A stretch of DNA of 64,000 nt from an uncultured Candidatus Bathyarchaeia archaeon (GTDB taxonomy: Archaea; Thermoproteota; Bathyarchaeia; Bathyarchaeales; DTEX01), in NCBI GenBank assembly GCA_964431725.1, contig CAYSKG010000003.1, forward strand, positions 2,215 through 66,214. Reading direction: 5' to 3'. The notes beneath the pieces were generated by a model, which searched no databases, was not told where the DNA came from, and saw nothing but the letters and a program-made list of their open reading frames with translations. A program made the position numbers and the translations under genes. Position 1 is the first letter of the stretch. Each line of letters begins with the position of its first letter. Below are positions 1-64,000 of the stretch, piece by piece.

Positions 1-2
1 CA

Positions 3-626
3 GATGTATCAGCTATGCAACAATCATTCAGAGCTTTCAGAAACTATCCGTTCAAAGCAGATGTGTGGGACGATATGTTAACAGTCAAGGTTCCAAGTGT
101 TTCAGCGACTAATGTGCCAGCGTTCGTTGTTCCAGGCTTAAAAGCAACCTTCAACTTCACAGTTACGGCTTTAGGCACCCCCTATAGTGAAGCTGATATG
201 AAGTATATGATACTTGATCCCGCCGGAAACCTCGTCTTGATTGGCGATAGTATCAATCTTGGGAACGGTTTATTCAGCGTTGAATTAACCGGAAACGACA
301 CTGCTAAACTATCTGTAGGTACAAATACGATTATCACGATAACAACTGGGCATGAAGCAGCAATGCCGATAATAACCGAGACCCCATTCGTTGTGATACC
401 AGCCTTAAAGTACTTCCAGACCCAGCTAGAGGGAATATCAGCAGAGCTAGGCGGAAGAATAAGCGCATTAGAGGGCTCCTTGGATACAATGCAAAGTGAA
501 CTTCAAAGCTTAACAAATTCATTAAATAGCATTCAGAACACGATGAATATTCTGATGGGAATCTCCGTTGTTAGCTTGATCATAGCAATCGTTGCTGTAG
601 CTATTTCCCTAAGAAAACCGAAGTAA
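3..626 (+). CDS. C-terminal fragment of a surface-anchored extracellular protein, probably the solute-binding protein of the downstream ABC peptide transporter (5' end outside window)
   Basis: The frame of ORF 15..626 stays open to the window edge. The tail has a coiled-coil-like segment LEGISAELGGRISALEGSLDTMQSELQSLTNSLNSIQ, then a hydrophobic helix ILMGISVVSLIIAIVAVAISL and RKPK. It lies directly upstream of dppBCDF-type genes. Confidence 0.45.
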   Translation, partial: DVSAMQQSFRAFRNYPFKADVWDDMLTVKVPSVSATNVPAFVVPGLKATFNFTVTALGTPYSEADMKYMILDPAGNLVLIGDSINLGNGLFSVELTGNDTAKLSVGTNTIITITTGHEAAMPIITETPFVVIPALKYFQTQLEGISAELGGRISALEGSLDTMQSELQSLTNSLNSIQNTMNILMGISVVSLIIAIVAVAISLRKPK

Positions 627-699
627 CTGTTTCTCTCTCTTTTTATTTTTTCCGAAACATTTAATAACGTAATGTTTACGATAAATTCTGAAAAAGTGA

Positions 700-1764
700 T
701 TGCCTATGTTGACTAAGTATCTCCTAAAGAGGGCTATTTTCCTATTCTTGACTTTAGTGCTTTCAGTATACATAACGGTCTTAATAGCTAATGCTGGGGG
801 GAAAATAGACGAAATACTTAGAGCGCAAATAAAATACGATATAACGAGAAATCTGGCCAGAAGCCCCGGGTGGGCTCAGCTTCCAGAGGAGGAGAAGACA
901 AAACTCATAAACGAACGTTTTGAATCGGCTATCCACGCGAAAGGATTAGATAAACCTTTCCTCGAGAGAACTCTCATTTATCTAATAGATGCTCTAACAT
1001 TAAATCTAGGCAGATCACTTTTCATAACGAGCGCAAGCGGATCTAAACAGGTGAGCGTAATTATACTCGAAAGGCTACCTAGAACTGTTATTTTATTCAC
1101 AACCGGGACAATTGCTTATTCAATTGTAGGCCTACTTATAGGTTTGAGAATGGCTAGAAAACCGGGAGGAATTTTTGATCGTATAATGACATTTTTCGCA
1201 ATAATCACTCAAGCTATTCCACCATGGTTTTTCGGGATACTTTTTATTTTGCTTTTTGCATATGAACTCAGGCTAGTTCCCTTCGGAGGGTTTCTCAGCG
1301 TTCCCCCTCCAAGGGATCCGTTAAATTATGCGCTTGACATTTTATATCACATGGCTTTACCCCTCTTCACATGGATTTTCTCAATCTTTGGTTCATGGGC
1401 ATATGTTACTAGAAACCTTACAATGCAATACTCAGAAGAAGACTTTGTAGTTGCAGCGAGGGCTAAAGGGCTTTCAGAAAGCTTAGTTATGAGACGCTAC
1501 ATTTTAAGACCCTCTCTTCCACCAATCATAACATCCATTTCCCTTTCCCTAATTGCCTCATGGCAGGGGGCAATAATAACGGAAACAGTTTTCACATGGC
1601 CAGGGCTTGGTATGCTATTTTATCAGGCCATAAACACTTTGGATGCGCCGGTGATTATAGGTTTAACGGTAGTTTACGCGTATCTGCTTGTGATCACGAT
1701 TTTCATATTAGATTTAACCTATAGCTTGATGGATCCAAGAATAAAAACTGGGGCTAGAAGATGA
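700..1764 (+). CDS. ABC peptide/nickel transporter permease, DppB/OppB family
   Basis: 354 aa, multi-TM, with the typical permease region AARAKGLSESLVMRRYILRPSLPPIIT. It overlaps the next permease by 4 nt. ATG at 706 is an alternative start. Confidence 0.85.
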   Translation: MPMLTKYLLKRAIFLFLTLVLSVYITVLIANAGGKIDEILRAQIKYDITRNLARSPGWAQLPEEEKTKLINERFESAIHAKGLDKPFLERTLIYLIDALTLNLGRSLFITSASGSKQVSVIILERLPRTVILFTTGTIAYSIVGLLIGLRMARKPGGIFDRIMTFFAIITQAIPPWFFGILFILLFAYELRLVPFGGFLSVPPPRDPLNYALDILYHMALPLFTWIFSIFGSWAYVTRNLTMQYSEEDFVVAARAKGLSESLVMRRYILRPSLPPIITSISLSLIASWQGAIITETVFTWPGLGMLFYQAINTLDAPVIIGLTVVYAYLLVITIFILDLTYSLMDPRIKTGARR

Positions 1765-3158
1765 GTACATCGATTGGATTAAAAGATCTTGGGAAAATCA
1801 TAATTTCATCAAAAAGTGGGCTGATTGGACTGTTGATTCTCTTAACAGTTCTAGGAATCTCTATTTTCGCATTAATATATTTTCCATTTAATGTGGTAGC
1901 GAAATGGAATGAACCAACTTTCTGGCAAGATAATCCTAGAGTCGCCGCTCCACAATGGTTTTCCCAACTAATAGGGAGAAATCTTCCTCAAACGATCTAT
2001 ATCACCCCTCAAGACTTCAGTAAATACGAATATGGAGTGACAGGCTTAAAATACGTGATCTTAGAGAGCCGCATAAAATATGATTATGATGATTTCCCAT
2101 CGGAGCTTTTTGCAGTCATATACGCAAATTTCTCGGGAAATAATCCAATGGCAACCGTTAAGATAATACGTCCAGACGGTTTGGAAGTAGTTGTCTTTCA
2201 TAATGTACTGAAGAGCGATATGAATTTCTTATTCATAAGTTCTGACATCTCAATAAAAGAGACCGTGAAAAACTCTCTAGCCGGCTTAGGTTTAGTAGCT
2301 AATGGTACAGGAACAATTTATCCAGAAATCTGCATCTTTGCTGTAAATAATGAAAACATGTTCACCTACGGTCAAGCCAATGTTCTTAAGGGAACCTACA
2401 AAGTGAGAATAGAGCTAATATTCTCCAATATAAATGACACCGCTGATGCAAAATTCACCATCTACGGAAAAGTTTACGGCATGGCTGGAACAGACAATTT
2501 AAGGCGAGATCTATTTATAGGAATAGTTTGGGGTGCTCCAGTAGCTTTAGCATTTGGGCTCTCCGCAGCCGTTGCCACAAGCATTATTCAATCCTTAATT
2601 GGCGCATTAAGCGCATGGTACGGTGGACTGGTTGATGAAATAATTCAACGGATTACAGAAGTCTATATGATATTGCCCTTCTTGCCCTTTTTAATAATGA
2701 TTTCCCTATTCTATAAGGTGAACTTATGGCTTCTAGTTGTCTTAATAATCGTGCTAAGTATTTTTGGAGGTATAACTAAGACTGCTCGAAGCGTAACATT
2801 CCAAATAATAAGCGAACAGTACATTGAATCAGCAATATCTTACGGCGCAAGTAAGCTAAGGATACTCTTCCTATACATAATGCCTCGTCTCCTCCCCTAT
2901 ATGGTTGCGAATATAGTTTTAAATGTACCAGCATTCGTTTTTCTTGAAGCAGCACTAAGCATTCTAGGACTTGGGGACCCGATGATGCCCACATGGGGCA
3001 AAATAATCAGCGACGCGTACTCAAATGGAGCAATCATACATGGTTATTGGTGGTGGATTCTCATACCAGCATTCCTAATAATAGTTACTGCATCCGCATT
3101 TGCATTGATAGGCTATGCACTTGACAAGTTTGTTAATCCACGACTGAGGGAGAGATAA
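1761..3158 (+). CDS. ABC peptide/nickel transporter permease, DppC/OppC family, with a long extracytoplasmic insertion after TM1
   Basis: The C-terminal ~220 aa is a typical OppC core (GTDNLRRDLF, ESAISYGASKLRILFLYIMPRLLPY). It has an ATGA overlap with the upstream permease and abuts the ATPase gene. Confidence 0.85.
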   Translation: MSTSIGLKDLGKIIISSKSGLIGLLILLTVLGISIFALIYFPFNVVAKWNEPTFWQDNPRVAAPQWFSQLIGRNLPQTIYITPQDFSKYEYGVTGLKYVILESRIKYDYDDFPSELFAVIYANFSGNNPMATVKIIRPDGLEVVVFHNVLKSDMNFLFISSDISIKETVKNSLAGLGLVANGTGTIYPEICIFAVNNENMFTYGQANVLKGTYKVRIELIFSNINDTADAKFTIYGKVYGMAGTDNLRRDLFIGIVWGAPVALAFGLSAAVATSIIQSLIGALSAWYGGLVDEIIQRITEVYMILPFLPFLIMISLFYKVNLWLLVVLIIVLSIFGGITKTARSVTFQIISEQYIESAISYGASKLRILFLYIMPRLLPYMVANIVLNVPAFVFLEAALSILGLGDPMMPTWGKIISDAYSNGAIIHGYWWWILIPAFLIIVTASAFALIGYALDKFVNPRLRER

Positions 3159-4114
3159 TGTTAAAGCTTGAAGATGTTAGGCTCTTTTATCGTACACGAA
3201 GAGGAAGTGTCCGAGCTGTAGACAAAGTAAGTTTTGAACTTGAAAGAGGGGAAACTCTGGGATTAGTAGGTGAATCTGGTTGTGGAAAATCTAGTACAGC
3301 ATTAGCCATAATGCGGATTCTACCTAGAAATGTGGATGTTTACGAGGGGAAAGTTCTGCTTGAGGGAGTAAACCTTCTCGACCTAAGCGAAGATGAATTC
3401 AGAGAGAATATTAGATGGAAGAGAATCTCCATGGTTTTCCAGGGTGCAATGAACTCGCTTAATCCAGTTCTAAAGGTGGGTTTCCAAGTTGCTGAACCCT
3501 TGATGGTGCATAAGAAAATGGATAAGAAAGAGGCTATCAGTAAGGTAAAGGAAATGTTTAAACTTGTTGGTTTGCCACCGGACTTTACTGAGCGATACCC
3601 GCACGAGCTTAGTGGAGGTATGAAGCAGAGAGCAGTCATCGCAATGGCTTTAATTATGAATCCAGAAATAATAATTCTTGACGAGCCGACTTCAGCCTTA
3701 GATGTGAGCATCCAAGCGCAAATCATGAATCTCCTTAAGAAACTTAAGAAAGAATTCAATATATCAATGATATTTATAACCCATGATATAGCCCTATCTA
3801 GCGATATTTGCGATAAAATAGGTGTAATGTACGCTGGTCAAATCGTTGAATTGGGAACAAGCGAAAAGGTACTTCTAACTCCGAAACATCCATATACTCA
3901 AAAATTAATTGCGAGTGTCCCATTGTTGAGAAGTGATAAAATACCTGATTTTATTCCAGGTACTCCTCCGGATCTTGTTAATCCGCCGAAGGGATGTAGA
4001 TTTTATCCGCGATGCCCTTACGCCAAGAAAGAATTTGAGGGAAGAGAACCTCCTTTCGTGGAGGTTGAGGAAAACCACTTTGTTAGATGCTGGCTTTATA
4101 GTGATGAGAAATGA
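3158..4114 (+). CDS. ABC oligopeptide transporter ATPase, DppD/OppD type
   Basis: Walker A GESGCGKS, signature LSGGMKQR, Walker B IIILDEPTSALD, C-terminal Cys motif GCRFYPRCPYA. Confidence 0.92.
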   Translation: MLKLEDVRLFYRTRRGSVRAVDKVSFELERGETLGLVGESGCGKSSTALAIMRILPRNVDVYEGKVLLEGVNLLDLSEDEFRENIRWKRISMVFQGAMNSLNPVLKVGFQVAEPLMVHKKMDKKEAISKVKEMFKLVGLPPDFTERYPHELSGGMKQRAVIAMALIMNPEIIILDEPTSALDVSIQAQIMNLLKKLKKEFNISMIFITHDIALSSDICDKIGVMYAGQIVELGTSEKVLLTPKHPYTQKLIASVPLLRSDKIPDFIPGTPPDLVNPPKGCRFYPRCPYAKKEFEGREPPFVEVEENHFVRCWLYSDEK

Positions 4115-5091
4115 ATGAAGAATTAATGGTTCTCGAAGATATAAGAACATATTTCTACGTTAGTAAAAGCTTATTTAAAACGCTTACTGTGAAAGCTGTA
4201 GATGGAGTATCCCTAAAAATATCTAAGGGTGAAATTGTTGCAATTGTAGGCGAATCCGGATCTGGGAAAACCACCCTTGGAAGAACCGCGCTAAAGCTTG
4301 TTAATCCGGTATCAGGGAAAATAATCTTTGAAGGAGTAGATATAACAAATCTAACTAAGAATTTGAAGTGGTTCAGAAAAAAGGCTCAGATGATATTCCA
4401 AGATCCGTTCACCTCCCTAAATCCCTACATGACAGTCAAACAGATAATCGAAGAGCCGCTAGTGATTCATGGATTCGGTGAAAAGGAAAGGAAGGAAAGA
4501 ATCATTAAGGCCTTGAAGGATGTGCGTTTATATCCGCCTGAGGAATTTCTTCCAAAGTATCCGCATATGCTATCTGGTGGACAGAGACAAAGAGTTGGAA
4601 TAGCGAGAAGTCTCGTTCTTGAGCCAAGCTTCATCGTAGCGGATGAGCCTGTTTCGATGATCGATGCATCGAGTAGGGCTGAAATACTGTTTCTTATGCG
4701 CGATATTCAGAAAAAATATAATATGGGTATAATGTATATAACTCATGATATTGCCACCGCAAAGTACTTCTCAGATAACATAGCCATAATGTATGCTGGT
4801 AAAATCGTAGAGTACGGCCCCTCTTACACAATTCTCAAAAGTCCATTTCACCCATATACGGTCGCTTTAATTGAAGCAGTTCCTGATCCGGATCCGCAGA
4901 ATCGGTTCAGATTCAGAAAAGTTATTCCAGGCGAGCCACCAAATCCTATTAACCCACCATCAGGATGCCGTTTCCATCCAAGATGCCCCTACTCGGACGG
5001 TAAAAGATGTGTTAAAGAAGAACCACAACTGAGAGATTTTAATAACAGGAAAGTAGCCTGTCATTATGCAGAGAACTTTCTAAAAAAATAG
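4111..5091 (+). CDS. ABC oligopeptide transporter ATPase, DppF/OppF type
   Basis: Walker A GESGSGKT, signature LSGGQRQR, Walker B FIVADEPVSMID, GCRFHPRCPY motif. It overlaps the upstream ATPase by 4 nt. Confidence 0.92.
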   Translation: MNEELMVLEDIRTYFYVSKSLFKTLTVKAVDGVSLKISKGEIVAIVGESGSGKTTLGRTALKLVNPVSGKIIFEGVDITNLTKNLKWFRKKAQMIFQDPFTSLNPYMTVKQIIEEPLVIHGFGEKERKERIIKALKDVRLYPPEEFLPKYPHMLSGGQRQRVGIARSLVLEPSFIVADEPVSMIDASSRAEILFLMRDIQKKYNMGIMYITHDIATAKYFSDNIAIMYAGKIVEYGPSYTILKSPFHPYTVALIEAVPDPDPQNRFRFRKVIPGEPPNPINPPSGCRFHPRCPYSDGKRCVKEEPQLRDFNNRKVACHYAENFLKK

Positions 5092-5107
5092 CATAGCTAG
5101 AACCCAC

Positions 5108-5689
5108 TTGTATGGGCGAATTCTCTTGAAAACTGGCTGGTGCATCTGGATCACAGGTCTACCCGGAAGCGGGAAATCTACAATCGCCCATCTATTAGTT
5201 AGGAAACTTAAGTCACTAGGGATTCATGCATATATTCTATCCTCTGATGCTCTCCGTAGAGTTATGACGCCCAACCCCAAATACACTGAAGAAGAACGAA
5301 ATATTGTTTATGGAACACTTGTATATATAGCTAAGCTGCTTACGGATAATGGAGTAAACGTTATTATTGATGCCACCGGAAATAGGAGGAAATATAGAGA
5401 CCGCGCCAGAAGAGAGATTCAGTGTTTCATGGAAGCTTATGTTAAATGTCCGATAGAAGTGTGTATAAAAAGAGAATCTAGGCGTAACATAGACTCTTAT
5501 GGCGCACCTAAAAACATATATAAGAAAGCCTTCACCGGCGAAAGCAGAACAGTTCCAGGCTTGGGATCTCCATATGAGGAACCACTGAATCCAGAAGTCA
5601 CAGTTGACTCAAACAAGCTAAACCCGGAGGAATGTGCTGAAAAAATATTAGAAGCTATCGTTAAGAAGTTTGTGTCTCAAGTTGGCTAG
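5108..5689 (+). CDS. Adenylylsulfate (APS) kinase-like P-loop kinase
   Basis: IWITGLPGSGKSTIA P-loop, LSSDALRR, downstream IDATGNRR and PYEEPLNPEVTVD. The layout resembles CysC-family kinases. Confidence 0.55.
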   Translation: MYGRILLKTGWCIWITGLPGSGKSTIAHLLVRKLKSLGIHAYILSSDALRRVMTPNPKYTEEERNIVYGTLVYIAKLLTDNGVNVIIDATGNRRKYRDRARREIQCFMEAYVKCPIEVCIKRESRRNIDSYGAPKNIYKKAFTGESRTVPGLGSPYEEPLNPEVTVDSNKLNPEECAEKILEAIVKKFVSQVG

Positions 5690-5997
5690 CGTAAAAAGAA
5701 TCATCTCTTGATCCTCCGGTTTTGGTTCACACACTCTAAAAACACTATAAGAGAGTCTTACTAGTAAAATCGTTAACAAAAAGGTGTCTGAGAGGAAACT
5801 TTCGTAGAGTAAACCTTTAGCTAAACCATCAATTACCATACAAACTTTCCAACTTCATTTAATCTACACTTTTCAAGAAGTAAAGGTTTAAAGATAAAAA
5901 TAAAAAAATATGTTTCTCGCACTTAAGTGTGATACAATCTATGTTTCGAGTTTTACTCTTTTATCAGTTTTAGTTTTTAATTCTTCAAACTAGAATT

Positions 5998-7125
5998 TTA
6001 CTTTAGAGAAACAAATTTTCTCAATTTTTGGAGCATTTTTAGGCGTTCTCTATCTCCTAGCTGAGCTTTTTCAACGGCTTCTCTAAGTATCCTTATTGAC
6101 TCATCCATAGCTCTCCTATTAACTGGATACGGCACTCCATCTTTTCCGCCGTAGGCAAACGAATATTTCACTGGATCTCTCCAGCTAGGCTTAGATCCAT
6201 AAATTATCTCAGCCACTAACGCCAGACCCCTAACGGTTGATGGACCTATACCTTTGATTCCTAATAGTTCTTCATAGTTTTTCGGCTGTATTTCATATGC
6301 TTTTTTCAGCGCCTTCCAGTTTATTGTGAAGGGCATAGATAAAAACTCTGTAATGTAATCTTTCCACTCTTTAGCTGACAGCTCTGGAATCCACTCTTGA
6401 AGGGTTCTTTGACATGCCGGCCGCATCATCTTAAACATTTTTGCAACTTTCTCGGTTCTTTCCTTGGCTATGTCAACGGATGTTTTGCGGCATTCTTCGC
6501 TTTCCCTAGATGTCATATCTAAAGCTATTGGTCGACGTGCATTGCCAACTATCGCCTTATGTGGTTCAACAACGAAACTTTTAACATTTTCTGAGAGCCA
6601 GTGATATCTGCGTGCCGTTTTATCATTCACGTTCATTCCTTGCTGTATGACTGCCCATTCACCATCCTCGGTTATAAAGAAGGCGTGATGATATAGTGGG
6701 TAGCCAGCTTGAATAGCCGTATTATCAACCTTCGCGCTCATTCTACTCGCGTATTGTAGACTATTTATCTTGCTAGTTGAAAGGTTAAAGATTTCCCCGA
6801 TTTTAACTATTTCAGATAATGTTCTTCTGGAGGCTTTACCCTTGCCGCCGCAGACAGCTATGCCTAAATCCCTATTTTTTAGGGTTGTCTTCAAAACTCC
6901 GGTAACAACGGTTGTTACACCTGAAGAGTGCCAATCATAGCCTAAAACACAACCAAAAGCTTGAAACCAATATGGATCTGAAACTCTTTGGAGGAAAACA
7001 TTCCGCCCATATTCGTCAACGATTATTGTAACTATTTCTCCCGCTAACTTCACCATACGCTCAACTAGCCACTGAGGAGCCCTACCGTGATGAAGCGGTA
7101 GCTCAGCGAATCCTGTTCTCTTCAA
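5998..7125 (-). CDS. Conserved archaeal protein of unknown function (DUF763-like)
   Basis: 375 aa. The N-terminus AELPLHHGRAPQWLVERMVKLA matches my recollection of the DUF763 family signature. A C-terminal HhH-like GIKGIGPSTVRGLAL is present. Confidence 0.5.
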   Translation of the reverse strand: MKRTGFAELPLHHGRAPQWLVERMVKLAGEIVTIIVDEYGRNVFLQRVSDPYWFQAFGCVLGYDWHSSGVTTVVTGVLKTTLKNRDLGIAVCGGKGKASRRTLSEIVKIGEIFNLSTSKINSLQYASRMSAKVDNTAIQAGYPLYHHAFFITEDGEWAVIQQGMNVNDKTARRYHWLSENVKSFVVEPHKAIVGNARRPIALDMTSRESEECRKTSVDIAKERTEKVAKMFKMMRPACQRTLQEWIPELSAKEWKDYITEFLSMPFTINWKALKKAYEIQPKNYEELLGIKGIGPSTVRGLALVAEIIYGSKPSWRDPVKYSFAYGGKDGVPYPVNRRAMDESIRILREAVEKAQLGDRERLKMLQKLRKFVSLK

Positions 7126-7196
7126 TTAAATCACAAGCTAATAGCTTACGCTTTCCCCACTTAAATCTTAGAAATTAGATATGTGAAAAATTTAAC

Positions 7197-7721
7197 TTAA
7201 GCTTTCCGTGCAATATGGCTTAAATAAGTTTTCTTCAAAAGTTTTCCATTTCGATCTATTTCTCCATATTTGATTCTCGTTGTTGAGATGGGGATTTTAT
7301 CTTCAGCTAAAACCATGTCAATAACAATTATCTTCAGCGGTTTAAGACCCCTCTTTTTCCTTAACGTATTTAATTCTTTAGCTCTTAGCTCAGTCTCCCT
7401 ACTAACGACTATTGCTTCAATCTCCTCGCTTGTTGCTGCCGGGCCATAGGGATCTGAAAGCGGAGTTATTCTTGCTCTATTGAAGACACCAGCATCTCTG
7501 AGAAACTTTACTAGCTCTTCCATCCTGTTCTTATAGGGGGCTATGTCATGATTTTTACGTAGCTTTCTCGCGAACTCATCAGTACATAGACCTATCCAAA
7601 CTTTTTCACCATACCTAAAAGCAGTTGCGAGAAGAACTCTATGACCTCTATGTAACTCGTCAAATGTTCCACCAACCGCAACAACCTTGAAGCGGAAGCT
7701 TGGTTTTTCGGATTCGCTCAT
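7197..7721 (-). CDS. coaD: Archaeal phosphopantetheine adenylyltransferase (cytidylyltransferase-family PPAT)
   Basis: VAVGGTFDELHRGHRVLL nucleotidyltransferase (T/H)xGH motif and ISTTRIK near the C-terminus. The ORF extends to 7772, but MSESEKPSF at 7721 is the more plausible start. Confidence 0.75.
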   Translation of the reverse strand: MSESEKPSFRFKVVAVGGTFDELHRGHRVLLATAFRYGEKVWIGLCTDEFARKLRKNHDIAPYKNRMEELVKFLRDAGVFNRARITPLSDPYGPAATSEEIEAIVVSRETELRAKELNTLRKKRGLKPLKIIVIDMVLAEDKIPISTTRIKYGEIDRNGKLLKKTYLSHIARKA

Positions 7722-7758
7722 ATCCAACCCAGCCGGAAATCTATGGTTTAGTAGCGTT

Positions 7759-8529
7759 CTATGATTTAACATTTTTCTTTTTCACTCCAATGGTTTGCTC
7801 CTTAAATGGATTGAGAGATGGAAAAGCTTGAATACATACCTTAAGGATTGGGGGGCCGAGAATTATGAGGAATGGTATTTCAGTTGCGAAAGTCCATATT
7901 AACCATATGAAAGCCACATATAGAGGTAATTGAAAGCCCCCTCCAACTGCAGCTGGTAAAACAAATATTTGGCTATAGGCCCAGACTGCGAAGCCTATAA
8001 TTGTGCTACCCACTCCTAAACCTATTATTGATGCTATACCATAACCCCTCCACTGGGGCCATACATATCCTACAATAATCATCAGAGCATAGCTTGCAAT
8101 AGAAAGCCCTATAAATAGAATTACAGCATTAAGTGATACGTAGACTAGCAACAAATATTCCAACAAAGCGAATCCAGCCAAAAGAATTATGCTTGTCACG
8201 GCGATGGTTTTAGTCCAATCTATTCTCTTCCTTGAAATGTATCCAATGAGATAAAAGCCGATAAAGTTAGCTGTCACCCCGGCAGAGAGACTGAGTAGGG
8301 GATCATGATGTATTAGGAGATCACTTATGAATATGCCTATGGCGGCCCCTAAACCGCCAACTAAGGGGCTGAAAAGTACCGCAAAGACTGCGGGGATTAC
8401 AACTGAAGGCCAAAATCTAACTATGCCGACTCCGGGAGTTGTTATGGGAGCTAGTAAGTAAATCATGTAACCAACGACGCCGTATAAAACCCCGCATAGG
8501 GCGCTTGCGATAATATCTATCGCCCTCAT
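7759..8529 (-). CDS. Polytopic membrane protein, ECF-transporter S-component-like (possible vitamin/pantothenate uptake)
   Basis: 256 aa with about 6-7 hydrophobic helices and a Gly-rich helix LVGGLGAAIGIFISDL as in ECF substrate-capture subunits. The functional call is from context only. Confidence 0.4.
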   Translation of the reverse strand: MRAIDIIASALCGVLYGVVGYMIYLLAPITTPGVGIVRFWPSVVIPAVFAVLFSPLVGGLGAAIGIFISDLLIHHDPLLSLSAGVTANFIGFYLIGYISRKRIDWTKTIAVTSIILLAGFALLEYLLLVYVSLNAVILFIGLSIASYALMIIVGYVWPQWRGYGIASIIGLGVGSTIIGFAVWAYSQIFVLPAAVGGGFQLPLYVAFIWLIWTFATEIPFLIILGPPILKVCIQAFPSLNPFKEQTIGVKKKNVKS

Positions 8530-8721
8530 GGAGGATCAGACTCCGAATTAAACGTTGATTAGGAATGTATGGAAAAATAAGATTTTTGTATAAAATGTTT
8601 AAATATATTCTAAATTTCCATTCGTAAAAGGGTTAAGTAAAGATCTAAAAATGAAGAATATTTGAACGTTAATTAGGGATTGAAGTTTCTGGATAAGTAG
8701 AGATGAAAAGATGGGGTTTGC

Positions 8722-9531
8722 ATGATGATTGTTGGTTTAGATATTGGGGCAAGTATGGCTAAAGCGGTTGTTATAGATAAGAATTTAAAAATTATTGATA
8801 GATGCATAATCCCAGTAGACAAGCCTAAAACTACAGCCCTAAAAATTTTAAGCGGATTTCTCAGTAGATTTGCTGTTCAAGCAGTCGCTGTCTCCGGTGG
8901 AGGCTCAAGATTAATTGATAATAAGATTTTGGGTTTACCAGTTAGGAGAATCAATGAGATAAAGGCAATAGGACTTGGGGGCTTACTTCTATCCCAAAGA
9001 GATAAGGGGTTAGTTGTGAGCGCTGGAACGGGAACCGCGCTTGTAGCTGCCTATGAGAAAGGTAAAATTGTGAAACATGTCGGTGGAACAGGAGTTGGTG
9101 GAGGAACAATTCTTGGGCTTTCGAGAAGGATTTTGAACATAGTTGAGTTTGAAGTTTTAGAGAATATAGCTTTAAAAGGAAACTCTAATCGGGTGGATTT
9201 AACAGTTGGCGATATTGTTGGCGGTTCGGTTGGAATAATGCCGGCTGAGGCAACAGCCTCTAACTTTGGGAAGCTAACTCGAAATTCTAGCATTAATGAC
9301 GTCGCTGCTGGAATCTTTAACATGGTTTCGCAAACTATTGGCGTTATAACAGCTATGGCTGCAAAAGCGTATAATCTAGAGGATAGCGTAGTAATTGTTG
9401 GAATGCTAGCTAAGAGCAGGCTATTCTCAAAGATAGTGCGTGAAACCACGGAGCTATTTGGCATAAAAGCTCTAATACCAGAAAATTGTGAGCTATTTGG
9501 AGCATTAGGAGCTGCTGCTTCAATCATTTAA
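8722..9531 (+). CDS. Type II pantothenate kinase-like ASKHA ATPase (CoaW/fumble family)
   Basis: Motifs GLDIGASMAK, SAGTGTAL, GGTGVGGGTILGL, DLTVGDIV, ATASNFG and FGALGAA follow the order I recall for Staphylococcus type II PanK. Confidence 0.65.
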   Translation: MMIVGLDIGASMAKAVVIDKNLKIIDRCIIPVDKPKTTALKILSGFLSRFAVQAVAVSGGGSRLIDNKILGLPVRRINEIKAIGLGGLLLSQRDKGLVVSAGTGTALVAAYEKGKIVKHVGGTGVGGGTILGLSRRILNIVEFEVLENIALKGNSNRVDLTVGDIVGGSVGIMPAEATASNFGKLTRNSSINDVAAGIFNMVSQTIGVITAMAAKAYNLEDSVVIVGMLAKSRLFSKIVRETTELFGIKALIPENCELFGALGAAASII

Positions 9532-9638
9532 ATTAACTATTAATTTTTGGACTAAATCTAAATAATAATGATGGATTAACGTAAAGTTTAAAAGTTAAGC
9601 CTCCATTTTTGGATATGCCCCCAGAGGTGTTTTAAGCT

Positions 9639-10181
9639 TTGACTCTTAATCCCGTTCTTGAGAAAAGATTGCAGGTGCTGATTAAGCTCCGGAATTATAA
9701 GATCATAGAGAGGGAGGAAACCAAAGAGGGAGCATTAATTATCATCGAAAATCCTGAAGGTGAGAAAGGTCTTATATGGGCCATATCAGCCATCGATACG
9801 ATAGGCGTCCGATACGTTAACCAAATGTTGAAGCATATGGCTTCCAAAGAGGTTAAGGAGGGAATAATAATGGGTAAGAAGTACACTCAATCCGCTAAGT
9901 CTATGGCTAGAAGAAAAAATATCGAGCTCATATCTCAGAATTTCCCATCATTTAACATTTTCGAGCATTATCTGGTTCCAAAACACGAAATTCTTTCACC
10001 TGAAGAGAGAAAAGCTGTTCTAGAGAAATATCGCATCGAACCCTATAAGCTACCGCACATAAAGGCTTCTGACCCAATAATCCGCGTCATCAAAGCTAAA
10101 CCAGGTGACATAATAAAGATAACAAGAAAGAGCCCAACAGCTGGAGAATATGTTTACTACCGTTACGTAGTTGAAGGTTAA
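9639..10181 (+). CDS. rpoH: RNA polymerase subunit H/Rpo5 with an N-terminal Rpb5-like extension (full-length Rpb5 architecture)
   Basis: The C-terminal [38 protein letters not shown]...[24 protein letters not shown] is the canonical subunit H. An extra ~100 aa lies N-terminal to it. TTG start. Confidence 0.85.
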
Positions 10182-10200
10182 ATTAAACCAGCCTTTTAGT

Positions 10201-10446
10201 CTAATCACTATTCCTCTCTTCACTCTTGATTTCATACAGAATTACCAGAGCCTCGCCCAGAGGCACACCTAGTTCCGCGGCAAGTCTCCTAGGCGTTATA
10301 TCCGGCTGCTCTCGAATTACCTTTTCCTTAACATAAGATCTATGATGCTTATACATCACCATCGCATGAACCGTCTCAACAAGTATCGGCCAGAGCGGAT
10401 CATTCACATATTTGCTGAATTCCTCATTCATAAACCATCGCTCCAA
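10201..10446 (-). CDS. Small hypothetical protein with a C-terminal HTH-like segment
   Basis: 81-aa ORF with ITPRRLAAELGVPLGEALVIL resembling an HTH. Start possibly at MNEEF (10431). No family recognised. Confidence 0.3.
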   Translation of the reverse strand: MERWFMNEEFSKYVNDPLWPILVETVHAMVMYKHHRSYVKEKVIREQPDITPRRLAAELGVPLGEALVILYEIKSEERNSD

Positions 10447-10487
10447 AAGGTTTTGATTATAAATTGGAAAATTAATTTAATCATAAA

Positions 10488-10889
10488 TCATTGGGAAGGT
10501 TTAAAGAAATATCTTGGCCATTGAGGCCACGTTGATGAAATAGTAGTATCGAAGTCAATCTCTAATTCCATACCCACTTTTAGGTCTTCATGCTTCACAT
10601 TTCGGATGATTCCCGGTAATCGAACCCCATTCTCAAGTTCGATTATTCCAAGGGCGTAGGGAACCATGGATTGAAATTCTTCTGGAGCAACGTAAATAAC
10701 TGTATATGTTAGAAGTCTACCTTTGTTGCTTAGCTGAGTCCAGCTTAGATTTCTTGAAAGACATTTTGGACACATTAACCTAGGTGGAACAAAGATTAGC
10801 CCACATTTATTACATTTAACGCCCATAAGTTTTCTTTCGCCTATAAATTTGTAGAATTGTTCAATAGTGAATGGAGTTATTTCACTCAT
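10488..10889 (-). CDS. DUF35 Zn-ribbon/OB-fold protein (thiolase-associated scaffold)
   Basis: CNKCGLIFVPPRLMCPKCLS rubredoxin-like ribbon followed by an OB-fold region. It lies immediately downstream of the thiolase gene. Confidence 0.8.
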   Translation of the reverse strand: MSEITPFTIEQFYKFIGERKLMGVKCNKCGLIFVPPRLMCPKCLSRNLSWTQLSNKGRLLTYTVIYVAPEEFQSMVPYALGIIELENGVRLPGIIRNVKHEDLKVGMELEIDFDTTISSTWPQWPRYFFKPSQ

Positions 10890-10893
10890 TTCA

Positions 10894-12066
10894 TCATCCC
10901 CTTCGATATATATGAACTATACAGGTGGCGCCGCTTCCACCCAAGTTTTGAGTCAAACCTATTTCGCAACCGTCAATCTGCCTCTTATCAGCCTGCCCAG
11001 TTAACTGAAGGAAGATTTCATAAAGCTGTGCAACCCCTGTTGCACCCACTGGATGACCTTTAGCTTTAAGCCCTCCGCTCGTATTTATCGGTAGCTCACC
11101 ATCCAGCATTGGAGCCCCACTTTCAATAAATTTTCCTCCCTCTCCAGGCTTGCAGAAGCCTAAATCCTCATAAGCCATTATTTCAGCTATTGTGAAGCAG
11201 TCATGAACTTCTGCAATATCAATATCTTGAGGCGTTAACCCAGCCATTTCATAAGCCTCTTTAGCAGCTATTTTTGTCGCTTTTAAACTCGCCAAGTCAT
11301 CTCTTTCATATAGTCCTATCGCATCTGTTCCATGCCCTGAACCAATTATGTAAACTGGTGTATCAACATATTTTTTGGCTATTTCCGGCTTGGTTAGAAT
11401 TGCGCAGCTAGCTCCATCAGAGATCAGGGAGCAGTCATAGAGCTTTAGCGGTTTGGCTATAATCCTTGAGCTTAAAACTCGCTCAACAGTAACTTCCTTT
11501 TGCATGTGAGCTTTAGGATTTAATGTACCATTATGATGATTCTTAACTGCAACAAGCGCCATCTGCTCTTCAGTTGTGCCATACTTATGCATGTGAGCTG
11601 TTGCCATAAGTGCAAATAAACCTGGGAAGGTTGCACCGTTCCATTGTTCGAAGGGATAATCGGCTGCCATAGCTAAGTACTCGGTTGCCTCAGAAGTCGC
11701 TCTGTCGGTCATCTTTTCAAATCCTCCAACCATAACAATGTCGTACATTCCTGAACATATCGCAAATAGTCCATATCTTATAGCTGCAGCAGAGGATGCA
11801 CACGCAACCTCCGTTCTAACGGCTGGCGTAGGTAATAGTCCTGCCCAATCAGACATTATTGGAGCTGAATGACATTGATGTTCAAATGACTCACTCATAT
11901 TGCCAACTATAAGCATTTTAATGTCTTTTCTGGGATCTAAATTTGAGCATCTTTCAAAGGCTTCCAAAGCTGCTTCGGCGAATAGCTCCCTTCCTGAAAA
12001 ACCTTTTCTTTTACCAAACTTAGATAATCCCGCTGATATGATTGCTGCTAAGGGTTTACCTTTCAA
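10894..12066 (-). CDS. Archaeal-type thiolase (acetyl-CoA C-acetyltransferase / SCP-x-like)
   Basis: 390 aa, with active-site Cys context VACASSAAAI and C-terminal NTSGGLKAKGHPVGATG, GGSGATC. Confidence 0.85.
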   Translation of the reverse strand: MKGKPLAAIISAGLSKFGKRKGFSGRELFAEAALEAFERCSNLDPRKDIKMLIVGNMSESFEHQCHSAPIMSDWAGLLPTPAVRTEVACASSAAAIRYGLFAICSGMYDIVMVGGFEKMTDRATSEATEYLAMAADYPFEQWNGATFPGLFALMATAHMHKYGTTEEQMALVAVKNHHNGTLNPKAHMQKEVTVERVLSSRIIAKPLKLYDCSLISDGASCAILTKPEIAKKYVDTPVYIIGSGHGTDAIGLYERDDLASLKATKIAAKEAYEMAGLTPQDIDIAEVHDCFTIAEIMAYEDLGFCKPGEGGKFIESGAPMLDGELPINTSGGLKAKGHPVGATGVAQLYEIFLQLTGQADKRQIDGCEIGLTQNLGGSGATCIVHIYRRG

Positions 12067-12170
12067 ATCGTCTCACATCTCCAAAATGGTTTTAGCTCTC
12101 AAGATTAATTATTTTAAGGATTAAATTTAATATTCTCAAATGGGAGTATATAATGCTAATGTAAAAACTG

Positions 12171-12680
12171 CTATTTGCTTAAATTCATTTTTTCCTTAAT
12201 AGCCCCAGCTATTTCCTCAGCTCTTTTTATCCCTAGCTGTGTTATTCTATACTCTCCCTCAGATACTTTCTCAATTAAACCTCTATCAATAAGTTTTGGT
12301 AACTCATTACTTATGGTTTTTCTAGCTTTCCTAGTCAATCTCGAAAGCTCAGTTGGAGATAAAGTGTCTTTTTGAAGCTTTCCAACCTTGTTACCCATAT
12401 ACGCTCCTAGAAGAACAAGGCAAATAGCATTTCTAGCGGACAAAACAACGTTTGGATTAATTACTGGTCCATCAGAGGTTATTTCCATTAACCCTGTAAT
12501 TTCATCAGCTATTTTAATTAAGTCTGGCGTGTAGATTATTTTCTGGAGCGCTCTTATACTGGGATAAATTTGCGATAGAAATCTTAGTATAGATTCAAAA
12601 ACTTGATCAGCATCTCCCTCAAAATCCACTTTTGTCTCATCAAACTCTAGATGCGCTTTAACCCAGCCAGTTTCATTCAC
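12171..12680 (-). CDS. Uncharacterised winged-helix protein, paralog A of a local family
   Basis: 169 aa. The C-terminal wHTH-like LSRLTRKARKTISNELPKLIDRGLIEKVSEGEYRITQLGIK aligns with the ORFs at 12684..13202 and 14083..14580. Confidence 0.6.
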   Translation of the reverse strand: MNETGWVKAHLEFDETKVDFEGDADQVFESILRFLSQIYPSIRALQKIIYTPDLIKIADEITGLMEITSDGPVINPNVVLSARNAICLVLLGAYMGNKVGKLQKDTLSPTELSRLTRKARKTISNELPKLIDRGLIEKVSEGEYRITQLGIKRAEEIAGAIKEKMNLSK

Positions 12681-12683
12681 CTT

Positions 12684-13202
12684 TTATCCTTCCTCTGGCT
12701 TGATTCTAGGTAAGATTTCATCCAAAAAGAACTTTATACCTAGAGTTGTTATTTTATATTCTCCTCGCCCAACTCTTTTAACTAAGCCCATATTTGTGAG
12801 CTCGCTTAGGCGAGCTGCAACAGTTCCACTCTTACTGCCAGTGGCGGTCATGATCTCGGCTGTAGAGAGAGAATCTCTGTCTAAGCGGCCAATTTTGTAT
12901 CCAATATACGCTTTAATAAGATTTAACATTATTATGTTTCGGTCTCCACCTAACTTTCCCCGCGGGACGATTACTACTGGACCTTCTGGTGTGAACGCGA
13001 TCAAGCCTTTCACGCTTTTTATGAGTTCTTCTAAATTGACTGTTAAGATTAGTTGGGAGGCAAGGTCATAGGTTGGGAGATATTCGCTTATGAATTTAGA
13101 AAAAGCCTTTATAACCTCATCAGGTTTTCCAGTGAATTTTGTTTCAACGTCTTTATATTTTACAGTTAATTCTAGATTGGCTTCCTCGCCATACATTCTC
13201 AT
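12684..13202 (-). CDS. Uncharacterised winged-helix protein, paralog B
   Basis: 172 aa, with FTGKPDEVIKAFSKFISEYLP, FTPEGPVVIV and TGSKSGTVAARLSELTNMGLVKRVGRGEYKITTLGIK. It is 3 nt from paralog A. Confidence 0.6.
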   Translation of the reverse strand: MRMYGEEANLELTVKYKDVETKFTGKPDEVIKAFSKFISEYLPTYDLASQLILTVNLEELIKSVKGLIAFTPEGPVVIVPRGKLGGDRNIIMLNLIKAYIGYKIGRLDRDSLSTAEIMTATGSKSGTVAARLSELTNMGLVKRVGRGEYKITTLGIKFFLDEILPRIKPEEG

Positions 13203-13270
13203 TCACGGACCTCATCTTCACATATATTAGGCTCAGCTTAAAGATTTTTCGCCGGAGATTGGTGGTTAAA

Positions 13271-13312
13271 AACAAAATATTATTTTAATGTTTTAAACAA
13301 ATATATTTTGTT
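13271..13312. repeat. Perfect 10-bp inverted repeat in the divergent intergenic region of the wHTH cluster
   Basis: AACAAAATAT (13271-80) and ATATTTTGTT (13303-12) are separated by 22 bp. The background is AT-rich, so chance is not excluded. Confidence 0.4.
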
Positions 13313-14063
13313 GTTTTCAGAGCGGTGTTTGGAGGAAAATAAAAGATTGAGCATATCTAAGCTTTTACCTAGACGTTTAAGCTTCTCAAAGATCTGCGAT
13401 ATTTTGGTTGCATATCTGAACTCTGGTGCAGACAAAAAATATGTTAGCGTAAGCGACGTGGCAAGCAAATCAACAGTTACATTACACAATATTAGCCGTA
13501 ATAACGGCTTCCTTAAAAGCTGGGGATTTATAGAGGAAAGCGAAAAGGAGCAGGGGAAATACAGACTCACGCACGAAGCTGCTGAGTTCGCTTACGCTTA
13601 TCGAATAGACCCTAATGGGAACTTAACTAGAGATCTTTTAAGGAAAATTCTATCTAAAGACGAAGTTTTAGTAAAATTTGTTGAACGCGTAAAAAATGAG
13701 AACCTAAATAGAGAAACTGTTCTTATAGAATTACCGAGGGTTACCGGCGATCTAAGGGCCGATAAAGTTGGGCTTAATGCCTTTCTAGAATTAATAGCTT
13801 ACGCTTTTCAGATAGACTGGTTGCATAAGCCTATAAAACCGTCTAGACCTGCAAGAAAAATTGTTTCCCAACCAGAAGTTAGAAGAGTAAAGCACATTGC
13901 TAAAAGAAAGGTCAGCCTTCCCATAGGAATTAGTGAACCACATGCAAGCATTTCAATAAACTTAAATTTAACAATAAGTCCGGAAATACCTCCCACAATC
14001 CTAAAAAAATACGTTAAAGCTATGCTTGAAGCCTATGACGAATATGCTCAGGAAAAATCCTAA
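13308..14063 (+). CDS. Uncharacterised protein with an N-terminal winged-helix domain and a basic linker (related to the neighbouring paralogs)
   Basis: 251 aa, with SVSDVASKSTVTLHNISRNNGFLKSWGFIEESEKEQGKYRLTHEAAEF and a basic stretch KPSRPARKIVSQPEVRRVKHIAKRK. The start may be the TTG at 13347. Confidence 0.5.
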   Translation: MLFSERCLEENKRLSISKLLPRRLSFSKICDILVAYLNSGADKKYVSVSDVASKSTVTLHNISRNNGFLKSWGFIEESEKEQGKYRLTHEAAEFAYAYRIDPNGNLTRDLLRKILSKDEVLVKFVERVKNENLNRETVLIELPRVTGDLRADKVGLNAFLELIAYAFQIDWLHKPIKPSRPARKIVSQPEVRRVKHIAKRKVSLPIGISEPHASISINLNLTISPEIPPTILKKYVKAMLEAYDEYAQEKS

Positions 14064-14082
14064 TAATTAATTGGGGGCTTAT

Positions 14083-14580
14083 TTAGGTTTGATAAGATTG
14101 CTTTAGCTTCGGTATAACTTTTTCCTCAATCCAGAATTCGCCTTTGGGGCTTAGAGTCCACTCAGGTTTCTCCAACGTCGGTTTGAATACTAAACCACGT
14201 TTAGCCATTTCATTCAATCTGGAGGACACTTGAACTCTTAAACCTGAATATTCAAGAAGCCGCCTTATCTGCGATGGCCTACTGCTCCTATTTTCAGAGA
14301 AATAAAGGATCAAGCCTACGGCTTCATAATGTGTTATAAGCTTGGTGTCCTTTAGGATGAGAACTGGACCGGTCTCCGTGAATTTCACTATGTCATTAAA
14401 TTCTGTATCGCTTTTGTTTGGCATAACCATTTCTGAAATAACGGCTTCTATTTCACTGACGAAGTTTTCTGGCAGAGACTTGAGGGTATCAAGTAAGTCG
14501 CCAGCTGTTAACCCTTCAATAATTATTTTACCGAAGGAAGTCTTTATTTCTGCTTGAATCCGCCCCAAGAAGCATCCCAT
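14083..14580 (-). CDS. Uncharacterised winged-helix protein, paralog D
   Basis: 165 aa, with IIEGLTAGDLLDTLKSL, FTETGPVLIL and SQIRRLLEYSGLRVQVSSRLNEMAKRGLVFK. It has the same architecture as A and B. Confidence 0.55.
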   Translation of the reverse strand: MGCFLGRIQAEIKTSFGKIIIEGLTAGDLLDTLKSLPENFVSEIEAVISEMVMPNKSDTEFNDIVKFTETGPVLILKDTKLITHYEAVGLILYFSENRSSRPSQIRRLLEYSGLRVQVSSRLNEMAKRGLVFKPTLEKPEWTLSPKGEFWIEEKVIPKLKQSYQT

Positions 14581-14646
14581 TTTTCTTTGGTAAAAGAAAC
14601 TTATAATATTTATTATGGGAATCGTAATATTTTATATATGGTTATA

Positions 14647-16551
14647 TCATTTAGACAGCATCCGCGTTATTCTCTCCTTAATCATCCGGTTCACCATCTC
14701 TGGCTTAACTCTTCCTCTTAAATTCTTCATCACCATGCCCATTAACACACCCACCGCATTTAATCCTCTCCTCATTATTAAATCTCTGTTTTCATCCATG
14801 TATTTGCTTATTATTGATTCAAGTTCCTCCTTTGAGAGCATGGTTAAGCCTAATTCTCTAACAGCATCCATCGGTTTAGCATCCTTATGCTCGGCAAGCC
14901 ACCTTACAATCTCCGGTATAGCTTCCTTAGACGTTTTTTCCAGACTTACAAGCCTAAAGATCTCAATGATCTGTTTATCGGTTAAGGCTTCGATTTTTAC
15001 GCCATCACGCTTGAGAGCCTTGAAAGTTTCTGTTAATGTTGCAGCGACAACTGTAGGAGCAAATCCTGTTTCTTTAACAATAATCTCAAAAAGATCACTG
15101 TACTCTGAGTCTAATAGCTGTCTAGCTAATTTCTCATTTATGTGATAGCTTTCCATTAGCCTCTTAATTTTCTCCTCTGGAAGCTCCGGCAGCTTCTCCT
15201 TCAGCTCATTCACATATTCGCTGGTTATCTTTATTGGAGGAACATCCGTCTCAGGATACATCCTGGCGGCTCCAGGTCTAGGCCTCATATATCTTGTTGT
15301 TCCGTCTGGTTTAGCTGCACGCGTTTCTTCTGGGACACCTTTAAGCGCTTCACGTGCTCTTTCAACAACCGCTTTAAGAGCATCTCTAGCATTCTCAATA
15401 TTATCTGCAACCAGCACGATGGCATCTTCAACTTCAGCATTCATTTTCCTCCTTAGTTCAGCGATCTCCGTTTCTGAGACGCCGTAAGATTGAAGTTCAT
15501 CAGTGTGGAGTATCCCTCCAACTCTTCCCCAGAATTTTGCTCTATCAGATAGTTCGCTTCCAAATCTTAATCCCGGGATCAGCTCTGAACCTAATAAGCC
15601 AGCGAATTTAGGTAGTTTAACCGCCAATATTGTTTTGTTCCGGCTTATAGCTTTACGTAGAATACGGCATTTTGTTTCTCTAAACACTGGCGTAACGTCA
15701 ATAAACTCTTCCTTTAGATCCTCCTCTCTGAGGCCACGCTTCTTTAATTCCTCGCGAATTCTTAGAAGATTTAGTTGACGTTGTACTTCATACTCGATAA
15801 CTTTAGAGATGAGACCGAGCTCTTGAACACCCTTAATCTCTATTAAGGCTCCATCTCTAATGGATATGTTTAGATCTTGCCTTATTGTTCCAATTCCACG
15901 TTTAACTCTTCTGGTAGCTCTTAGGATTCTGCCTATTGCTAAAGCAACCTTTTCAGCCTCCTTCGGCGTGTTTATTACAGGCCCAGTTGTAACTTCTACA
16001 AGAGGAATGCCGAGCCTATCAATTCTATAGCGTATTATAAAGCCTTCTTCACCCATTTTTCTGGCGGCATCCTCTTCAAGGCTTATGTGTTGAATAGGCA
16101 CCTTCTTACCATCAACGATTATAAAACCATTTAGGGCTACCACACATGTTCTCTGAAAACCAGTCGTATTAGATCCATCTATAACTATTTTGCGCATGAC
16201 ATATATTTCGTCAACGGGTTTAGCGTTCATCATAAGCGCTATCATTAGAGCTATCTCTAAGGCTTCACGATTAAGCTCATGAGGAGGCTCTTCATCCATC
16301 TCAACAAGACAAGAGGTTTCACTATTAGCTTCATAGAGTATTTTTACACCCTTCTTAAACTCAAAGTATGCGGCAGGATCTATCTGACCTAATTCGCTCT
16401 GCGTTGGCCTCAATCTACGTAGAAACAATATTTCCGGATCGCCTTTAAACAATTCAGGCTTGCATCCGCAGAAAAGTTTTTCACGGGTTGCAAGCTGTTG
16501 ATGGCATTCTAAACCAACTTTAAGACCTAGCTTCTCATAGTCAATTCTCAG
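14647..16551 (-). CDS. gatE: Glutamyl-tRNA(Gln) amidotransferase subunit E
   Basis: GatE-type body. The conserved N-terminus (R)IDYEKLGLKVGLECHQQLATREKLFCGC lies upstream of the first TTG (16452). The frame opens after TAA at 16554..16552, so the start is probably CTG 16551 or ATT 16545. Confidence 0.9.
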   Translation of the reverse strand: MRIDYEKLGLKVGLECHQQLATREKLFCGCKPELFKGDPEILFLRRLRPTQSELGQIDPAAYFEFKKGVKILYEANSETSCLVEMDEEPPHELNREALEIALMIALMMNAKPVDEIYVMRKIVIDGSNTTGFQRTCVVALNGFIIVDGKKVPIQHISLEEDAARKMGEEGFIIRYRIDRLGIPLVEVTTGPVINTPKEAEKVALAIGRILRATRRVKRGIGTIRQDLNISIRDGALIEIKGVQELGLISKVIEYEVQRQLNLLRIREELKKRGLREEDLKEEFIDVTPVFRETKCRILRKAISRNKTILAVKLPKFAGLLGSELIPGLRFGSELSDRAKFWGRVGGILHTDELQSYGVSETEIAELRRKMNAEVEDAIVLVADNIENARDALKAVVERAREALKGVPEETRAAKPDGTTRYMRPRPGAARMYPETDVPPIKITSEYVNELKEKLPELPEEKIKRLMESYHINEKLARQLLDSEYSDLFEIIVKETGFAPTVVAATLTETFKALKRDGVKIEALTDKQIIEIFRLVSLEKTSKEAIPEIVRWLAEHKDAKPMDAVRELGLTMLSKEELESIISKYMDENRDLIMRRGLNAVGVLMGMVMKNLRGRVKPEMVNRMIKERITRMLSK

Positions 16552-16582
16552 TTAAATCACCTCCTTTTTCCAATCCAAATTT

Positions 16583-17932
16583 TTAGGTCCTTATGGTTTT
16601 TGGAGGCTCGATGTGCTCAACTGTTCTATTCGAGAATTCATTTGCAATATTGGTTAGAAGAAGCTTTTTGATCTCTTTAGGATCTTTGGTTTGGGCTAAA
16701 CACCACATCATCTTAACAAGGGCTGTTTCAGCCAGCATGTCTCCTAGCGGAATAACCCCCATTGCCAGCAGATCTCTACCATTAGAATAAACATTCATGT
16801 TTACGCGTCCCCAGATACATTGGGATGTCATAGCGACTATCACGCCGCTTTCTATTGCATTTTTAATGGCGGGAAAACATTCGCGACGGATGTGACCTAA
16901 ACCGCTTCCCTCCAAGATTATACCCCTATAGCCTTTTGAAACATGCCAGTCGATAATTTCAGGGTTCATACCAGGATAAAACTTTATTAATGCAGCCCTA
17001 TCATCGAAATTGGCCTTTAAGGTAAGCTTCCGCTTTGGATCTCTAGGTCGATAATCATCCGCCAACATAATAATATCGTTATTAATGATTCTTGCAAGAG
17101 GCTTGGCATTTATAGTTTTAAACGCATCCCTACGGCTTGTGTGACACTTTCTAACCTTCGTTCCCCTGTGTAAAACTATTGATTCATCTGAGGGTGTCTC
17201 ATGCATTGCAACAGAAACCTCAGCGAAGGGCGCTTTTGAAGCTGCCAAAACCGCGCCTATGAGATTCAAAGCTGCGTCAGAGCTAGGTCTATCCTCAGAT
17301 CTTTGGGCGCCGACAAATACAACTGGAATGGGCAGATCTTGCAGTGCAAAACTTAGAGCTGCAGCTGAATAACCCATTGTGTCGGTTCCATGCGTTATAA
17401 CGATTCCCTGAACACCTTTAGAAATGTGTTTGGCGACGGCCCTAGCGATGGCTGACCAGTGCTTGGCTGTTAGATCCTCACTGAAAACACTGAAGAGGAT
17501 CTCCGCATTGATAACCGCTATATCTGATAGTTCCGGCACGATGCTATATAAGTCGTCCGCTGAGATTACGGGTCTAACAGCACCAGTTCTATAATCAACG
17601 CGACTAGCTATGGTTCCTCCGGTACTTAGGATAGTGACTTTTGGAAGATCCGGTCTTTGTTTTGGTGGGGACGGGGGGATAAAAGACGGTTTTGCTTCAG
17701 TTCTAATTCGCTCTATTTTGGTTGTCGGCGTGATTTCTATTCCAATATTATAGCCGGATTTTGTTTTTATCACTATATGCTTGTCATCGCTATACTCGGA
17801 TCTGGGAATTAAAATCCCTTCATAAGTGCAATCATTCTTGGTTATGCGTATTAAATCTCCGATTTTAGCTTTGATCTTGATAAGCGCTTCCAAAGCTGAA
17901 CCTTTATAGCCGGGCAGATTCTCGCTCATCAT
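16583..17932 (-). CDS. gatD: Glutamyl-tRNA(Gln) amidotransferase subunit D (asparaginase-like)
   Basis: 449 aa, with asparaginase motifs LSTGGTIAS and ITHGTDTMGY. It lies directly upstream of gatE. Confidence 0.9.
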   Translation of the reverse strand: MMSENLPGYKGSALEALIKIKAKIGDLIRITKNDCTYEGILIPRSEYSDDKHIVIKTKSGYNIGIEITPTTKIERIRTEAKPSFIPPSPPKQRPDLPKVTILSTGGTIASRVDYRTGAVRPVISADDLYSIVPELSDIAVINAEILFSVFSEDLTAKHWSAIARAVAKHISKGVQGIVITHGTDTMGYSAAALSFALQDLPIPVVFVGAQRSEDRPSSDAALNLIGAVLAASKAPFAEVSVAMHETPSDESIVLHRGTKVRKCHTSRRDAFKTINAKPLARIINNDIIMLADDYRPRDPKRKLTLKANFDDRAALIKFYPGMNPEIIDWHVSKGYRGIILEGSGLGHIRRECFPAIKNAIESGVIVAMTSQCIWGRVNMNVYSNGRDLLAMGVIPLGDMLAETALVKMMWCLAQTKDPKEIKKLLLTNIANEFSNRTVEHIEPPKTIRT

Positions 17933-18027
17933 AGTTCCTCCAAATTAAGAAAAATAAAATTATGGAATAACCTAACACTAACATATTTGATTTCATCGCG
18001 GTTTATGTGTTGCGTATTTTAAGCATT

Positions 18028-18306
18028 CTAAGAGAGTATCTTGTAGACTCTGTCGCCCTCTCTAACTCTCTGATTAACTTTTAATCCTATGCTTTGTCCG
18101 CTATGTGCAACATTTACGTTTTCATGCTCTATCTGCATAGATTCAACAGTCTGCTCAAAATTTGTTGTCGCACCCTTTATGAGGATTTTATCGCCAACGG
18201 ATAAAGTATCCGTTAACTCAACCACAGCTACACTTATTCTAGTGAAGTAGTGAGTTACCTTTCCAACTTCCTTCAATTCTCGCTCAGACATACGATCTTT
18301 CACCAA
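18028..18306 (-). CDS. Small beta-barrel protein (EF-Tu domain-II-like), function unknown
   Basis: 92 aa. SVGDKILIKGATTNFEQTVESMQIEHENVNVAHSGQSIGLKV resembles translation-factor domain-2 barrels. This is a weak assignment. Confidence 0.35.
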   Translation of the reverse strand: MVKDRMSERELKEVGKVTHYFTRISVAVVELTDTLSVGDKILIKGATTNFEQTVESMQIEHENVNVAHSGQSIGLKVNQRVREGDRVYKILS

Positions 18307-18412
18307 CAGTCTAAAATAGGTTCACCACTCACTTAAATGATTTATCATAAAGAAAAGCTTTTCAATGATAAAAATGTTGCATTAAAATCCGGTTTTCAGC
18401 CGAGAGGGGTAC

Positions 18413-19015
18413 TCAATGGTTACCTTTGAAGTCAGCTAAGATTTTTTCTTTGACTGTCTCAAAATGTTCTGGAAGCTTCTGCGGTGGAAGCTTTCTAGCT
18501 AAGTACTCCGAGAAGTGTCTCGAATATTTCTCCGGATTCTCCGTCGCCAGCATCTCAGCATATTTTGCTATATGTTCTCCACGTATTCTGGATTCATCGG
18601 GAAGTATTGATTCGTCATGCGGCACTTCAATTCCTGCGTCTAAGAAGCCTTTCATTGCAGCGAATACGCCAGCCCCTTTAGAGGGAGTATGTAAGCCTAT
18701 ATCCAATATGGCTTTTTTGATTCCTTTGGCTGAAGCCCTCAAACCGCATAGAAGCCCAGTTAGATATGCTGCAGGAAGATTGTTCAGGCTTCCGAGCCAA
18801 CCATACTTTTTTCTGAGCTCACGGGAGTGGGCTGACGTCATAACTATGTCGCCTATAACAGTTGCCCTTACTAGCTGAGTGATGATGTTTCTTCCCGTTT
18901 TTCTGACAACCAATCTAGGTAGCTTGGATATTATGAGCTTTTTTCTCTGCCTATAATCTGTTTTGCCTTCTCTTCTTCTCCTAAATGGAACATTGTAGGA
19001 TGGGCCTCTCGCCAT
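18413..19015 (-). CDS. rpl18: Ribosomal protein uL18 (L18/L5e)
   Basis: [19 protein letters not shown]-terminus and position in the operon. Confidence 0.93.
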
Positions 19016-19482
19016 TAACGCTTCCTCCTTAAGTCATGGACTTCAATATAGCGATGTAGGTCTGAAACAGATCTGAAAACTCCGCTTTTAGCCTTGAGAT
19101 ATAGTTGACGGTAAACCCTTGTCGTTATTATACGCTTCTCTTTGAGCTTGCGTAGTCTTCTTCTTAAGGCTCTAATCTTCTCCACCCAGGCCCTTTTCAG
19201 TTTAGCTCTAGTCTTCTTTGAACCGCTTCTGCTTCCAGCTCCCCTACGCCGTCCCTTCTTTCTCTTTTCATGCAATATGCGTGCACGAGCCCGGCTGACG
19301 CCTTTCTCTTTGAGCTTTCTTATCGCTCCTTCATGGATTAGCCTTCTTATATCTTCTCTTGTTATTGCAGCCTCAACGTCTTCAAGTCTCTCAGGATCTA
19401 TCCAAACTCTTCCCTCGCCTACGCCGAGAACCTCCGCCGCCATTCTACGTTGGCTCCTCAAATTCAAAATCGACACCTCCAC
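19015..19482 (-). CDS. rpl19e: Ribosomal protein eL19
   Basis: [23 protein letters not shown] and a basic [15 protein letters not shown] tract. Confidence 0.93.
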
Positions 19483-19488
19483 ATTCAG

Positions 19489-19923
19489 CTAGGTTTTTAC
19501 TGTTTTCTCAGCCTCTAACTCCACGGTTACCCCAGGGTTTAGAATGTGTATACCTAGTTCTTTCGCTCTATTAAGAATTTCAGCTCTTTTCCTTGCTCCA
19601 ACTGTATGAGCTATTCTTATGGCTTCCGTTTCAGGATTAATTTTTCTTAAATCATCAATGTTATAAACGAGAACTTCCTTAAAGGCTGATGGATGGAGAC
19701 CTCTAGCTAGTTTAGGTCCTCTATAGCCAATGTTAACCGTAGCTGGCCAACCTTTTACTTTTCTGCGCATTTTGCTGTCTATTCCCCTAGGTCTTCTCCA
19801 GCTCTCTTTTATGCGTTTATAGCGCCAGCTCTCCTGTCGGCGGAACTCAGGCTTCTTACTCTTAATTTTTTTCCTGAGTTCAACTAGCTTTTCTAGGTCT
19901 TGATTTTCTGGTTTGCTACTCAA
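19489..19923 (-). CDS. rpl32e: Ribosomal protein eL32
   Basis: WRRPRGIDSKMRRKVKGWP and AHTVGARKRAEI. Confidence 0.92.
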   Translation of the reverse strand: MSSKPENQDLEKLVELRKKIKSKKPEFRRQESWRYKRIKESWRRPRGIDSKMRRKVKGWPATVNIGYRGPKLARGLHPSAFKEVLVYNIDDLRKINPETEAIRIAHTVGARKRAEILNRAKELGIHILNPGVTVELEAEKTVKT

Positions 19924-20468
19924 TCAACTAATCCCTCCAGCTTTTCATACACATATATTCCGTCCAAGAACCTTCGCGGGTCCCTATTCTTTATTTTTGT
20001 TGCTTGCTCTATGTTTGCAGCTGTTTGGCTGACCTCCTCAATGTTTATTCCCTGAACTATTACGTCATCTCCGCTAACCTTAACTTTCACGTCGCCGAAT
20101 ATCTTCGCAACTCTAGGCGCTCTCTCACCCATAAAGTTTTCTATTAAAATTTTATCTCCATCAACCTTAACGGAAACTGGAAAGTGCGCGAAAACGATTT
20201 TAAGCTTATATGTAAAACCTTTCGTTACACCTGTAATCATGTTTCTAATGTGAGAGCTGACGGTTCCAACACAAGCTTTCTCTCTTTTCTTGGGCCATAG
20301 AGCTGAAACCTCAACTTCGTCGCCTACAACCCGGATTGAAACAGGATGTCTCGAGAAGTCTCGGACAAGCCGCCCTAGCTTGCCCGTGACCTCTACTATA
20401 TTCCCCTCTACATTAACTTTAACGCCTTCCGGAATCTTAACTTTCCTGACTTCAATATTTCTCTGCAT
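19920..20468 (-). CDS. rpl6: Ribosomal protein uL6
   Basis: Two-repeat L6 pattern IPEGVKVNVEGNIVEVTGKLG and operon position. Confidence 0.92.
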   Translation of the reverse strand: MQRNIEVRKVKIPEGVKVNVEGNIVEVTGKLGRLVRDFSRHPVSIRVVGDEVEVSALWPKKREKACVGTVSSHIRNMITGVTKGFTYKLKIVFAHFPVSVKVDGDKILIENFMGERAPRVAKIFGDVKVKVSGDDVIVQGINIEEVSQTAANIEQATKIKNRDPRRFLDGIYVYEKLEGLVD

Positions 20469-20492
20469 TCTATGATTCTCTCCGGGCGGTCT

Positions 20493-20882
20493 CTAATATA
20501 CGTATGCTAAAAGCTTCCCTCCGATTCCTCTCTTTCGGGCTTCTATATGTGACATGACTCCCTGAGAGGTCGTCACTATTAGTATGCCCATATTTTTAGC
20601 TGGGAGATAGTTTTTCTCCCAGTTTTCAAGATCTTTAACCTTAAACGAATATCTAGGTCTTATGGCTCCGCACTTATTTATTCTGCCTAGGAGCTGAACC
20701 CTAAATTTTCCGGTTCGCCCGTCATCAATAAACTCAAACTCACCAATATATCCATTCATCTGCATAACTCTGAGCACATTGCCCAGTAGCTTTGAGGCTG
20801 GCATTATATAGCATTCCTTTTTACGTCTCATCTCATTATTCATTATTGTTGTTAAACCATTTGCTATAGTGTCCAGATTCAT
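20493..20882 (-). CDS. rps8: Ribosomal protein uS8
   Basis: [20 protein letters not shown] and a C-terminal GGKLLAYVY. Confidence 0.93.
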
Positions 20883-20906
20883 GTGAGCATAAACCTCCTT
20901 TTTAGG

Positions 20907-21071
20907 CTAATTGTATTTCTTGAAGCCTAATTTCTCAGCGACCTCCCTAAAGCAGTGGCGACAGAGATTTAGACCATACCTTCTTATTATTGGACCATAG
21001 GATCCGCATCTTCTACAGGGTCTACTACCCTTACCAAACTTTCTCTCTTTTCTCTGATTTTTTTTACTCAT
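20907..21071 (-). CDS. rps14: Ribosomal protein uS14 (Zn-ribbon type, 54 aa), absent from the supplied ORF track
   Basis: My manual translation of the minus strand gives [54 protein letters not shown]. It has a CxxC...CxxC pattern and lies between S8 and L5 as in all archaea. Confidence 0.9.
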
Positions 21072-21623
21072 CTACTTTCCCTCCACCACTTCGACACCAA
21101 GCTCTTCTTTTACAAATGCTATTGCTTCTTCAACTGTTAGCTTATGTTTTGAACCAACTTTAGATTTTGCACGCCGCCTATATTTAACCCTATAGCCCGG
21201 TCTACGTAATATAACCGTTATATCCATGCCTATTATACCTAGATCCGGCGAATATTTTGTGCCAGCTATGTCAATGTGTTCTCTAATACCGAAAGAGAAG
21301 TTTCCGGACTTATCAAAGGAGCTTGCCGGGATTCTATTGTCAACAGCATCTAAAGCTCTCTTTAGGAAATCCATTGCCCTTTCACCTCTCAAGGTAACCA
21401 TGCAAGCTATTGGTTCTCTACGCCTTATCCCGAAATCCCTTATAGTTTTCTTTGCTCTTCTAAAGCAAGGTTTCTGACCGGTTAGTTCCTCTATTATTTT
21501 CATAGCTTTTTCCAAGGGTTCACCGGATTTTCCAACAGATACATTAACAACTACCTTTTCAATTCTAGGTTTGAGCATGGGGTTTGACTCCCACTTAGCC
21601 TTAAAGTCTTCAGCTGCCAGCAT
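21072..21623 (-). CDS. rpl5: Ribosomal protein uL5
   Basis: NPMLKPRIEKVVVNVSVG. The ORF runs to 21668, but MLAAEDF at 21623 fits homolog N-termini and gives a short overlap with S4e. Confidence 0.92.
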   Translation of the reverse strand: MLAAEDFKAKWESNPMLKPRIEKVVVNVSVGKSGEPLEKAMKIIEELTGQKPCFRRAKKTIRDFGIRRREPIACMVTLRGERAMDFLKRALDAVDNRIPASSFDKSGNFSFGIREHIDIAGTKYSPDLGIIGMDITVILRRPGYRVKYRRRAKSKVGSKHKLTVEEAIAFVKEELGVEVVEGK

Positions 21624-22386
21624 AAATCTCCTCCATACCACGCAGAGATATTCTTGGAGTTTTATCACCTATAACAAATACGTAATCTAATATTGTGCGG
21701 TAGGTTTCTCCCTTATTATCTTCAATAGTTACTAGGTTTCTTCTCCTTTTAATTGAACTTCGCTCATCAATCTCTCTAATAATACCATGTTTACCAATAT
21801 TCTCTCCATCTATAAATAGCGCCAGCATGCCGATTTCCAATCTCAAATGCTCAAGTATCTCTTGACTTGGCAGACTTATCTTTAAGGTATCAAATGTTCG
21901 ATAAATGTTTCCGGCCGGATTACTTGGGTCTTCACTACGTATAAGTATATTCCTTCCATCATGAAGATTAAGTTGGATATGACCACCATTCACTGTTGTT
22001 TTATTCTCAATTCTACAGATTTTGTATTTTGCTTCTTCATCATCTATCTCATGAAGAATCAAACCTTTCTCAGATGGCAAAACTCTATAGTTTACATTTA
22101 TTTCAGGGATTGAAACAACATCCATCAATCCGACAGGAAAATGCTCATCACATCTAACTCTTCCATCAACCAAAATCTTACCCTGGGCAATTATCTTCTT
22201 TGCCTCTCTCATGGTTTTAGCGAAGCCAAGCAGATCACGCACAATTATTCCTAGGGGTATACACCGCTCGATTGGATGAGGGCCAGGACTAGGTTTAAGG
22301 GCCCAAACGAACTTTTTCCTGTGTATGGGCCAGAATTTGGGAGTTACCTCCCGCTTGAGATGTCTTTTCCCACCCATTTTCCCCAT
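21610..22386 (-). CDS. rps4e: Ribosomal protein eS4
   Basis: GGKRHLKREVTPKFWPIHRKKFVWALKPSPGPH. Confidence 0.93.
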   Translation of the reverse strand: MGKMGGKRHLKREVTPKFWPIHRKKFVWALKPSPGPHPIERCIPLGIIVRDLLGFAKTMREAKKIIAQGKILVDGRVRCDEHFPVGLMDVVSIPEINVNYRVLPSEKGLILHEIDDEEAKYKICRIENKTTVNGGHIQLNLHDGRNILIRSEDPSNPAGNIYRTFDTLKISLPSQEILEHLRLEIGMLALFIDGENIGKHGIIREIDERSSIKRRRNLVTIEDNKGETYRTILDYVFVIGDKTPRISLRGMEEIYAGS

Positions 22387-22389
22387 GTT

Positions 22390-22836
22390 CTATGCACCTT
22401 TAATGTTTGTTTGAACCTTAGCTTCTTCTTTCACTGAAGCCTCCTTCAGATTCTTTGTTTCTTCAATAACCCCTCTTCTCTCTAATATCTTTTTCCTAAA
22501 TTTATCATCGAGATTTAGGCGTATAATTTCAACATTAGATGGGTGGATTGGAACGAGTATGGTTGTTCCATCAGCTTTTTCGCGGGTTATTCCCTCAATG
22601 AATATGCGATATTTCTTTCTGTCAACTCTCATAACTTTTCCTTCAACACCCTTATAGTCTCCTCTGAGAACCCTAACTGTATCACCTGTTCTAACTGGAA
22701 GAGACCTAGTGTTGTAAGTTGACCTTAGCTCTGAGGACAAATGAGCTGAAAGAATTTTCCCGCGGATATGATAGGGAGCTTGAAAGAGTCTTTTCCTCTG
22801 CTTGCTCGGTTTAACAGTTTTACTTTTCATAAGCAT
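22390..22836 (-). CDS. rpl24: Ribosomal protein uL24
   Basis: [17 protein letters not shown] and a KOW motif [18 protein letters not shown]. Confidence 0.92.
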
Positions 22837-22855
22837 ACAACCACCATTTTTCTCT

Positions 22856-23296
22856 TTATATTATTATGCTGGCGGCGCTGGCTATTCTCGGCCATCTCTC
22901 AGCAGCCTCTCTGGCAACTGGACCACGAATCTCCGACCCCCGCATTTCACCGTCAGGCGTTATGATTACTGCTGCGTTATCTTCGAATTGAACCCATATG
23001 CCTTCTGGTCGCCTGTAGGGTTTTCTTTGTCTGACTATTACTGCATGAAATAGTTTTTTCCGCATGTCTGGCGTTCCCTTCCTAACTGAGACAACTACAG
23101 CATCTCCTACTGAGGCAGCTGGAACTCTTCTATGTCTACCTTTGTATCCTATTACTTGTACTAATCTGAGAACTTTGGCGCCTGAATTATCGGCGCATTT
23201 GATTAGCGACCCTACGTTTATACCCTTGCTTATTTTAACCTTTGGTTTTCCAGCACCTCTTGCGCGTAAACCTCTAGTTTTTGCTTTGGCTGCCAT
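22856..23296 (-). CDS. rpl14: Ribosomal protein uL14
   Basis: [11 protein letters not shown] and a [14 protein letters not shown]-terminus. Confidence 0.93.
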
Positions 23297-23301
23297 CTAG
23301 A

Positions 23302-23619
23302 TCACTTCTCCAACTTTTCTATTACGACGAAAGAAACAGTCTTACTTATCGGTCTACATTCAGCGATTCTTACAACATCATTTTCAGTTGCGTTTATGCA
23401 GGGCGGGTTGTGAGCTGGTATGTGACTGTGCCTCCGCTCATAACGCTTGTATTTGGGCACATATTTGAGGTAGTCACGTCTAACTATTACAGTTTTATCC
23501 ATCTTTGCGCTTACAACGACGCCCTCAAGTATCCTACCTCTAATCTTTAGGGACCCGTGAAATGGACAGTTTCGATCATTACATGTTTTCTCAGGTTTTT
23601 TAATTGATTCAAGCGACAT
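23302..23619 (-). CDS. rps17: Ribosomal protein uS17
   Basis: CNDRNCPFHGSLKIRGRILEGVVVSAKMDKTV. Confidence 0.92.
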   Translation of the reverse strand: MSLESIKKPEKTCNDRNCPFHGSLKIRGRILEGVVVSAKMDKTVIVRRDYLKYVPKYKRYERRHSHIPAHNPPCINATENDVVRIAECRPISKTVSFVVIEKLEK

Positions 23620-23901
23620 TTACCAATGTCTCCTAATTATCTTCTTAACCCTATCTTCTGGGCGACCAATTAAAACTTTACCGTCAACCTCAACAACCGT
23701 TTTATCAGGTAAAGTAAAATGGAAAACACAATTCTCTTTAATTAAAATTTTCTCTTCACCTTTACAGAGTATTCTAAATGTGTTTCTAGTTTCATCTATA
23801 ATTTTACCAGATAAACCAACGCAGCTTGGATTTGTACATTTAACAACCTTAACATTTAATCCAATAAATTCATCTTGAAGGATATAAGACAGATCTCTCA
23901 T
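23620..23901 (-). CDS. rnp1: RNase P protein component 1 (Rpp29/Pop4)
   Basis: EFIGLNVKVVKCTNPSCVGLSGKIIDETRNTF. It holds the conserved archaeal position between L29 and S17. Confidence 0.85.
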   Translation of the reverse strand: MRDLSYILQDEFIGLNVKVVKCTNPSCVGLSGKIIDETRNTFRILCKGEEKILIKENCVFHFTLPDKTVVEVDGKVLIGRPEDRVKKIIRRHW

Positions 23902-24113
23902 TTTACTCCCCTCATTTCCTCATTATTTACAGTTAATATACGGGCTATCGTGCGCTTAATCTCTCGAATCCTAGCTGGTTTCTCAATGGCACCGCCAGCC
24001 TTAACCATGGTTCTTAACCTGATTAGCTCAGTCCTTAGCTCTCTCAACCTTCTTTCTCTCTCCTCACGGGACATTTTCCTGATTTCCCTCATTTTCAGAA
24101 TTGCCATCCGCAT
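23898..24113 (-). CDS. rpl29: Ribosomal protein uL29
   Basis: LKMREIRKMSREERERRLRELRTELIRLR. Confidence 0.9.
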   Translation of the reverse strand: MRMAILKMREIRKMSREERERRLRELRTELIRLRTMVKAGGAIEKPARIREIKRTIARILTVNNEEMRGVK

Positions 24114-24127
24114 TCAACCTCCATGAT

Positions 24128-24772
24128 TTAGGTTTTTTCAGTTCCGCTTTCAGTCTGATCTTGATTTTCTTCACTTACCTCTTCTAGAAGCTCTACCTCA
24201 TCCGGAAACTTCGCATCTGGAGAAACTATGAGAACTTTAACACCAAAGATACCGGGCTTAAGCTGAACATGTGCAACTGCCTTCTTAACGTATCTCATAG
24301 CGGGCTCTCCACTTTTCGGGATGTAACCATCTCGGAATTTTTCAACTCGAGCACGCTCAGTTCTGAGTTTACCGCTTATGATTATTTCAGCTCCTAGGGC
24401 TCCGGCACTCATTATTCGATTTAAAGCCCAGAAGCCAACTCTTCTGAAGTGAACGCCTCTTCTAAGTGCGGCAGCTATTCTAGAAGCCATAACATACGGG
24501 TTTAGCTCAGGAATTTCAATTTCAGCTACAGAAATCTGCGGATTTGGAAGATTAAATTTTTCTTCTAAAACTTTGGCGAGATTTTTTATTGTTTCTCCGC
24601 CACGCCCTATAACTATCCCCGGTCGCATAGCATATATAACTATGTTTGTGCCTAGAGGAGTTCTCGTTATGCTTACTCCTCCATAACCAGCTCTTTCAAA
24701 TTCTTTCCAAAGAAACTCATCTATCTCAGCTTTTTTAATGTACTCATTTATGAAATGTTTAACATAAGTCAT
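24128..24772 (-). CDS. rps3: Ribosomal protein uS3
   Basis: KH-domain GIVIGRGGETIKNL, 214 aa, operon position. Confidence 0.92.
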   Translation of the reverse strand: MTYVKHFINEYIKKAEIDEFLWKEFERAGYGGVSITRTPLGTNIVIYAMRPGIVIGRGGETIKNLAKVLEEKFNLPNPQISVAEIEIPELNPYVMASRIAAALRRGVHFRRVGFWALNRIMSAGALGAEIIISGKLRTERARVEKFRDGYIPKSGEPAMRYVKKAVAHVQLKPGIFGVKVLIVSPDAKFPDEVELLEEVSEENQDQTESGTEKT

Positions 24773-24775
24773 TAT

Positions 24776-25246
24776 TTATCCCTCTCTCACCTGTTCCAGA
24801 ACTATTTCAACATGACATAGAGTTTCGAATTTTGGAGTTGCTCTGCCAAATGCACGCGGCATATACCTCTTAATCTTGGTACCCGGGTAAGCTGCCGCAT
24901 GGATTATTTTGAGCCTTTCAACATCTAGACCTTTATAGTCAGCGTTTGCCTCAGCGCTTTCGAGAACCTCAAGAATCTTGGATGCGGCTTTAACCGGATA
25001 TCTACCAGCCATAGCCTTCTGCAGTCCTCTCCTATGGGGGAGTTTCTTATTGTAGCGTCTAAATGGAACAGCTTTCTTTTTCGCAATTACTTGTCTTAGG
25101 TACTCCTTTGCTTCATCAAGCATCATTCCCTTTATTGCAGCGCAGACTTCCCTCGCTGCTTTAGGCGATATTCTGAGCTCTCTACCGCTTGCTTTAGCGG
25201 TGGTGTCTGGATCAAGATCTATTATAGAGTATCCCCAATTTGGCAC
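24776..25246 (-). CDS. rpl22: Ribosomal protein uL22
   Basis: AKASGRELRISPKAAREVCAAIKGM. Confidence 0.92.
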   Translation of the reverse strand: MPNWGYSIIDLDPDTTAKASGRELRISPKAAREVCAAIKGMMLDEAKEYLRQVIAKKKAVPFRRYNKKLPHRRGLQKAMAGRYPVKAASKILEVLESAEANADYKGLDVERLKIIHAAAYPGTKIKRYMPRAFGRATPKFETLCHVEIVLEQVREG

Positions 25247-25360
25247 GTTTCATTCACCGTTCTTGCTGAAAACAAAAATACATAGTGATTTATAAGAATT
25301 TTCCCCAGGCCTTTCATTACGAAAGAAACGTTACTTTTTATAAGTAAATTGTGGAGGAAT

Positions 25361-25645
25361 TTATCCTCCACCAATGACAGTCATGAGGGTTAGTACATCT
25401 CCATCTTTAAGTTTAATCTCGCTTCGATCAGTTAAGTTTACCGTTGAATCATTTAAGGTTACTATGAGGGTTGGGTCAACAGAGTTTTCCTCTCTATAAT
25501 TCACTAAATCTTTTAACTTTTCGTGAGCTTTAACGATTCTGTCAAGCAGATCTCTAAGTGAGGAGCCTTCTGCTAGTTCGTATTCTTCCTCTTTCTTACC
25601 CACTTTATGTCTAACAACGCCTAAATAAACAACTTTAATCTTCAT
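25361..25645 (-). CDS. MoaD/ThiS-family ubiquitin-like small protein (SAMP-like)
   Basis: 94 aa with a beta-grasp pattern, and a C-terminus DGDVLTLMTVIGGG ending in Gly-Gly-Gly. Confidence 0.55.
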   Translation of the reverse strand: MKIKVVYLGVVRHKVGKKEEEYELAEGSSLRDLLDRIVKAHEKLKDLVNYREENSVDPTLIVTLNDSTVNLTDRSEIKLKDGDVLTLMTVIGGG

Positions 25646-25803
25646 AGATCTCTGAGAGAATTTTGTTTGAGAAAAATTTAAACTTTCTTATTAACGGATT
25701 GATCTAGATTTTTATAAAACAACCAAAAAGCTGTCGAGCATCTTTTTATATATTACGCCCGTAATATTTTATTTTGATTCGTCTTAAAGAGGTTTAAAAG
25801 GCA

Positions 25804-26355
25804 TTGTCCAACGAGGAAAATCTTTGCTCAAGCATAAAATATTTAGATTTCATATTTGAAAATGAGTTAGTTACAGTTATTGCTGTTAGAAACGCTCCTA
25901 AAATAGAGCTTATTGGCTTTTCTGTGGGACCCTTTGAAGAGGGACATGAATATGAAGTTAGATTATGGGTGGCACGTGAACTTGAGAAGGACGGTATAGT
26001 TAAGATTAGAGAGCATATGCTAGATGCCACTAAACTTTATAAAATTCAGTGGACAGAACGCATTCAAGCCATCGGGCAGCTTTCAACCCTACCGGAAGAT
26101 TTTTATCCTCGACTTAGACGGTTAATTGATGAGTTAAAAACTGCTTCAAAAACGAGTTTAGATAAAATGAGAGAATACGAGTATGTACGAAATCTTTCAC
26201 GGGACATAGTTAATTGCAGACTCAGAAAGATAGTGTCTTTAGCCTCGCTTCCTACACAAGAAAGCCAGATTTTAAAGAATCTTACTCCTGAGGAGAGAGA
26301 ATTATACGGACATGTACGCCGGATCATAAGTGAATGGAGGTCTAAAATAGTTTAG
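25804..26355 (+). CDS. GINS subunit, Gins23-type domain order
   Basis: A small beta domain (GPFEEGHEYEVRLWVARELEKDGIVKI) precedes a helical domain (YPRLRRLIDELK...NCRLRKIVSLA). It lies directly upstream of mcm. TTG start. Confidence 0.65.
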   Translation: MSNEENLCSSIKYLDFIFENELVTVIAVRNAPKIELIGFSVGPFEEGHEYEVRLWVARELEKDGIVKIREHMLDATKLYKIQWTERIQAIGQLSTLPEDFYPRLRRLIDELKTASKTSLDKMREYEYVRNLSRDIVNCRLRKIVSLASLPTQESQILKNLTPEERELYGHVRRIISEWRSKIV

Positions 26356-26376
26356 GTTGGGGGCGCTCCTAGGAAA

Positions 26377-28419
26377 ATGGGTGAGTTACTTGTTGAAAAG
26401 CCTCTAGAAAAATTTAATGAGATATTCAAGACTCCTAAATATCGTCAAAGAATCGCTCAAATGGCATTAAATGCCTCAACATCACTAATATTGGACTTTA
26501 GAGACTTACTCATCGCTGATCCGCATCTAGCCGAAGAGCTTCTTGAAAAACCACACGAATATCTTGCTTATGCCAACAACGCTGCTTTCGAACAACTCCA
26601 AATAGAAGATCCAGAGTACGCTGAGAAAATTAAGGAGATCGGCGTAACCGTTAGAATTAGGGGGATACCGCGTGTTACACCACTACGGAAACTTGGTTCT
26701 GAGCATATTGGTAAATTAATTATGATTGAAGGCATAATTATGCGCGCAACGATGGTTAGACCGATAGTTACAACGGCGGTTTTCAGATGCAAGAGATGCG
26801 AAACAAAAATGGAGGTTCCTCAAAGCGGAGCTTTTCTAACGTTTCCATATAGATGCGCTAACCCGCGATGCGGCAAAAATGGACCCTTCGAATTTATTCA
26901 AGAGGAATCCAAATTTGTTGATTACCAAGAACTTAGAATCCAAGAATATCCGGAGGATATTCCACCGGGTCAGACACCCCGTTCTTTAGATATCCGGTTG
27001 GTTGGAAAGGATATTGTTGATACAGCTAGGCCTGGTGACAGAGTTTACGTTATCGGCATAGTTGGCGCTGAAGCAACCTCGTATCCTAGAGCCGGAAAAA
27101 CTAGGGCTTTCACACTTTATATTGAAGCGAACTTTATAGATGCAACCAGCAAAGAATCTGAGTCTCTACTGATAACGCCTGAGGAGGAAGAGCAGATTCT
27201 AAAGCTAGCTAAAGATCCATTCATACATCAAAAGATAATTCAATCGATCGCGCCATCTATTTATGGCTATGAGCATATCAAAGAGGCAATCATGTATTTA
27301 CTTTTCGGCGGCGTCCCAAAACATTTACCGGACATAAACATTAGAGGAGAAATAAACATACTTTTGGTTGGTGATCCGGGAACAGCTAAATCTCAGATTT
27401 TACGTTATGTTCAGAGAATAGCTCCTAGAGGATTATATACAAGCGGCAGAGGAACAACGGCGGCCGGTTTAACAGCGGCTGTTCTCCCATCCCCCGGCGG
27501 CGGAATGACCCTTGAAGCCGGCGCACTGGTATTAGCTGATAAGGGTATTGCATGCATAGATGAAATTGACAAGATGAGGCCGGAGGATAGGGTTGCAATT
27601 CATGAGGCAATGGAACAACATACAATCTCCGTTGCGAAGGGAGGTATAGTTGCCACATTAAACGCTCGAACAGCTATTTTGGCTGCAGCTAACCCAGCGT
27701 TAGGCAGATACGACCCCTATAAAACGGTGGCTGAAAATATTTCGTTGCCAGTAACAATACTTTCAAGGTTTGATTTGATCTTTGTTTTAAGGGATGTTCC
27801 GGAAAAAGATCTTGACTCCAAGCTGAGCGAGCATTTGCTTAAATTACATATGAGGGAGGCGCCGCCCGTCGAGCCTCCTATTCCACCCGATCTACTGAGA
27901 AAGTACATTGCTTATGCACGGAACAATATTAAACCAACTTTAACGTCTGAAGCTATGGAGAGGCTTAGAGAGTTCTATTTGACCATGCGTTCTGCCAGCG
28001 AGGGAGAGGGATCACCGATCGCTATAACCGCTAGGCAGCTTGAAGCTTTAGTTAGGATTGCCGAGGCAAGGGCACGTGCAGCCCTCAGAAATTCCGTTTT
28101 GGCTGAAGATGCTGAAGCGGCTATAGCTATAATGAAGAGATCTCTTGAAGAGGTTGGGATAGATGTATCCTCTAAGAAGTTTGATATAGATATCATAATG
28201 GTTGGGAAACCTAAAAGCATGCAGGACAAGCTCCGAGTGATATTAAGTGCGCTTGTAGAGATGGAAAAAGAAACCGGGATGGTTAGTAGGGCTGATCTGC
28301 TTGAGAAATTAAGCAGCGAGTATGACATATCTAAGGCTGAAGCTGAGAAGCTGATAGCTCAGATGATACGTGAGGGAACCTTATATGAGCCTAGAAACGG
28401 CTACTTAAAGAAGACGTAG
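26377..28419 (+). CDS. mcm: MCM replicative helicase
   Basis: Zn finger CKRCETK...CANPRCG, Walker A GDPGTAKS, Walker B ACIDEIDKM, SRFDLIF arginine finger, 680 aa. Confidence 0.95.
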   Translation: MGELLVEKPLEKFNEIFKTPKYRQRIAQMALNASTSLILDFRDLLIADPHLAEELLEKPHEYLAYANNAAFEQLQIEDPEYAEKIKEIGVTVRIRGIPRVTPLRKLGSEHIGKLIMIEGIIMRATMVRPIVTTAVFRCKRCETKMEVPQSGAFLTFPYRCANPRCGKNGPFEFIQEESKFVDYQELRIQEYPEDIPPGQTPRSLDIRLVGKDIVDTARPGDRVYVIGIVGAEATSYPRAGKTRAFTLYIEANFIDATSKESESLLITPEEEEQILKLAKDPFIHQKIIQSIAPSIYGYEHIKEAIMYLLFGGVPKHLPDINIRGEINILLVGDPGTAKSQILRYVQRIAPRGLYTSGRGTTAAGLTAAVLPSPGGGMTLEAGALVLADKGIACIDEIDKMRPEDRVAIHEAMEQHTISVAKGGIVATLNARTAILAAANPALGRYDPYKTVAENISLPVTILSRFDLIFVLRDVPEKDLDSKLSEHLLKLHMREAPPVEPPIPPDLLRKYIAYARNNIKPTLTSEAMERLREFYLTMRSASEGEGSPIAITARQLEALVRIAEARARAALRNSVLAEDAEAAIAIMKRSLEEVGIDVSSKKFDIDIIMVGKPKSMQDKLRVILSALVEMEKETGMVSRADLLEKLSSEYDISKAEAEKLIAQMIREGTLYEPRNGYLKKT

Positions 28420-28452
28420 AGGTTGTATAAAGAAAAGTAAAAGGGTTAAGCC

Positions 28453-30693
28453 TTGCTTGTTGAAGATCTCGATATTCATTCAGAAGTTAAGAGGGTTATT
28501 CTCGAAGCAGGTATAAAAGAACTGTTTCCCCCTCAAGTTGAAGCAATAAAAGCTGGCGCTCTTGAGGGGCAGAATCTGCTTTTGGCAAGTCCAACGGCGT
28601 CTGGGAAGACTTTGGTGGCAGAATTATGCGCTCTAAAACATGTTCTGGAAAACGATGGGAAAGTCCTATATTTAACTCCCTTGAGGGCTCTAGCTAACGA
28701 GAAGTATGAAGAATTCAAGAAATATACGGTGATTAGAAAACCTAATGGAAGGAAAATAAGTGTTGGAATAAGTACTGGCGACTTTGACAGCAATGATGCA
28801 TGGCTTGGAAGATTTGATATAATCATCACCACAAATGAGAAGTGTGATTCGCTACTTAGACATAGAGCTCCATGGGTGAGCGAGATCTCGCTTGTAGTTG
28901 CGGATGAAATTCACCTACTTAACGAGGTGGAAAGAGGACCGACTCTTGAAGTTGTTTTGGCGCGTCTAATGCATCTCAATCCAGACATTCAGATACTGGC
29001 TTTAAGCGCCACCGTTAGAAACTCGGATGAAATTGCTGAGTGGCTTAGAGCTAGGGCGATAACAACCGAATGGAGACCAGTTAAACTCCGTGAGGGAATA
29101 TTGTTTAATGATGAAATTCAGTTTAAGGATGGTGGTTCAATAAGAATAAATCGTATCGTTAAGAATCCGATAATAAATTTAGCGTTATATAGCGTCAAAC
29201 ATGGCGGTCAAGCGTTGATTTTTGCTTCTTCAAGGAGAAATGCTGTTAGCCTAGCTAAGAAATCTGCTCCCGAAGTAAGCGGTTTATTATCTAAGTCTCT
29301 AAAGCGCTCGCTGAATAGCTTAGCTGAAAAGATTCAATCCTCCGGAGAGAGAACTAGACTGAGCGATTTACTAGCAAATCTGGTTAGAAACGGCGTAGCT
29401 TTCCATCACGCTGGCCTATCTGGCGTTCACCGCAGAATAATTGAAAATGCGTTCCGCAACGGGAGAATTAAGGTTTTAACGGCTACTCCGACTCTGGCTT
29501 TTGGCGTAAATCTACCAGCCAGAATGGTTATTATAAGTGATTATAGGCGTTATGAACCGGGATATGGCTACTATCCCATATCGGTTCTCGAGTATAAGCA
29601 GATGATAGGGCGGGCTGGTAGGCCGAAATATGATGAAGTAGGCGAATCTATTCTTATCGCCAGAACGGATGAGGAGCGCGACTATTTGTTAACGAGCTTT
29701 GTTCTCGCTAAACCTGAGAGAATATGGTCTAAGCTAGGTGTTGAAAGAGTTCTGAGAAGTCATGTTCTTGCAACTATAGCTTCAGAGTTTGCTTATTCGG
29801 AGCAAGGTGTGTACGAATTTTTTAACAGAACCCTCTATGCTTTCCAATATGATTTAAGAGCCATTAGAGGTGTGATAGCTAGAATACTGAAGTTTCTTTA
29901 TGATGAGGGTATGATAAAATACGAGGGGAATTTTATTCGATCAACGGAGTTTGGTTTAAGGGTTTCGCAGCTTTATATTGATCCGGTTTCGGCGGTGGTT
30001 ATTCGAAAGGCATTCAAAAGGAGAGCTTCTAAAATCACAAATCTGAGCTTTCTTCACATGATAGCGCATACTCCGGACATGTCCCCTAAGGTTAGACCTA
30101 CATCAAGCCAGATAGATCAGATAGCTCTTTTCGCGGATGAACACCGCAATGAGTTCTTCTTTGAGGTGCCCGATGAATGGGTTGACAGAATAGATTATGA
30201 AGAGTTTCTTGGAGAGGTTAAGACGGCTTTGGTCTTGAATGCTTGGATTGAAGAGTATTCTGAAGACGACATTATTGAATATTTCGGGGTTGAGCCTGGA
30301 GACCTATATCACTTAACTGAGACAGCTAAATGGCTTCTATATGCCTCCTATGAGCTTGCGAAACTGTTGGGTCATAAGGATTTGCTCCCTAAGCTGGCGG
30401 AGCTGATGGAGAGGGTTGATAAGGGTGTTAGAGCCGAGCTGATACCTCTTGCCAGACTTGAAGGGGTGGGCAGGGTTAGAGCGCGAATACTATATGATGC
30501 GGGATTAAGAACAATTAAGGATCTGAAGAGGGCGCCGATAAGTAAACTAATGGAATTACCTTTAATAGGATCTAGGATAGCTAAGAGAATAAAGGAACAG
30601 GTGGGAGGAACAGTTAGTCAGGAAGATTGGAGAAAATTAACGGAAGGAGGACAGAGAGAACAGCAATCATTAACAGAATACTATAAGAAATGA
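28453..30693 (+). CDS. hel308: Hel308/Hjm Ski2-like DNA helicase
   Basis: ASPTASGKT, VADEIHLL, LSATV, FHHAGL, ATPTLAFGVNLPA and a C-terminal HhH-like domain, 746 aa. Confidence 0.9.
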   Translation: MLVEDLDIHSEVKRVILEAGIKELFPPQVEAIKAGALEGQNLLLASPTASGKTLVAELCALKHVLENDGKVLYLTPLRALANEKYEEFKKYTVIRKPNGRKISVGISTGDFDSNDAWLGRFDIIITTNEKCDSLLRHRAPWVSEISLVVADEIHLLNEVERGPTLEVVLARLMHLNPDIQILALSATVRNSDEIAEWLRARAITTEWRPVKLREGILFNDEIQFKDGGSIRINRIVKNPIINLALYSVKHGGQALIFASSRRNAVSLAKKSAPEVSGLLSKSLKRSLNSLAEKIQSSGERTRLSDLLANLVRNGVAFHHAGLSGVHRRIIENAFRNGRIKVLTATPTLAFGVNLPARMVIISDYRRYEPGYGYYPISVLEYKQMIGRAGRPKYDEVGESILIARTDEERDYLLTSFVLAKPERIWSKLGVERVLRSHVLATIASEFAYSEQGVYEFFNRTLYAFQYDLRAIRGVIARILKFLYDEGMIKYEGNFIRSTEFGLRVSQLYIDPVSAVVIRKAFKRRASKITNLSFLHMIAHTPDMSPKVRPTSSQIDQIALFADEHRNEFFFEVPDEWVDRIDYEEFLGEVKTALVLNAWIEEYSEDDIIEYFGVEPGDLYHLTETAKWLLYASYELAKLLGHKDLLPKLAELMERVDKGVRAELIPLARLEGVGRVRARILYDAGLRTIKDLKRAPISKLMELPLIGSRIAKRIKEQVGGTVSQEDWRKLTEGGQREQQSLTEYYKK

Positions 30694-30928
30694 AGATTTT
30701 CAGGGCATTAATCCCTCTTCCCCGATTTATGTGAAAATTTACATCCAATAGAAAATTCTCAAATTAATAGATGACCCCCTCCCCCCGACTAATAAAATAA
30801 GTATTCTAGGAACAAATTTTCGAAAAAGATAAAATGAAGGGTTCTCACTATACTATCATAGCGCTGATGATTAGAGATTAAAATAATTGCCATCGCTGTC
30901 TAGTGGATGGATGGGGGAGGTGAGAAAG

Positions 30929-31201
30929 ATGCTTTCGGATCTCGAAGGGGTTATTGTTAATTATAGGAGGGGACCTAGAACCCAGAAATCCCGAGAATGC
31001 CTGATATTGTTTTCTAATATTCGCTCTAGGAGAGAAGCAAGCCAGCTAATAGGACGTAAAGTAGCGTGGTCTGATGGAAAAAATAACACTATTGTTGGAA
31101 CTATTCTTTCACCGCACGGGAATAAGGGTTTAGTTAGAGTGAGGTTCAGAAGGGGGTTACCAGGGCAGGCGTTAGGGAAAACCGTGAGGATAGTTGGTTA
31201 A
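30929..31201 (+). CDS. rpl35ae: Ribosomal protein eL33 (L35Ae)
   Basis: GVIVNYRRGPRTQ...GKVAWSDGKNN...HGNKGLVRVRF. GGAGGTGA lies 5 nt upstream of ATG 30929; the ORF track starts earlier, at 30887. Confidence 0.88.
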   Translation: MLSDLEGVIVNYRRGPRTQKSRECLILFSNIRSRREASQLIGRKVAWSDGKNNTIVGTILSPHGNKGLVRVRFRRGLPGQALGKTVRIVG

Positions 31202-31230
31202 AAACTTTTCTTCTAGTTTCTTAGCAGGGA

Positions 31231-31815
31231 TCACTTTAGAGTTCTCATTATTCCCCTCGCTAGGAGACGAGCTATTCTTAACGGTTCAGGTATGGCGCCA
31301 TGAAGTGTGAACTTGTTCAATACGCCCTTCGCTTCTTCAAGGTTCATGCCTAGAAATCTGACGTAAACATTGTGTCCGGTGTGGAGAACCATAGGGGTTC
31401 GAGGGCCATTTTTACGGTATATCTCTATTCGCTTATCGTAATCCTCGGGGAATAGCTCCACAAAATATTTCTCCAATCCCTCAGACTTTTCGTAGGTTAC
31501 GCATATCAGTGGAAGTTCTAGTTCCCTATAGACCCTATGTAAGTCAATTACATTATACCAGCTTATAACGCAGCCATTTAGCATTAAAATATTTATGTCG
31601 TCTCTTTTCAAAGCCTTATACATGTCGATTATCTTATCGGTTGCATCCATGCCGCCAACGGTAGCTCTGGAGAAAACGAAGCCATCAATAATATGATCGC
31701 TTCTTAAAACTACGCCAGCCAAGATTGATTTGTTGCTTATGCCCTTAATGAAGCTCTCTGAGATTCCTAGGGCTCTGAAAGCTTTCTTGTGGACGTGGAG
31801 ACGCAATACATACAC
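31231..31815 (-). CDS. DUF99 / UPF0215 protein (endonuclease V-like fold)
   Basis: ALGISESF...ILAGVVLRSD..IDGF.F...VGGMDAT pattern typical of the archaeal DUF99 family. Confidence 0.6.
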   Translation of the reverse strand: MYVLRLHVHKKAFRALGISESFIKGISNKSILAGVVLRSDHIIDGFVFSRATVGGMDATDKIIDMYKALKRDDINILMLNGCVISWYNVIDLHRVYRELELPLICVTYEKSEGLEKYFVELFPEDYDKRIEIYRKNGPRTPMVLHTGHNVYVRFLGMNLEEAKGVLNKFTLHGAIPEPLRIARLLARGIMRTLK

Positions 31816-31832
31816 CTAATTTAAGCGGGGTT

Positions 31833-32540
31833 TCATTCTATCCTAAAGTATATGCGCTTATGGCGCCTACCTTTGCTCTCAATCTTTAGAAGCCTTATTT
31901 GCCCAACTTCTTTGAGGTTTCTAACATGTGTTCCTCCATCAGCTTGTTTATCAATACCTACGATCTCAACTATGCGTAGTTTGGGTATGTTAGGCGGAAG
32001 CGCCTCCGCCATCTTAATGACTCCCGGAATCTTCAGGGCTTCTTCTCTTGGAAGCTCATACCATATAACAGGGATATCCTTCTTCAGTAGTTTATTAGCT
32101 TCGTTCACGCATTCCATGATTAAATCTCTATCTAGCTTCTCTAGGTTAAAGTCAAAGCGAATTTTATCTTCTTCAATCTGATTTCCGGTTACAAGCGCGC
32201 CGGTTTTATTGCATACTATTGACGCGAAAAGATGGGCGGCTGTGTGACTGCGCATAAATTTGTAGCGTCTATCCCAATCTAAGACACAATGAACCCTATC
32301 ACCCTCCTTTAAACCCTCTCTATCAACTTCATGAGATATCTCACCGCCAAACTTACCGACATAAATAACATTAAAAACCTCGTTGCCACGTATTATTTTG
32401 CCTGTGTCCCACGGTTGACCTCCGCCTCTAGGATAGAAGATTGTTTGGTCTAAGACGACATATCTACCATCCGTAACTTTAACAACGGTTGCATCGCACT
32501 CCCTAAGGTAACTATCCTCTAAATATAGAGCCTTAACCAA
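31833..32540 (-). CDS. alaX: AlaX-type alanyl-tRNA editing protein
   Basis: HTAAHLF Zn motif, GGTHVRNLKEVG and an N-terminal beta-barrel, 235 aa. Confidence 0.8.
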   Translation of the reverse strand: MVKALYLEDSYLRECDATVVKVTDGRYVVLDQTIFYPRGGGQPWDTGKIIRGNEVFNVIYVGKFGGEISHEVDREGLKEGDRVHCVLDWDRRYKFMRSHTAAHLFASIVCNKTGALVTGNQIEEDKIRFDFNLEKLDRDLIMECVNEANKLLKKDIPVIWYELPREEALKIPGVIKMAEALPPNIPKLRIVEIVGIDKQADGGTHVRNLKEVGQIRLLKIESKGRRHKRIYFRIE

Positions 32541-32589
32541 CTGGGAAGCACCACAGAAAATATGAACAGAAACATGGATTTATGCTTTT

Positions 32590-34329
32590 TCAATCAACAA
32601 ATAGATTTACGATTTTGAGGTTCTCAGCGTCAATAAGGCCGAAGTCAGTGATTTTAAGCTTGGGTATAACGGGTAGCGAGAGAAAAGATAATGCCATAAA
32701 CGGATTCTCAATCTTACAGCCCAGCTTGGCGGCAGCTTCTTTAAGCGCTTTAGTTTTTTCAGCTATCTCACTTGCATCTGAAAAAGTCATTAACCCAGCT
32801 ACCGGAAGTGGAAGTTCTCCTAGAACTAACCCATTCTTAATTATGACGAAGCCTCCATTAATTTCTCTAAGCCTTAGAATCGCCCTATAAATGTCTCTAT
32901 CATCCACACCGACAGCAACAATGTTATGGGAGTCATGCGCAATTGTGGAAGCTAGAGCGCCGCTCTTGAGCCCAAATCCTCTTACAAAACCCTTGCCAAC
33001 TCTACCAGTCCCCTTATGTCTCTCTATAACGCAGATCTTCAGTACATCCCTTTTTGGGTCGGCTTTAACCTCGCCATTAACTATCCTCAGCTCTTGGCGG
33101 ATTTCCTCAGTAACTATTTGATTTTCCACCAACCCTATAACCCTCACAATAGTTTTACCGAACTTCTTGTGGGGATGCTTAATGCATAAATCATCAAGCC
33201 TTAATTTACCCATGTTAATCGATTCCATCAACGAGGAGAACGATTTTTCCACCTTAACTCCAGCACCCAAATATCTTCCATCTTTCGCAACTACTTTCCC
33301 ATCTATCAAAACAGCTTTAGCCCTAAACTCTCTTAGATCACTCACGACAACCATATCCGCCGATTTTCCAGGTGATAAACCGCCTAGACTTTTGAGTCTA
33401 AAGTATTCAGCAGGCTTGATAGTAACCATTTTTACAGCATCTACTGGATCCAGCCCTTCCTCAACAGCTCTTCTTAAACAATGATCCATGTGACCCTCAT
33501 GCAGTATATCGCCTGCATGTTTATCATCGGTTACAAACATGACTCTCTCAGGACAGCCCTTGGAGACTACATTTATGAGGCTTGAGATCGCCTTAGCGAT
33601 TGAACCTTCACGGATCATAATCCACATTCCAAGCGTAAGCTTCTCCTTAGCTTCCTCAAGGCTGGTTACCTCATGATCTGAGCTTATTCCAGCTAGAGCA
33701 TATGCACATAAATCATCACCTCTTAAGCCGGGTGCATGTCCATCAATGATCATTCCTTCACACGCTCTTATCTTGTCTAGAATAGCTTTATCCTTATTGA
33801 TTACGCCCCTATAGTTCATGACTTCACCTAAACCTAGAACCCGCTTGAAACGCTTCAGTATTTCTATCTCTTTTAAGCCTATTTCGGCTCCAGCCGTCTC
33901 GAGATTTGTTGATGGAACAGATGATGGAATCATAAAATAAAATTTTAGTGGGGTTCTCTCCGCATCTTCTATCATAAATCTTATACCATCCAAACCCGCG
34001 ACATTTGCGATTTCATGTGGATCGGCTATAACGCAGCATGTTCCATGTGGAATAACTGCTCTTGCAAACATGCTTGGGGTCATAAGCGAACTTTCGATGT
34101 GAACGTGTCCATCAATATATGCCGGTAAAATATACCCGGAGGGAAAATTTATAATCTTTTTAGTTGGCTTAGGGCTATGACCAACATAGGCTATGAGTCC
34201 ATTCTTCACGCCAACGAAGCCATCAAAAATATTGCCGCTGTAAACATCAACTATCCTCCCAGAAACCAAGATATCTAAGGGCGATGAGCCTAAGCAAGCG
34301 TCTATTAAAGACTCTACCATATCAATCAT
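32590..34329 (-). CDS. ade: Adenine deaminase
   Basis: 579 aa amidohydrolase with YIDGHVHIESS, DGHAPG and TDD motifs, and a C-terminal Ade-specific domain. Confidence 0.8.
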   Translation of the reverse strand: MIDMVESLIDACLGSSPLDILVSGRIVDVYSGNIFDGFVGVKNGLIAYVGHSPKPTKKIINFPSGYILPAYIDGHVHIESSLMTPSMFARAVIPHGTCCVIADPHEIANVAGLDGIRFMIEDAERTPLKFYFMIPSSVPSTNLETAGAEIGLKEIEILKRFKRVLGLGEVMNYRGVINKDKAILDKIRACEGMIIDGHAPGLRGDDLCAYALAGISSDHEVTSLEEAKEKLTLGMWIMIREGSIAKAISSLINVVSKGCPERVMFVTDDKHAGDILHEGHMDHCLRRAVEEGLDPVDAVKMVTIKPAEYFRLKSLGGLSPGKSADMVVVSDLREFRAKAVLIDGKVVAKDGRYLGAGVKVEKSFSSLMESINMGKLRLDDLCIKHPHKKFGKTIVRVIGLVENQIVTEEIRQELRIVNGEVKADPKRDVLKICVIERHKGTGRVGKGFVRGFGLKSGALASTIAHDSHNIVAVGVDDRDIYRAILRLREINGGFVIIKNGLVLGELPLPVAGLMTFSDASEIAEKTKALKEAAAKLGCKIENPFMALSFLSLPVIPKLKITDFGLIDAENLKIVNLFVD

Positions 34330-34440
34330 GAAAATATCTCTATTGGAAATAGATTTATCGGTTTCTTAGTTAACTGGCTGAGAATAGAACATTCATTCAA
34401 TTAATATTGGCCCAAGGATCCGTCTCTTCTGACAACATTA

Positions 34441-34517
34441 AATCTGATGATGAAACCGAAAATTCTCTCGCTTAACTTTAATGTTTACATGATCAATTGT
34501 AGTTTCATTATCAGATT
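34441..34517. repeat. 16-bp inverted repeat (hairpin with a 45-nt loop) in the HAD/ade intergenic region
   Basis: AATCTGATGATGAAAC (34441-56) pairs with GTTTCATTATCAGATT (34502-17). This is 15 Watson-Crick pairs plus one G:T on the plus strand. Confidence 0.6.
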
Positions 34518-34592
34518 AAATTGATTTCTTTTTAGTCAAATAAGTACATTTGAAGGCTAATAATTATTTTGCCAATAATATTCAAGGGGCTT

Positions 34593-35261
34593 CTAAAGAA
34601 AACTAAGCAAATCTCTTAAGTCCTCAATGATTTCAAACCTTACGCAATTAGCAGTCTTAGATAACCTGCCTTCCTTTTTATCTTTTAATAGAATGAATCT
34701 TACACCAGCGTTTCTAGCGCATAATGCGTCTATCCAGTGATCCCCAACAAATATTGCTTCCTTAGTTTTAACTTGCAGAATCTTAAGCATCGTTAGAAGA
34801 TGCTCCGGATCAGGTTTGGAGTTGGATATTTCATCTCTAGCAATTATAGCATCAATGTATCTCTCTATGGAAAACTTTCTAACTATACTTATGGCGTAGT
34901 CTTTGCATCCGTTGGTTATGATCCCAATTTTGATGTCACGCTTCTTGAGATCATATAAAACCTCTAGGGCTCCCTTCCTTAATTTTGCATCATTTAAGGA
35001 TTCTAGTTCAACTTTATTCATAATAGCATTAACTTCATTATTGATTTTTCTAATGACATTCTCCGGCGTTTCTTTTTTACGTAAATCTTCAATAGCAGCT
35101 CTGAGAATCTCAAAGTTTAGCATATCTTCACTTAAAAGACTCGGTTGAACGCCAACATTAATTAGAAAATTAATTATTGAAGACTTCATTTTCTTATAGT
35201 TTATTCTAGAGTGAATTAAAGTATCATCAAGATCGAAGATCACAGCTTTTATATTAGTCAT
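34593..35261 (-). CDS. HAD-superfamily phosphatase
   Basis: Motif I VIFDLDDTLI, motif II ITNG, motif IV VGDHWIDA. Confidence 0.8.
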   Translation of the reverse strand: MTNIKAVIFDLDDTLIHSRINYKKMKSSIINFLINVGVQPSLLSEDMLNFEILRAAIEDLRKKETPENVIRKINNEVNAIMNKVELESLNDAKLRKGALEVLYDLKKRDIKIGIITNGCKDYAISIVRKFSIERYIDAIIARDEISNSKPDPEHLLTMLKILQVKTKEAIFVGDHWIDALCARNAGVRFILLKDKKEGRLSKTANCVRFEIIEDLRDLLSFL

Positions 35262-35368
35262 CTTCGATTACACCATTGCAGTAAACACTTAACCTAAATT
35301 TCAAAAATAAAAATATGTAAGCTTTTATATTGTTGAGAGATTTTAAAAGTATTTTCAGTTGACTTAGA

Positions 35369-36427
35369 ATGGAAAAGAAGTCGCTTGCAAATTTAGCTAT
35401 ATTCACATTTGTGGGGCTAGCGATATTTATCTTATACCTGTATTTCTTCGTTGGCTTTCAAGAGCTCATAGAAGTTTTTAGACAAGTTAATCCCTACAAG
35501 TATTCTGCCTATTACTCTTTAACGATAATCGCTATGATATTGAGCATGCTTTTTTATTCGATGAGCTGGAATGAGCTCATGAAAATTTTATCAATAGAAG
35601 TTGGTTTAAAAAATGCTTTTCTCTATTGTTGGTTGGGAAATTTTGTAGATCTAATTCTACCTTTCGAAACGGTCTCTGGCGAGATTACCCGAATCTTTCT
35701 GGTACATGGGGAGACGAAAGATTCTTCTGGAAAGATTGTTGCCACAGTTGTAGGACATCGCATAATAACAACGTTTATGACTTTAGGCGGTTTATTCTTA
35801 GCCACAGTATTTTTCCTTTTAAAATATGAGGGAAGTATCGAAATTTTATATCTTTTATTTGCGGTTCTATTAGGATCTCTGTTTCTAATAGGGGTTCTCC
35901 TTTATCTATCCTTAAAGAAGAACGCTACAGAAAAATTGGTTAACCTTCCGATAAAGGTAATTGACTTCTTGACACGGGGCCATTTTAATCTTTCGGGGGT
36001 TAAAAGTAGAGTGCAACAAAATCTATTACACTTTCACGATGGAATTAAAGCATTCGGCAATAATCTAAGGGCGTTAATAAAATCTGTTGTCTGCAGTTTT
36101 ATTGCTTGGCTCTTTCACCTAAGCGTATATTTCCTAGTTTTTTACGCGCTAGGCTTTAACGAGATATCTACAAAAATTTATGAAACAATCATAGTTTATT
36201 CAATAAGTGTGGCTGTTCAGACGGTGCCAATAGCTCCTCCGCTCGGACTTGTAGAGATAGTTATGACAAGCTTGTATACGCTATTCGGTATTCCAACCGC
36301 GGTTGGCGGAGCAGCAACATTACTTATAAGAGTTGTAACCTTCTGGCTTCAAATTTTGATCGGATATGCTGTAGCCCAATGGATAGGTGTAAAAAAGCTG
36401 CTTGCTCAACTCTACAAAAAACATTAA
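35369..36427 (+). CDS. Polytopic membrane protein, UPF0104/lysylphosphatidylglycerol-synthase-TM-region-like
   Basis: 352 aa with about 8 TM helices. Family assignment is by overall resemblance only. Confidence 0.45.
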   Translation: MEKKSLANLAIFTFVGLAIFILYLYFFVGFQELIEVFRQVNPYKYSAYYSLTIIAMILSMLFYSMSWNELMKILSIEVGLKNAFLYCWLGNFVDLILPFETVSGEITRIFLVHGETKDSSGKIVATVVGHRIITTFMTLGGLFLATVFFLLKYEGSIEILYLLFAVLLGSLFLIGVLLYLSLKKNATEKLVNLPIKVIDFLTRGHFNLSGVKSRVQQNLLHFHDGIKAFGNNLRALIKSVVCSFIAWLFHLSVYFLVFYALGFNEISTKIYETIIVYSISVAVQTVPIAPPLGLVEIVMTSLYTLFGIPTAVGGAATLLIRVVTFWLQILIGYAVAQWIGVKKLLAQLYKKH

Positions 36428-36470
36428 ACTTGATAAAAAGATTTTTTTATTATATTGCTAACTTTTTATT

Positions 36471-36827
36471 GTGGAAAAAATGAGACGGAAGCCGCTGAGA
36501 GAACTTGCGATACAATATTTTACTAGGAGAGGTTATAGGATAGAGAAAAGAAATCCAATTCAAGATTATAGTAATCCTTCAAGCAGAAGATATGATTTAA
36601 TCGTACAAAAAGGAGGGGCGACGTATCCAGTCTGGATTAAAGAATGGAATAGAACGGTTGGAGTGAATATTGTTATAAATATTGACAAAGCGGCTGAGAG
36701 CGCTGGATTTTCCACCCCGATCCTAGTGGCCGAAAAGTTTAGTGAACATGCAAGAGCCTATGCAAATCGCAGAGGAATAAAATTGATTACAAGATCAGAT
36801 ATCTTAAGAAGAATAAGAATTTTCTAA
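36471..36827 (+). CDS. Small restriction-endonuclease-fold (Mrr-cat/Rpb5-N-like) protein
   Basis: FTRRGYRIEK...RYDLIVQKGG..YPVWIKEW...ILVAEKFSEHARAYANRRGIKLI follows the alpha-beta layout of PD-(D/E)xK domains. ATG at 36480 is an alternative start. Confidence 0.4.
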   Translation: MEKMRRKPLRELAIQYFTRRGYRIEKRNPIQDYSNPSSRRYDLIVQKGGATYPVWIKEWNRTVGVNIVINIDKAAESAGFSTPILVAEKFSEHARAYANRRGIKLITRSDILRRIRIF

Positions 36828-37414
36828 AAATCACTTAAGTATTCTTCTAATTTTCCTTCGGATTCTATTTTACTAAGCCAATCTACAATTCCAACTTTAC
36901 ATTCTTTTACGCCATTAAGAACCTCTATCATCTCTTGAACAATTTCCTTCAAACTTTTTGATGTCGTATCAATCTCACAAACTTTATCAACGCCGCATCT
37001 TTTTACAGCATCATACAGGCAGACATCAAGGATTTCGGCGGCAAGATTCTCCTTAATCTTTCTCTCCTTATAAAAACGTTTTTCAAGAATCTTTCTCAGC
37101 TCTTCAGGGTCTTTTCTAAGCACAAAGACTAAACTCACTTTTTCCGGCGGCACAATGTCGGTTGCAAAATGTCCTTCGATAATTATATTTTGAGATTCAG
37201 AGAAATTAGAGATTAAATTCCGTATTCTTCTTGAAATCTTCTTCATATCCGCTATTAGGGTATCTCTTTTTTTATCAATTCCACAGTAAAGCTTTTCCTT
37301 CTTAACTAATTCGCTTATTGATATTACTTGTGCATCTATTTTGGATGCAAGTAACTTTGAGATTGAAGATTTCCCAACGCCGGGGGTTCCAGTAATCACT
37401 ATTATACGCTTAAT
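36824..37414 (-). CDS. Adenylate kinase isoform-6 / Fap7-type NTPase
   Basis: ITGTPGVGKSS P-loop. The GTG start (37399) would delete the beta-1 strand, and the frame opens after TAA at 37417..37415. ATT 37414 preceded by GGGTGA would give MKRIIVITGTPGVGKS. Confidence 0.7.
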   Translation of the reverse strand: MKRIIVITGTPGVGKSSISKLLASKIDAQVISISELVKKEKLYCGIDKKRDTLIADMKKISRRIRNLISNFSESQNIIIEGHFATDIVPPEKVSLVFVLRKDPEELRKILEKRFYKERKIKENLAAEILDVCLYDAVKRCGVDKVCEIDTTSKSLKEIVQEMIEVLNGVKECKVGIVDWLSKIESEGKLEEYLSDF

Positions 37415-37463
37415 TTATCTTCACCCGGATTCCTTTTGATCGTACTAAGGAAAGATTAATATT

Positions 37464-37916
37464 TTAAATTTTTATCCGCATATCTTCCTTTATGCTTCTT
37501 AAAACAACTGCTGTTTCGGTACTTATAATACCATCAATCATGCCTACTTCGTCAATTATCTTAGCTAGTTTTTTCTGATCCTCTGTTCGAACTTTAGCTA
37601 TAATATAGTATGAGCCGGTTACATCATAAATCTCGTAAACATCATCAATTTTGCTGAGAGCTTCAAGAACTTGCTGGAGCTTCTTGGGATCAACATTTAT
37701 TAGAATAAATGCTGTCAGGTTTTTTCCAAGTAGCTCAGGTGAAACTATAGCTGTGAAACCCTTTATAACCCCCTTCTTCAGGAGTTTTCTTACCCGAACA
37801 AAAATTGTTGCTTCACTCACATTCAGCTTCTTGGCTATCTTTCTGAAAGATGATCTTGCATTCTCCTGAAGCATTTTTATAATTTCTTTATCTATGTCAT
37901 CAATATCTAAACTCAT
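37464..37916 (-). CDS. Lrp/AsnC-family transcription regulator (LysM-like by context)
   Basis: N-terminal HTH FRKIAKKLNVSEATIFVRVRKL plus a C-terminal RAM domain. It is divergent from the lysW operon. Confidence 0.85.
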   Translation of the reverse strand: MSLDIDDIDKEIIKMLQENARSSFRKIAKKLNVSEATIFVRVRKLLKKGVIKGFTAIVSPELLGKNLTAFILINVDPKKLQQVLEALSKIDDVYEIYDVTGSYYIIAKVRTEDQKKLAKIIDEVGMIDGIISTETAVVLRSIKEDMRIKI

Positions 37917-38021
37917 TACACTCCCTTCAATAAGGAATTCTTAATTCAGTTATATAAATTATGTGATTAAAATAAATATTTTATCGTAAAATATTAAAGA
38001 ATCTTTGCAATTTCCGAAATA

Positions 38022-38029
38022 TTTATAAA
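38022..38029 (+). promoter_or_regulatory. Candidate TATA box for the lysW operon
   Basis: TTTATAAA lies about 27 nt upstream of the first open codon of lysW (38053-38056). Confidence 0.3.
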
Positions 38030-38055
38030 GAAAAACATTCTCTCCTACTTAAGGC

Positions 38056-38253
38056 ATTAAATCAGAGGAGGCGGTAACCTTCAAAGTTAAATGCCCTGAA
38101 TGTGATGGTGAGATCGAAGTTCCTGAAGACGTCATATCAGGTGAAATAGTCAGCTGCCCGGACTGCGGCTTAGATTTAGAGGTTAAAGTGGAAGAGAACG
38201 GTGAAATAAGCCTTGAACCCGCCGAAATAGAGGGAGAAGACTGGGGCGAGTAA
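38056..38253 (+). CDS. lysW: LysW amino-group carrier protein (start codon uncertain), absent from the ORF track
   Basis: My manual translation gives ...FKVKCPECDGEIEVPEDVISGEIVSCPDCGLDLEVKVEENGEISLEPAEIEGEDWGE. It has a Zn ribbon plus the diagnostic C-terminal EDWGE and lies upstream of lysX. No ATG/GTG/TTG occurs in frame after the stop at 38050. Confidence 0.85.
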   Translation: MKSEEAVTFKVKCPECDGEIEVPEDVISGEIVSCPDCGLDLEVKVEENGEISLEPAEIEGEDWGE

Positions 38254-38259
38254 ACATAA

Positions 38260-39123
38260 ATGAGTAGAATAGGATTAGTGTATGATAGAATCAGATGGGA
38301 AGAAAAGGCGCTGATAGATGCTTCAAGAAATCTTGGGTTAGAGGTAAAACTAACGGATCTAAAAAAGATTTATTTAAACACTGCTGAAGAATGCAAGAAA
38401 GTTAGGAGCGAGTTCGGCGATTTAGTAATCCAGCGATGTATAAGCTACTTTAGAGGCTTACATATAACGGCTATATTAGAGAACTCTGGGCTTCAAGTAA
38501 TTAATCCCTTTAAAGTTTCTTTAATCTGCGGCAACAAGCTCTTCACGATCTTAGCCTTAATTAAAGCTGGACTCCCAGTTCCAAAAACGCTTATAGCCTT
38601 CACTAATGAGGGTGTAATGAAAGCTCTAGAAACTTTAGGTTATCCCGCTGTCTTGAAGCCTGTTGTAGGAAGCTGGGGTCGCCTTATAGCTCTAATTAAG
38701 GATAAGGAGACAGCGCAAGCTTTAATTGAAGCGCGAAGGGAAATACAAAATGCGCTCTTACACATATATTATCTTCAGGAGTACGTTAAGAGACCTCCAA
38801 GAGACATACGTCTTTTAACTATTGGAGATGAAGTTGTAGCGGCTGCATACCGTTACTCAGCTGAGGGAGATTGGAGAACCAATGTTGCTCGTGGGGGAAA
38901 AATGGAGCCATGTCCAATTACCGATGAACTTGCTGAACTTGCCATTAAAGCTTCGGAAGCTGTTGGCGGCGGCGTATTAGCAGTTGATTGTATGGAGTCT
39001 CCTGAGGGAACAGTTGTACACGAAATTAACAATACTCCCGAGTTTAAGGGATTATGCTCAGCAACTAAGATTAACATTCCTGAAAAAATTATTAAGTATG
39101 CTGTTAAGGTGTTGAAGAGATGA
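38260..39123 (+). CDS. lysX: LysX, RimK-type ATP-grasp ligase (alpha-aminoadipate/glutamate--LysW ligase)
   Basis: MSRIGLVYDRIRWEEKAL N-terminus, ATP-grasp motifs and operon context. Confidence 0.88.
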   Translation: MSRIGLVYDRIRWEEKALIDASRNLGLEVKLTDLKKIYLNTAEECKKVRSEFGDLVIQRCISYFRGLHITAILENSGLQVINPFKVSLICGNKLFTILALIKAGLPVPKTLIAFTNEGVMKALETLGYPAVLKPVVGSWGRLIALIKDKETAQALIEARREIQNALLHIYYLQEYVKRPPRDIRLLTIGDEVVAAAYRYSAEGDWRTNVARGGKMEPCPITDELAELAIKASEAVGGGVLAVDCMESPEGTVVHEINNTPEFKGLCSATKINIPEKIIKYAVKVLKR

Positions 39124-40172
39124 GAGTTGGTATTTTCGGTGCTTCCGGATATGTTGGCGGCGAGCTTCTACGATTGTTATTGGCGCATCCTAAAGTTGAA
39201 GTTACCGCCGCCACATCAAATACCTATGCTGGCGAATATATTTACAGGGTGCATCCGAATCTTAGAGGTCAAACAAAGCTTAAATTCATTAAGTCTGAAC
39301 CAGATAAGGTAAGTGATCTATGCGATATACTCTTTGTGGCAACACCACACGGAGTTTCATCATCTTTCATACCGCAGCTTATCGATAGCGACCTAAAAAT
39401 AATTGATATGAGCGCTGACTTCAGGCTAAAGAATCCAAGTGATTATATAAAGTGGTATGGTTGGGAGCATAGTAACCCAGATTTGCTCAGAAAAGCTGTT
39501 TATGGACTACCAGAGTTACATAGGGATGAAATAAAGCAAGCAAAGCTTATAGCTGTTCCAGGCTGCATGGCTACAGCTGGCATATTAGCGTTGGCGCCAA
39601 TAATTAAATCCAATAAGATTGACAGGAATAGGATAGTTATTGATTTTAAGGTTGGTTCATCGGGTGCTGGTGCTAAACCCACACGTTCCTCCCATCATTC
39701 TGAACACTATAGTATTGTTAGACCATACAAGCCTGTTGGGCATAGACATACGGCTGAAATTGAACAGGAACTGAGTTTACTCTGCAACGATAAAGTCAGA
39801 GTTGCTATGTCAGCTCACGCTGTTAACATGGTCAGAGGCATATTATCTACATGCCATGTTTTCTTGAAAGAACCTATAAAGCTGATCGATGTTTGGCGCT
39901 CATATAGAGAATTTTATGCTGGTGAACCGTTTATCAGATTTGTGAGAGATGTTAAGGGAATTTTCAGATATCCGGATCCAAAGATAGTTGTAGGCTCAAA
40001 CTACTGCGATTTAGGTTTTGAAATAGATAAACACGCGAATAGACTTGTGATTTTATCAGCGATTGACAATCTCATGAAGGGAGCCGCCGGAACAGCTGTT
40101 CAAGATATGAATATTATATGTGGTTGGGACGAGAGAGAAGGACTAAATTATTCTGCTCCTCATCCCATCTAA
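39120..40172 (+). CDS. lysY: LysY/ArgC, [LysW]-aminoadipate/glutamate semialdehyde dehydrogenase
   Basis: GASGYVGGEL NAD motif and active-site PGCMATAG. Confidence 0.88.
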   Translation: MRVGIFGASGYVGGELLRLLLAHPKVEVTAATSNTYAGEYIYRVHPNLRGQTKLKFIKSEPDKVSDLCDILFVATPHGVSSSFIPQLIDSDLKIIDMSADFRLKNPSDYIKWYGWEHSNPDLLRKAVYGLPELHRDEIKQAKLIAVPGCMATAGILALAPIIKSNKIDRNRIVIDFKVGSSGAGAKPTRSSHHSEHYSIVRPYKPVGHRHTAEIEQELSLLCNDKVRVAMSAHAVNMVRGILSTCHVFLKEPIKLIDVWRSYREFYAGEPFIRFVRDVKGIFRYPDPKIVVGSNYCDLGFEIDKHANRLVILSAIDNLMKGAAGTAVQDMNIICGWDEREGLNYSAPHPI

Positions 40173-40197
40173 ACCCATTTTAACAAGAGGGAAAAAC

Positions 40198-41004
40198 ATG
40201 ATAGTTTTAAAGGTTGGTGGGGACATATTTAAGAGAGGACTTAATAGACCTCTAGCTGACGATATAAAAAGGATTCTAGAAAAAGATAGGCTAATTATAG
40301 TTCATGGAGGGGGAGACGAAGTTACTGAAATCGCTGAGAAACTTGGAAAAAAACAGATTTTCATTACTTCGCCTAAAGGCATTAGAAGTAGATATACAGA
40401 TGGAGAAACTGTGGAAATATACACTATGGTTATGGCTGGTAGAATAAACAAGGCGATTGTGAGATGGCTTTTAAGCGAGGGGATGCCAGCCATTGGCTTA
40501 TCAGGCATAGATGGGGCGTTGATGGTGGCGAAAAGGAAGAAAAAACTCATAATAATTGATGAGAGAGGCAGAAAGCGCATAATTGATGGAGGATTCACTG
40601 GTAAAATAATTAGGGTTAACTCTAAACTGCTTAAGGTTCTCCTTGAAAACGGATATCTTCCAGTAATATCGCCAGTAGCTATAGGTGAAGAAAACGAGTA
40701 CTTAAATGTTGACAGTGATAGAGCTGCTGGACAAATAGCTGGAGCGCTAAAAGCGGATAAAGTAATTTTCCTAACGGATGTTCCAGGCATACGTCTAGGT
40801 GGACAATATGTTAATATGCTTTCTTTAAATGAAGCGAGGGAAATTCTGCCTAAAATGGGTCCAGGCATGGATAAGAAGGTTATCGCTTCCATAGAGGCTC
40901 TGGAAGCGGGCGTTAAAGAAGCTATTATAGCCTGCGGCTTAATTGATAATCCCGTATCAACCGCTCTGAATAGATTAAACGGCACGGTGATAACCGCTGA
41001 ATGA
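40198..41004 (+). CDS. lysZ: LysZ/ArgB, amino-acid kinase family
   Basis: VLKVGG...VHGGG acetylglutamate-kinase pattern, 268 aa. Confidence 0.88.
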   Translation: MIVLKVGGDIFKRGLNRPLADDIKRILEKDRLIIVHGGGDEVTEIAEKLGKKQIFITSPKGIRSRYTDGETVEIYTMVMAGRINKAIVRWLLSEGMPAIGLSGIDGALMVAKRKKKLIIIDERGRKRIIDGGFTGKIIRVNSKLLKVLLENGYLPVISPVAIGEENEYLNVDSDRAAGQIAGALKADKVIFLTDVPGIRLGGQYVNMLSLNEAREILPKMGPGMDKKVIASIEALEAGVKEAIIACGLIDNPVSTALNRLNGTVITAE

Positions 41005-42202
41005 AAAAGAATTAATTGCTATCGAAAATTCTTATCTAGCAAGCGTCTACCATAAGTTTCCAATATGCGCCGTTAAAGGTAGGGGGGCGATTCTTTATGA
41101 TGCGAATGGTAGATCCTATATTGATTGTATGGGGGGTTATGGAGTAAGCCTAATTGGGCACTGTCATCCAAAAGTTGTTAAAGCCATAAAGGAGCAGTGT
41201 GAAAAGCTTATAGCATGTCACGGATCCCTTTATAACGATAAGAGGGCTGAACTCTTAGAGAAACTTGCTAGGATAGCTCCTAATAAATTAAATAAAATTT
41301 TCCTATCTAATAGCGGAGCTGAAGCCGTCGAATGCGCCATAAAAGCCGCTGTGAAGTATACTGGTAAAAGCGAGATTATAAGCATGGTTAGAGGCTTCCA
41401 CGGTAAGACGCTGGGCGCTCTATCAGCAACATGGAATCCGAAATACCGCAAATCCTTCAAGCGGATTTTAAACCCAAACTTTAAATTCACGCCTTTCGGC
41501 AAGCTTGATAGAGTCAGGGAAGCTGTAACCGAGAAGACTGCCGCAATAATTGTTGAACCAATCCAAGGTGAGGGGGGAATTCACGTTCCACCTCAAGACT
41601 TTTTAGGTGGCTTAAGAAAAATCTGCGATGAAAAGGAAATCGTGTTGATTTTTGATGAAGTTCAAACAGGTTTTGGAAGAACTGGACGGATGTGGGCTTC
41701 AGAGCATTGGAATGTTACTCCGGATATAATGTGTATTGCTAAAGCCATGGGCGGCGGAATGCCGATAGCTGCAACAATCGCTAGAGACGAGATTATGAGT
41801 TCTCTTAAAATCGGCGAGCACACAAGCACTTTTGGCGGAAATCCGCTTGCATGCGCAGCTGCATGCGCAACAATAGATGTGATAATAGAGGAAAGACTTG
41901 TTGAAAGAGCTCGAGAACTAGGAGACAGGTTTAAGAGCATGCTTCAAGAGCTTGTAGATGAGTTTAGAATTCTTAGGGAAGTGCGTGGTTTAGGCTTAAT
42001 GCTTGGATTAGAAGCGAGAATAGACATTTATAATATATTGATGAAGGCTTTAAAGAAAGGCGTAATACTCCTATATTCCGGTCGGAACGTGATTCGTTTT
42101 CTTCCGCCACTTGTAATAAGCATGGATCAGCTTGAGAGAGTCGTTGAGGTTCTGAGAGAAATTATTTCAGAAGAAGAGAAGAAAATTTTAGGCTCTAAAT
42201 GA
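40997..42202 (+). CDS. lysJ: LysJ/ArgD, class-III aminotransferase (true start unresolved)
   Basis: The conserved N-terminal EKELIAIENSYLASVYHKFPICAVKGRGAILYDANGRSYIDC lies upstream of the first in-frame ATG (41129). The frame opens at 40994. CTG 40997 follows GGTGAT, and ATG 41001 is in another frame across an A5 run. Confidence 0.85.
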   Translation: MNEKELIAIENSYLASVYHKFPICAVKGRGAILYDANGRSYIDCMGGYGVSLIGHCHPKVVKAIKEQCEKLIACHGSLYNDKRAELLEKLARIAPNKLNKIFLSNSGAEAVECAIKAAVKYTGKSEIISMVRGFHGKTLGALSATWNPKYRKSFKRILNPNFKFTPFGKLDRVREAVTEKTAAIIVEPIQGEGGIHVPPQDFLGGLRKICDEKEIVLIFDEVQTGFGRTGRMWASEHWNVTPDIMCIAKAMGGGMPIAATIARDEIMSSLKIGEHTSTFGGNPLACAAACATIDVIIEERLVERARELGDRFKSMLQELVDEFRILREVRGLGLMLGLEARIDIYNILMKALKKGVILLYSGRNVIRFLPPLVISMDQLERVVEVLREIISEEEKKILGSK

Positions 42203-42220
42203 TTATTTAAGTGACTAAAT

Positions 42221-43339
42221 ATGACTTATAACCACCATTATTCAATAAATCTGCTCAAAAAAATGCTAGAGATTTACAGTCCAAGTGGAAAAGAGAAGAA
42301 TCTCTCTTCTTTTTTATTTAACGAATTTGAAAGCACACGTTTTGAAAGAGTTTGGATGGATAAAGCTGGTAATGTTTACGGCGAAATTGGATCAGGGACT
42401 CCGGCGGTTCTCTTATGTGGGCATATGGATACTGTTCCGGGATGGATACCGGTTAAAATTGAGGGAGGGAAGCTTTTTGGTAGGGGAGCAGTAGATGCGA
42501 AAGCATCTTTAGCCGCGATGATCAGCGCTGCTTTAAATCTTGAATCAGAAATGTCAAGGGGTAAAATCATAGTTGCATGTGTTGTTGATGAAGAAGGAAA
42601 AGGTAAAGGAATTAAGCAGCTTATACATGAAAATATCAGCGTTAATTATGCAATCTTCGGCGAGCCAAGTGGAATAAAAAATATAACATTCGCATATAAA
42701 GGTCATCTCAAACTTAAGATCAGCTGTAAAACTATGACTGGACATGTAGGTGCTCAACATCTTCTGCCTAACGCTATTGAAAAAGGTTTTGAATTATGGA
42801 ATAAAATAAAAAATATTTGTGAACAAAAGTATAAGTCTCCATTCGGAATATTCTATTCGCTGACGCCCACTCTAGTTGGCATTTCAAGCCGAAGAACAAC
42901 AGGAAGCATACCAGATAAATGCACTCTGAATATTGATTTAAGACTTCCACCGACCATTAATTGCCGAAAAGCTATGAAAATCATTGGTAATTTAATTGAA
43001 GATTTCCGTAAGGAAAACTATGGATTAACAGTTAATCTTAGAGTTACTAATAGAGTTGAACCTTATGTAGCAAGAAGAGACACGATTGTTGTGAAAGCTT
43101 TAAAGGAAGCAATTTTTGAGGAGATTGGAGAAGAGGCAAAGCTACTTAGAAAAACCGGAACAGGAGACATGAATATCTTTGGAACATACTTCAAGATTCC
43201 AGTTGCAACCTACGGTCCGGGAAACTCTACTCTAAGCCACACTTTCAATGAGTATATAAATATCAAAGAGTATTTAACGAGTATAAAAATCTATAAGAGG
43301 GCTGTAAAAAAAATCTTAGAGTCAGCATGTAGAACATAA
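42221..43339 (+). CDS. lysK: LysK/ArgE, M20 metallopeptidase ([LysW]-lysine/ornithine hydrolase)
   Basis: LLCGHMDTVP, GRGAVDAKAS, VDEEG, 372 aa. Confidence 0.85.
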   Translation: MTYNHHYSINLLKKMLEIYSPSGKEKNLSSFLFNEFESTRFERVWMDKAGNVYGEIGSGTPAVLLCGHMDTVPGWIPVKIEGGKLFGRGAVDAKASLAAMISAALNLESEMSRGKIIVACVVDEEGKGKGIKQLIHENISVNYAIFGEPSGIKNITFAYKGHLKLKISCKTMTGHVGAQHLLPNAIEKGFELWNKIKNICEQKYKSPFGIFYSLTPTLVGISSRRTTGSIPDKCTLNIDLRLPPTINCRKAMKIIGNLIEDFRKENYGLTVNLRVTNRVEPYVARRDTIVVKALKEAIFEEIGEEAKLLRKTGTGDMNIFGTYFKIPVATYGPGNSTLSHTFNEYINIKEYLTSIKIYKRAVKKILESACRT

Positions 43340-43383
43340 ATTGACAGATTTATTAGGGAAGAGTGGAAGGGGAGTACTCATAG

Positions 43384-44373
43384 ATGATACCTATTTATGA
43401 TGAAAATAGACCGTCTAAAAGGCCCTATGTAAATTACATGCTAATAATTATTAATGTGATAGTTTTCTTCTTCTTTTTTATGCGAGGTTTACATGCTTTT
43501 AAAGCAGCCATTATAGAGTATGGTGCTATTCCAGCTCTAATTCTGAGGGGGGAACATCCAGAAACTCTTTTCACGAGTATGTTTATGCATGCTGACCTAT
43601 TACATTTACTGGGTAACATGCTTTATCTTTGGATTTTTGGAGATAATGTTGAAGATGCTTTTGGACACATAAAATATTTGATTTTTTATTTAGTTGGCGG
43701 TTTGTTTGCAGACTTAGCCCATATAGCTTCAACTCTTCTATCGGTTTATACAAGTCCAATTTACTATGTGATCGGGGATCTCTGGACGCCGACGGTTGGG
43801 GCTTCAGGGGCGATCTCAGCGGTTCTAGGGGCATATATGCTTTTATATCCTAACGCCAGAATAAAAACAGTTGTATTCTATATTTTCATTACGATAATCA
43901 GCGTACCAGCCTACTATTATTTAGGTTTTTGGTTCATTTACCAATTGCTTATGGGTGCGATATCATTAAGCGGCATTACATCCGGCGTAGCTTTCTGGGC
44001 GCATATAGGCGGCTTCGTTTTTGGATTAATGACCGTGAAAGCCTTCAATATTAAACCTAGAAAAAGAGCTGTTACCAGAAAGGAAGTAGCTCATAAGCCT
44101 GTGCGACCTATAGTTGCTCCATGGGTTAGAGCTCCGCTTGTGGACATTCGTGTTGAGCCGGATAGGGTTATTGTGATGGCTTACATGCCTGGTGTTAAGA
44201 AAGAGGATATAAGGTTATCGGTCTCTGAGTGGGAAGTTGTGATAGCTGCCGAACGTGAAGAGGTGAGATTTTATAAGCATCTGGTGTTACCAGTTCCAGT
44301 TATACCGGAGGTTGTGGACCTCACCTATAGAAACGGGGTACTTAGCTTCACGCTTTACAGAATATTGATTTAG
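43384..44373 (+). CDS. Rhomboid intramembrane serine protease fused to a C-terminal Hsp20/alpha-crystallin domain
   Basis: Rhomboid motifs HADLLHLLGNMLYLWIFG, GASGAISAVLGAY and AHIGGFVFG. After a basic linker there is an ACD-like PLVDIRVEPDRVIVMAYMPGVKKEDIRLSV...LTYRNGVLSFTL. Confidence 0.75.
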   Translation: MIPIYDENRPSKRPYVNYMLIIINVIVFFFFFMRGLHAFKAAIIEYGAIPALILRGEHPETLFTSMFMHADLLHLLGNMLYLWIFGDNVEDAFGHIKYLIFYLVGGLFADLAHIASTLLSVYTSPIYYVIGDLWTPTVGASGAISAVLGAYMLLYPNARIKTVVFYIFITIISVPAYYYLGFWFIYQLLMGAISLSGITSGVAFWAHIGGFVFGLMTVKAFNIKPRKRAVTRKEVAHKPVRPIVAPWVRAPLVDIRVEPDRVIVMAYMPGVKKEDIRLSVSEWEVVIAAEREEVRFYKHLVLPVPVIPEVVDLTYRNGVLSFTLYRILI

Positions 44374-44494
44374 GAAAATTTGAATCATAACCTTTAAAAA
44401 GAGTTAAAAAGTCGGGAAATTAACATTATTCTACTGAAAAATGGAAGCACATTAGAGAAGCCTTCTCCCTCGGCAAGTAAGGAGAGAAATATGA

Positions 44495-44698
44495 TTGGCA
44501 GATGATTACATAATATTCGCTTGTCCTAAATGCAAGATGATTAGATACGCTAAAGAGGGGCAAAAAACTGCTAAATGTCTGAAATGCGGCTATCAGATTC
44601 AAGTTAATCCATATAAAATTAGAGTGTTGGCTAGGGCTAAAAACGTTAGGGAAGCTATTGAGATAGTTAAACTATTTAAAATTAATAAGAGAATATAA
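44495..44698 (+). CDS. Small Zn-ribbon protein (DUF1922-like)
   Basis: 67 aa, CPKC...CLKCG ribbon, basic helical tail. Confidence 0.5.
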   Translation: MADDYIIFACPKCKMIRYAKEGQKTAKCLKCGYQIQVNPYKIRVLARAKNVREAIEIVKLFKINKRI

Positions 44699-44805
44699 CA
44701 ATCATTTACCTAAAGAAAAGTTATGGAGAGCTATCTCGAAAAAGTAGGGAGAGAATACAGATATTGTCTAAGAAGAAAAATAGTAGGGGCGATAGAGTAC
44801 GTTTG

Positions 44806-45138
44806 ATGGCTGACTTATTGAGGAGCGGCGCTACTCTAACTAATCTTTCATGCCCAGTTTGCGCATCACCCATATTTAGGCTTAAAAGCGGCGAACTATG
44901 GTGCGCACAATGCCAGAAAAAGGTGGTAGTTGTCAGAGAGGAGGAGGAAGCTAGAAAAATTGAAGCTCTATCAACACTTAGCCAAGTTGAGACAACTATT
45001 CTAATGAAAATTTGGGAAATTAATGAAAAACTTAAAAATGAAGGTGATCTTAAGGAGATTCAGCATCTGAGCTCCGTGTTATCTATTTTATTAGATGATC
45101 TCGAAAAATTAAAGAGAATTGGAAAGATTAAAGGATAA
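44806..45138 (+). CDS. UPF0148 / autoantigen-p27-like Zn-ribbon protein
   Basis: MADLLRSGATLTNLSCPVCASPIFRLKSGELWCAQC followed by a coiled coil. The ORF track begins at TTG 44764. Confidence 0.6.
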   Translation: MADLLRSGATLTNLSCPVCASPIFRLKSGELWCAQCQKKVVVVREEEEARKIEALSTLSQVETTILMKIWEINEKLKNEGDLKEIQHLSSVLSILLDDLEKLKRIGKIKG

Positions 45139-45143
45139 AAGGG

Positions 45144-45683
45144 ATGAAATTTAAAAGAACTCTTGGAATTTACGAAGGATTTCCAAACGTTTATCATGGT
45201 ATCGCTAGATTTGAATTTAACACTTTCTTAGATGAACTGCAAATTGCTATTTTAAATTCAATCTATAAGTTGAATGGGAAGCAGGTGAACAGTAATTTAG
45301 CTACTTTAGTTGGATCCGATAATGTGGAGATTATATTTGAAGCTGGAGTGGCGGATGGATTAACATTTAATTACATTGATAATGAGGAGCTGAAAATTCT
45401 TATTGAAGAGGTTAATAAAGAACCTTTCAATACGCTTGACCTTTTTTGCATTATAAGATATTATGCGCTTAAGGAGGGGAAAAGAAGAGCCCTAAGATTT
45501 GACTATTATTTTCTCAGATTTCTATTCGGTAGCAGAGAATTTGAAATTCAGGTGTTTCATGAAAAAGGATTACAACGCATATCAGTAAAAGAACTTATAA
45601 AATTTTTGATAAAGAAGATAAATCTAGAATTAGCTAAAAGTAAAAAGGGTTTTATAAAGATTAGATATCTAAAAACTTGGTGA
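45144..45683 (+). CDS. Hypothetical protein, 179 aa
   Basis: The ORF is 5 nt downstream of the p27-like gene, and its codon usage looks like that of its neighbours. No family recognised. Confidence 0.45.
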   Translation: MKFKRTLGIYEGFPNVYHGIARFEFNTFLDELQIAILNSIYKLNGKQVNSNLATLVGSDNVEIIFEAGVADGLTFNYIDNEELKILIEEVNKEPFNTLDLFCIIRYYALKEGKRRALRFDYYFLRFLFGSREFEIQVFHEKGLQRISVKELIKFLIKKINLELAKSKKGFIKIRYLKTW

Positions 45684-45691
45684 CAATCGTT

Positions 45692-46291
45692 CTAAAGTTT
45701 CAATCTTTTAAGAACAATATTCTGAATACTCTGTGAAACCACCTTTATTGGGCGGGTTCCATCAACCAGCACAAGCTTTCCATCCCTAACAAGCTTCATA
45801 TAAATTTCATGAACTCTCATCTGTATTTCAGGGAACTCCATAACTGATTTTATCCGTCTCTTCCTGCATCTCTCTATTATAATGTTTATTGGAACATCTA
45901 AATAGATTGCTAAGTCGGGTTCAGGCACCATCTTGTTTATTTCCTTTAGCCACTTCATATCTAGACCAGCAGCACCCTGATAGGCAAATGAAGAATAAAT
46001 ATATCTATCTGAGACAACTATCTTCCCTTTTTCAAGCATAGGTTTTATTTCTCTCTCTACGTGATCGATTCTATCAGCTGCAAATAGAAGAGCCTCTATT
46101 AAAGCTGATACGCGTTTCCGCCTTTTCAGAATATAACGTTTTATGAATTTTCCAATATCACCAGTACTAGGCTCGGTTGTGTATACAGCATCAAGCCCTC
46201 TACTTTTAAGAGCTTTAACTAGAAGGCGTGACTGAGTTGTCTTACCGCTTCTATCAAGCCCCTCTATGCAAATTAGCCAACCTTTCCCCAC
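45692..46291 (-). CDS. tmk: Thymidylate kinase
   Basis: ICIEGLDRSGKTTQ P-loop, DRY motif (SDRYIYSS), 199 aa. Confidence 0.88.
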   Translation of the reverse strand: MGKGWLICIEGLDRSGKTTQSRLLVKALKSRGLDAVYTTEPSTGDIGKFIKRYILKRRKRVSALIEALLFAADRIDHVEREIKPMLEKGKIVVSDRYIYSSFAYQGAAGLDMKWLKEINKMVPEPDLAIYLDVPINIIIERCRKRRIKSVMEFPEIQMRVHEIYMKLVRDGKLVLVDGTRPIKVVSQSIQNIVLKRLKL

Positions 46292-46450
46292 GCTTTATCA
46301 ACCCCATTATTCAAGTATTTAAGCTATACCGAGCAAATTCATTAAACATAATTTCAAAAAATCTATTTAAATAAAACAGTTTACAATATGGAGGATGCTG
46401 TAAAAGTTAAATACGGAGAAATAGTTTTGATAAAATGGAGGTACTGAGTT

Positions 46451-47359
46451 ATGTTTAGGTTCAGAAAGGAGCAGAAGGTTTTTGAAATATCCGGCATTAA
46501 AGTTGGTGGTCAACCAGGGGAAAATCCTACGGTCATGATTGGAAGCATATTCTACAAAGGGGATAAAAGCGTTCAGGATGAGAAAACTGGAGCCTTTAAT
46601 CGAGAGGCGGCTACAGAGTTAATCTCTAAGCTGGAAGAAATTTCCGATAGAACAGGACTTCCATCCATGATTGACGTTGTATGTTCAAATTCGGAGAACG
46701 CTAGAAAATATCTTGAGTTCGTTGCGGACACCACTAATATGCCTATCTTAATAGACTACGTCTCTGAAGAGGCTGGCTTAAGCGGCATGGAAACCGCCAA
46801 AGAACTTGGCATAGTGGACAGAATTATTTTAAACTCTATTAATCCTGAAACCAAACCTTCAATTTACGATAAAGTTAAAGAGGTGGGAGTGAAATCCGCT
46901 ATAGCGTTAACGTATAGCACAAAAGCTCTAATCTCCTATAAAGAGAGAATCAGACTTTTAGATGCATTAATTCCAAAAATGAAGGATTTCGGAATCAAAA
47001 ACATACTTGTTGACACCGTAGTCTTAGATATCGCTACATTAGGTCTAGCATGCAAAGCAATATATGAAGTGAAAGAGAAGCTGGGCTATCCTTCTGGCTG
47101 CGGAGCCCACAACGCCATAGCTTCCTGGAAATCGCTGAAAAAGAAGAAGGATAAACTTCTAAGCGTAGCCTGCGCTTCAATAGCAAATGGACTGCCAATA
47201 GCCATAGGGGCTGACTTCGTGCTTTACGGGCCAATAAACGACGCTGAATACATGTTTCCTGTGGTAGGGCTGATAAATGCGGCTTACGCGCAAGTATTAA
47301 TGGAAGAAGGCATACGTCCGAGCTCAAGCCACCCAAGATTCAAGATCTCCCGCCTATAA
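46451..47359 (+). CDS. mtrH: MtrH-like methyltransferase (tetrahydromethanopterin S-methyltransferase subunit H family)
   Basis: The N-terminus FRFRKEQKVFEISGIKVGGQPGENPTVMIGSIFY is characteristic of MtrH. 302 aa. Confidence 0.7.
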   Translation: MFRFRKEQKVFEISGIKVGGQPGENPTVMIGSIFYKGDKSVQDEKTGAFNREAATELISKLEEISDRTGLPSMIDVVCSNSENARKYLEFVADTTNMPILIDYVSEEAGLSGMETAKELGIVDRIILNSINPETKPSIYDKVKEVGVKSAIALTYSTKALISYKERIRLLDALIPKMKDFGIKNILVDTVVLDIATLGLACKAIYEVKEKLGYPSGCGAHNAIASWKSLKKKKDKLLSVACASIANGLPIAIGADFVLYGPINDAEYMFPVVGLINAAYAQVLMEEGIRPSSSHPRFKISRL

Positions 47360-47440
47360 ACAATTTGTGAACAACAAAAAAATTAATTAGCCTTAATGTT
47401 TTTAGAAGGAATAAAGAGAAGCAAAACATCACAAAAATAT

Positions 47441-47644
47441 GCGGCCGTCGTCTAGCCTGGTTGAGGACACAGGCCTTCCAAGGTGAGGAGATAAGCTGAA
47501 AAATTAAAAATAATACGAGTCCTCAAAATGATTGTTTAAAATCCATAAAGCATAAATGGAAGGAGCCTAATAGCGGAGCGTGAAGAAAGACTCCTCACCT
47601 GAGAAAGCCTGGGATCCCGGGTTCAAATCCCGGCGGCCGCACCA
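47441..47644 (+). tRNA. tRNA-Gly(UCC) with a ~125-nt intron at 37/38 and an encoded CCA
   Basis: Manual cloverleaf: acceptor GCGGCCG/CGGCCGC; D arm GTCT-AGCCTGGTTGA-GGAC; anticodon stem CAGGC (47470-74)/GCCTG (47607-11); loop CTTCCA|A; T arm CCGGG-TTCAAAT-CCCGG; A73 plus CCA. Confidence 0.85.
47481..47605 (+). other. tRNA intron (boundaries +/-1-2 nt)
   Basis: It interrupts the anticodon loop after A37. A 10-bp helix AGGTGAGGAG (47481-90) / CTCCTCACCT (47591-600) is flanked by unpaired CCA and AAA, which is bulge-helix-bulge-like. Confidence 0.75.
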
Positions 47645-47653
47645 AATCCTGAA

Positions 47654-47663
47654 TTTATTTTTT
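47654..47663 (+). terminator. T-rich tract downstream of the tRNA (candidate archaeal terminator)
   Basis: TTTATTTTTT begins 10 nt after the CCA end. Confidence 0.4.
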
Positions 47664-47773
47664 GATTGTTGATGGAGGTTAATTTTGATGGGTGAGTGGA
47701 AGCTTAGGTGACAAGTGAAGCTTTATTTATTAGAAAAATGTTTGGTGGATTCTGGTTAAATTAGGAGAAAGTT

Positions 47774-48055
47774 TTAGCTTGTTAATTCCTCGATTTCTTT
47801 TTTGCCTTTTTTCAGTTCTTTTTCTTGCTCTGCATCTTCCTTCAGTAGAAGCGCTTGGAATTCTCCGACATGTGTTTTTTCTTCTTTGGCTATATCTAAA
47901 AGAACTTTTTTAATGGTTTCGTTCTCGGTCACAGCTGCCATCTGCTCATAAAGATTTATAGCATCCAATTCGGCTATAATCCCAACTCTGAGAATCTCTT
48001 TATCTAGATCTTTCTTTTTTATTTTTTTGAGATCTATAGGTATTTGGGATAACAT
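47774..48055 (-). CDS. Small two-helix ferritin-like/rubrerythrin-like protein (EncFtn-like)
   Basis: 93 aa. ELDAINLYEQ...IAKEEKTHVGEF provides E...ExxH di-iron ligand spacing as in encapsulated-ferritin-type proteins. Confidence 0.5.
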   Translation of the reverse strand: MLSQIPIDLKKIKKKDLDKEILRVGIIAELDAINLYEQMAAVTENETIKKVLLDIAKEEKTHVGEFQALLLKEDAEQEKELKKGKKEIEELTS

Positions 48056-48170
48056 TTATCTTTCAACCTCCAATATCAATTAACATCAATCTCTTTAAGA
48101 TGTAAGTTAAAAGTTTTATTGTAAGTTCTTACCGTTTAACTCCACTAGCCTACATAAAAGGCGAGATCAT

Positions 48171-49400
48171 CTAGTCCTTTTTGGAGATTAAGAGAATGAG
48201 AATAGAGGCAATAAAAGTGGTGAGGATAGCCGTGAGAAATAATTTCGGGTTTAAGCTGAATAGGTATCCGGCTATTGTTGGAGTTGGTAGATTTACAAGC
48301 GAAGACAATGTTGCAGCTATTGACGTAATTTTAGCTCTAGCCTTACTATCAACAAAATCAATCTGATTCATTAGAAAAGTTCTGGAAACTGAAAATGCAA
48401 CAACATAATAGAAGCCAAGTAAGAGAGCTGAAAATAATGCTAGAGGCACGAAGCCTGCTGGCGAATTTATAAGAAGAAGAATGGCTAATGAGCCTAGGCT
48501 ATAACCTGAAATAAGAGCTTTAAAATAGCTGTTTTTAGATTTAAGTCTTGGAACAACAAGTAAGAGGAGAAATAGGGAAACTGCGGATGAAAGCGAGGGA
48601 ATAAACGAAGCGGTCTCCTCGTTTAATCCTAAACCATTATCATCAACTAAATATAGTGGAAAATAGGCATAAGATGAATTATAAAACCCGATCATTACAA
48701 AAATCAAGAGTAACGCTGGAAGAATAGGATCCCTTTTTATTAAGGACAAAGAATTTAAATATCCTTTGAATCCGGAGAAAACCTTATCTTTTCTAACTAT
48801 ACGTCCGATTTCCGGCTCACGTAAATAGATTTGTCTGAGTATGAACATGGGTACCATAGCGCAGAATGCTAGTGCAAATAGAATTCTGCAGCCCAAATCG
48901 AGGTCAAAAAATCCTATGATGAATCCGGCTACGGGCATGGTTAGAGAGCCAACTCTGAATATGGCTGAAATAGAACTGTAAACAAGAGCTCTAAGCTCAA
49001 GTTTCGTGTCTTCCACAAGTAGGCATTCCCAGATTGAATAAGTTAGTGAAGTTGCGCTTTCAATTATATAGGCTAAAAGGGCGAGCCATATGTTTTGGCT
49101 TATCATCCATAGGGCTAACGAGGATAGCCAGCATACGCTGTCAAACAACATGAATACCCTTTTTCTACCGAATCTATCGGCTAAGTATCCGCCGAGTAGA
49201 GGTAGGATCGATGAAAGAATATTGAAGACCGTTATTAGTAAGCCTATTTCCACCGATGAAAGACCAATAACAATGCTTAGGAAAATTGGTCTGTAGAAGA
49301 AAACCCAGTTCATTGGAATACTCCACAACGGTTCAGTTGCAATTAGCACTTTGGCATTTCTACCGACTTTCCCGTAAATCTTTGTCAATTTATCGAACAT
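48171..49400 (-). CDS. MFS transporter
   Basis: 409 aa, about 12 TM, motif-A-like GGYLADRFGRKRVFM. Confidence 0.8.
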   Translation of the reverse strand: MFDKLTKIYGKVGRNAKVLIATEPLWSIPMNWVFFYRPIFLSIVIGLSSVEIGLLITVFNILSSILPLLGGYLADRFGRKRVFMLFDSVCWLSSLALWMISQNIWLALLAYIIESATSLTYSIWECLLVEDTKLELRALVYSSISAIFRVGSLTMPVAGFIIGFFDLDLGCRILFALAFCAMVPMFILRQIYLREPEIGRIVRKDKVFSGFKGYLNSLSLIKRDPILPALLLIFVMIGFYNSSYAYFPLYLVDDNGLGLNEETASFIPSLSSAVSLFLLLLVVPRLKSKNSYFKALISGYSLGSLAILLLINSPAGFVPLALFSALLLGFYYVVAFSVSRTFLMNQIDFVDSKARAKITSIAATLSSLVNLPTPTIAGYLFSLNPKLFLTAILTTFIASILILLISKKD

Positions 49401-49477
49401 TGAACTGTTCCTTCCAAAATTAAACGGTTATTCCCTAAAGTTTTCATAGTTTTAATGTTAAGTGCATTATAGATAAA

Positions 49478-50581
49478 ATGAACCTTAATAAGTGTTTGGA
49501 AGGATTAAAACCGAATTCTAGGGTTAATTCTAGTACGCCGGATAAATCTCATATTTGGCTCATGGTCACAACCATCCCTGGGTTAGAGGATGTAGTTTTG
49601 ATGGAGGCATCTGAAAAACTCAGTCTTGTTGAAGCTAAACCCAGATTTTGCAATATTGGCGGAAGAGTGTCGTTAAAGATCCCAAGGGAACAAATTGAGA
49701 GAGTATTCAGATTGAGAAGCATAGAGCATGTTATACAACTTATAAAAGTATTTGAAGTCAGCAGAAACGCTAGCGGATTAGACCAGATATATAGAGGTGT
49801 GTATGAATGTGAAATCCCGTTAGGTCTAACTTTTAGGGTTACTTGCGAGAGAATCGGAGAACATGAATTCACAAGTATAGATGTCCAGAGGGTTGCTGGT
49901 CAAGCGATTGTTGACAAGTACGGGCGAAAAGTTGATCTTAAAAATCCGGAGACTATTGTTAGGGTGGATGTTGCTCATAGTTTTTGCATTGTTGGAATAC
50001 AGAAAACTAGAAAATCGCTTAGGATACGCTATCCAAGAGTATTCCAGCATTACTCGGCGTTAAATCCAATAATTGCGTATGCAATGCTTAGGTTGGCGGG
50101 GGTTAAATCTGGGGATAGAGTTCTAGATGCTTTTTGCGGAGGCGGAACAATAATAATAGAAGCAGCCCAAGTATGGGAAAATCTGGACCTTTTAGGAATC
50201 GATATAAGCCCGAAAAGTATTGAGGGAGCGTGGAAGAACTCTGAGTCAGCTGAAGTCAAAGATAAGGTCAAGTTCATAGTTGGCGATTCAATGAGGCTTG
50301 AAAAAGTTTTACCGGCAGACTGGAAAATCGATAAGGTTATCTCGAATCTTCCCTTCGGTATAAGAAGCGGTAGACTTAAGGTTATACCTAAAATCTACAC
50401 TGAATTCTTAAAGTCGCTTAAACCTTTCTTAAGGGAAAATTCTAGAATCTGTTTGCTCACGGTCCATAAGAAGCTTATGGAAAACATCAGCAAAAAGTTA
50501 GACTACATACTTGTTGATAGTAAACAGATACTTTACGGCGGATTACAAGCATGGATAATTTTGCTGAAGCCTAAACTATAA
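49478..50581 (+). CDS. THUMP-domain RNA (tRNA m2G-type) methyltransferase
   Basis: THUMP region, SAM motif VLDAFCGGGTIIIEA, motif IV SNLPFG. ATG at 49562 (MVTTIPGLE) is a likely alternative start. Confidence 0.75.
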   Translation: MNLNKCLEGLKPNSRVNSSTPDKSHIWLMVTTIPGLEDVVLMEASEKLSLVEAKPRFCNIGGRVSLKIPREQIERVFRLRSIEHVIQLIKVFEVSRNASGLDQIYRGVYECEIPLGLTFRVTCERIGEHEFTSIDVQRVAGQAIVDKYGRKVDLKNPETIVRVDVAHSFCIVGIQKTRKSLRIRYPRVFQHYSALNPIIAYAMLRLAGVKSGDRVLDAFCGGGTIIIEAAQVWENLDLLGIDISPKSIEGAWKNSESAEVKDKVKFIVGDSMRLEKVLPADWKIDKVISNLPFGIRSGRLKVIPKIYTEFLKSLKPFLRENSRICLLTVHKKLMENISKKLDYILVDSKQILYGGLQAWIILLKPKL

Positions 50582-50668
50582 ATTGAGTTTTTAAATCATA
50601 AAGTATATTGACTTCAAATAACTATTTTATTTTTTGTAAAATTTAAAAGGGTTGGATTTGGTGAGAAA

Positions 50669-52150
50669 TTGAAGCTTATAGGCAGAGTTGCAGATGGAGC
50701 AACCGAAAACAGGGCTAGGCTTATATTGCTCAAGGATATGGAGAATAAGGTTGTTGCTGAAGAGCTGGTTTTAATTAAGAACGGTGGAGAGGAAAATCCG
50801 GTTAATGAGATATTAGGTGTTTTGAGGGAAGGGTTAGGCAAGAATGAGTTCTTGAGCTATAAATCTTACAGACCTGATGTTGCCTATTTGAGGCATGGCG
50901 GCGAACCATCCGGAGCTAGAGAAGTATATTCTTTCGCCATAGAACCTCTCGGAGTCATAACTGATGAAGGGATAGAACCTAATAGAGCCATAATTCAACC
51001 TAGATCGCCAGTTTATTTACTAGAGGATAACGATAGACCCTTCGAATGGATTGTTAAGGGACGAGATGTAGTATGGTCAGAAGCCTATCTAGAGGGGCAT
51101 CCTCCATGGAAAATTCCTTTCGACAAAACGTTTTTGCCATATCACGTCGGGGTTTATGGAAGCACAGGTTGCGGTAAATCATGGTTTACGAGGTATATAC
51201 TTGTTCCACTCTACAGGAAAGCTGGTTACAAGGTACTTATACTTGACTGGAGCGGGACGGATTATGTTCCTCTGCTCAGGAATAATGAAGTTATTAGAAT
51301 TTCAGATATAGCTCTTGATGAAGAATCGATTTTAAGCTATTTTCAGGATAAAACTTACGGATTTGCAAGAAGTGATGTTATTAAGGACTGCTTCGATGAA
51401 TTTTTGGAAGGATGGGCTTCAAAGGTTAAAGAAGCATATCTTAACTCTGAAAATCCAGCAGAACACCTATATCAAGAATTGAGATCCCGTATAGAGGAAG
51501 CCATATCGAATATAAGACGGGAGGATTGGAGAGCATCAGCTCAAAGGGCATATAGGAGAGTATTTAGAAAATTAAGTCCATCAGATTTCTATCCAGTTAT
51601 GGGAATCCTTAGTATAGAGGAATTATTTCAAGAACTCAAGCGAAAAGGCATTCTAGCAATCGATATGAGTGGAACTCTAACAGAAGCAAAATTAGGGTTT
51701 TTCCTTTCACTCTCAAAATACCTTTATGGTTTAATGGAATCCGGGAAAAGTTTGGGTATAGCCCTAATAATAGATGAGGCACCGCAGTATGCGCCATGGG
51801 ATGCACGTGGAATACAGGGTGAAACATGCGAAATGATAAAGAATCTTGCTGCTCTAGGAAGAAAGCGCATGCTAAATCTGACGCTTATAGCTCAAGGCAT
51901 AAGGGGAGAAATAGGTGTAAATGCGGCTGTAAGGAGAAATTTGAATACTCATTTCTTCGGCAGGATACATCCCTTAGATGCAAGCGGTGAGGGAGGGGCT
52001 TCCGAATGGTTATCTCCATATGGAATCTCGCCCAATCAGATGCTTCAGCTGAAGCCGGGAAGATTCTACTTTGCTGGAGCAATGAATCCATCACCAGTAC
52101 CGCTATTAATTACCTATACTCCAAATCTAAGCGAAAAAGAGAGGGAATAA
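50669..52150 (+). CDS. herA: HerA-like (DUF87/FtsK-HerA superfamily) ATPase
   Basis: N-terminal HAS-barrel-like IGRVADGATENRARLILLKD, Walker A VYGSTGCGKS, Walker B ALIIDEAPQY, LIAQGIRGEI. GGTGA lies 4 nt upstream of the TTG start. Confidence 0.7.
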   Translation: MKLIGRVADGATENRARLILLKDMENKVVAEELVLIKNGGEENPVNEILGVLREGLGKNEFLSYKSYRPDVAYLRHGGEPSGAREVYSFAIEPLGVITDEGIEPNRAIIQPRSPVYLLEDNDRPFEWIVKGRDVVWSEAYLEGHPPWKIPFDKTFLPYHVGVYGSTGCGKSWFTRYILVPLYRKAGYKVLILDWSGTDYVPLLRNNEVIRISDIALDEESILSYFQDKTYGFARSDVIKDCFDEFLEGWASKVKEAYLNSENPAEHLYQELRSRIEEAISNIRREDWRASAQRAYRRVFRKLSPSDFYPVMGILSIEELFQELKRKGILAIDMSGTLTEAKLGFFLSLSKYLYGLMESGKSLGIALIIDEAPQYAPWDARGIQGETCEMIKNLAALGRKRMLNLTLIAQGIRGEIGVNAAVRRNLNTHFFGRIHPLDASGEGGASEWLSPYGISPNQMLQLKPGRFYFAGAMNPSPVPLLITYTPNLSEKERE

Positions 52151-52153
52151 AAG

Positions 52154-53326
52154 ATGGCTGAAAATGCTGAGGAGCTACCTGAATGGGTTAAGCTCCCACT
52201 AGATCTACAACATGAATTCTTCAAGCTAGCGGAGAAAGAAGCGAAAAGGTTAATCGAGGTAATTAGGAAAATAGATGAGAACTTAAGAAGTCTTAAATCT
52301 GAGCTGGCTCAGCACATACGTGAGCTTCCAAAGCAAACTAGGAAATCCATTATTGCGGCTGTTGATAGCTCTAGGTCGCCGAGGTTCAGTGAAAGATTAG
52401 GCGTAAGGTATGGGGTTTTCGCCACTGGAACAGTTTATTTAAAGGGCACGGAAAAGAGAAAAGAAAAGATTGAACCAGGAATTTTTAAGAGAAAGCAGGC
52501 TCTTTCTCGAGACGAAAGCAGATATTTCTTCCCGCTTCTAACGACTTACTGCGAAAGAAAGATGGCTCTGGAAGCCTTGAAGGAATGCGATATACTTTTT
52601 ATAGATGGGAGCTTCTATGGATTCATGTATCCAGCCTTAGATATGAAGAAGCTTGGACTCCTAGAACTAGAGGATAAAAAGAAAATATTTAAGAGAACTT
52701 TTGAGTTTACAGAAGAACTTAGAAAAAGTGGAAAAGTTTTGGGGGTCATTAAAAGAAGCCATACAAGGGCGCTGGGAGGATATAGGGTTCTAGAGCACGG
52801 TGATGACACCCTAGTTAACGTTATAGATAAACATATACTTTCTCTCATAATGCCTGAGAGATCATATTTTGAATATAAGAGTCTCCTTGGCGATTCACCC
52901 CCGATCATTTATACCGGGATAGCTAGGTTAGCTTCAAAAGAGAAGAAAGTTGAAAATTTGATGGAGAGAGCTAAGGATAGAGCTTACAAGCCTTTTGAAG
53001 AATTGGAGGTTCCAAAAGATGGCTTCATCAGCATGAGAAGAGCACAAGTTAGATTTTATGGCGATCTTCCACCATGCGAGCTTGAATATCCCTCCACAAT
53101 TAATCTTGAAAACATACTTTCCGAAAGGGAACTATTTAATGAGGCGACAAATCTACCCTTGGCTTTAGATCTAGTGGATAGTTTAGTTAATATATCTTCC
53201 AAATTTATTGAGGAATTTGTGTCCGAAATTGAAGGGCGGGTGTTAGAGGCGATAATAGAAGATGGAGGAAACCTTGATTCTATAAAAGCTTTCTTTGCCT
53301 TCTTAAATCCGCAAAAACCATTTTGA
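52154..53326 (+). CDS. nurA: NurA-like nuclease
   Basis: Asp motifs IAAVDSSRSP and ILFIDGSFYG, then VLGVIKRSHTR. It is 3 nt downstream of the herA-like gene. Confidence 0.6.
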   Translation: MAENAEELPEWVKLPLDLQHEFFKLAEKEAKRLIEVIRKIDENLRSLKSELAQHIRELPKQTRKSIIAAVDSSRSPRFSERLGVRYGVFATGTVYLKGTEKRKEKIEPGIFKRKQALSRDESRYFFPLLTTYCERKMALEALKECDILFIDGSFYGFMYPALDMKKLGLLELEDKKKIFKRTFEFTEELRKSGKVLGVIKRSHTRALGGYRVLEHGDDTLVNVIDKHILSLIMPERSYFEYKSLLGDSPPIIYTGIARLASKEKKVENLMERAKDRAYKPFEELEVPKDGFISMRRAQVRFYGDLPPCELEYPSTINLENILSERELFNEATNLPLALDLVDSLVNISSKFIEEFVSEIEGRVLEAIIEDGGNLDSIKAFFAFLNPQKPF

Positions 53327-53335
53327 TAAACATTA

Positions 53336-54319
53336 TTAAATTCTCTCCCTGAGAGTTTGCAGTAGCACAGACTTTTCCACTTCATTTACAGTTATTCCCA
53401 TATTTTTGTATCCCATTATTAATGCGCCTATTACAGGATAAACTACAGGGGGAACAAATAAAGCCCCCGGCAGAAAATTGGAAACATACTTCTTAAAATA
53501 CGACCAGACTATTTTGTCCGCTTTAAATACTCCGCCTGAAACCCCAACAATTATGGTTTCCTCCCTCATGAATATCTTTTTGGCAATAGCGACAGCGGCT
53601 TTACCCAGCTCCTCACCAGCTTTCTTTAATATTTTAATTGCGACTTTATCACCATTCTTTGCCGCCGTGAAAACTATTTTGGAGAGAGCCGCTATCTTTG
53701 TGGAGGTTACTTCGTGATATATTTTTGGGACTATATCCTTGAAATCATCAACTTCAAACTCTTTCTTGAACATATCTACCAATATGGTTTCTTCACCTCT
53801 ACCATCATATGCTTTAGCAGCAGCTATGAGAGCTCGCCTTGCTATATCAAATGCGCTTCCTTCATCCCCCATTAACCAACCCCAGCCGTTGGATATAGCG
53901 CTTTCTCCCTTGTTGTTTAATCCGTAAGCTATGGAACCTGTGCCAGCGACAACAACTATACCCGGTTCACCTCTTGTTGCAGCATAAAAGGCTACGATAA
54001 CATCGTTCACTATAATCCTTTTTTCAGCAATATTGGATGGAACTATTTCTCTGGAGATTATTTCGTAATCTCGGTCAGTTGTTAAACCGCCGATTCCGAA
54101 ACATCCGATTTTAATCCTCTCTTTTCTTATATTTAAATTTGAGCATGCTTGTTTGATTGCCAACTTAACGTTTTTACGCGCTTCTCTAACACTAACAACA
54201 TTATAGTTGCATGGTCCAGCAACTCCAACTCCAACAACCTTAAATTTTTCATCGGCAACAGCACACATGGTTTTAGTTGCGCCGCCATCAACACCTAAAA
54301 CCAGCATATCATCACACAT
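53336..54319 (-). CDS. BadF/BadG/BcrA/BcrD-type ATPase, N-acetylglucosamine-kinase-like
   Basis: LGVDGGATKT, AGTGSIAYG and GWGWLMGDEGSA ASKHA motifs. It lies downstream of nagA. Confidence 0.65.
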   Translation of the reverse strand: MCDDMLVLGVDGGATKTMCAVADEKFKVVGVGVAGPCNYNVVSVREARKNVKLAIKQACSNLNIRKERIKIGCFGIGGLTTDRDYEIISREIVPSNIAEKRIIVNDVIVAFYAATRGEPGIVVVAGTGSIAYGLNNKGESAISNGWGWLMGDEGSAFDIARRALIAAAKAYDGRGEETILVDMFKKEFEVDDFKDIVPKIYHEVTSTKIAALSKIVFTAAKNGDKVAIKILKKAGEELGKAAVAIAKKIFMREETIIVGVSGGVFKADKIVWSYFKKYVSNFLPGALFVPPVVYPVIGALIMGYKNMGITVNEVEKSVLLQTLRERI

Positions 54320-54340
54320 CCGTCACAATCTTCCCATGAC

Positions 54341-55504
54341 TCACAAGGATTTCTTTCCTTCAAGCATAGGCTTTCCATTAATATATGTTTCAACAACTTC
54401 CAATTTTTTGTTTAGTATTATGAAGTCCGCCTTGTAGCCTTTAGCAATTTTACCTATACCCTTCACACCCATGGCTTTACTTGGCGTTAATGTTGACATT
54501 CTAATAGCATCTCTTAATGGTTCCCCAATCTTGACGATGTTCTTTACAGCCCTTATCATCGTCAGAGTGCTCCCAGCCAATGTGCCGTTTCTCAATCTTG
54601 CCACGCCTCCTCTTATGATAATCATTTGGGAGCCAAGCCTATAGGAGCCGTCACCAAGGGCGGTTCCAGAGATAGAGTCCGTTACCAACATTATTCTACT
54701 TGGACCTTTACATCTCATAGTCATCATTAATGTTGCGGGGTGAAGATGTACGAGATCGGCAATCATCTCCACATAAACCTTTCTTTCGGTGAGAGCTGCA
54801 CCCACTATTCCCGGCTCACGATGATGATAACTTCTCATTCCATTGTATAGATGCGTTATAATAGTTGCGCCAGCTTTAAATGCTTCTAAAGCCTGATCAT
54901 AAGTTGCATTAGTATGTCCAAGCGACACTTTAACCTCAAACTCTTTTGTAACATCTTTTATAAATTCTATTCCATCTTTAATTTCCGGGGCAATAGTAAT
55001 CCGACTCAGCATTCCCCCACTTTCATCATAAAATTTTTTGAATTCCTCTAAAGATGGATTGCGTATATGTTCTCTCGGCTGAGCGCCAGCTTTAATAGGA
55101 TTTAAATAAGGTCCTTCCAGATGGATCCCTAGAATCTTTGACCCGTAATTTAATTTTTTCGCGGCGTCCACAATGTTTCTGATCGCCTTCCTCATTTGCT
55201 TAAAGGAATCGGTTGTTACAGATGGCATGTAGGATGTCACGCCGGTTGTGGGCAAATTTTTGGAGAGATCCAGAATTTCTTTCGTGTTTGAGTATGTTAC
55301 ATCGACTCCAAATCCTCCGTGCATATGCATGTCCACTAATCCTGGCGAAAGAAAACAATCATCATATCTATAGACTTCCTTGATGCCTCTAGGCTTTTCC
55401 TTCGAAATTTTGATTATTTCTTCTTTATCGACAATTACGTATGCTTCTTTAAGAAATTTTAATGGTGTAAAAATGATCTTAGCTTTTATAGCAAACATAA
55501 ACAA
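54341..55504 (-). CDS. nagA: N-acetylglucosamine-6-phosphate deacetylase
   Basis: GLVDMHMHGGFGVD, HLEGPYL, THLYNGM and VTDS motifs, 387 aa. Confidence 0.8.
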   Translation of the reverse strand: MFMFAIKAKIIFTPLKFLKEAYVIVDKEEIIKISKEKPRGIKEVYRYDDCFLSPGLVDMHMHGGFGVDVTYSNTKEILDLSKNLPTTGVTSYMPSVTTDSFKQMRKAIRNIVDAAKKLNYGSKILGIHLEGPYLNPIKAGAQPREHIRNPSLEEFKKFYDESGGMLSRITIAPEIKDGIEFIKDVTKEFEVKVSLGHTNATYDQALEAFKAGATIITHLYNGMRSYHHREPGIVGAALTERKVYVEMIADLVHLHPATLMMTMRCKGPSRIMLVTDSISGTALGDGSYRLGSQMIIIRGGVARLRNGTLAGSTLTMIRAVKNIVKIGEPLRDAIRMSTLTPSKAMGVKGIGKIAKGYKADFIILNKKLEVVETYINGKPMLEGKKSL

Positions 55505-55644
55505 AACCTTTTTTAATGATCTAACCGTTAGATAGATTCTTAATTTCTCTTTTTAAGTATTAAGGATGAAAATATAGAAAATATTTAAACCATTAATCTC
55601 TGATTAATTTGATCAAAGCAGAGTATCTTGTGGGGGATGAAAGA

Positions 55645-56160
55645 ATGGAAGTATTTAGAGTAATATCGGAAAGAAGAAGCATTAGAAAGTATAGAAAGGA
55701 AAGCATACCTGACAGCGTTTTAGAGAGAATCATGGAAGCTGGTAGACTTGCACCCTCAGCCGCAAATAGGCAGCCCTGGTACTTCATAGTTGTGAAAGAC
55801 GAGAAAGTTAAAAAGGATCTCGTTGACGCATGTAGAAACCAGAGATTTGTGGGTGAAGCTGGGGCTGTGATAGCGATTTTAGGAGATCCAAAGATTTCTA
55901 GATGGTATAAGCAGGATCCATTTATAGCTGCGAGCTTCATGACCTTGGAGGCTCATGAAGAAGGATTGGGTGTCTGCTGGATAGGTGCATTTGAGGAGGA
56001 GAAAGTTAAGCAGATTCTCAAAGTGCCCGAAGATCTATCTGTCATAATACTTTTGACAATTGGATTTCCAGATGAAAAGCCGCCAGCAAGACCTAGAAAA
56101 CCTAGAGAAGAAATATTCTTCCTGGATGAGTATGGTAAAACTTATCCATTCAAGACCTAG
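55645..56160 (+). CDS. Nitroreductase-family protein
   Basis: ERRSIRKY...APSAANRQPWYFIVV signature. The ORF track starts at 55609, but ATG 55645 fits homologs. Confidence 0.8.
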   Translation: MEVFRVISERRSIRKYRKESIPDSVLERIMEAGRLAPSAANRQPWYFIVVKDEKVKKDLVDACRNQRFVGEAGAVIAILGDPKISRWYKQDPFIAASFMTLEAHEEGLGVCWIGAFEEEKVKQILKVPEDLSVIILLTIGFPDEKPPARPRKPREEIFFLDEYGKTYPFKT

Positions 56161-56272
56161 TTGCATAGAGTAAAGCTATATCCTTGATCCCCCATGCCTT
56201 TTTTATAACCTAAAAACGATGCTTTGCATCAAAAAACATTAGAGGATTGTTTTTTAAACTGGCTTTTTCAAA

Positions 56273-56563
56273 ATGATGCTTTTTCCTTCAGCTGCTCCTA
56301 GACTTCATGGTAACAACCTTGATTACCGAGGATTTGTATCCGGAGTTACTGTTAATTTTCCGGTATTCGCCCTGGGAGCACCCCTTTTTCCTTACGGAAA
56401 AATTACTGGGAAAGGCATTAAGGTTTCCTTTGACGTAAAGTTCATAGTAAATCTACTGAAAGGCAAGAACATAATGGACTGGAAAACGAAGATTAATATT
56501 ACGACCACAGGGAAAACTCAACCCCTTTTGTTCAAGCTCTTCAACATGCTACTACTAAAATAA
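56273..56563 (+). CDS. Doubtful hypothetical ORF (96 aa)
   Basis: It is the only ORF in a 615-bp gap. No recognisable motifs and no obvious SD. Confidence 0.2.
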   Translation: MMLFPSAAPRLHGNNLDYRGFVSGVTVNFPVFALGAPLFPYGKITGKGIKVSFDVKFIVNLLKGKNIMDWKTKINITTTGKTQPLLFKLFNMLLLK

Positions 56564-56775
56564 TATTATTGGCTTCAAGCAGATTTTTGGATTAAAAAAT
56601 TGCGCATCTCACAAGCTCGCATAATGCTTAGTCGACATGCTGAATACGAATATAAAATCTAAGTCCGACCTCTGTTTACCTGCGACCTCTAGAAAATAGA
56701 TATTAATCTGATTAATTTCTAAGAATTAGGTAATTAAAAAATAAAGCACAATCATACAAAGGGGTAGGTTAAAGT

Positions 56776-57450
56776 ATGAAGATAATTGCGGGATCGGATT
56801 TTCACGGTTCTAAAGTTGCTTTTGAAGCCTTCGCCCTAGAAGCAGAGAAGCAGAAAGCTGACATTATTCTCGTGTGCGGAGACCTAACGAATTTTGGCAC
56901 AATAGAACAGGCAAAAGATCTACTTTCAGCACTAGCTGAAATAGATGCACCGCTACTGTTTGTTCCCGGAAATTGCGACCCTCCCTCACTCACTAATCTA
57001 AACTTTGGTAACATTAAGTGTATTCATGGTAAGGGAATTATTTATGGAAAAATAGCTTTCATAGGCGTAGGTGGGAGTCCAATAACTCCTTTCAACACCC
57101 TCTTTGAGATGAGTGAAAATAAAATCGCTGAGACACTTAAGAACTGCTTGATTAGCCTCAAGGAGAAAATAGGTCAACGTAAGATAATTTTGGTTTCTCA
57201 TTCACCACCTAAAAACACTAAATTAGATAGAACCACTTTTGGCATACATGCTGGAAGCATTAGCGTTAGGAGATTCATTGAGGAGCATAGCCCACTATTG
57301 GTGGTATGCGGTCATATACATGAGGCTAGGGGAGAGGACCAAATAAACGGGACGCTGATAATTAATTTGGGATCAGCTAAACGGGGAGAGTATGCTGTGA
57401 TAAATATTGAGGAAAAAATCAATGTTAGTCTACGAACCTTAGAAATTTAG
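56776..57450 (+). CDS. Calcineurin-like metallophosphoesterase
   Basis: GSDFHG, CGDLTNFG, PGNCD, SHSPP, CGHIHE motifs in canonical order. Confidence 0.85.
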   Translation: MKIIAGSDFHGSKVAFEAFALEAEKQKADIILVCGDLTNFGTIEQAKDLLSALAEIDAPLLFVPGNCDPPSLTNLNFGNIKCIHGKGIIYGKIAFIGVGGSPITPFNTLFEMSENKIAETLKNCLISLKEKIGQRKIILVSHSPPKNTKLDRTTFGIHAGSISVRRFIEEHSPLLVVCGHIHEARGEDQINGTLIINLGSAKRGEYAVINIEEKINVSLRTLEI

Positions 57451-57530
57451 TTTTATAAAAATTAGAAATTAAAAAACTTAATAAATGAGGTTTACATTGA
57501 TTCTTTTTAACTTTCATAGGGGTGTGTTGT

Positions 57531-58256
57531 TTGCCTTTCCAGAAAGGTGATTTCCTACTGATAGATTACATTGCTAAGATAGGTGAGACAGGAGAAGTCT
57601 TTGACACAACTATAGAAGAGGTTTCACGGAAAGAAGGAATATATCAAGAAGGAGGAATATATGAACCTAAACTTGTGGTTATAGGTGAAGGATGGATCCT
57701 GAAATCTCTTGAAGAAGCCATCCTAAATCTTGAAATAGGGAAAACAGAAACCATAGAGATTCCGCCGGAAAAGGGTTTTGGAAAGAGAGATCCTAATAAG
57801 GTGAAGATTTACCCATTAAGAAAGTTTACTGCCCAAGGCATAACCCCAAGGGTCGGTATGAGAGTTGAAGTTAATGGAAGAATGGCCACAGTTCGCTCCA
57901 TAGGCGCTGGCAGAGTTCAGCTAGATTTTAATCCACCACTGGCTGGTAAAACTTTAATTTACGAAGTCACCGTTAAAAAGAAACTTGAAACAGAGGAAGA
58001 GAAAATTAGAGCTTTGATACATCGTAGAATACCTCAAGTTGAAATTGAAAAATTTTCTTTGGAGATCAGTGAAAATAGCGTCACTGTAAATATTCCAGAG
58101 GAGGCATTCTACATCGAGGGGATACAAGTCATAAAGCGCGGAATCTTTATGGATATACAAAGGTTCTTTCCGGAGAAGAGAACCGTACGCTTTATTGAGG
58201 TCTTTGAGAAGAAGGAAGCCTCCTCAACAACACCTTCTTCAACCGGAAACCCTTAG
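57531..58256 (+). CDS. Long-type FKBP peptidyl-prolyl isomerase
   Basis: DYIAKIGETGEVFDTT...GEGWILKSLEEAILNLEIGK...FNPPLAGKTLIYEVTV. GGGGTG lies 6 nt upstream of TTG 57531; the ORF track starts at GTG 57522. Confidence 0.8.
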   Translation: MPFQKGDFLLIDYIAKIGETGEVFDTTIEEVSRKEGIYQEGGIYEPKLVVIGEGWILKSLEEAILNLEIGKTETIEIPPEKGFGKRDPNKVKIYPLRKFTAQGITPRVGMRVEVNGRMATVRSIGAGRVQLDFNPPLAGKTLIYEVTVKKKLETEEEKIRALIHRRIPQVEIEKFSLEISENSVTVNIPEEAFYIEGIQVIKRGIFMDIQRFFPEKRTVRFIEVFEKKEASSTTPSSTGNP

Positions 58257-58659
58257 GACAATTAAGGGATTCATGAACTGCAACTACTTTACATCGATCA
58301 TTATCTCTTAGATATTCTGGTGAACATAATTTTAGATTCTCACAATCCTCTTCATCGCAGTTTTGCGGGTGAAATGTGAGCACCGCTCCTTCAATAGCTT
58401 GTTTGGAAGGGATTGCCGATAATACTTCAGCCTCAACAACCTCAACTACACGCATTTCAAGACCATACGGCTCACATTTCAGGATTTTATCTCGAACATT
58501 AACAACTCTATAGATGCGGTTGCTTTCCAAGTTTTTGACGCAAACATTATAATATTTACATTTGCTACATTTCGAGCCTGATCCTTTGTGAATGAAAATT
58601 TCATTGATTTTAGCTTGACCGACACCTAATAACGTAATTATTGTTTTTACCTCAGCCAT
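58192..58659 (-). CDS. UPF0179-family Cys-rich protein
   Basis: TLLGVGQAK...CSKCKYYNVC...CDEEDCENLKLCSP pattern recalled for archaeal UPF0179. Confidence 0.6.
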   Translation of the reverse strand: MAEVKTIITLLGVGQAKINEIFIHKGSGSKCSKCKYYNVCVKNLESNRIYRVVNVRDKILKCEPYGLEMRVVEVVEAEVLSAIPSKQAIEGAVLTFHPQNCDEEDCENLKLCSPEYLRDNDRCKVVAVHESLNCPKGFRLKKVLLRRLPSSQRPQ

Positions 58660-58662
58660 ATT

Positions 58663-59727
58663 TTATTTTATCACTCCTGTTTCTTCAGCTAAAGATTTAG
58701 CGCTATCATGGGTTAGCGGCTTCTCGCTGAGAATCGTATATCTATCCGGCCGAATTTTTGGAGCCTTAACTAACGCTTCAATAATATATTTTGGCTCTAT
58801 ACCTATCTCACTGGCTGTTACTGGCGCACCGACTCTTCGCAACGTATCTTTTATGAGCTGCCAGTCTAACCCATGCATGTAAGCCATCATTATTGTTCCG
58901 ATTCCGCATTGTTCGCCATGCAAAGCTGGTTTAGGCGCTATAAGATCCAGAGCATGACTGAAAAGATGTTCAGAACCGCTACAAGGCTTGCTACTTCCAG
59001 CCATCCCCATAGCTATACCACAGCTAACAAGAGCCTCAAGAAGCACCCTTAAACCTTCTTCAGAATTCGGTTTTATTAAATGTGAATGTTCAACAATATG
59101 CTTGGCGCTCATGAGCGCTATACTAGCGGTGTACTGTGCGTAATATTCGTTTCTTCTTTTGTGAGCAAGCTTCCAGTCAAGTGTTGAGGTAAACTTTGCT
59201 AAGGCATCTCCACAACCGCTTGCAATAAATCGATATGGAGCCTTAATTATGATATCTGTATCAGCTATCACAGCTATCGGCGACTGAGCCATAATTGAAT
59301 ATGGTTTGTTTAAGCCTTTTAGGGAGGCAAATGGGCTGGCTATTCCATCATGGGAGGCTGTTGTCGGAACACTTATGAAGGGAACTCCCTCTCTGGCTGA
59401 ACTAAGTTTAGCGATGTCAATTTTAGCGCCTCCACCCACACCAAAAACAACTTGAGGATTTATCTTTCTTATTTTGTTCTCTGAAGATTTTACATCCTCA
59501 ACTGTCGGTATGCTAGATGTGATTATATGCACATCAACCATTAATCCATTGTCTCGCAGCATCTCTCTGATTTTTCGACCAGCTATCTCAAACGTTTTTT
59601 CTCCAGTAATTATTAGAGCTCTTTCAGTAAATCCTAGATCATCACATATTGAATTGATGAGGTTTAGGCTTCCGCTTCCAACTATTATTTCTCTAGGTAA
59701 TTGTATGCGGTGAACTTTTGAAATCAA
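58663..59727 (-). CDS. egsA: sn-Glycerol-1-phosphate dehydrogenase
   Basis: 354 aa Fe-ADH/DHQS-like, with VFGVGGGAKIDIAK, PTTASHDGIASP and GEQCGIG. It is the archaeal lipid-backbone enzyme. Confidence 0.82.
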   Translation of the reverse strand: MISKVHRIQLPREIIVGSGSLNLINSICDDLGFTERALIITGEKTFEIAGRKIREMLRDNGLMVDVHIITSSIPTVEDVKSSENKIRKINPQVVFGVGGGAKIDIAKLSSAREGVPFISVPTTASHDGIASPFASLKGLNKPYSIMAQSPIAVIADTDIIIKAPYRFIASGCGDALAKFTSTLDWKLAHKRRNEYYAQYTASIALMSAKHIVEHSHLIKPNSEEGLRVLLEALVSCGIAMGMAGSSKPCSGSEHLFSHALDLIAPKPALHGEQCGIGTIMMAYMHGLDWQLIKDTLRRVGAPVTASEIGIEPKYIIEALVKAPKIRPDRYTILSEKPLTHDSAKSLAEETGVIK

Positions 59728-60029
59728 GTTCTATCTACCTTAATATAGAGGGGGATCTTCTATTTATGTAAATCTTTTTACTAATTATTAATTCTTAAAA
59801 CATTCTGAAAAAAGGAATATTCAGGAAAGATAATTTTTGCCGGATCTCCTTTTATATTTTCCGAACAATTTAAATTTAAGTTTGTCACTACTAATAGTAA
59901 GTGCGCCCCTCTAGTAACGAGAACCCATTTACTTGAGAAAAAGGCGTCGCAATAGATTTGACTTATCAGATTTATGGATTTATTTCAAGATTCTGAAGTC
60001 GATATATGTACGCTTAAAAAATAGGGGAA

Positions 60030-61955
60030 TTGAACATATTGCCATCAACTGATGGAAATAAAGCTGAAATTAGACAGATAATCTTAGAGAATATTCCAAA
60101 AGAAGCTGAGATAACACGGATAGAGTTTGAGGGTCCAGCACTAGCCATATACGTGAAGAGACCGGAGGTTCTAATAAAGCAGGAGCGCATAATTACGGAT
60201 ATAGTCAGTATTATAAAAAAGAGAATCGTCCCACGTTCAGATCCCTCAGTGAGACTGCCAGAGAAAGAAGCTGAAAAAATAATAAATGAAATAGTGCCTA
60301 AAGACGCTGAGATAACAAATATAATGTTTGATCCTCCCTTAGGTGAGGTGATAATAGAGGCTAAGAAGCCAGGGCTTGTCATAGGGAAAAACGGGGCAAC
60401 TCTTCAAGAGATAATTCTTAGAACAAAGTGGAGACCAAGGGCTGTAAGAAGCCCGTCTAAGCCCTCAAAAATAATGGCACACATACAACATTCTCTATAT
60501 ATGAGTAGTAAAGAGAGGGAGAGAATCCTCCGTAATGTTGGTGAGAGAATATTTCGTCCATTACTCTATGAAGTAGGCGATGTAAGAATAACGATGCTTG
60601 GCTCAGCAAGAGAGGTTGGGCGCTCCGCAATTCTCGTTCAAACCAGAGAAAGTCAAGTTTTATTAGATTGCGGGATAAATCCCGGATCAACGAAGGCTTT
60701 TGAGGCTTTTCCAAGATTAGATGCACCACAATTCGATATTGAATCTTTAGATGCTGTTGTGATAACTCACGCTCACCTAGACCATTGTGGTTTTCTACCA
60801 TACTTATTCAAATATGGATATGATGGACCAGTTTATTGTTCAGTTCCAAACGTTAGCTTAATGACTCTGCTTCAGCTTGATTATCTAGATGTGCTATCTA
60901 AGCAGGGCGCTCCACTACCATATGACCAAAAAGATGTACGTGAAGCCGTTTTACATACTCTTCCATTACGTTATGGTGTTGTAACCGATATAGCGCCAGA
61001 TATACGATTAACGTTACATAACGCAGGACACATTCTCGGATCCGCAATAGTGCACCTACATATAGGTGAAGGCTACCATAACATAGTTTATACCGGAGAC
61101 TTTAAGTATGGTAGAACCATGCTTCTAGAAGCTTCAGCCACGGATTTCCCGAGAGTTGAAACCATTATAACTGAGAGTACATACAGTGCTCCTACGGATC
61201 TTATGCCCTCAAGGGCTGAAGCTGAAAAAAATCTTGTGACAATAATTAATGAAACCTTGAATAGAGGGGGGAAAGTGATAATCCCGGTGCCAGCTGTTGG
61301 TAGAGCCCAAGAGATAATGCTTGTTATAGATGAGTACATGAGACGAGGTGAACTTAAGGAGGCACCAGTATTCATCGAAGGCATGATTTCTGAGTCAACA
61401 GCTATCCACATGGCTTACCCAGAATATCTTTCAAGAGAAGTCCGAAACAAAATAATTAACGAAGGAATTAATCCATTTGAATCCGAATATTTTACTGTAG
61501 TTGAGCATCCAAGCGCTAGAAGCGGAATAATAGAGGGGGAACCTTGCATAATTTTGGCTACAGCAGGCATGCTTGAAGGAGGACCCGTAATAGACTATTT
61601 CCAGAATCTTGCACATGATAAGCGTAACTCACTGATATTTGTTAGCTATCAGATTGAAGGAACATTAGGTCGTAGAATTCAGAAAGGCGCGCAGGAAGTT
61701 TCAATAGTAGATCAAGATGGAAGAATTAGAGTTATAAAGATTAATTTGAATGTTTATACGGTTGAAGGATTCTCCGGTCACTCGGATAGAAGACAAATAA
61801 TAAATTATCTACGTAGGGTTTCACAGAAACCGGATAATATAATAGTGTGTCACGGCGAAAGAAGTAAATGTTTATCTCTTGCCGAATTTCTGCGCAGAAG
61901 ATATAAGATTAATGCAATAGCACCAGATATTTTAGAGACAATTAAGCTACGATAA
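60030..61955 (+). CDS. aCPSF1/FttA, KH + metallo-beta-lactamase + beta-CASP ribonuclease
   Basis: Two N-terminal KH-like repeats (IEFEGPALAIYV, GLVIGKNGATLQEI), HAHLDHCG and a beta-CASP C-terminal part, 641 aa. Confidence 0.9.
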   Translation: MNILPSTDGNKAEIRQIILENIPKEAEITRIEFEGPALAIYVKRPEVLIKQERIITDIVSIIKKRIVPRSDPSVRLPEKEAEKIINEIVPKDAEITNIMFDPPLGEVIIEAKKPGLVIGKNGATLQEIILRTKWRPRAVRSPSKPSKIMAHIQHSLYMSSKERERILRNVGERIFRPLLYEVGDVRITMLGSAREVGRSAILVQTRESQVLLDCGINPGSTKAFEAFPRLDAPQFDIESLDAVVITHAHLDHCGFLPYLFKYGYDGPVYCSVPNVSLMTLLQLDYLDVLSKQGAPLPYDQKDVREAVLHTLPLRYGVVTDIAPDIRLTLHNAGHILGSAIVHLHIGEGYHNIVYTGDFKYGRTMLLEASATDFPRVETIITESTYSAPTDLMPSRAEAEKNLVTIINETLNRGGKVIIPVPAVGRAQEIMLVIDEYMRRGELKEAPVFIEGMISESTAIHMAYPEYLSREVRNKIINEGINPFESEYFTVVEHPSARSGIIEGEPCIILATAGMLEGGPVIDYFQNLAHDKRNSLIFVSYQIEGTLGRRIQKGAQEVSIVDQDGRIRVIKINLNVYTVEGFSGHSDRRQIINYLRRVSQKPDNIIVCHGERSKCLSLAEFLRRRYKINAIAPDILETIKLR

Positions 61956-61984
61956 TAAGTAGAAAGTTGAGGTGAAGATGGAAT

Positions 61985-62410
61985 CTATTTATTAGATGAG
62001 GCGGATTTTTTCTTCCATATTTGAACATTTGGCGGGGTTAGAACTATTCGTTCCTCGCCTAATCGTGCAATATCACCGCCTATTGAAGCTACGAATTCGC
62101 TTAGTTCACCAATGGCACGTTTAACATCTTCAACATTTTTCTCTGCTAAGGGATCAACCCTAACTATCAGTATGTTACCGGATTTAACTTCATTCTTAAT
62201 TTTTTCTAGATCGTTAAGTGAACGTAATGGAAGCGCTTTAAGGTAAATTTTGCCAGTGGATGATGGAGTAATGGATTCAACCGTGTTTTCTTTTTCCTTG
62301 CGATTTTCGTCCTTTTCCATTTTCTTCTTCATTTTCTCTATTTCAGAGTTTTCTTTTTTGCTCTTACCAATTATTTTTCCAATAACCTTTTCTAAGTTTG
62401 GATTCCTCAA
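61985..62410 (-). CDS. sepF: Archaeal SepF-like cell-division protein
   Basis: The C-terminal domain IYLKALPLRSLNDLEKIKNEVKSGNILIVRVDPL...IGGDIARLGEERIVLTP matches the SepF/DUF552 pattern. The N-terminus is Lys/Glu-rich. Confidence 0.7.
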   Translation of the reverse strand: MRNPNLEKVIGKIIGKSKKENSEIEKMKKKMEKDENRKEKENTVESITPSSTGKIYLKALPLRSLNDLEKIKNEVKSGNILIVRVDPLAEKNVEDVKRAIGELSEFVASIGGDIARLGEERIVLTPPNVQIWKKKSASSNK

Positions 62411-62459
62411 ATTTTAGACCCTCATAACAATTCATACGGTAATTTTCATATTTTTCATT

Positions 62460-62999
62460 TTAAATTTGTTCTTTTCGAGTCTTAACTCTTTCGCCTCCTA
62501 AAATCTCTTTCATTATTCTCCAAATCGAATCGCCGACATAATGTAGATTCTTAAAGATTTTTCCACGTTTGAGGTCTTTTATATCTTTGGATCCTAAAAG
62601 AGCCTTAACTATAGCTATTGCCTTGCCATGCTTCTCATCTAAAACTATAACGAAATCTCCTTCCTCAAATTTTCCATCAACTTTAACTATACCAGGAGCC
62701 ATCACATCGGCACCATTGCATATATGGGGAATCGCACCCATATCAACAATCACCTTTGGAAGAAGGCGAATTAAATCGTTAAACATCAGCGTCGGTATGA
62801 GATCGCCAGTAACTGTGCTCATTAATAATGGTTTACCATTAACGATGAAAATTTTAATTTCAGGGGTTTCAGCAACCTCAATTAATGGTTTAACACCGAA
62901 CATTTGCTCTGCATCAACGCCAAATTCTTCGGAGAACTTTTTAAGAAGATGTTTCTTTTCTTTTTCTCTAAGGAAGAACCTGCGCTTCACGTAGCTCAT
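62460..62999 (-). CDS. PUA-domain RNA-binding protein (MCT-1/Tma20-like)
   Basis: ICNGADVMAPGIVKVDGKFEEGDFVIVLDEKHGKAIAIVKAL PUA core, 179 aa. Confidence 0.7.
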   Translation of the reverse strand: MSYVKRRFFLREKEKKHLLKKFSEEFGVDAEQMFGVKPLIEVAETPEIKIFIVNGKPLLMSTVTGDLIPTLMFNDLIRLLPKVIVDMGAIPHICNGADVMAPGIVKVDGKFEEGDFVIVLDEKHGKAIAIVKALLGSKDIKDLKRGKIFKNLHYVGDSIWRIMKEILGGERVKTRKEQI

Positions 63000-63084
63000 G
63001 TAATAAAAATTTTAGCATAACGCATATAAATTTGCGTCTCTCATAAAGAATTGAGATTAGACTGGTGGAAGGTTGTGAAAAGCG

Positions 63085-63303
63085 ATGGCGACCCAAATAC
63101 TTGAAGAGAGCCTTGGAAAAGTCGTATTGATAAAGCTTAGAGGAGGAAGGAGTATAAGGGGGAAACTTCAGGGATTTGACCAGCACTTAAACTTGGTTCT
63201 TGAAAAAGCGGAGGATGTAACCGACACAGAAAATATTAAGGAGCTAGGTTTAATAATAGTTAGAGGCGATAATGTTGTGATGATTTCGCCTCCACCAAGG
63301 TGA
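63085..63303 (+). CDS. Sm-like archaeal protein (SmAP/LSm)
   Basis: Sm1/Sm2 motifs VVLIKLRGGRSIRGKLQGFDQHLNLVL and IIVRGDNVVMISP. Confidence 0.9.
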   Translation: MATQILEESLGKVVLIKLRGGRSIRGKLQGFDQHLNLVLEKAEDVTDTENIKELGLIIVRGDNVVMISPPPR

Positions 63304-63311
63304 TATAAAAA

Positions 63312-63500
63312 ATGACAAAGGGTACGGCATCTTTTGGAAAACGAATGGGTAAAACGCTCCACATAAGATGTAGAAGATGCGGTCGCCGATCTTATAATGT
63401 CAAGAAGAAGAGATGCGCAGCATGCGGCTTTGGAGCAACAGCGAGTATACGGAGATACTCTTGGCAAACTAAGAAGCTTCAGAGGCAACGAATAGTTTAA
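63312..63500 (+). CDS. rpl37e: Ribosomal protein eL37
   Basis: GTASFGKR...[24 protein letters not shown]. The pairing with the LSm gene is conserved. Confidence 0.92.
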
Positions 63501-63542
63501 ATAAAACTGGGATAGAAGAGTAAAAAGCGGTGGAGAAGGAGA

Positions 63543-63851
63543 ATGGTTGGAAAAGCTAGGATAAAACTTACGAGCACAGATTACAAGAAGCTCGATGAAA
63601 TATGTAGAGAGCTAAAGGCTATAGCTGAGAAAACAGGGGTTAAAGTTTCAGGTCCAATTCCGTTACCGACTAAGAAGCTTAGGGTGCCTGTGATGAAGAG
63701 TCCTTGCGGCGAGGGGACAAAAACGTGGGATAGATGGGAAATGCGTATACATAAGCGTCTGATGGATATAGAAGCAGAAGATCGGGTGATGCGTAGAATA
63801 ATGCGGATGAGAGTTCCAGAAGATGTTTATATAAGCATAGAGTTAATTTAG
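63543..63851 (+). CDS. rps10: Ribosomal protein uS10
   Basis: [20 protein letters not shown]...[10 protein letters not shown]...HKRLMDI. Confidence 0.92.
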
Positions 63852-63882
63852 TTTTGAGTAACAGCTTGTAATCAAATTATTA

Positions 63883-64000
63883 TTAACCGTATAGGAATAC
63901 TTTTAAAGCAGTGATTGTTGATAATAAAGATGCAATAAAGACCAGAAACCAAACATATTTGTTCCACCAGAAAACTTTTGCTCCATCCAAAAAGCCAAAT
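63883..64000 (-). CDS. 3' end of a minus-strand ORF entering from beyond the window (hydrophobic C-terminus)
   Basis: My manual translation gives ...FGFLDGAKVFWWNKYVWFLVFIASLLSTITALKVFLYG*, with the stop at 63885..63883. This is only a 38-codon fragment. Confidence 0.3.
   Translation of the reverse strand, partial: FGFLDGAKVFWWNKYVWFLVFIASLLSTITALKVFLYG

Follow-up and report, generated by a model that had tools for sequence, protein, structure and literature searches.

The window analysed here, a stretch of 64,000 nucleotides from an uncultured Candidatus Bathyarchaeia archaeon, carries a compact cluster of four genes, designated A to D, flanked by genes for a thiolase and a DUF35-type protein on one side and by gatE and gatD on the other (Table 1). 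All four open-reading frames (4/4) are present as called in a first-pass annotation made from the letters of the window, and Pfam annotation confirms the housekeeping flanks (thiolase, gatE) that it named. A is the second gene of a B-A operon, and D follows gatD-gatE as the next gene on that strand, with an AT-rich, TATA-like spacer of its own in front. For C, homologs suggest translation from position 13329 rather than 13308.

Table 1. Coordinates of the cluster and of related features in the 64-kb window
Feature	Position	Strand	Description
Protein A	12171..12680	-	169 aa; ORF confirmed
Protein B	12684..13202	-	172 aa; ORF confirmed
Divergent B/C spacer	13203..13328	.	BRE/TATA-like element and inverted repeat
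Protein C	13329..14063	+	244 aa (suggested start); first possible start of the ORF at 13308
Protein D	14083..14580	-	165 aa; 161 aa from annotated start
gatE	14647-16452	-	Pfam GatB_N/GAD; conserved anchor neighbour
gatD	16583-17932	-	Pfam GatD_N/Asparaginase; conserved anchor neighbour
HerA-like ATPase	50669-52150	+	Pfam DUF87, 57 bits
NurA-like nuclease	52154-53326	+	Pfam NurA, 24 bits (cut-off 21)

A and B are clear paralogs, sharing 35% identity over 144 aa (BLASTP, E=6e-28). D has no similarity to either that BLASTP can detect; judged by its sequence, it is a distant paralog of A/B visible only in profile comparison. Profiles of D and A/B align over 139 colinear columns that include the (F/I)T.EGPV motif and the winged helix (hhalign probability 97.1%, E=6e-11), and the alignment of the three ORFs first made by eye therefore holds. 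The description of the cluster as four related winged-helix proteins stands for A, B and D but not for C, an unrelated winged-helix protein for which hhalign found no paralogy with the others (probability 1%), the winged helix alone being common to them. B is the best-conserved member of the family, with 58-99% identity across 120 listed orthologs, of which all named hits but one are labelled Bathyarchaeia/Bathyarchaeota; orthologs of D range from 43 to 99% and listed orthologs of C from 55 to 100% identity.

AlphaFold models give A, B and D one layout, consisting of an acidic N-terminal beta-beta-alpha...alpha-beta-beta domain (pI of the N-halves 4.4-5.4) followed by a basic C-terminal winged helix (pI 9.6-9.8; 4.4 and 9.8 for the two halves of A). 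The common N-terminal domain, for which structure prediction had been named as the check, is thus present in all three. In the AlphaFold2 model of B (pLDDT 85.8), the N-half comprises strands 10-16 and 19-25 and helix 27-41, a disordered loop, and then helix 57-63 with strands 68-71 and 74-77, and the C-half comprises a winged helix (87-151) and a C-terminal helix (153-167). The C-terminal winged helix is further backed by sub-threshold wHTH matches in Pfam at residues 101-158 of A and by Foldseek matches to MarR, CRP, ArsR and AspA. Foldseek probabilities reach 0.99-1.0 against MarR/ArsR/AspA chains for the winged helices of A/B/D and the N-terminus of C, over about 75-150 columns; for A/B/D the alignments are confined to the winged-helix half, with a query TM-score of at most 0.37. 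A profile of the N-terminal domain by itself returned weak matches to ferredoxin-like designed proteins and to MJ1052 and nothing else, winged-helix proteins not being found. The idea that the first halves are degenerate winged helices is contradicted by these results, and the tandem winged-helix layout was rejected, the B model containing one winged helix.

The AlphaFold2 model of C (pLDDT 81.9) bears out the N-terminal wHTH and basic linker noted previously, with a winged helix at about residues 19-80, a four-helix domain, a disordered basic linker (pI 11.9) and a C-terminal strand plus amphipathic helix. The motifs LHNISRNN.F and GDLRADKVG are highly conserved in the C alignment and the linker is variable. 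Within the genome collection, C occurs almost exclusively on Bathyarchaeia-labelled contigs. The layout recurs in a distant bacterial homolog, and bacterial C-like proteins adjoin a HEPN-like gene and a DUF5906-like P-loop gene.

Profile searches of Pfam, NCBIfam and PDB yielded no fitting family for A-D, as the first-pass annotation had supposed, and all Pfam and NCBIfam scores fall under the curated cut-offs. The best match is HVO_A0261_N (28.5 bits, cut-off 35), followed by sub-threshold matches to MarR_2 (17 bits, cut-off 27) and TrmB (13.5, cut-off 25.6); D and C have none. With these scores and the conserved synteny described below, the cluster does not consist of ordinary, scattered MarR/TrmB paralogs, and on sequence criteria the four proteins belong to undescribed, unnamed families.

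The first-pass annotation had also raised an ESCRT-II-type scaffold as a formal possibility. It has been suggested that winged-helix proteins serve as building blocks in archaeal ESCRT systems, whose loci are genomically associated with ESCRT-III/Vps4 (PMC10936438). Like Vps22, Vps25 and Vps36, A/B/D are small paralogous subunits (about 170 aa) with winged helices, several of them encoded at one locus, and a tandem winged-helix scaffold of this type, or of the kite/kleisin modules of SMC complexes, would account for that arrangement. We give this explanation hardly any credence, since ESCRT-II subunits have two winged helices and A/B/D one each, so that the beta-beta-alpha/alpha-beta-beta N-half, whose profile finds no winged-helix proteins, contradicts the defining feature. 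Pfam gave no match to Vps22/25/36, EAP30 or ESCRT-II even at E<=10, no ESCRT-II protein was among the PDB sequence profile matches returned or the Foldseek PDB matches listed, and the low query TM-score argues in the same direction. Kite and kleisin modules (ScpB/ScpA, MukE/F) were likewise rejected: ScpA, ScpB, MukE and kleisin were absent among the matches returned by Pfam, PDB sequence profile and Foldseek, and C has one winged helix. No Vps4, ESCRT-III, CdvA-locus or SMC gene is listed for those fetched loci that carry Pfam annotation; two larger locus sets were screened with custom HMMs for the studied families only. The only CdvA-like gene, a weak one at the Brockarchaeota-labelled locus L063, is on the opposite strand, about 2.6 kb upstream and separated by three unrelated genes.

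The spacer between B and C contains a BRE/TATA-like element at 13236-13251, about 35-50 nt upstream of B, where the minus strand reads CGAAAAATCTTTAAGC; a TTTAAAAGATTT-type element is found in most orthologous spacers. Upstream of C lies the perfect, AT-rich 10-bp inverted repeat reported previously as a possible operator, AACAAAATAT (13271-13280) and ATATTTTGTT (13303-13312), which extends to 13 nt at 92%. The repeat exists, but the putative operator is not conserved: of 30 or more orthologous spacers, those of the window (L001) and its closest relative (L011) alone contain it, and no conserved operator was found in these spacers beyond the core-promoter-like element.

A survey of related archaeal genomes revealed conserved synteny. 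The block of A-B, C and D beside gatD-gatE is maintained across Bathyarchaeia: A and B are divergent from C in 33 of the 38 C-anchored genome loci with enough flank, A adjoins B in 33 of 38 related loci, and D lies downstream of C in 22 of 41 C-anchored genome loci. The A/B/D family is broader, with 366 clusters at 50% identity reaching E<=1e-3 and members labelled Nitrososphaeraceae, Nitrososphaerota, Brockarchaeota, Geothermarchaeota and Verstraetearchaeota. Across classes, the family keeps its chromosomal place among gatDE, Elp3, r-proteins, Spt5 and ProRS; its sequences are highly conserved and its inheritance looks vertical.

The most widespread feature of the family's neighbourhood is adjacency to gatD-gatE, seen in Bathyarchaeia, on a Geothermarchaeota-labelled contig, on the unassigned contig L147 and on marine metagenome contigs. 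This adjacency would be explained if the family worked with GatDE or in tRNA metabolism, for instance as winged-helix proteins that bind RNA and share a transcript with the Glu-tRNA(Gln) amidotransferase. Such a role would also suit L147, where gatE, E' and a family member are encoded on one strand with overlaps of 11 and 8 nt, and the presence of Elp3 and ProRS in the region. We nevertheless regard it as improbable. None of the 150 best family hits is a GatD/E fusion, the family member at L150 is convergent with gatE, which excludes co-transcription there, and D in the window has a spacer of its own. At loci lacking gatDE (L060, L063 and the P0441 fusion described below), family members and NurA/HerA moreover remain together. 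To our knowledge, gatDE is nearly universal in archaea.

In relatives, A/B/D-family genes lie beside or within operons encoding a non-canonical NurA-like nuclease and a HerA-like ATPase, on Nitrososphaeraceae-, Brockarchaeota- and Geothermarchaeota-labelled contigs and in other Bathyarchaeia. The first-pass statement that the cluster has no enzymatic partner is therefore true of the window locus but not of its relatives. Gene orders include D> <HerA<NurA<B<A<D2 in Bathyarchaeia (L002), member> <E NurA>HerA> in Nitrososphaeraceae (L060), gatD gatE E' member <E NurA HerA in L066 (Geothermarchaeota-labelled) and L147, and, at L063, D-like>AB-like>NurA-like>HerA on the same strand with a 4-nt overlap and 3-6-nt gaps. 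NurA/HerA adjacency was found in eight C-anchored Bathyarchaeia loci besides these five, and C-carrying Bathyarchaeia loci can read <HerA<NurA E> ... <A<B C>.

Starting reciprocally from HerA, we examined 80 metagenome loci. NurA was present in all 58 with enough flank (58/58), E was present and divergent from NurA in 54/54, and A/B/D-family genes were present in 17 of the 27 with at least 4.5 kb upstream. E is a further beta-beta-alpha–winged-helix protein, compared with A/B/D at an hhalign E of 1.6e-3 and a probability of 16%. Some of these loci form gatD>gatE>E'>D>B-like><E NurA>HerA clusters, in which the D copy is 47% identical to D of the window. The family associates with two HerA clades that are dissimilar to each other. 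Domain fusions extend the link: P0441 (466 aa, a single ORF on at least 13 contigs), found in one lineage, joins a HerA-type ATPase (DUF87, 67 bits), a coiled coil and a D-like alpha-beta-beta–winged-helix domain (residues 333-465, 73 bits), and P0342 joins a Ser/Thr kinase to a B-like and then an A-like copy. Both copies in P0342 are devoid of the N-terminal beta-beta-alpha, as expected if this were a docking piece made redundant by covalent linkage.

Linkage to NurA/HerA is not universal. Among C-anchored loci with at least 6 kb upstream it was seen in 5 of 30, the window and most C-anchored loci having no NurA/HerA within 8 kb, and the marine loci L150/L151 carry E, E' and a family member beside gatDE with no NurA/HerA within 7 kb. 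The sole HerA/NurA pair of the window (50669..53326) lies about 36 kb from the cluster, adjoins no winged-helix gene and shows no BLAST similarity to the winged-helix-associated clades; it may be a putative partner of A-D.

We tentatively propose, as a plausible reading of what is genomic evidence for function, that A/B/D assemble into hetero-oligomers that bind DNA and act as an adaptor or control module for a NurA-HerA machine, unlinked from NurA-HerA in this genome. A, B and D would be paralogous subunits of one module, with C as an extra component specific to Bathyarchaeia; the acidic N-terminal domains would serve assembly or docking and the basic winged helices would contact DNA. The module would target, load or control the non-canonical NurA-like nuclease/HerA-like hexameric ATPase of Thermoproteota, in a logic comparable to that of FtsK, whose DNA specificity comes from its winged-helix gamma domain. 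In this lineage, the winged-helix genes would have stayed beside gatDE and lost their adjacency to NurA-HerA. A bolder version, which we consider rather unlikely, makes A/B/D, E and E' unrecognised core subunits of a Thermoproteota-wide NurA-HerA-type machine, in which a ring or array of winged-helix paralogs docks through beta-beta-alpha onto the hexameric ATPase and confers specificity for DNA sites or ends (as in FtsK-gamma/KOPS), with C as a basic tether. Since the whole region (Elp3, gatD, gatE, winged-helix genes, NurA, HerA and ProRS) is syntenic across lineages, NurA/HerA adjacency may partly reflect inherited gene order and not functional coupling.

Such inheritance, or regulation, would explain the NurA-HerA and gatDE neighbourhood if A, B, D (and C) were autonomous transcription or chromatin proteins that hetero-oligomerise through the N-terminal alpha/beta domain. 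The basic winged helices have typical recognition-helix and wing sequences, the cluster persists in the window and on marine contigs without adjacent NurA-HerA, and divergent pairs, B and C here and E and NurA at every scorable HerA-anchored locus, are typical of autoregulators. A conserved 14-bp dyad, TTGNNCATGNNCAA, lies just upstream of the NurA TATA box. In 1.6 Mb of fetched loci it occurs 52 times, each time at that promoter (52/52), which points to a dedicated DNA-binding regulator. The dyad and the divergent E gene fit a plain transcription-factor role, at least for E. The homology of E to A/B/D is, however, only putative at the hhalign values given above, and the B/C spacers yielded no conserved operator beyond the core-promoter-like element. 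Three to five paralogs in a tight block conserved over class-to-phylum distances, with high identity among the listed B and C orthologs, would be unusual for regulators. Closely spaced same-strand operons with NurA/HerA and a fusion to a HerA-type ATPase also speak against this main rival explanation, which we place on the unlikely side.

Defence systems often include HerA-like ATPases, and the winged-helix proteins could instead form an anti-virus defence system or mobile-element module with the NurA/HerA-like pair. The associated HerA gives weak matches to defence-type HerA and mad8 models, some family members have an N-terminal PD-(D/E)xK-like motif (PDG...YELK, by eye only), and the neighbours of the bacterial C-like proteins would suit such a role. 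The stable chromosomal place among housekeeping genes and the high, vertical-looking conservation speak against it; no PADLOC system model fits, known defence proteins gave no match beyond generic winged-helix and HerA hits (PADLOC), and viral structures gave no full-length match. We judge a defence or mobile-element role very improbable.

HerA-NurA is central to archaeal DNA end processing, and its targeting and regulation are poorly understood, most so outside the Mre11-Rad50 operons of hyperthermophiles. If tied to the divergent NurA/HerA, the A/B/D module would point to missing parts of an uncharacterised DNA-processing system in abundant, little-studied lineages (Bathyarchaeia; Nitrososphaeraceae-, Brockarchaeota- and Geothermarchaeota-labelled contigs). 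The winged-helix proteins and the NurA-promoter dyad are candidates for experiment, for which cultured Nitrososphaera relatives would provide a tractable host if they carry the locus. If the proteins are ordinary regulators, they represent a modest addition to archaeal winged-helix families.

Among known systems, MarR/ArsR/PadR/BlaI-type regulators have the fold of the C-terminal 80 residues of A/B/D and of the N-terminus of C, with Foldseek probabilities up to 1.0 and weak Pfam matches, and E' of the relatives barely meets the Penicillinase_R cut-off. Unlike them, A/B/D have no MarR dimerisation helices and carry an extra N-terminal alpha/beta domain without counterpart, so that the match extends to one half of the protein. 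Lrp/AsnC (feast/famine) regulators combine a wHTH with an alpha/beta RAM oligomerisation domain, and A/B/D follow a similar two-module plan, in which the winged helix would bind DNA and the small alpha/beta sandwich could let paralogs form (hetero-)oligomers. Their domain order is reversed, however, the RAM topology is beta-alpha-beta-beta-alpha-beta in place of beta-beta-alpha...alpha-beta-beta, and Pfam returned no AsnC_trans_reg or HTH_AsnC match.

The archaeal HerA-NurA end-resection complex (Sulfolobus/Pyrococcus; PDB 4D2I) resembles the present system in that relatives of A/B/D are encoded, often closely spaced, with a DUF87/HerA-type ATPase and a NurA-domain protein, and, among PDB sequences, the associated ATPase matches Sulfolobus HerA best (E=2.7e-8). 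This ATPase nonetheless differs from canonical HerA, scoring 23-44 bits against NCBIfam HerA_Thermprot (cut-off 800), 18-37 against helicase_HerA (970), 27-42 against CedD (600) and 27-52 against antiphage HerA (800); no Mre11 or Rad50 was identified in the A/B/D-linked operons, and the window cluster adjoins no HerA/NurA. The full-text literature searched contained no winged-helix accessory subunit of HerA-NurA. The gamma domain of FtsK, a winged helix, recognises KOPS and sets the direction of a hexameric DNA translocase of the FtsK/HerA superfamily. Most A/B/D modules, by contrast, are polypeptides of their own, come as several paralogs and carry an additional alpha/beta domain. The proposed likeness is one of logic: an ATPase of the FtsK/HerA superfamily has a winged-helix module either fused to it or encoded with it, and in P0441 the winged helix lies C-terminal to the ATPase, as it does in FtsK.

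All four ORFs described in the first-pass annotation (A-D) were found in the window, with gatE/gatD to one side of them and a thiolase plus a DUF35-type protein to the other. Judged from their sequences, A and B are unmistakably paralogous (35% identity; BLASTP E=6e-28). BLASTP finds no link between D and A/B, and profiles built from orthologs align D colinearly with A/B over 139 columns (hhalign; 97.1% probability, E=6e-11), the merged alignment sharing the blocks F.G...helix, (F/I)T.EGPV and the winged helix. Profile comparison of C with A/B/D revealed nothing in common beyond a generic winged helix, and the proposed relatedness of all four proteins thus holds for A, B and D but not for C. 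Scans of A-D against Pfam, NCBIfam and PADLOC returned nothing but sub-threshold generic winged-helix matches, comparison with curated families yielded no match, and PDB sequence-profile searches with A/B, D, C and N-terminal-only profiles gave no specific match. Full-text literature searches located no account of these protein families, nor of winged-helix partners of HerA-NurA, in agreement with the proposal that the proteins lie outside any named family.

Coordinates and gene orders of the features discussed. L-numbers are loci or contigs of relatives; P0441 is a protein match of the A/B/D profile; > and < give strand direction; member, one A/B/D-family gene; E and E', two further small winged-helix families; D2, second D-like paralog.
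Feature	Position	Strand	Description
A	12171-12680	minus	169 aa
B	12684-13202	minus	172 aa
C	13308-14063	plus	251 aa; homologs point to start 13329, giving 244 aa
D	14083-14580	minus	165 aa
BRE/TATA-like element CGAAAAATCTTTAA	13236-13251	minus	upstream of B
HerA-like/NurA-like pair	50669-53326	plus	HerA first, NurA 3 nt later
MCM	26377-28419		
Hel308-type helicase	28453-30693		
aCPSF1/FttA-type beta-CASP nuclease	60030-61955		
ORF beside Rpb5/RpoH-like gene	10201-10446	minus	81 aa; HTH-like stretch ITPRRLAAELGVPLGEALVILYEI; no Pfam match
ORF	7759-8529	minus	256 aa; no Pfam match
E/E' example, L027	5724-6209	plus	
E/E' example, L060	8550-9086	minus	
E/E' example, L079	2978-3427	plus	
L060, Nitrososphaeraceae			member> <E NurA>HerA>
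L063, Brockarchaeota-labelled			D-like>AB-like>NurA-like>HerA; 4-nt overlap, gaps 3-6 nt
L066 (Geothermarchaeota-labelled), L147 (unassigned contig)			(Elp3) gatD>gatE>E'>member> <E NurA>HerA>
L150/L151, marine contigs			E, E', member beside gatDE; no NurA/HerA within 7 kb
L002/L009, Bathyarchaeia			gatE> D> <HerA<NurA<B<A<D2
Eight C-anchored Bathyarchaeia loci			<HerA<NurA E> ... <A<B C>
HerA-anchored loci, typical order			gatD>gatE>E'>D>B-like> <E NurA>HerA>
P0441			single 466-aa ORF on at least 13 contigs: HerA-type ATPase, coiled coil, D-like alpha-beta-beta–winged-helix domain

An AlphaFold2 model of B, run on the A/B alignment (mean pLDDT 85.8), begins with a beta hairpin at residues 10-25 and a helix at 27-41; beyond a loop modelled with low confidence come another helix (57-63) and another hairpin (68-77), which carries the FTPEGPV motif. 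The C-terminal half holds a winged helix of canonical form (87-151) and a final helix. Because the model displays this hairpin-helix, helix-hairpin order, the N-terminal half of A/B/D is read as a predicted small alpha/beta domain and not as a degenerate winged helix. The model has a single winged helix, and a PDB search using the N-terminal-only profile retrieved no winged-helix protein, its matches, all weak (E about 0.01), being MJ1052 and designed proteins of the ferredoxin-like type; the tandem-winged-helix layout suggested earlier was abandoned. The two halves of A/B/D also differ in charge, the N-terminal ones being acidic (pI 4.4-5.4) and the winged helices basic (pI 9.6-9.8). In the model of C (pLDDT 81.9), residues 19-80 form a winged helix and residues 98-160 a four-helix domain; these are followed by a basic linker (pI 11.9), which is disordered, and by a conserved C-terminal strand and amphipathic helix (ISINL.ISPE..P..LK.Y.KA.L.AY). 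Foldseek matches of the B and C models in the PDB, and of B in BFVD, were confined to the winged-helix half. ESCRT-II (the scaffold type raised in the first-pass annotation), kite/kleisin, Lrp-like and TFIIF-like identities were dropped, none having sequence, fold or context support, and a role as an ESCRT-II or kite scaffold is hardly credible.

More than 100 orthologs each were found for B, C and D, those listed being 43-100% identical; the named ones, often with consecutive locus tags, are all labelled Bathyarchaeia/Bathyarchaeota except for one "Thermoproteota archaeon". Such labels make Bathyarchaeia the most likely class of the source organism. When GTDB genomes, one for each species, were scanned with the C profile, 45 archaeal loci were recovered, 43 of them with the same labels, the others being one "uncultured archaeon" and a 1-kb contig binned as Desulfurococcales, together with two weak bacterial matches. 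Among loci with enough flank, A+B are divergent from C in 33/38 and D follows it downstream in 22/41, as expected of a conserved, co-occurring gene set rather than scattered MarR-type paralogs; some lineages carry a second D-like paralog inserted between B and C. Bacterial C-like proteins (L056:5665-7389 and L055:4844-8577, on contigs labelled Anaerolineaceae and Actinomycetota) have the N-terminal winged helix and helical region of C at 24-30% identity. The Anaerolineaceae copy, which is full-length, further matches C in its NISRNNGFL motif and in a C-terminal strand (ININLNIEIRI) and helix; it adjoins MutS and a gene bearing a HEPN-like RNAADH motif. A DUF5906-like P-loop protein is encoded near the Actinomycetota copy.

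The 10-bp inverted repeat reported in the B|C spacer is present and perfect, and lies in an AT-rich promoter region, but its lack of conservation in orthologous spacers leaves the proposed operator role without support: it occurs in the window/L001, in a longer form in L011 and degraded in L010, and is absent from the others. The widely conserved spacer element is the BRE/TATA-like sequence upstream of B. In Bathyarchaeia carrying the second D-like paralog, a TTTACGTAAA-type palindrome occurs between one and three times in the spacer upstream of C (L044:7848-8000, L046:4457-4521, and L051:7873-8000 with three), and this spacer is missing the TTTAAAAGATTT element present in other spacers.

At E<=1e-3 the A/B/D profile matched 366 clusters in a search of 1.84 billion representative proteins, and 159 of these clusters reached E<=1e-10; members outside Bathyarchaeia are labelled Nitrososphaeraceae, Nitrososphaerota, Brockarchaeota, Geothermarchaeota and Verstraetearchaeota. 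Of six contexts inspected outside Bathyarchaeia, five include a HerA-like ATPase (Pfam DUF87), and in four of these a NurA-domain or NurA-like gene is also present. Reciprocally, a search that began with the HerA clade yielded 80 metagenome loci; NurA was found in all 58 with enough flank, a divergently transcribed E (N-terminal beta-beta-alpha, linker, C-terminal winged helix, a layout shared by E', which lies upstream of D) in 54/54, and A/B/D-family genes in 17 of the 27 with at least 4.5 kb upstream. Their D and B-like copies are 47% and 40% identical to D and B of the window. Hence the reported lack of an enzymatic partner stands for the window locus but fails in relatives, where the family adjoins NurA/HerA genes or is fused to a HerA-type ATPase. 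Family members also occur in a fusion of a Ser/Thr kinase with, after it, B-like and A-like copies (P0342) and as D-like proteins with a membrane anchor (P0349, P0356). In a further type (P0425/P0471) the N-terminal domain bears a PD-(D/E)xK-like motif, seen by eye; Pfam gives no match there, and the PD-(D/E)xK assignment was set aside. A defence or mobile-element role of the winged-helix and NurA/HerA genes is, in our estimate, highly improbable.

The HerA proteins associated with the family reach 23-44 bits where the NCBIfam cut-off is 800 and are, by that measure, other than the canonical repair helicase; their best PDB match is Sulfolobus HerA (E=2.7e-8). They form two mutually dissimilar clades, both associated with A/B/D. 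The window encodes a HerA-like ATPase (493 aa; Pfam DUF87, 57 bits) and a NurA-like protein (390 aa; Pfam NurA, 24 bits, just above cut-off). The pair falls far short of every NCBIfam HerA cut-off, shows no BLAST similarity to the winged-helix-associated clades and has no winged-helix gene among its neighbours. Compared with relatives, the window cluster keeps gatD-gatE-D, followed by B and a duplicate A, with the Bathyarchaeia-specific C inserted divergently; the E/NurA/HerA unit is absent from this locus, and neither E nor E' is encoded in the window. The cluster therefore looks like a derived form of an older arrangement. A link of the family to GatDE/tRNA is quite improbable. Elsewhere in the window, information-processing genes, including a ribosomal-protein operon, are packed at 18400-30700 and 60030-61955; no tRNA gene was found in the 64 kb, and G+C dips to 0.35-0.37 at 34000-38000 and 42000-46000 (about 0.40-0.42 elsewhere).

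The E|NurA spacers (e.g. L079:4808-4899, L083, L097) contain a 14-bp dyad, TTGNNCATGNNCAA, abutting the TATA box of the NurA-HerA promoter; a TTTAAATA box follows it directly, in some loci it is a perfect palindrome, TTGCGCATGCGCAA, and Nitrososphaeraceae-labelled L060 has the related CATGCGCAATATTAATAAATA. Within 1.6 Mb of fetched loci the dyad occurs 52 times, each time at this promoter, and it is absent from the window. That the conserved dyad stands at the E|NurA promoter alone argues that E, at least, may be a dedicated regulator. Homology of E to A/B/D was judged unproven, the hhalign match being marginal (E=1.6e-3). The strikingly conserved dyad also speaks for the main rival explanation, in which A/B/D (and C) would be autonomous, hetero-oligomerising transcription or chromatin proteins, as does the retention of the winged-helix cluster without adjacent NurA/HerA in the window and marine contigs. 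The Elp3-gatDE-winged-helix-NurA-HerA-ProRS region is moreover syntenic across lineages, so part of the NurA/HerA adjacency may be inherited order. We consider autonomous regulators possible, if rather unlikely.

We tentatively favor a functional module with NurA/HerA, because the adjacency recurs after rearrangement and with two HerA clades, because there are closely spaced operons with NurA/HerA on one strand, because a HerA fusion exists, and because the N-terminal beta-beta-alpha is lost exactly in fused forms, as a docking element would be. The acidic alpha/beta domains of A/B/D would assemble a hetero-oligomer, in which C might take part by way of its C-terminal strand and helix; the basic winged helices would bind DNA, and the oligomer would target, load or control a NurA/HerA-type nuclease-translocase. 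The mechanism as a whole is one that we infer from genomics. Known already are the fold elements and the kind of system to which the partner enzymes belong; the comparison that we draw with the gamma domain of FtsK is one of function and makes no claim of homology.
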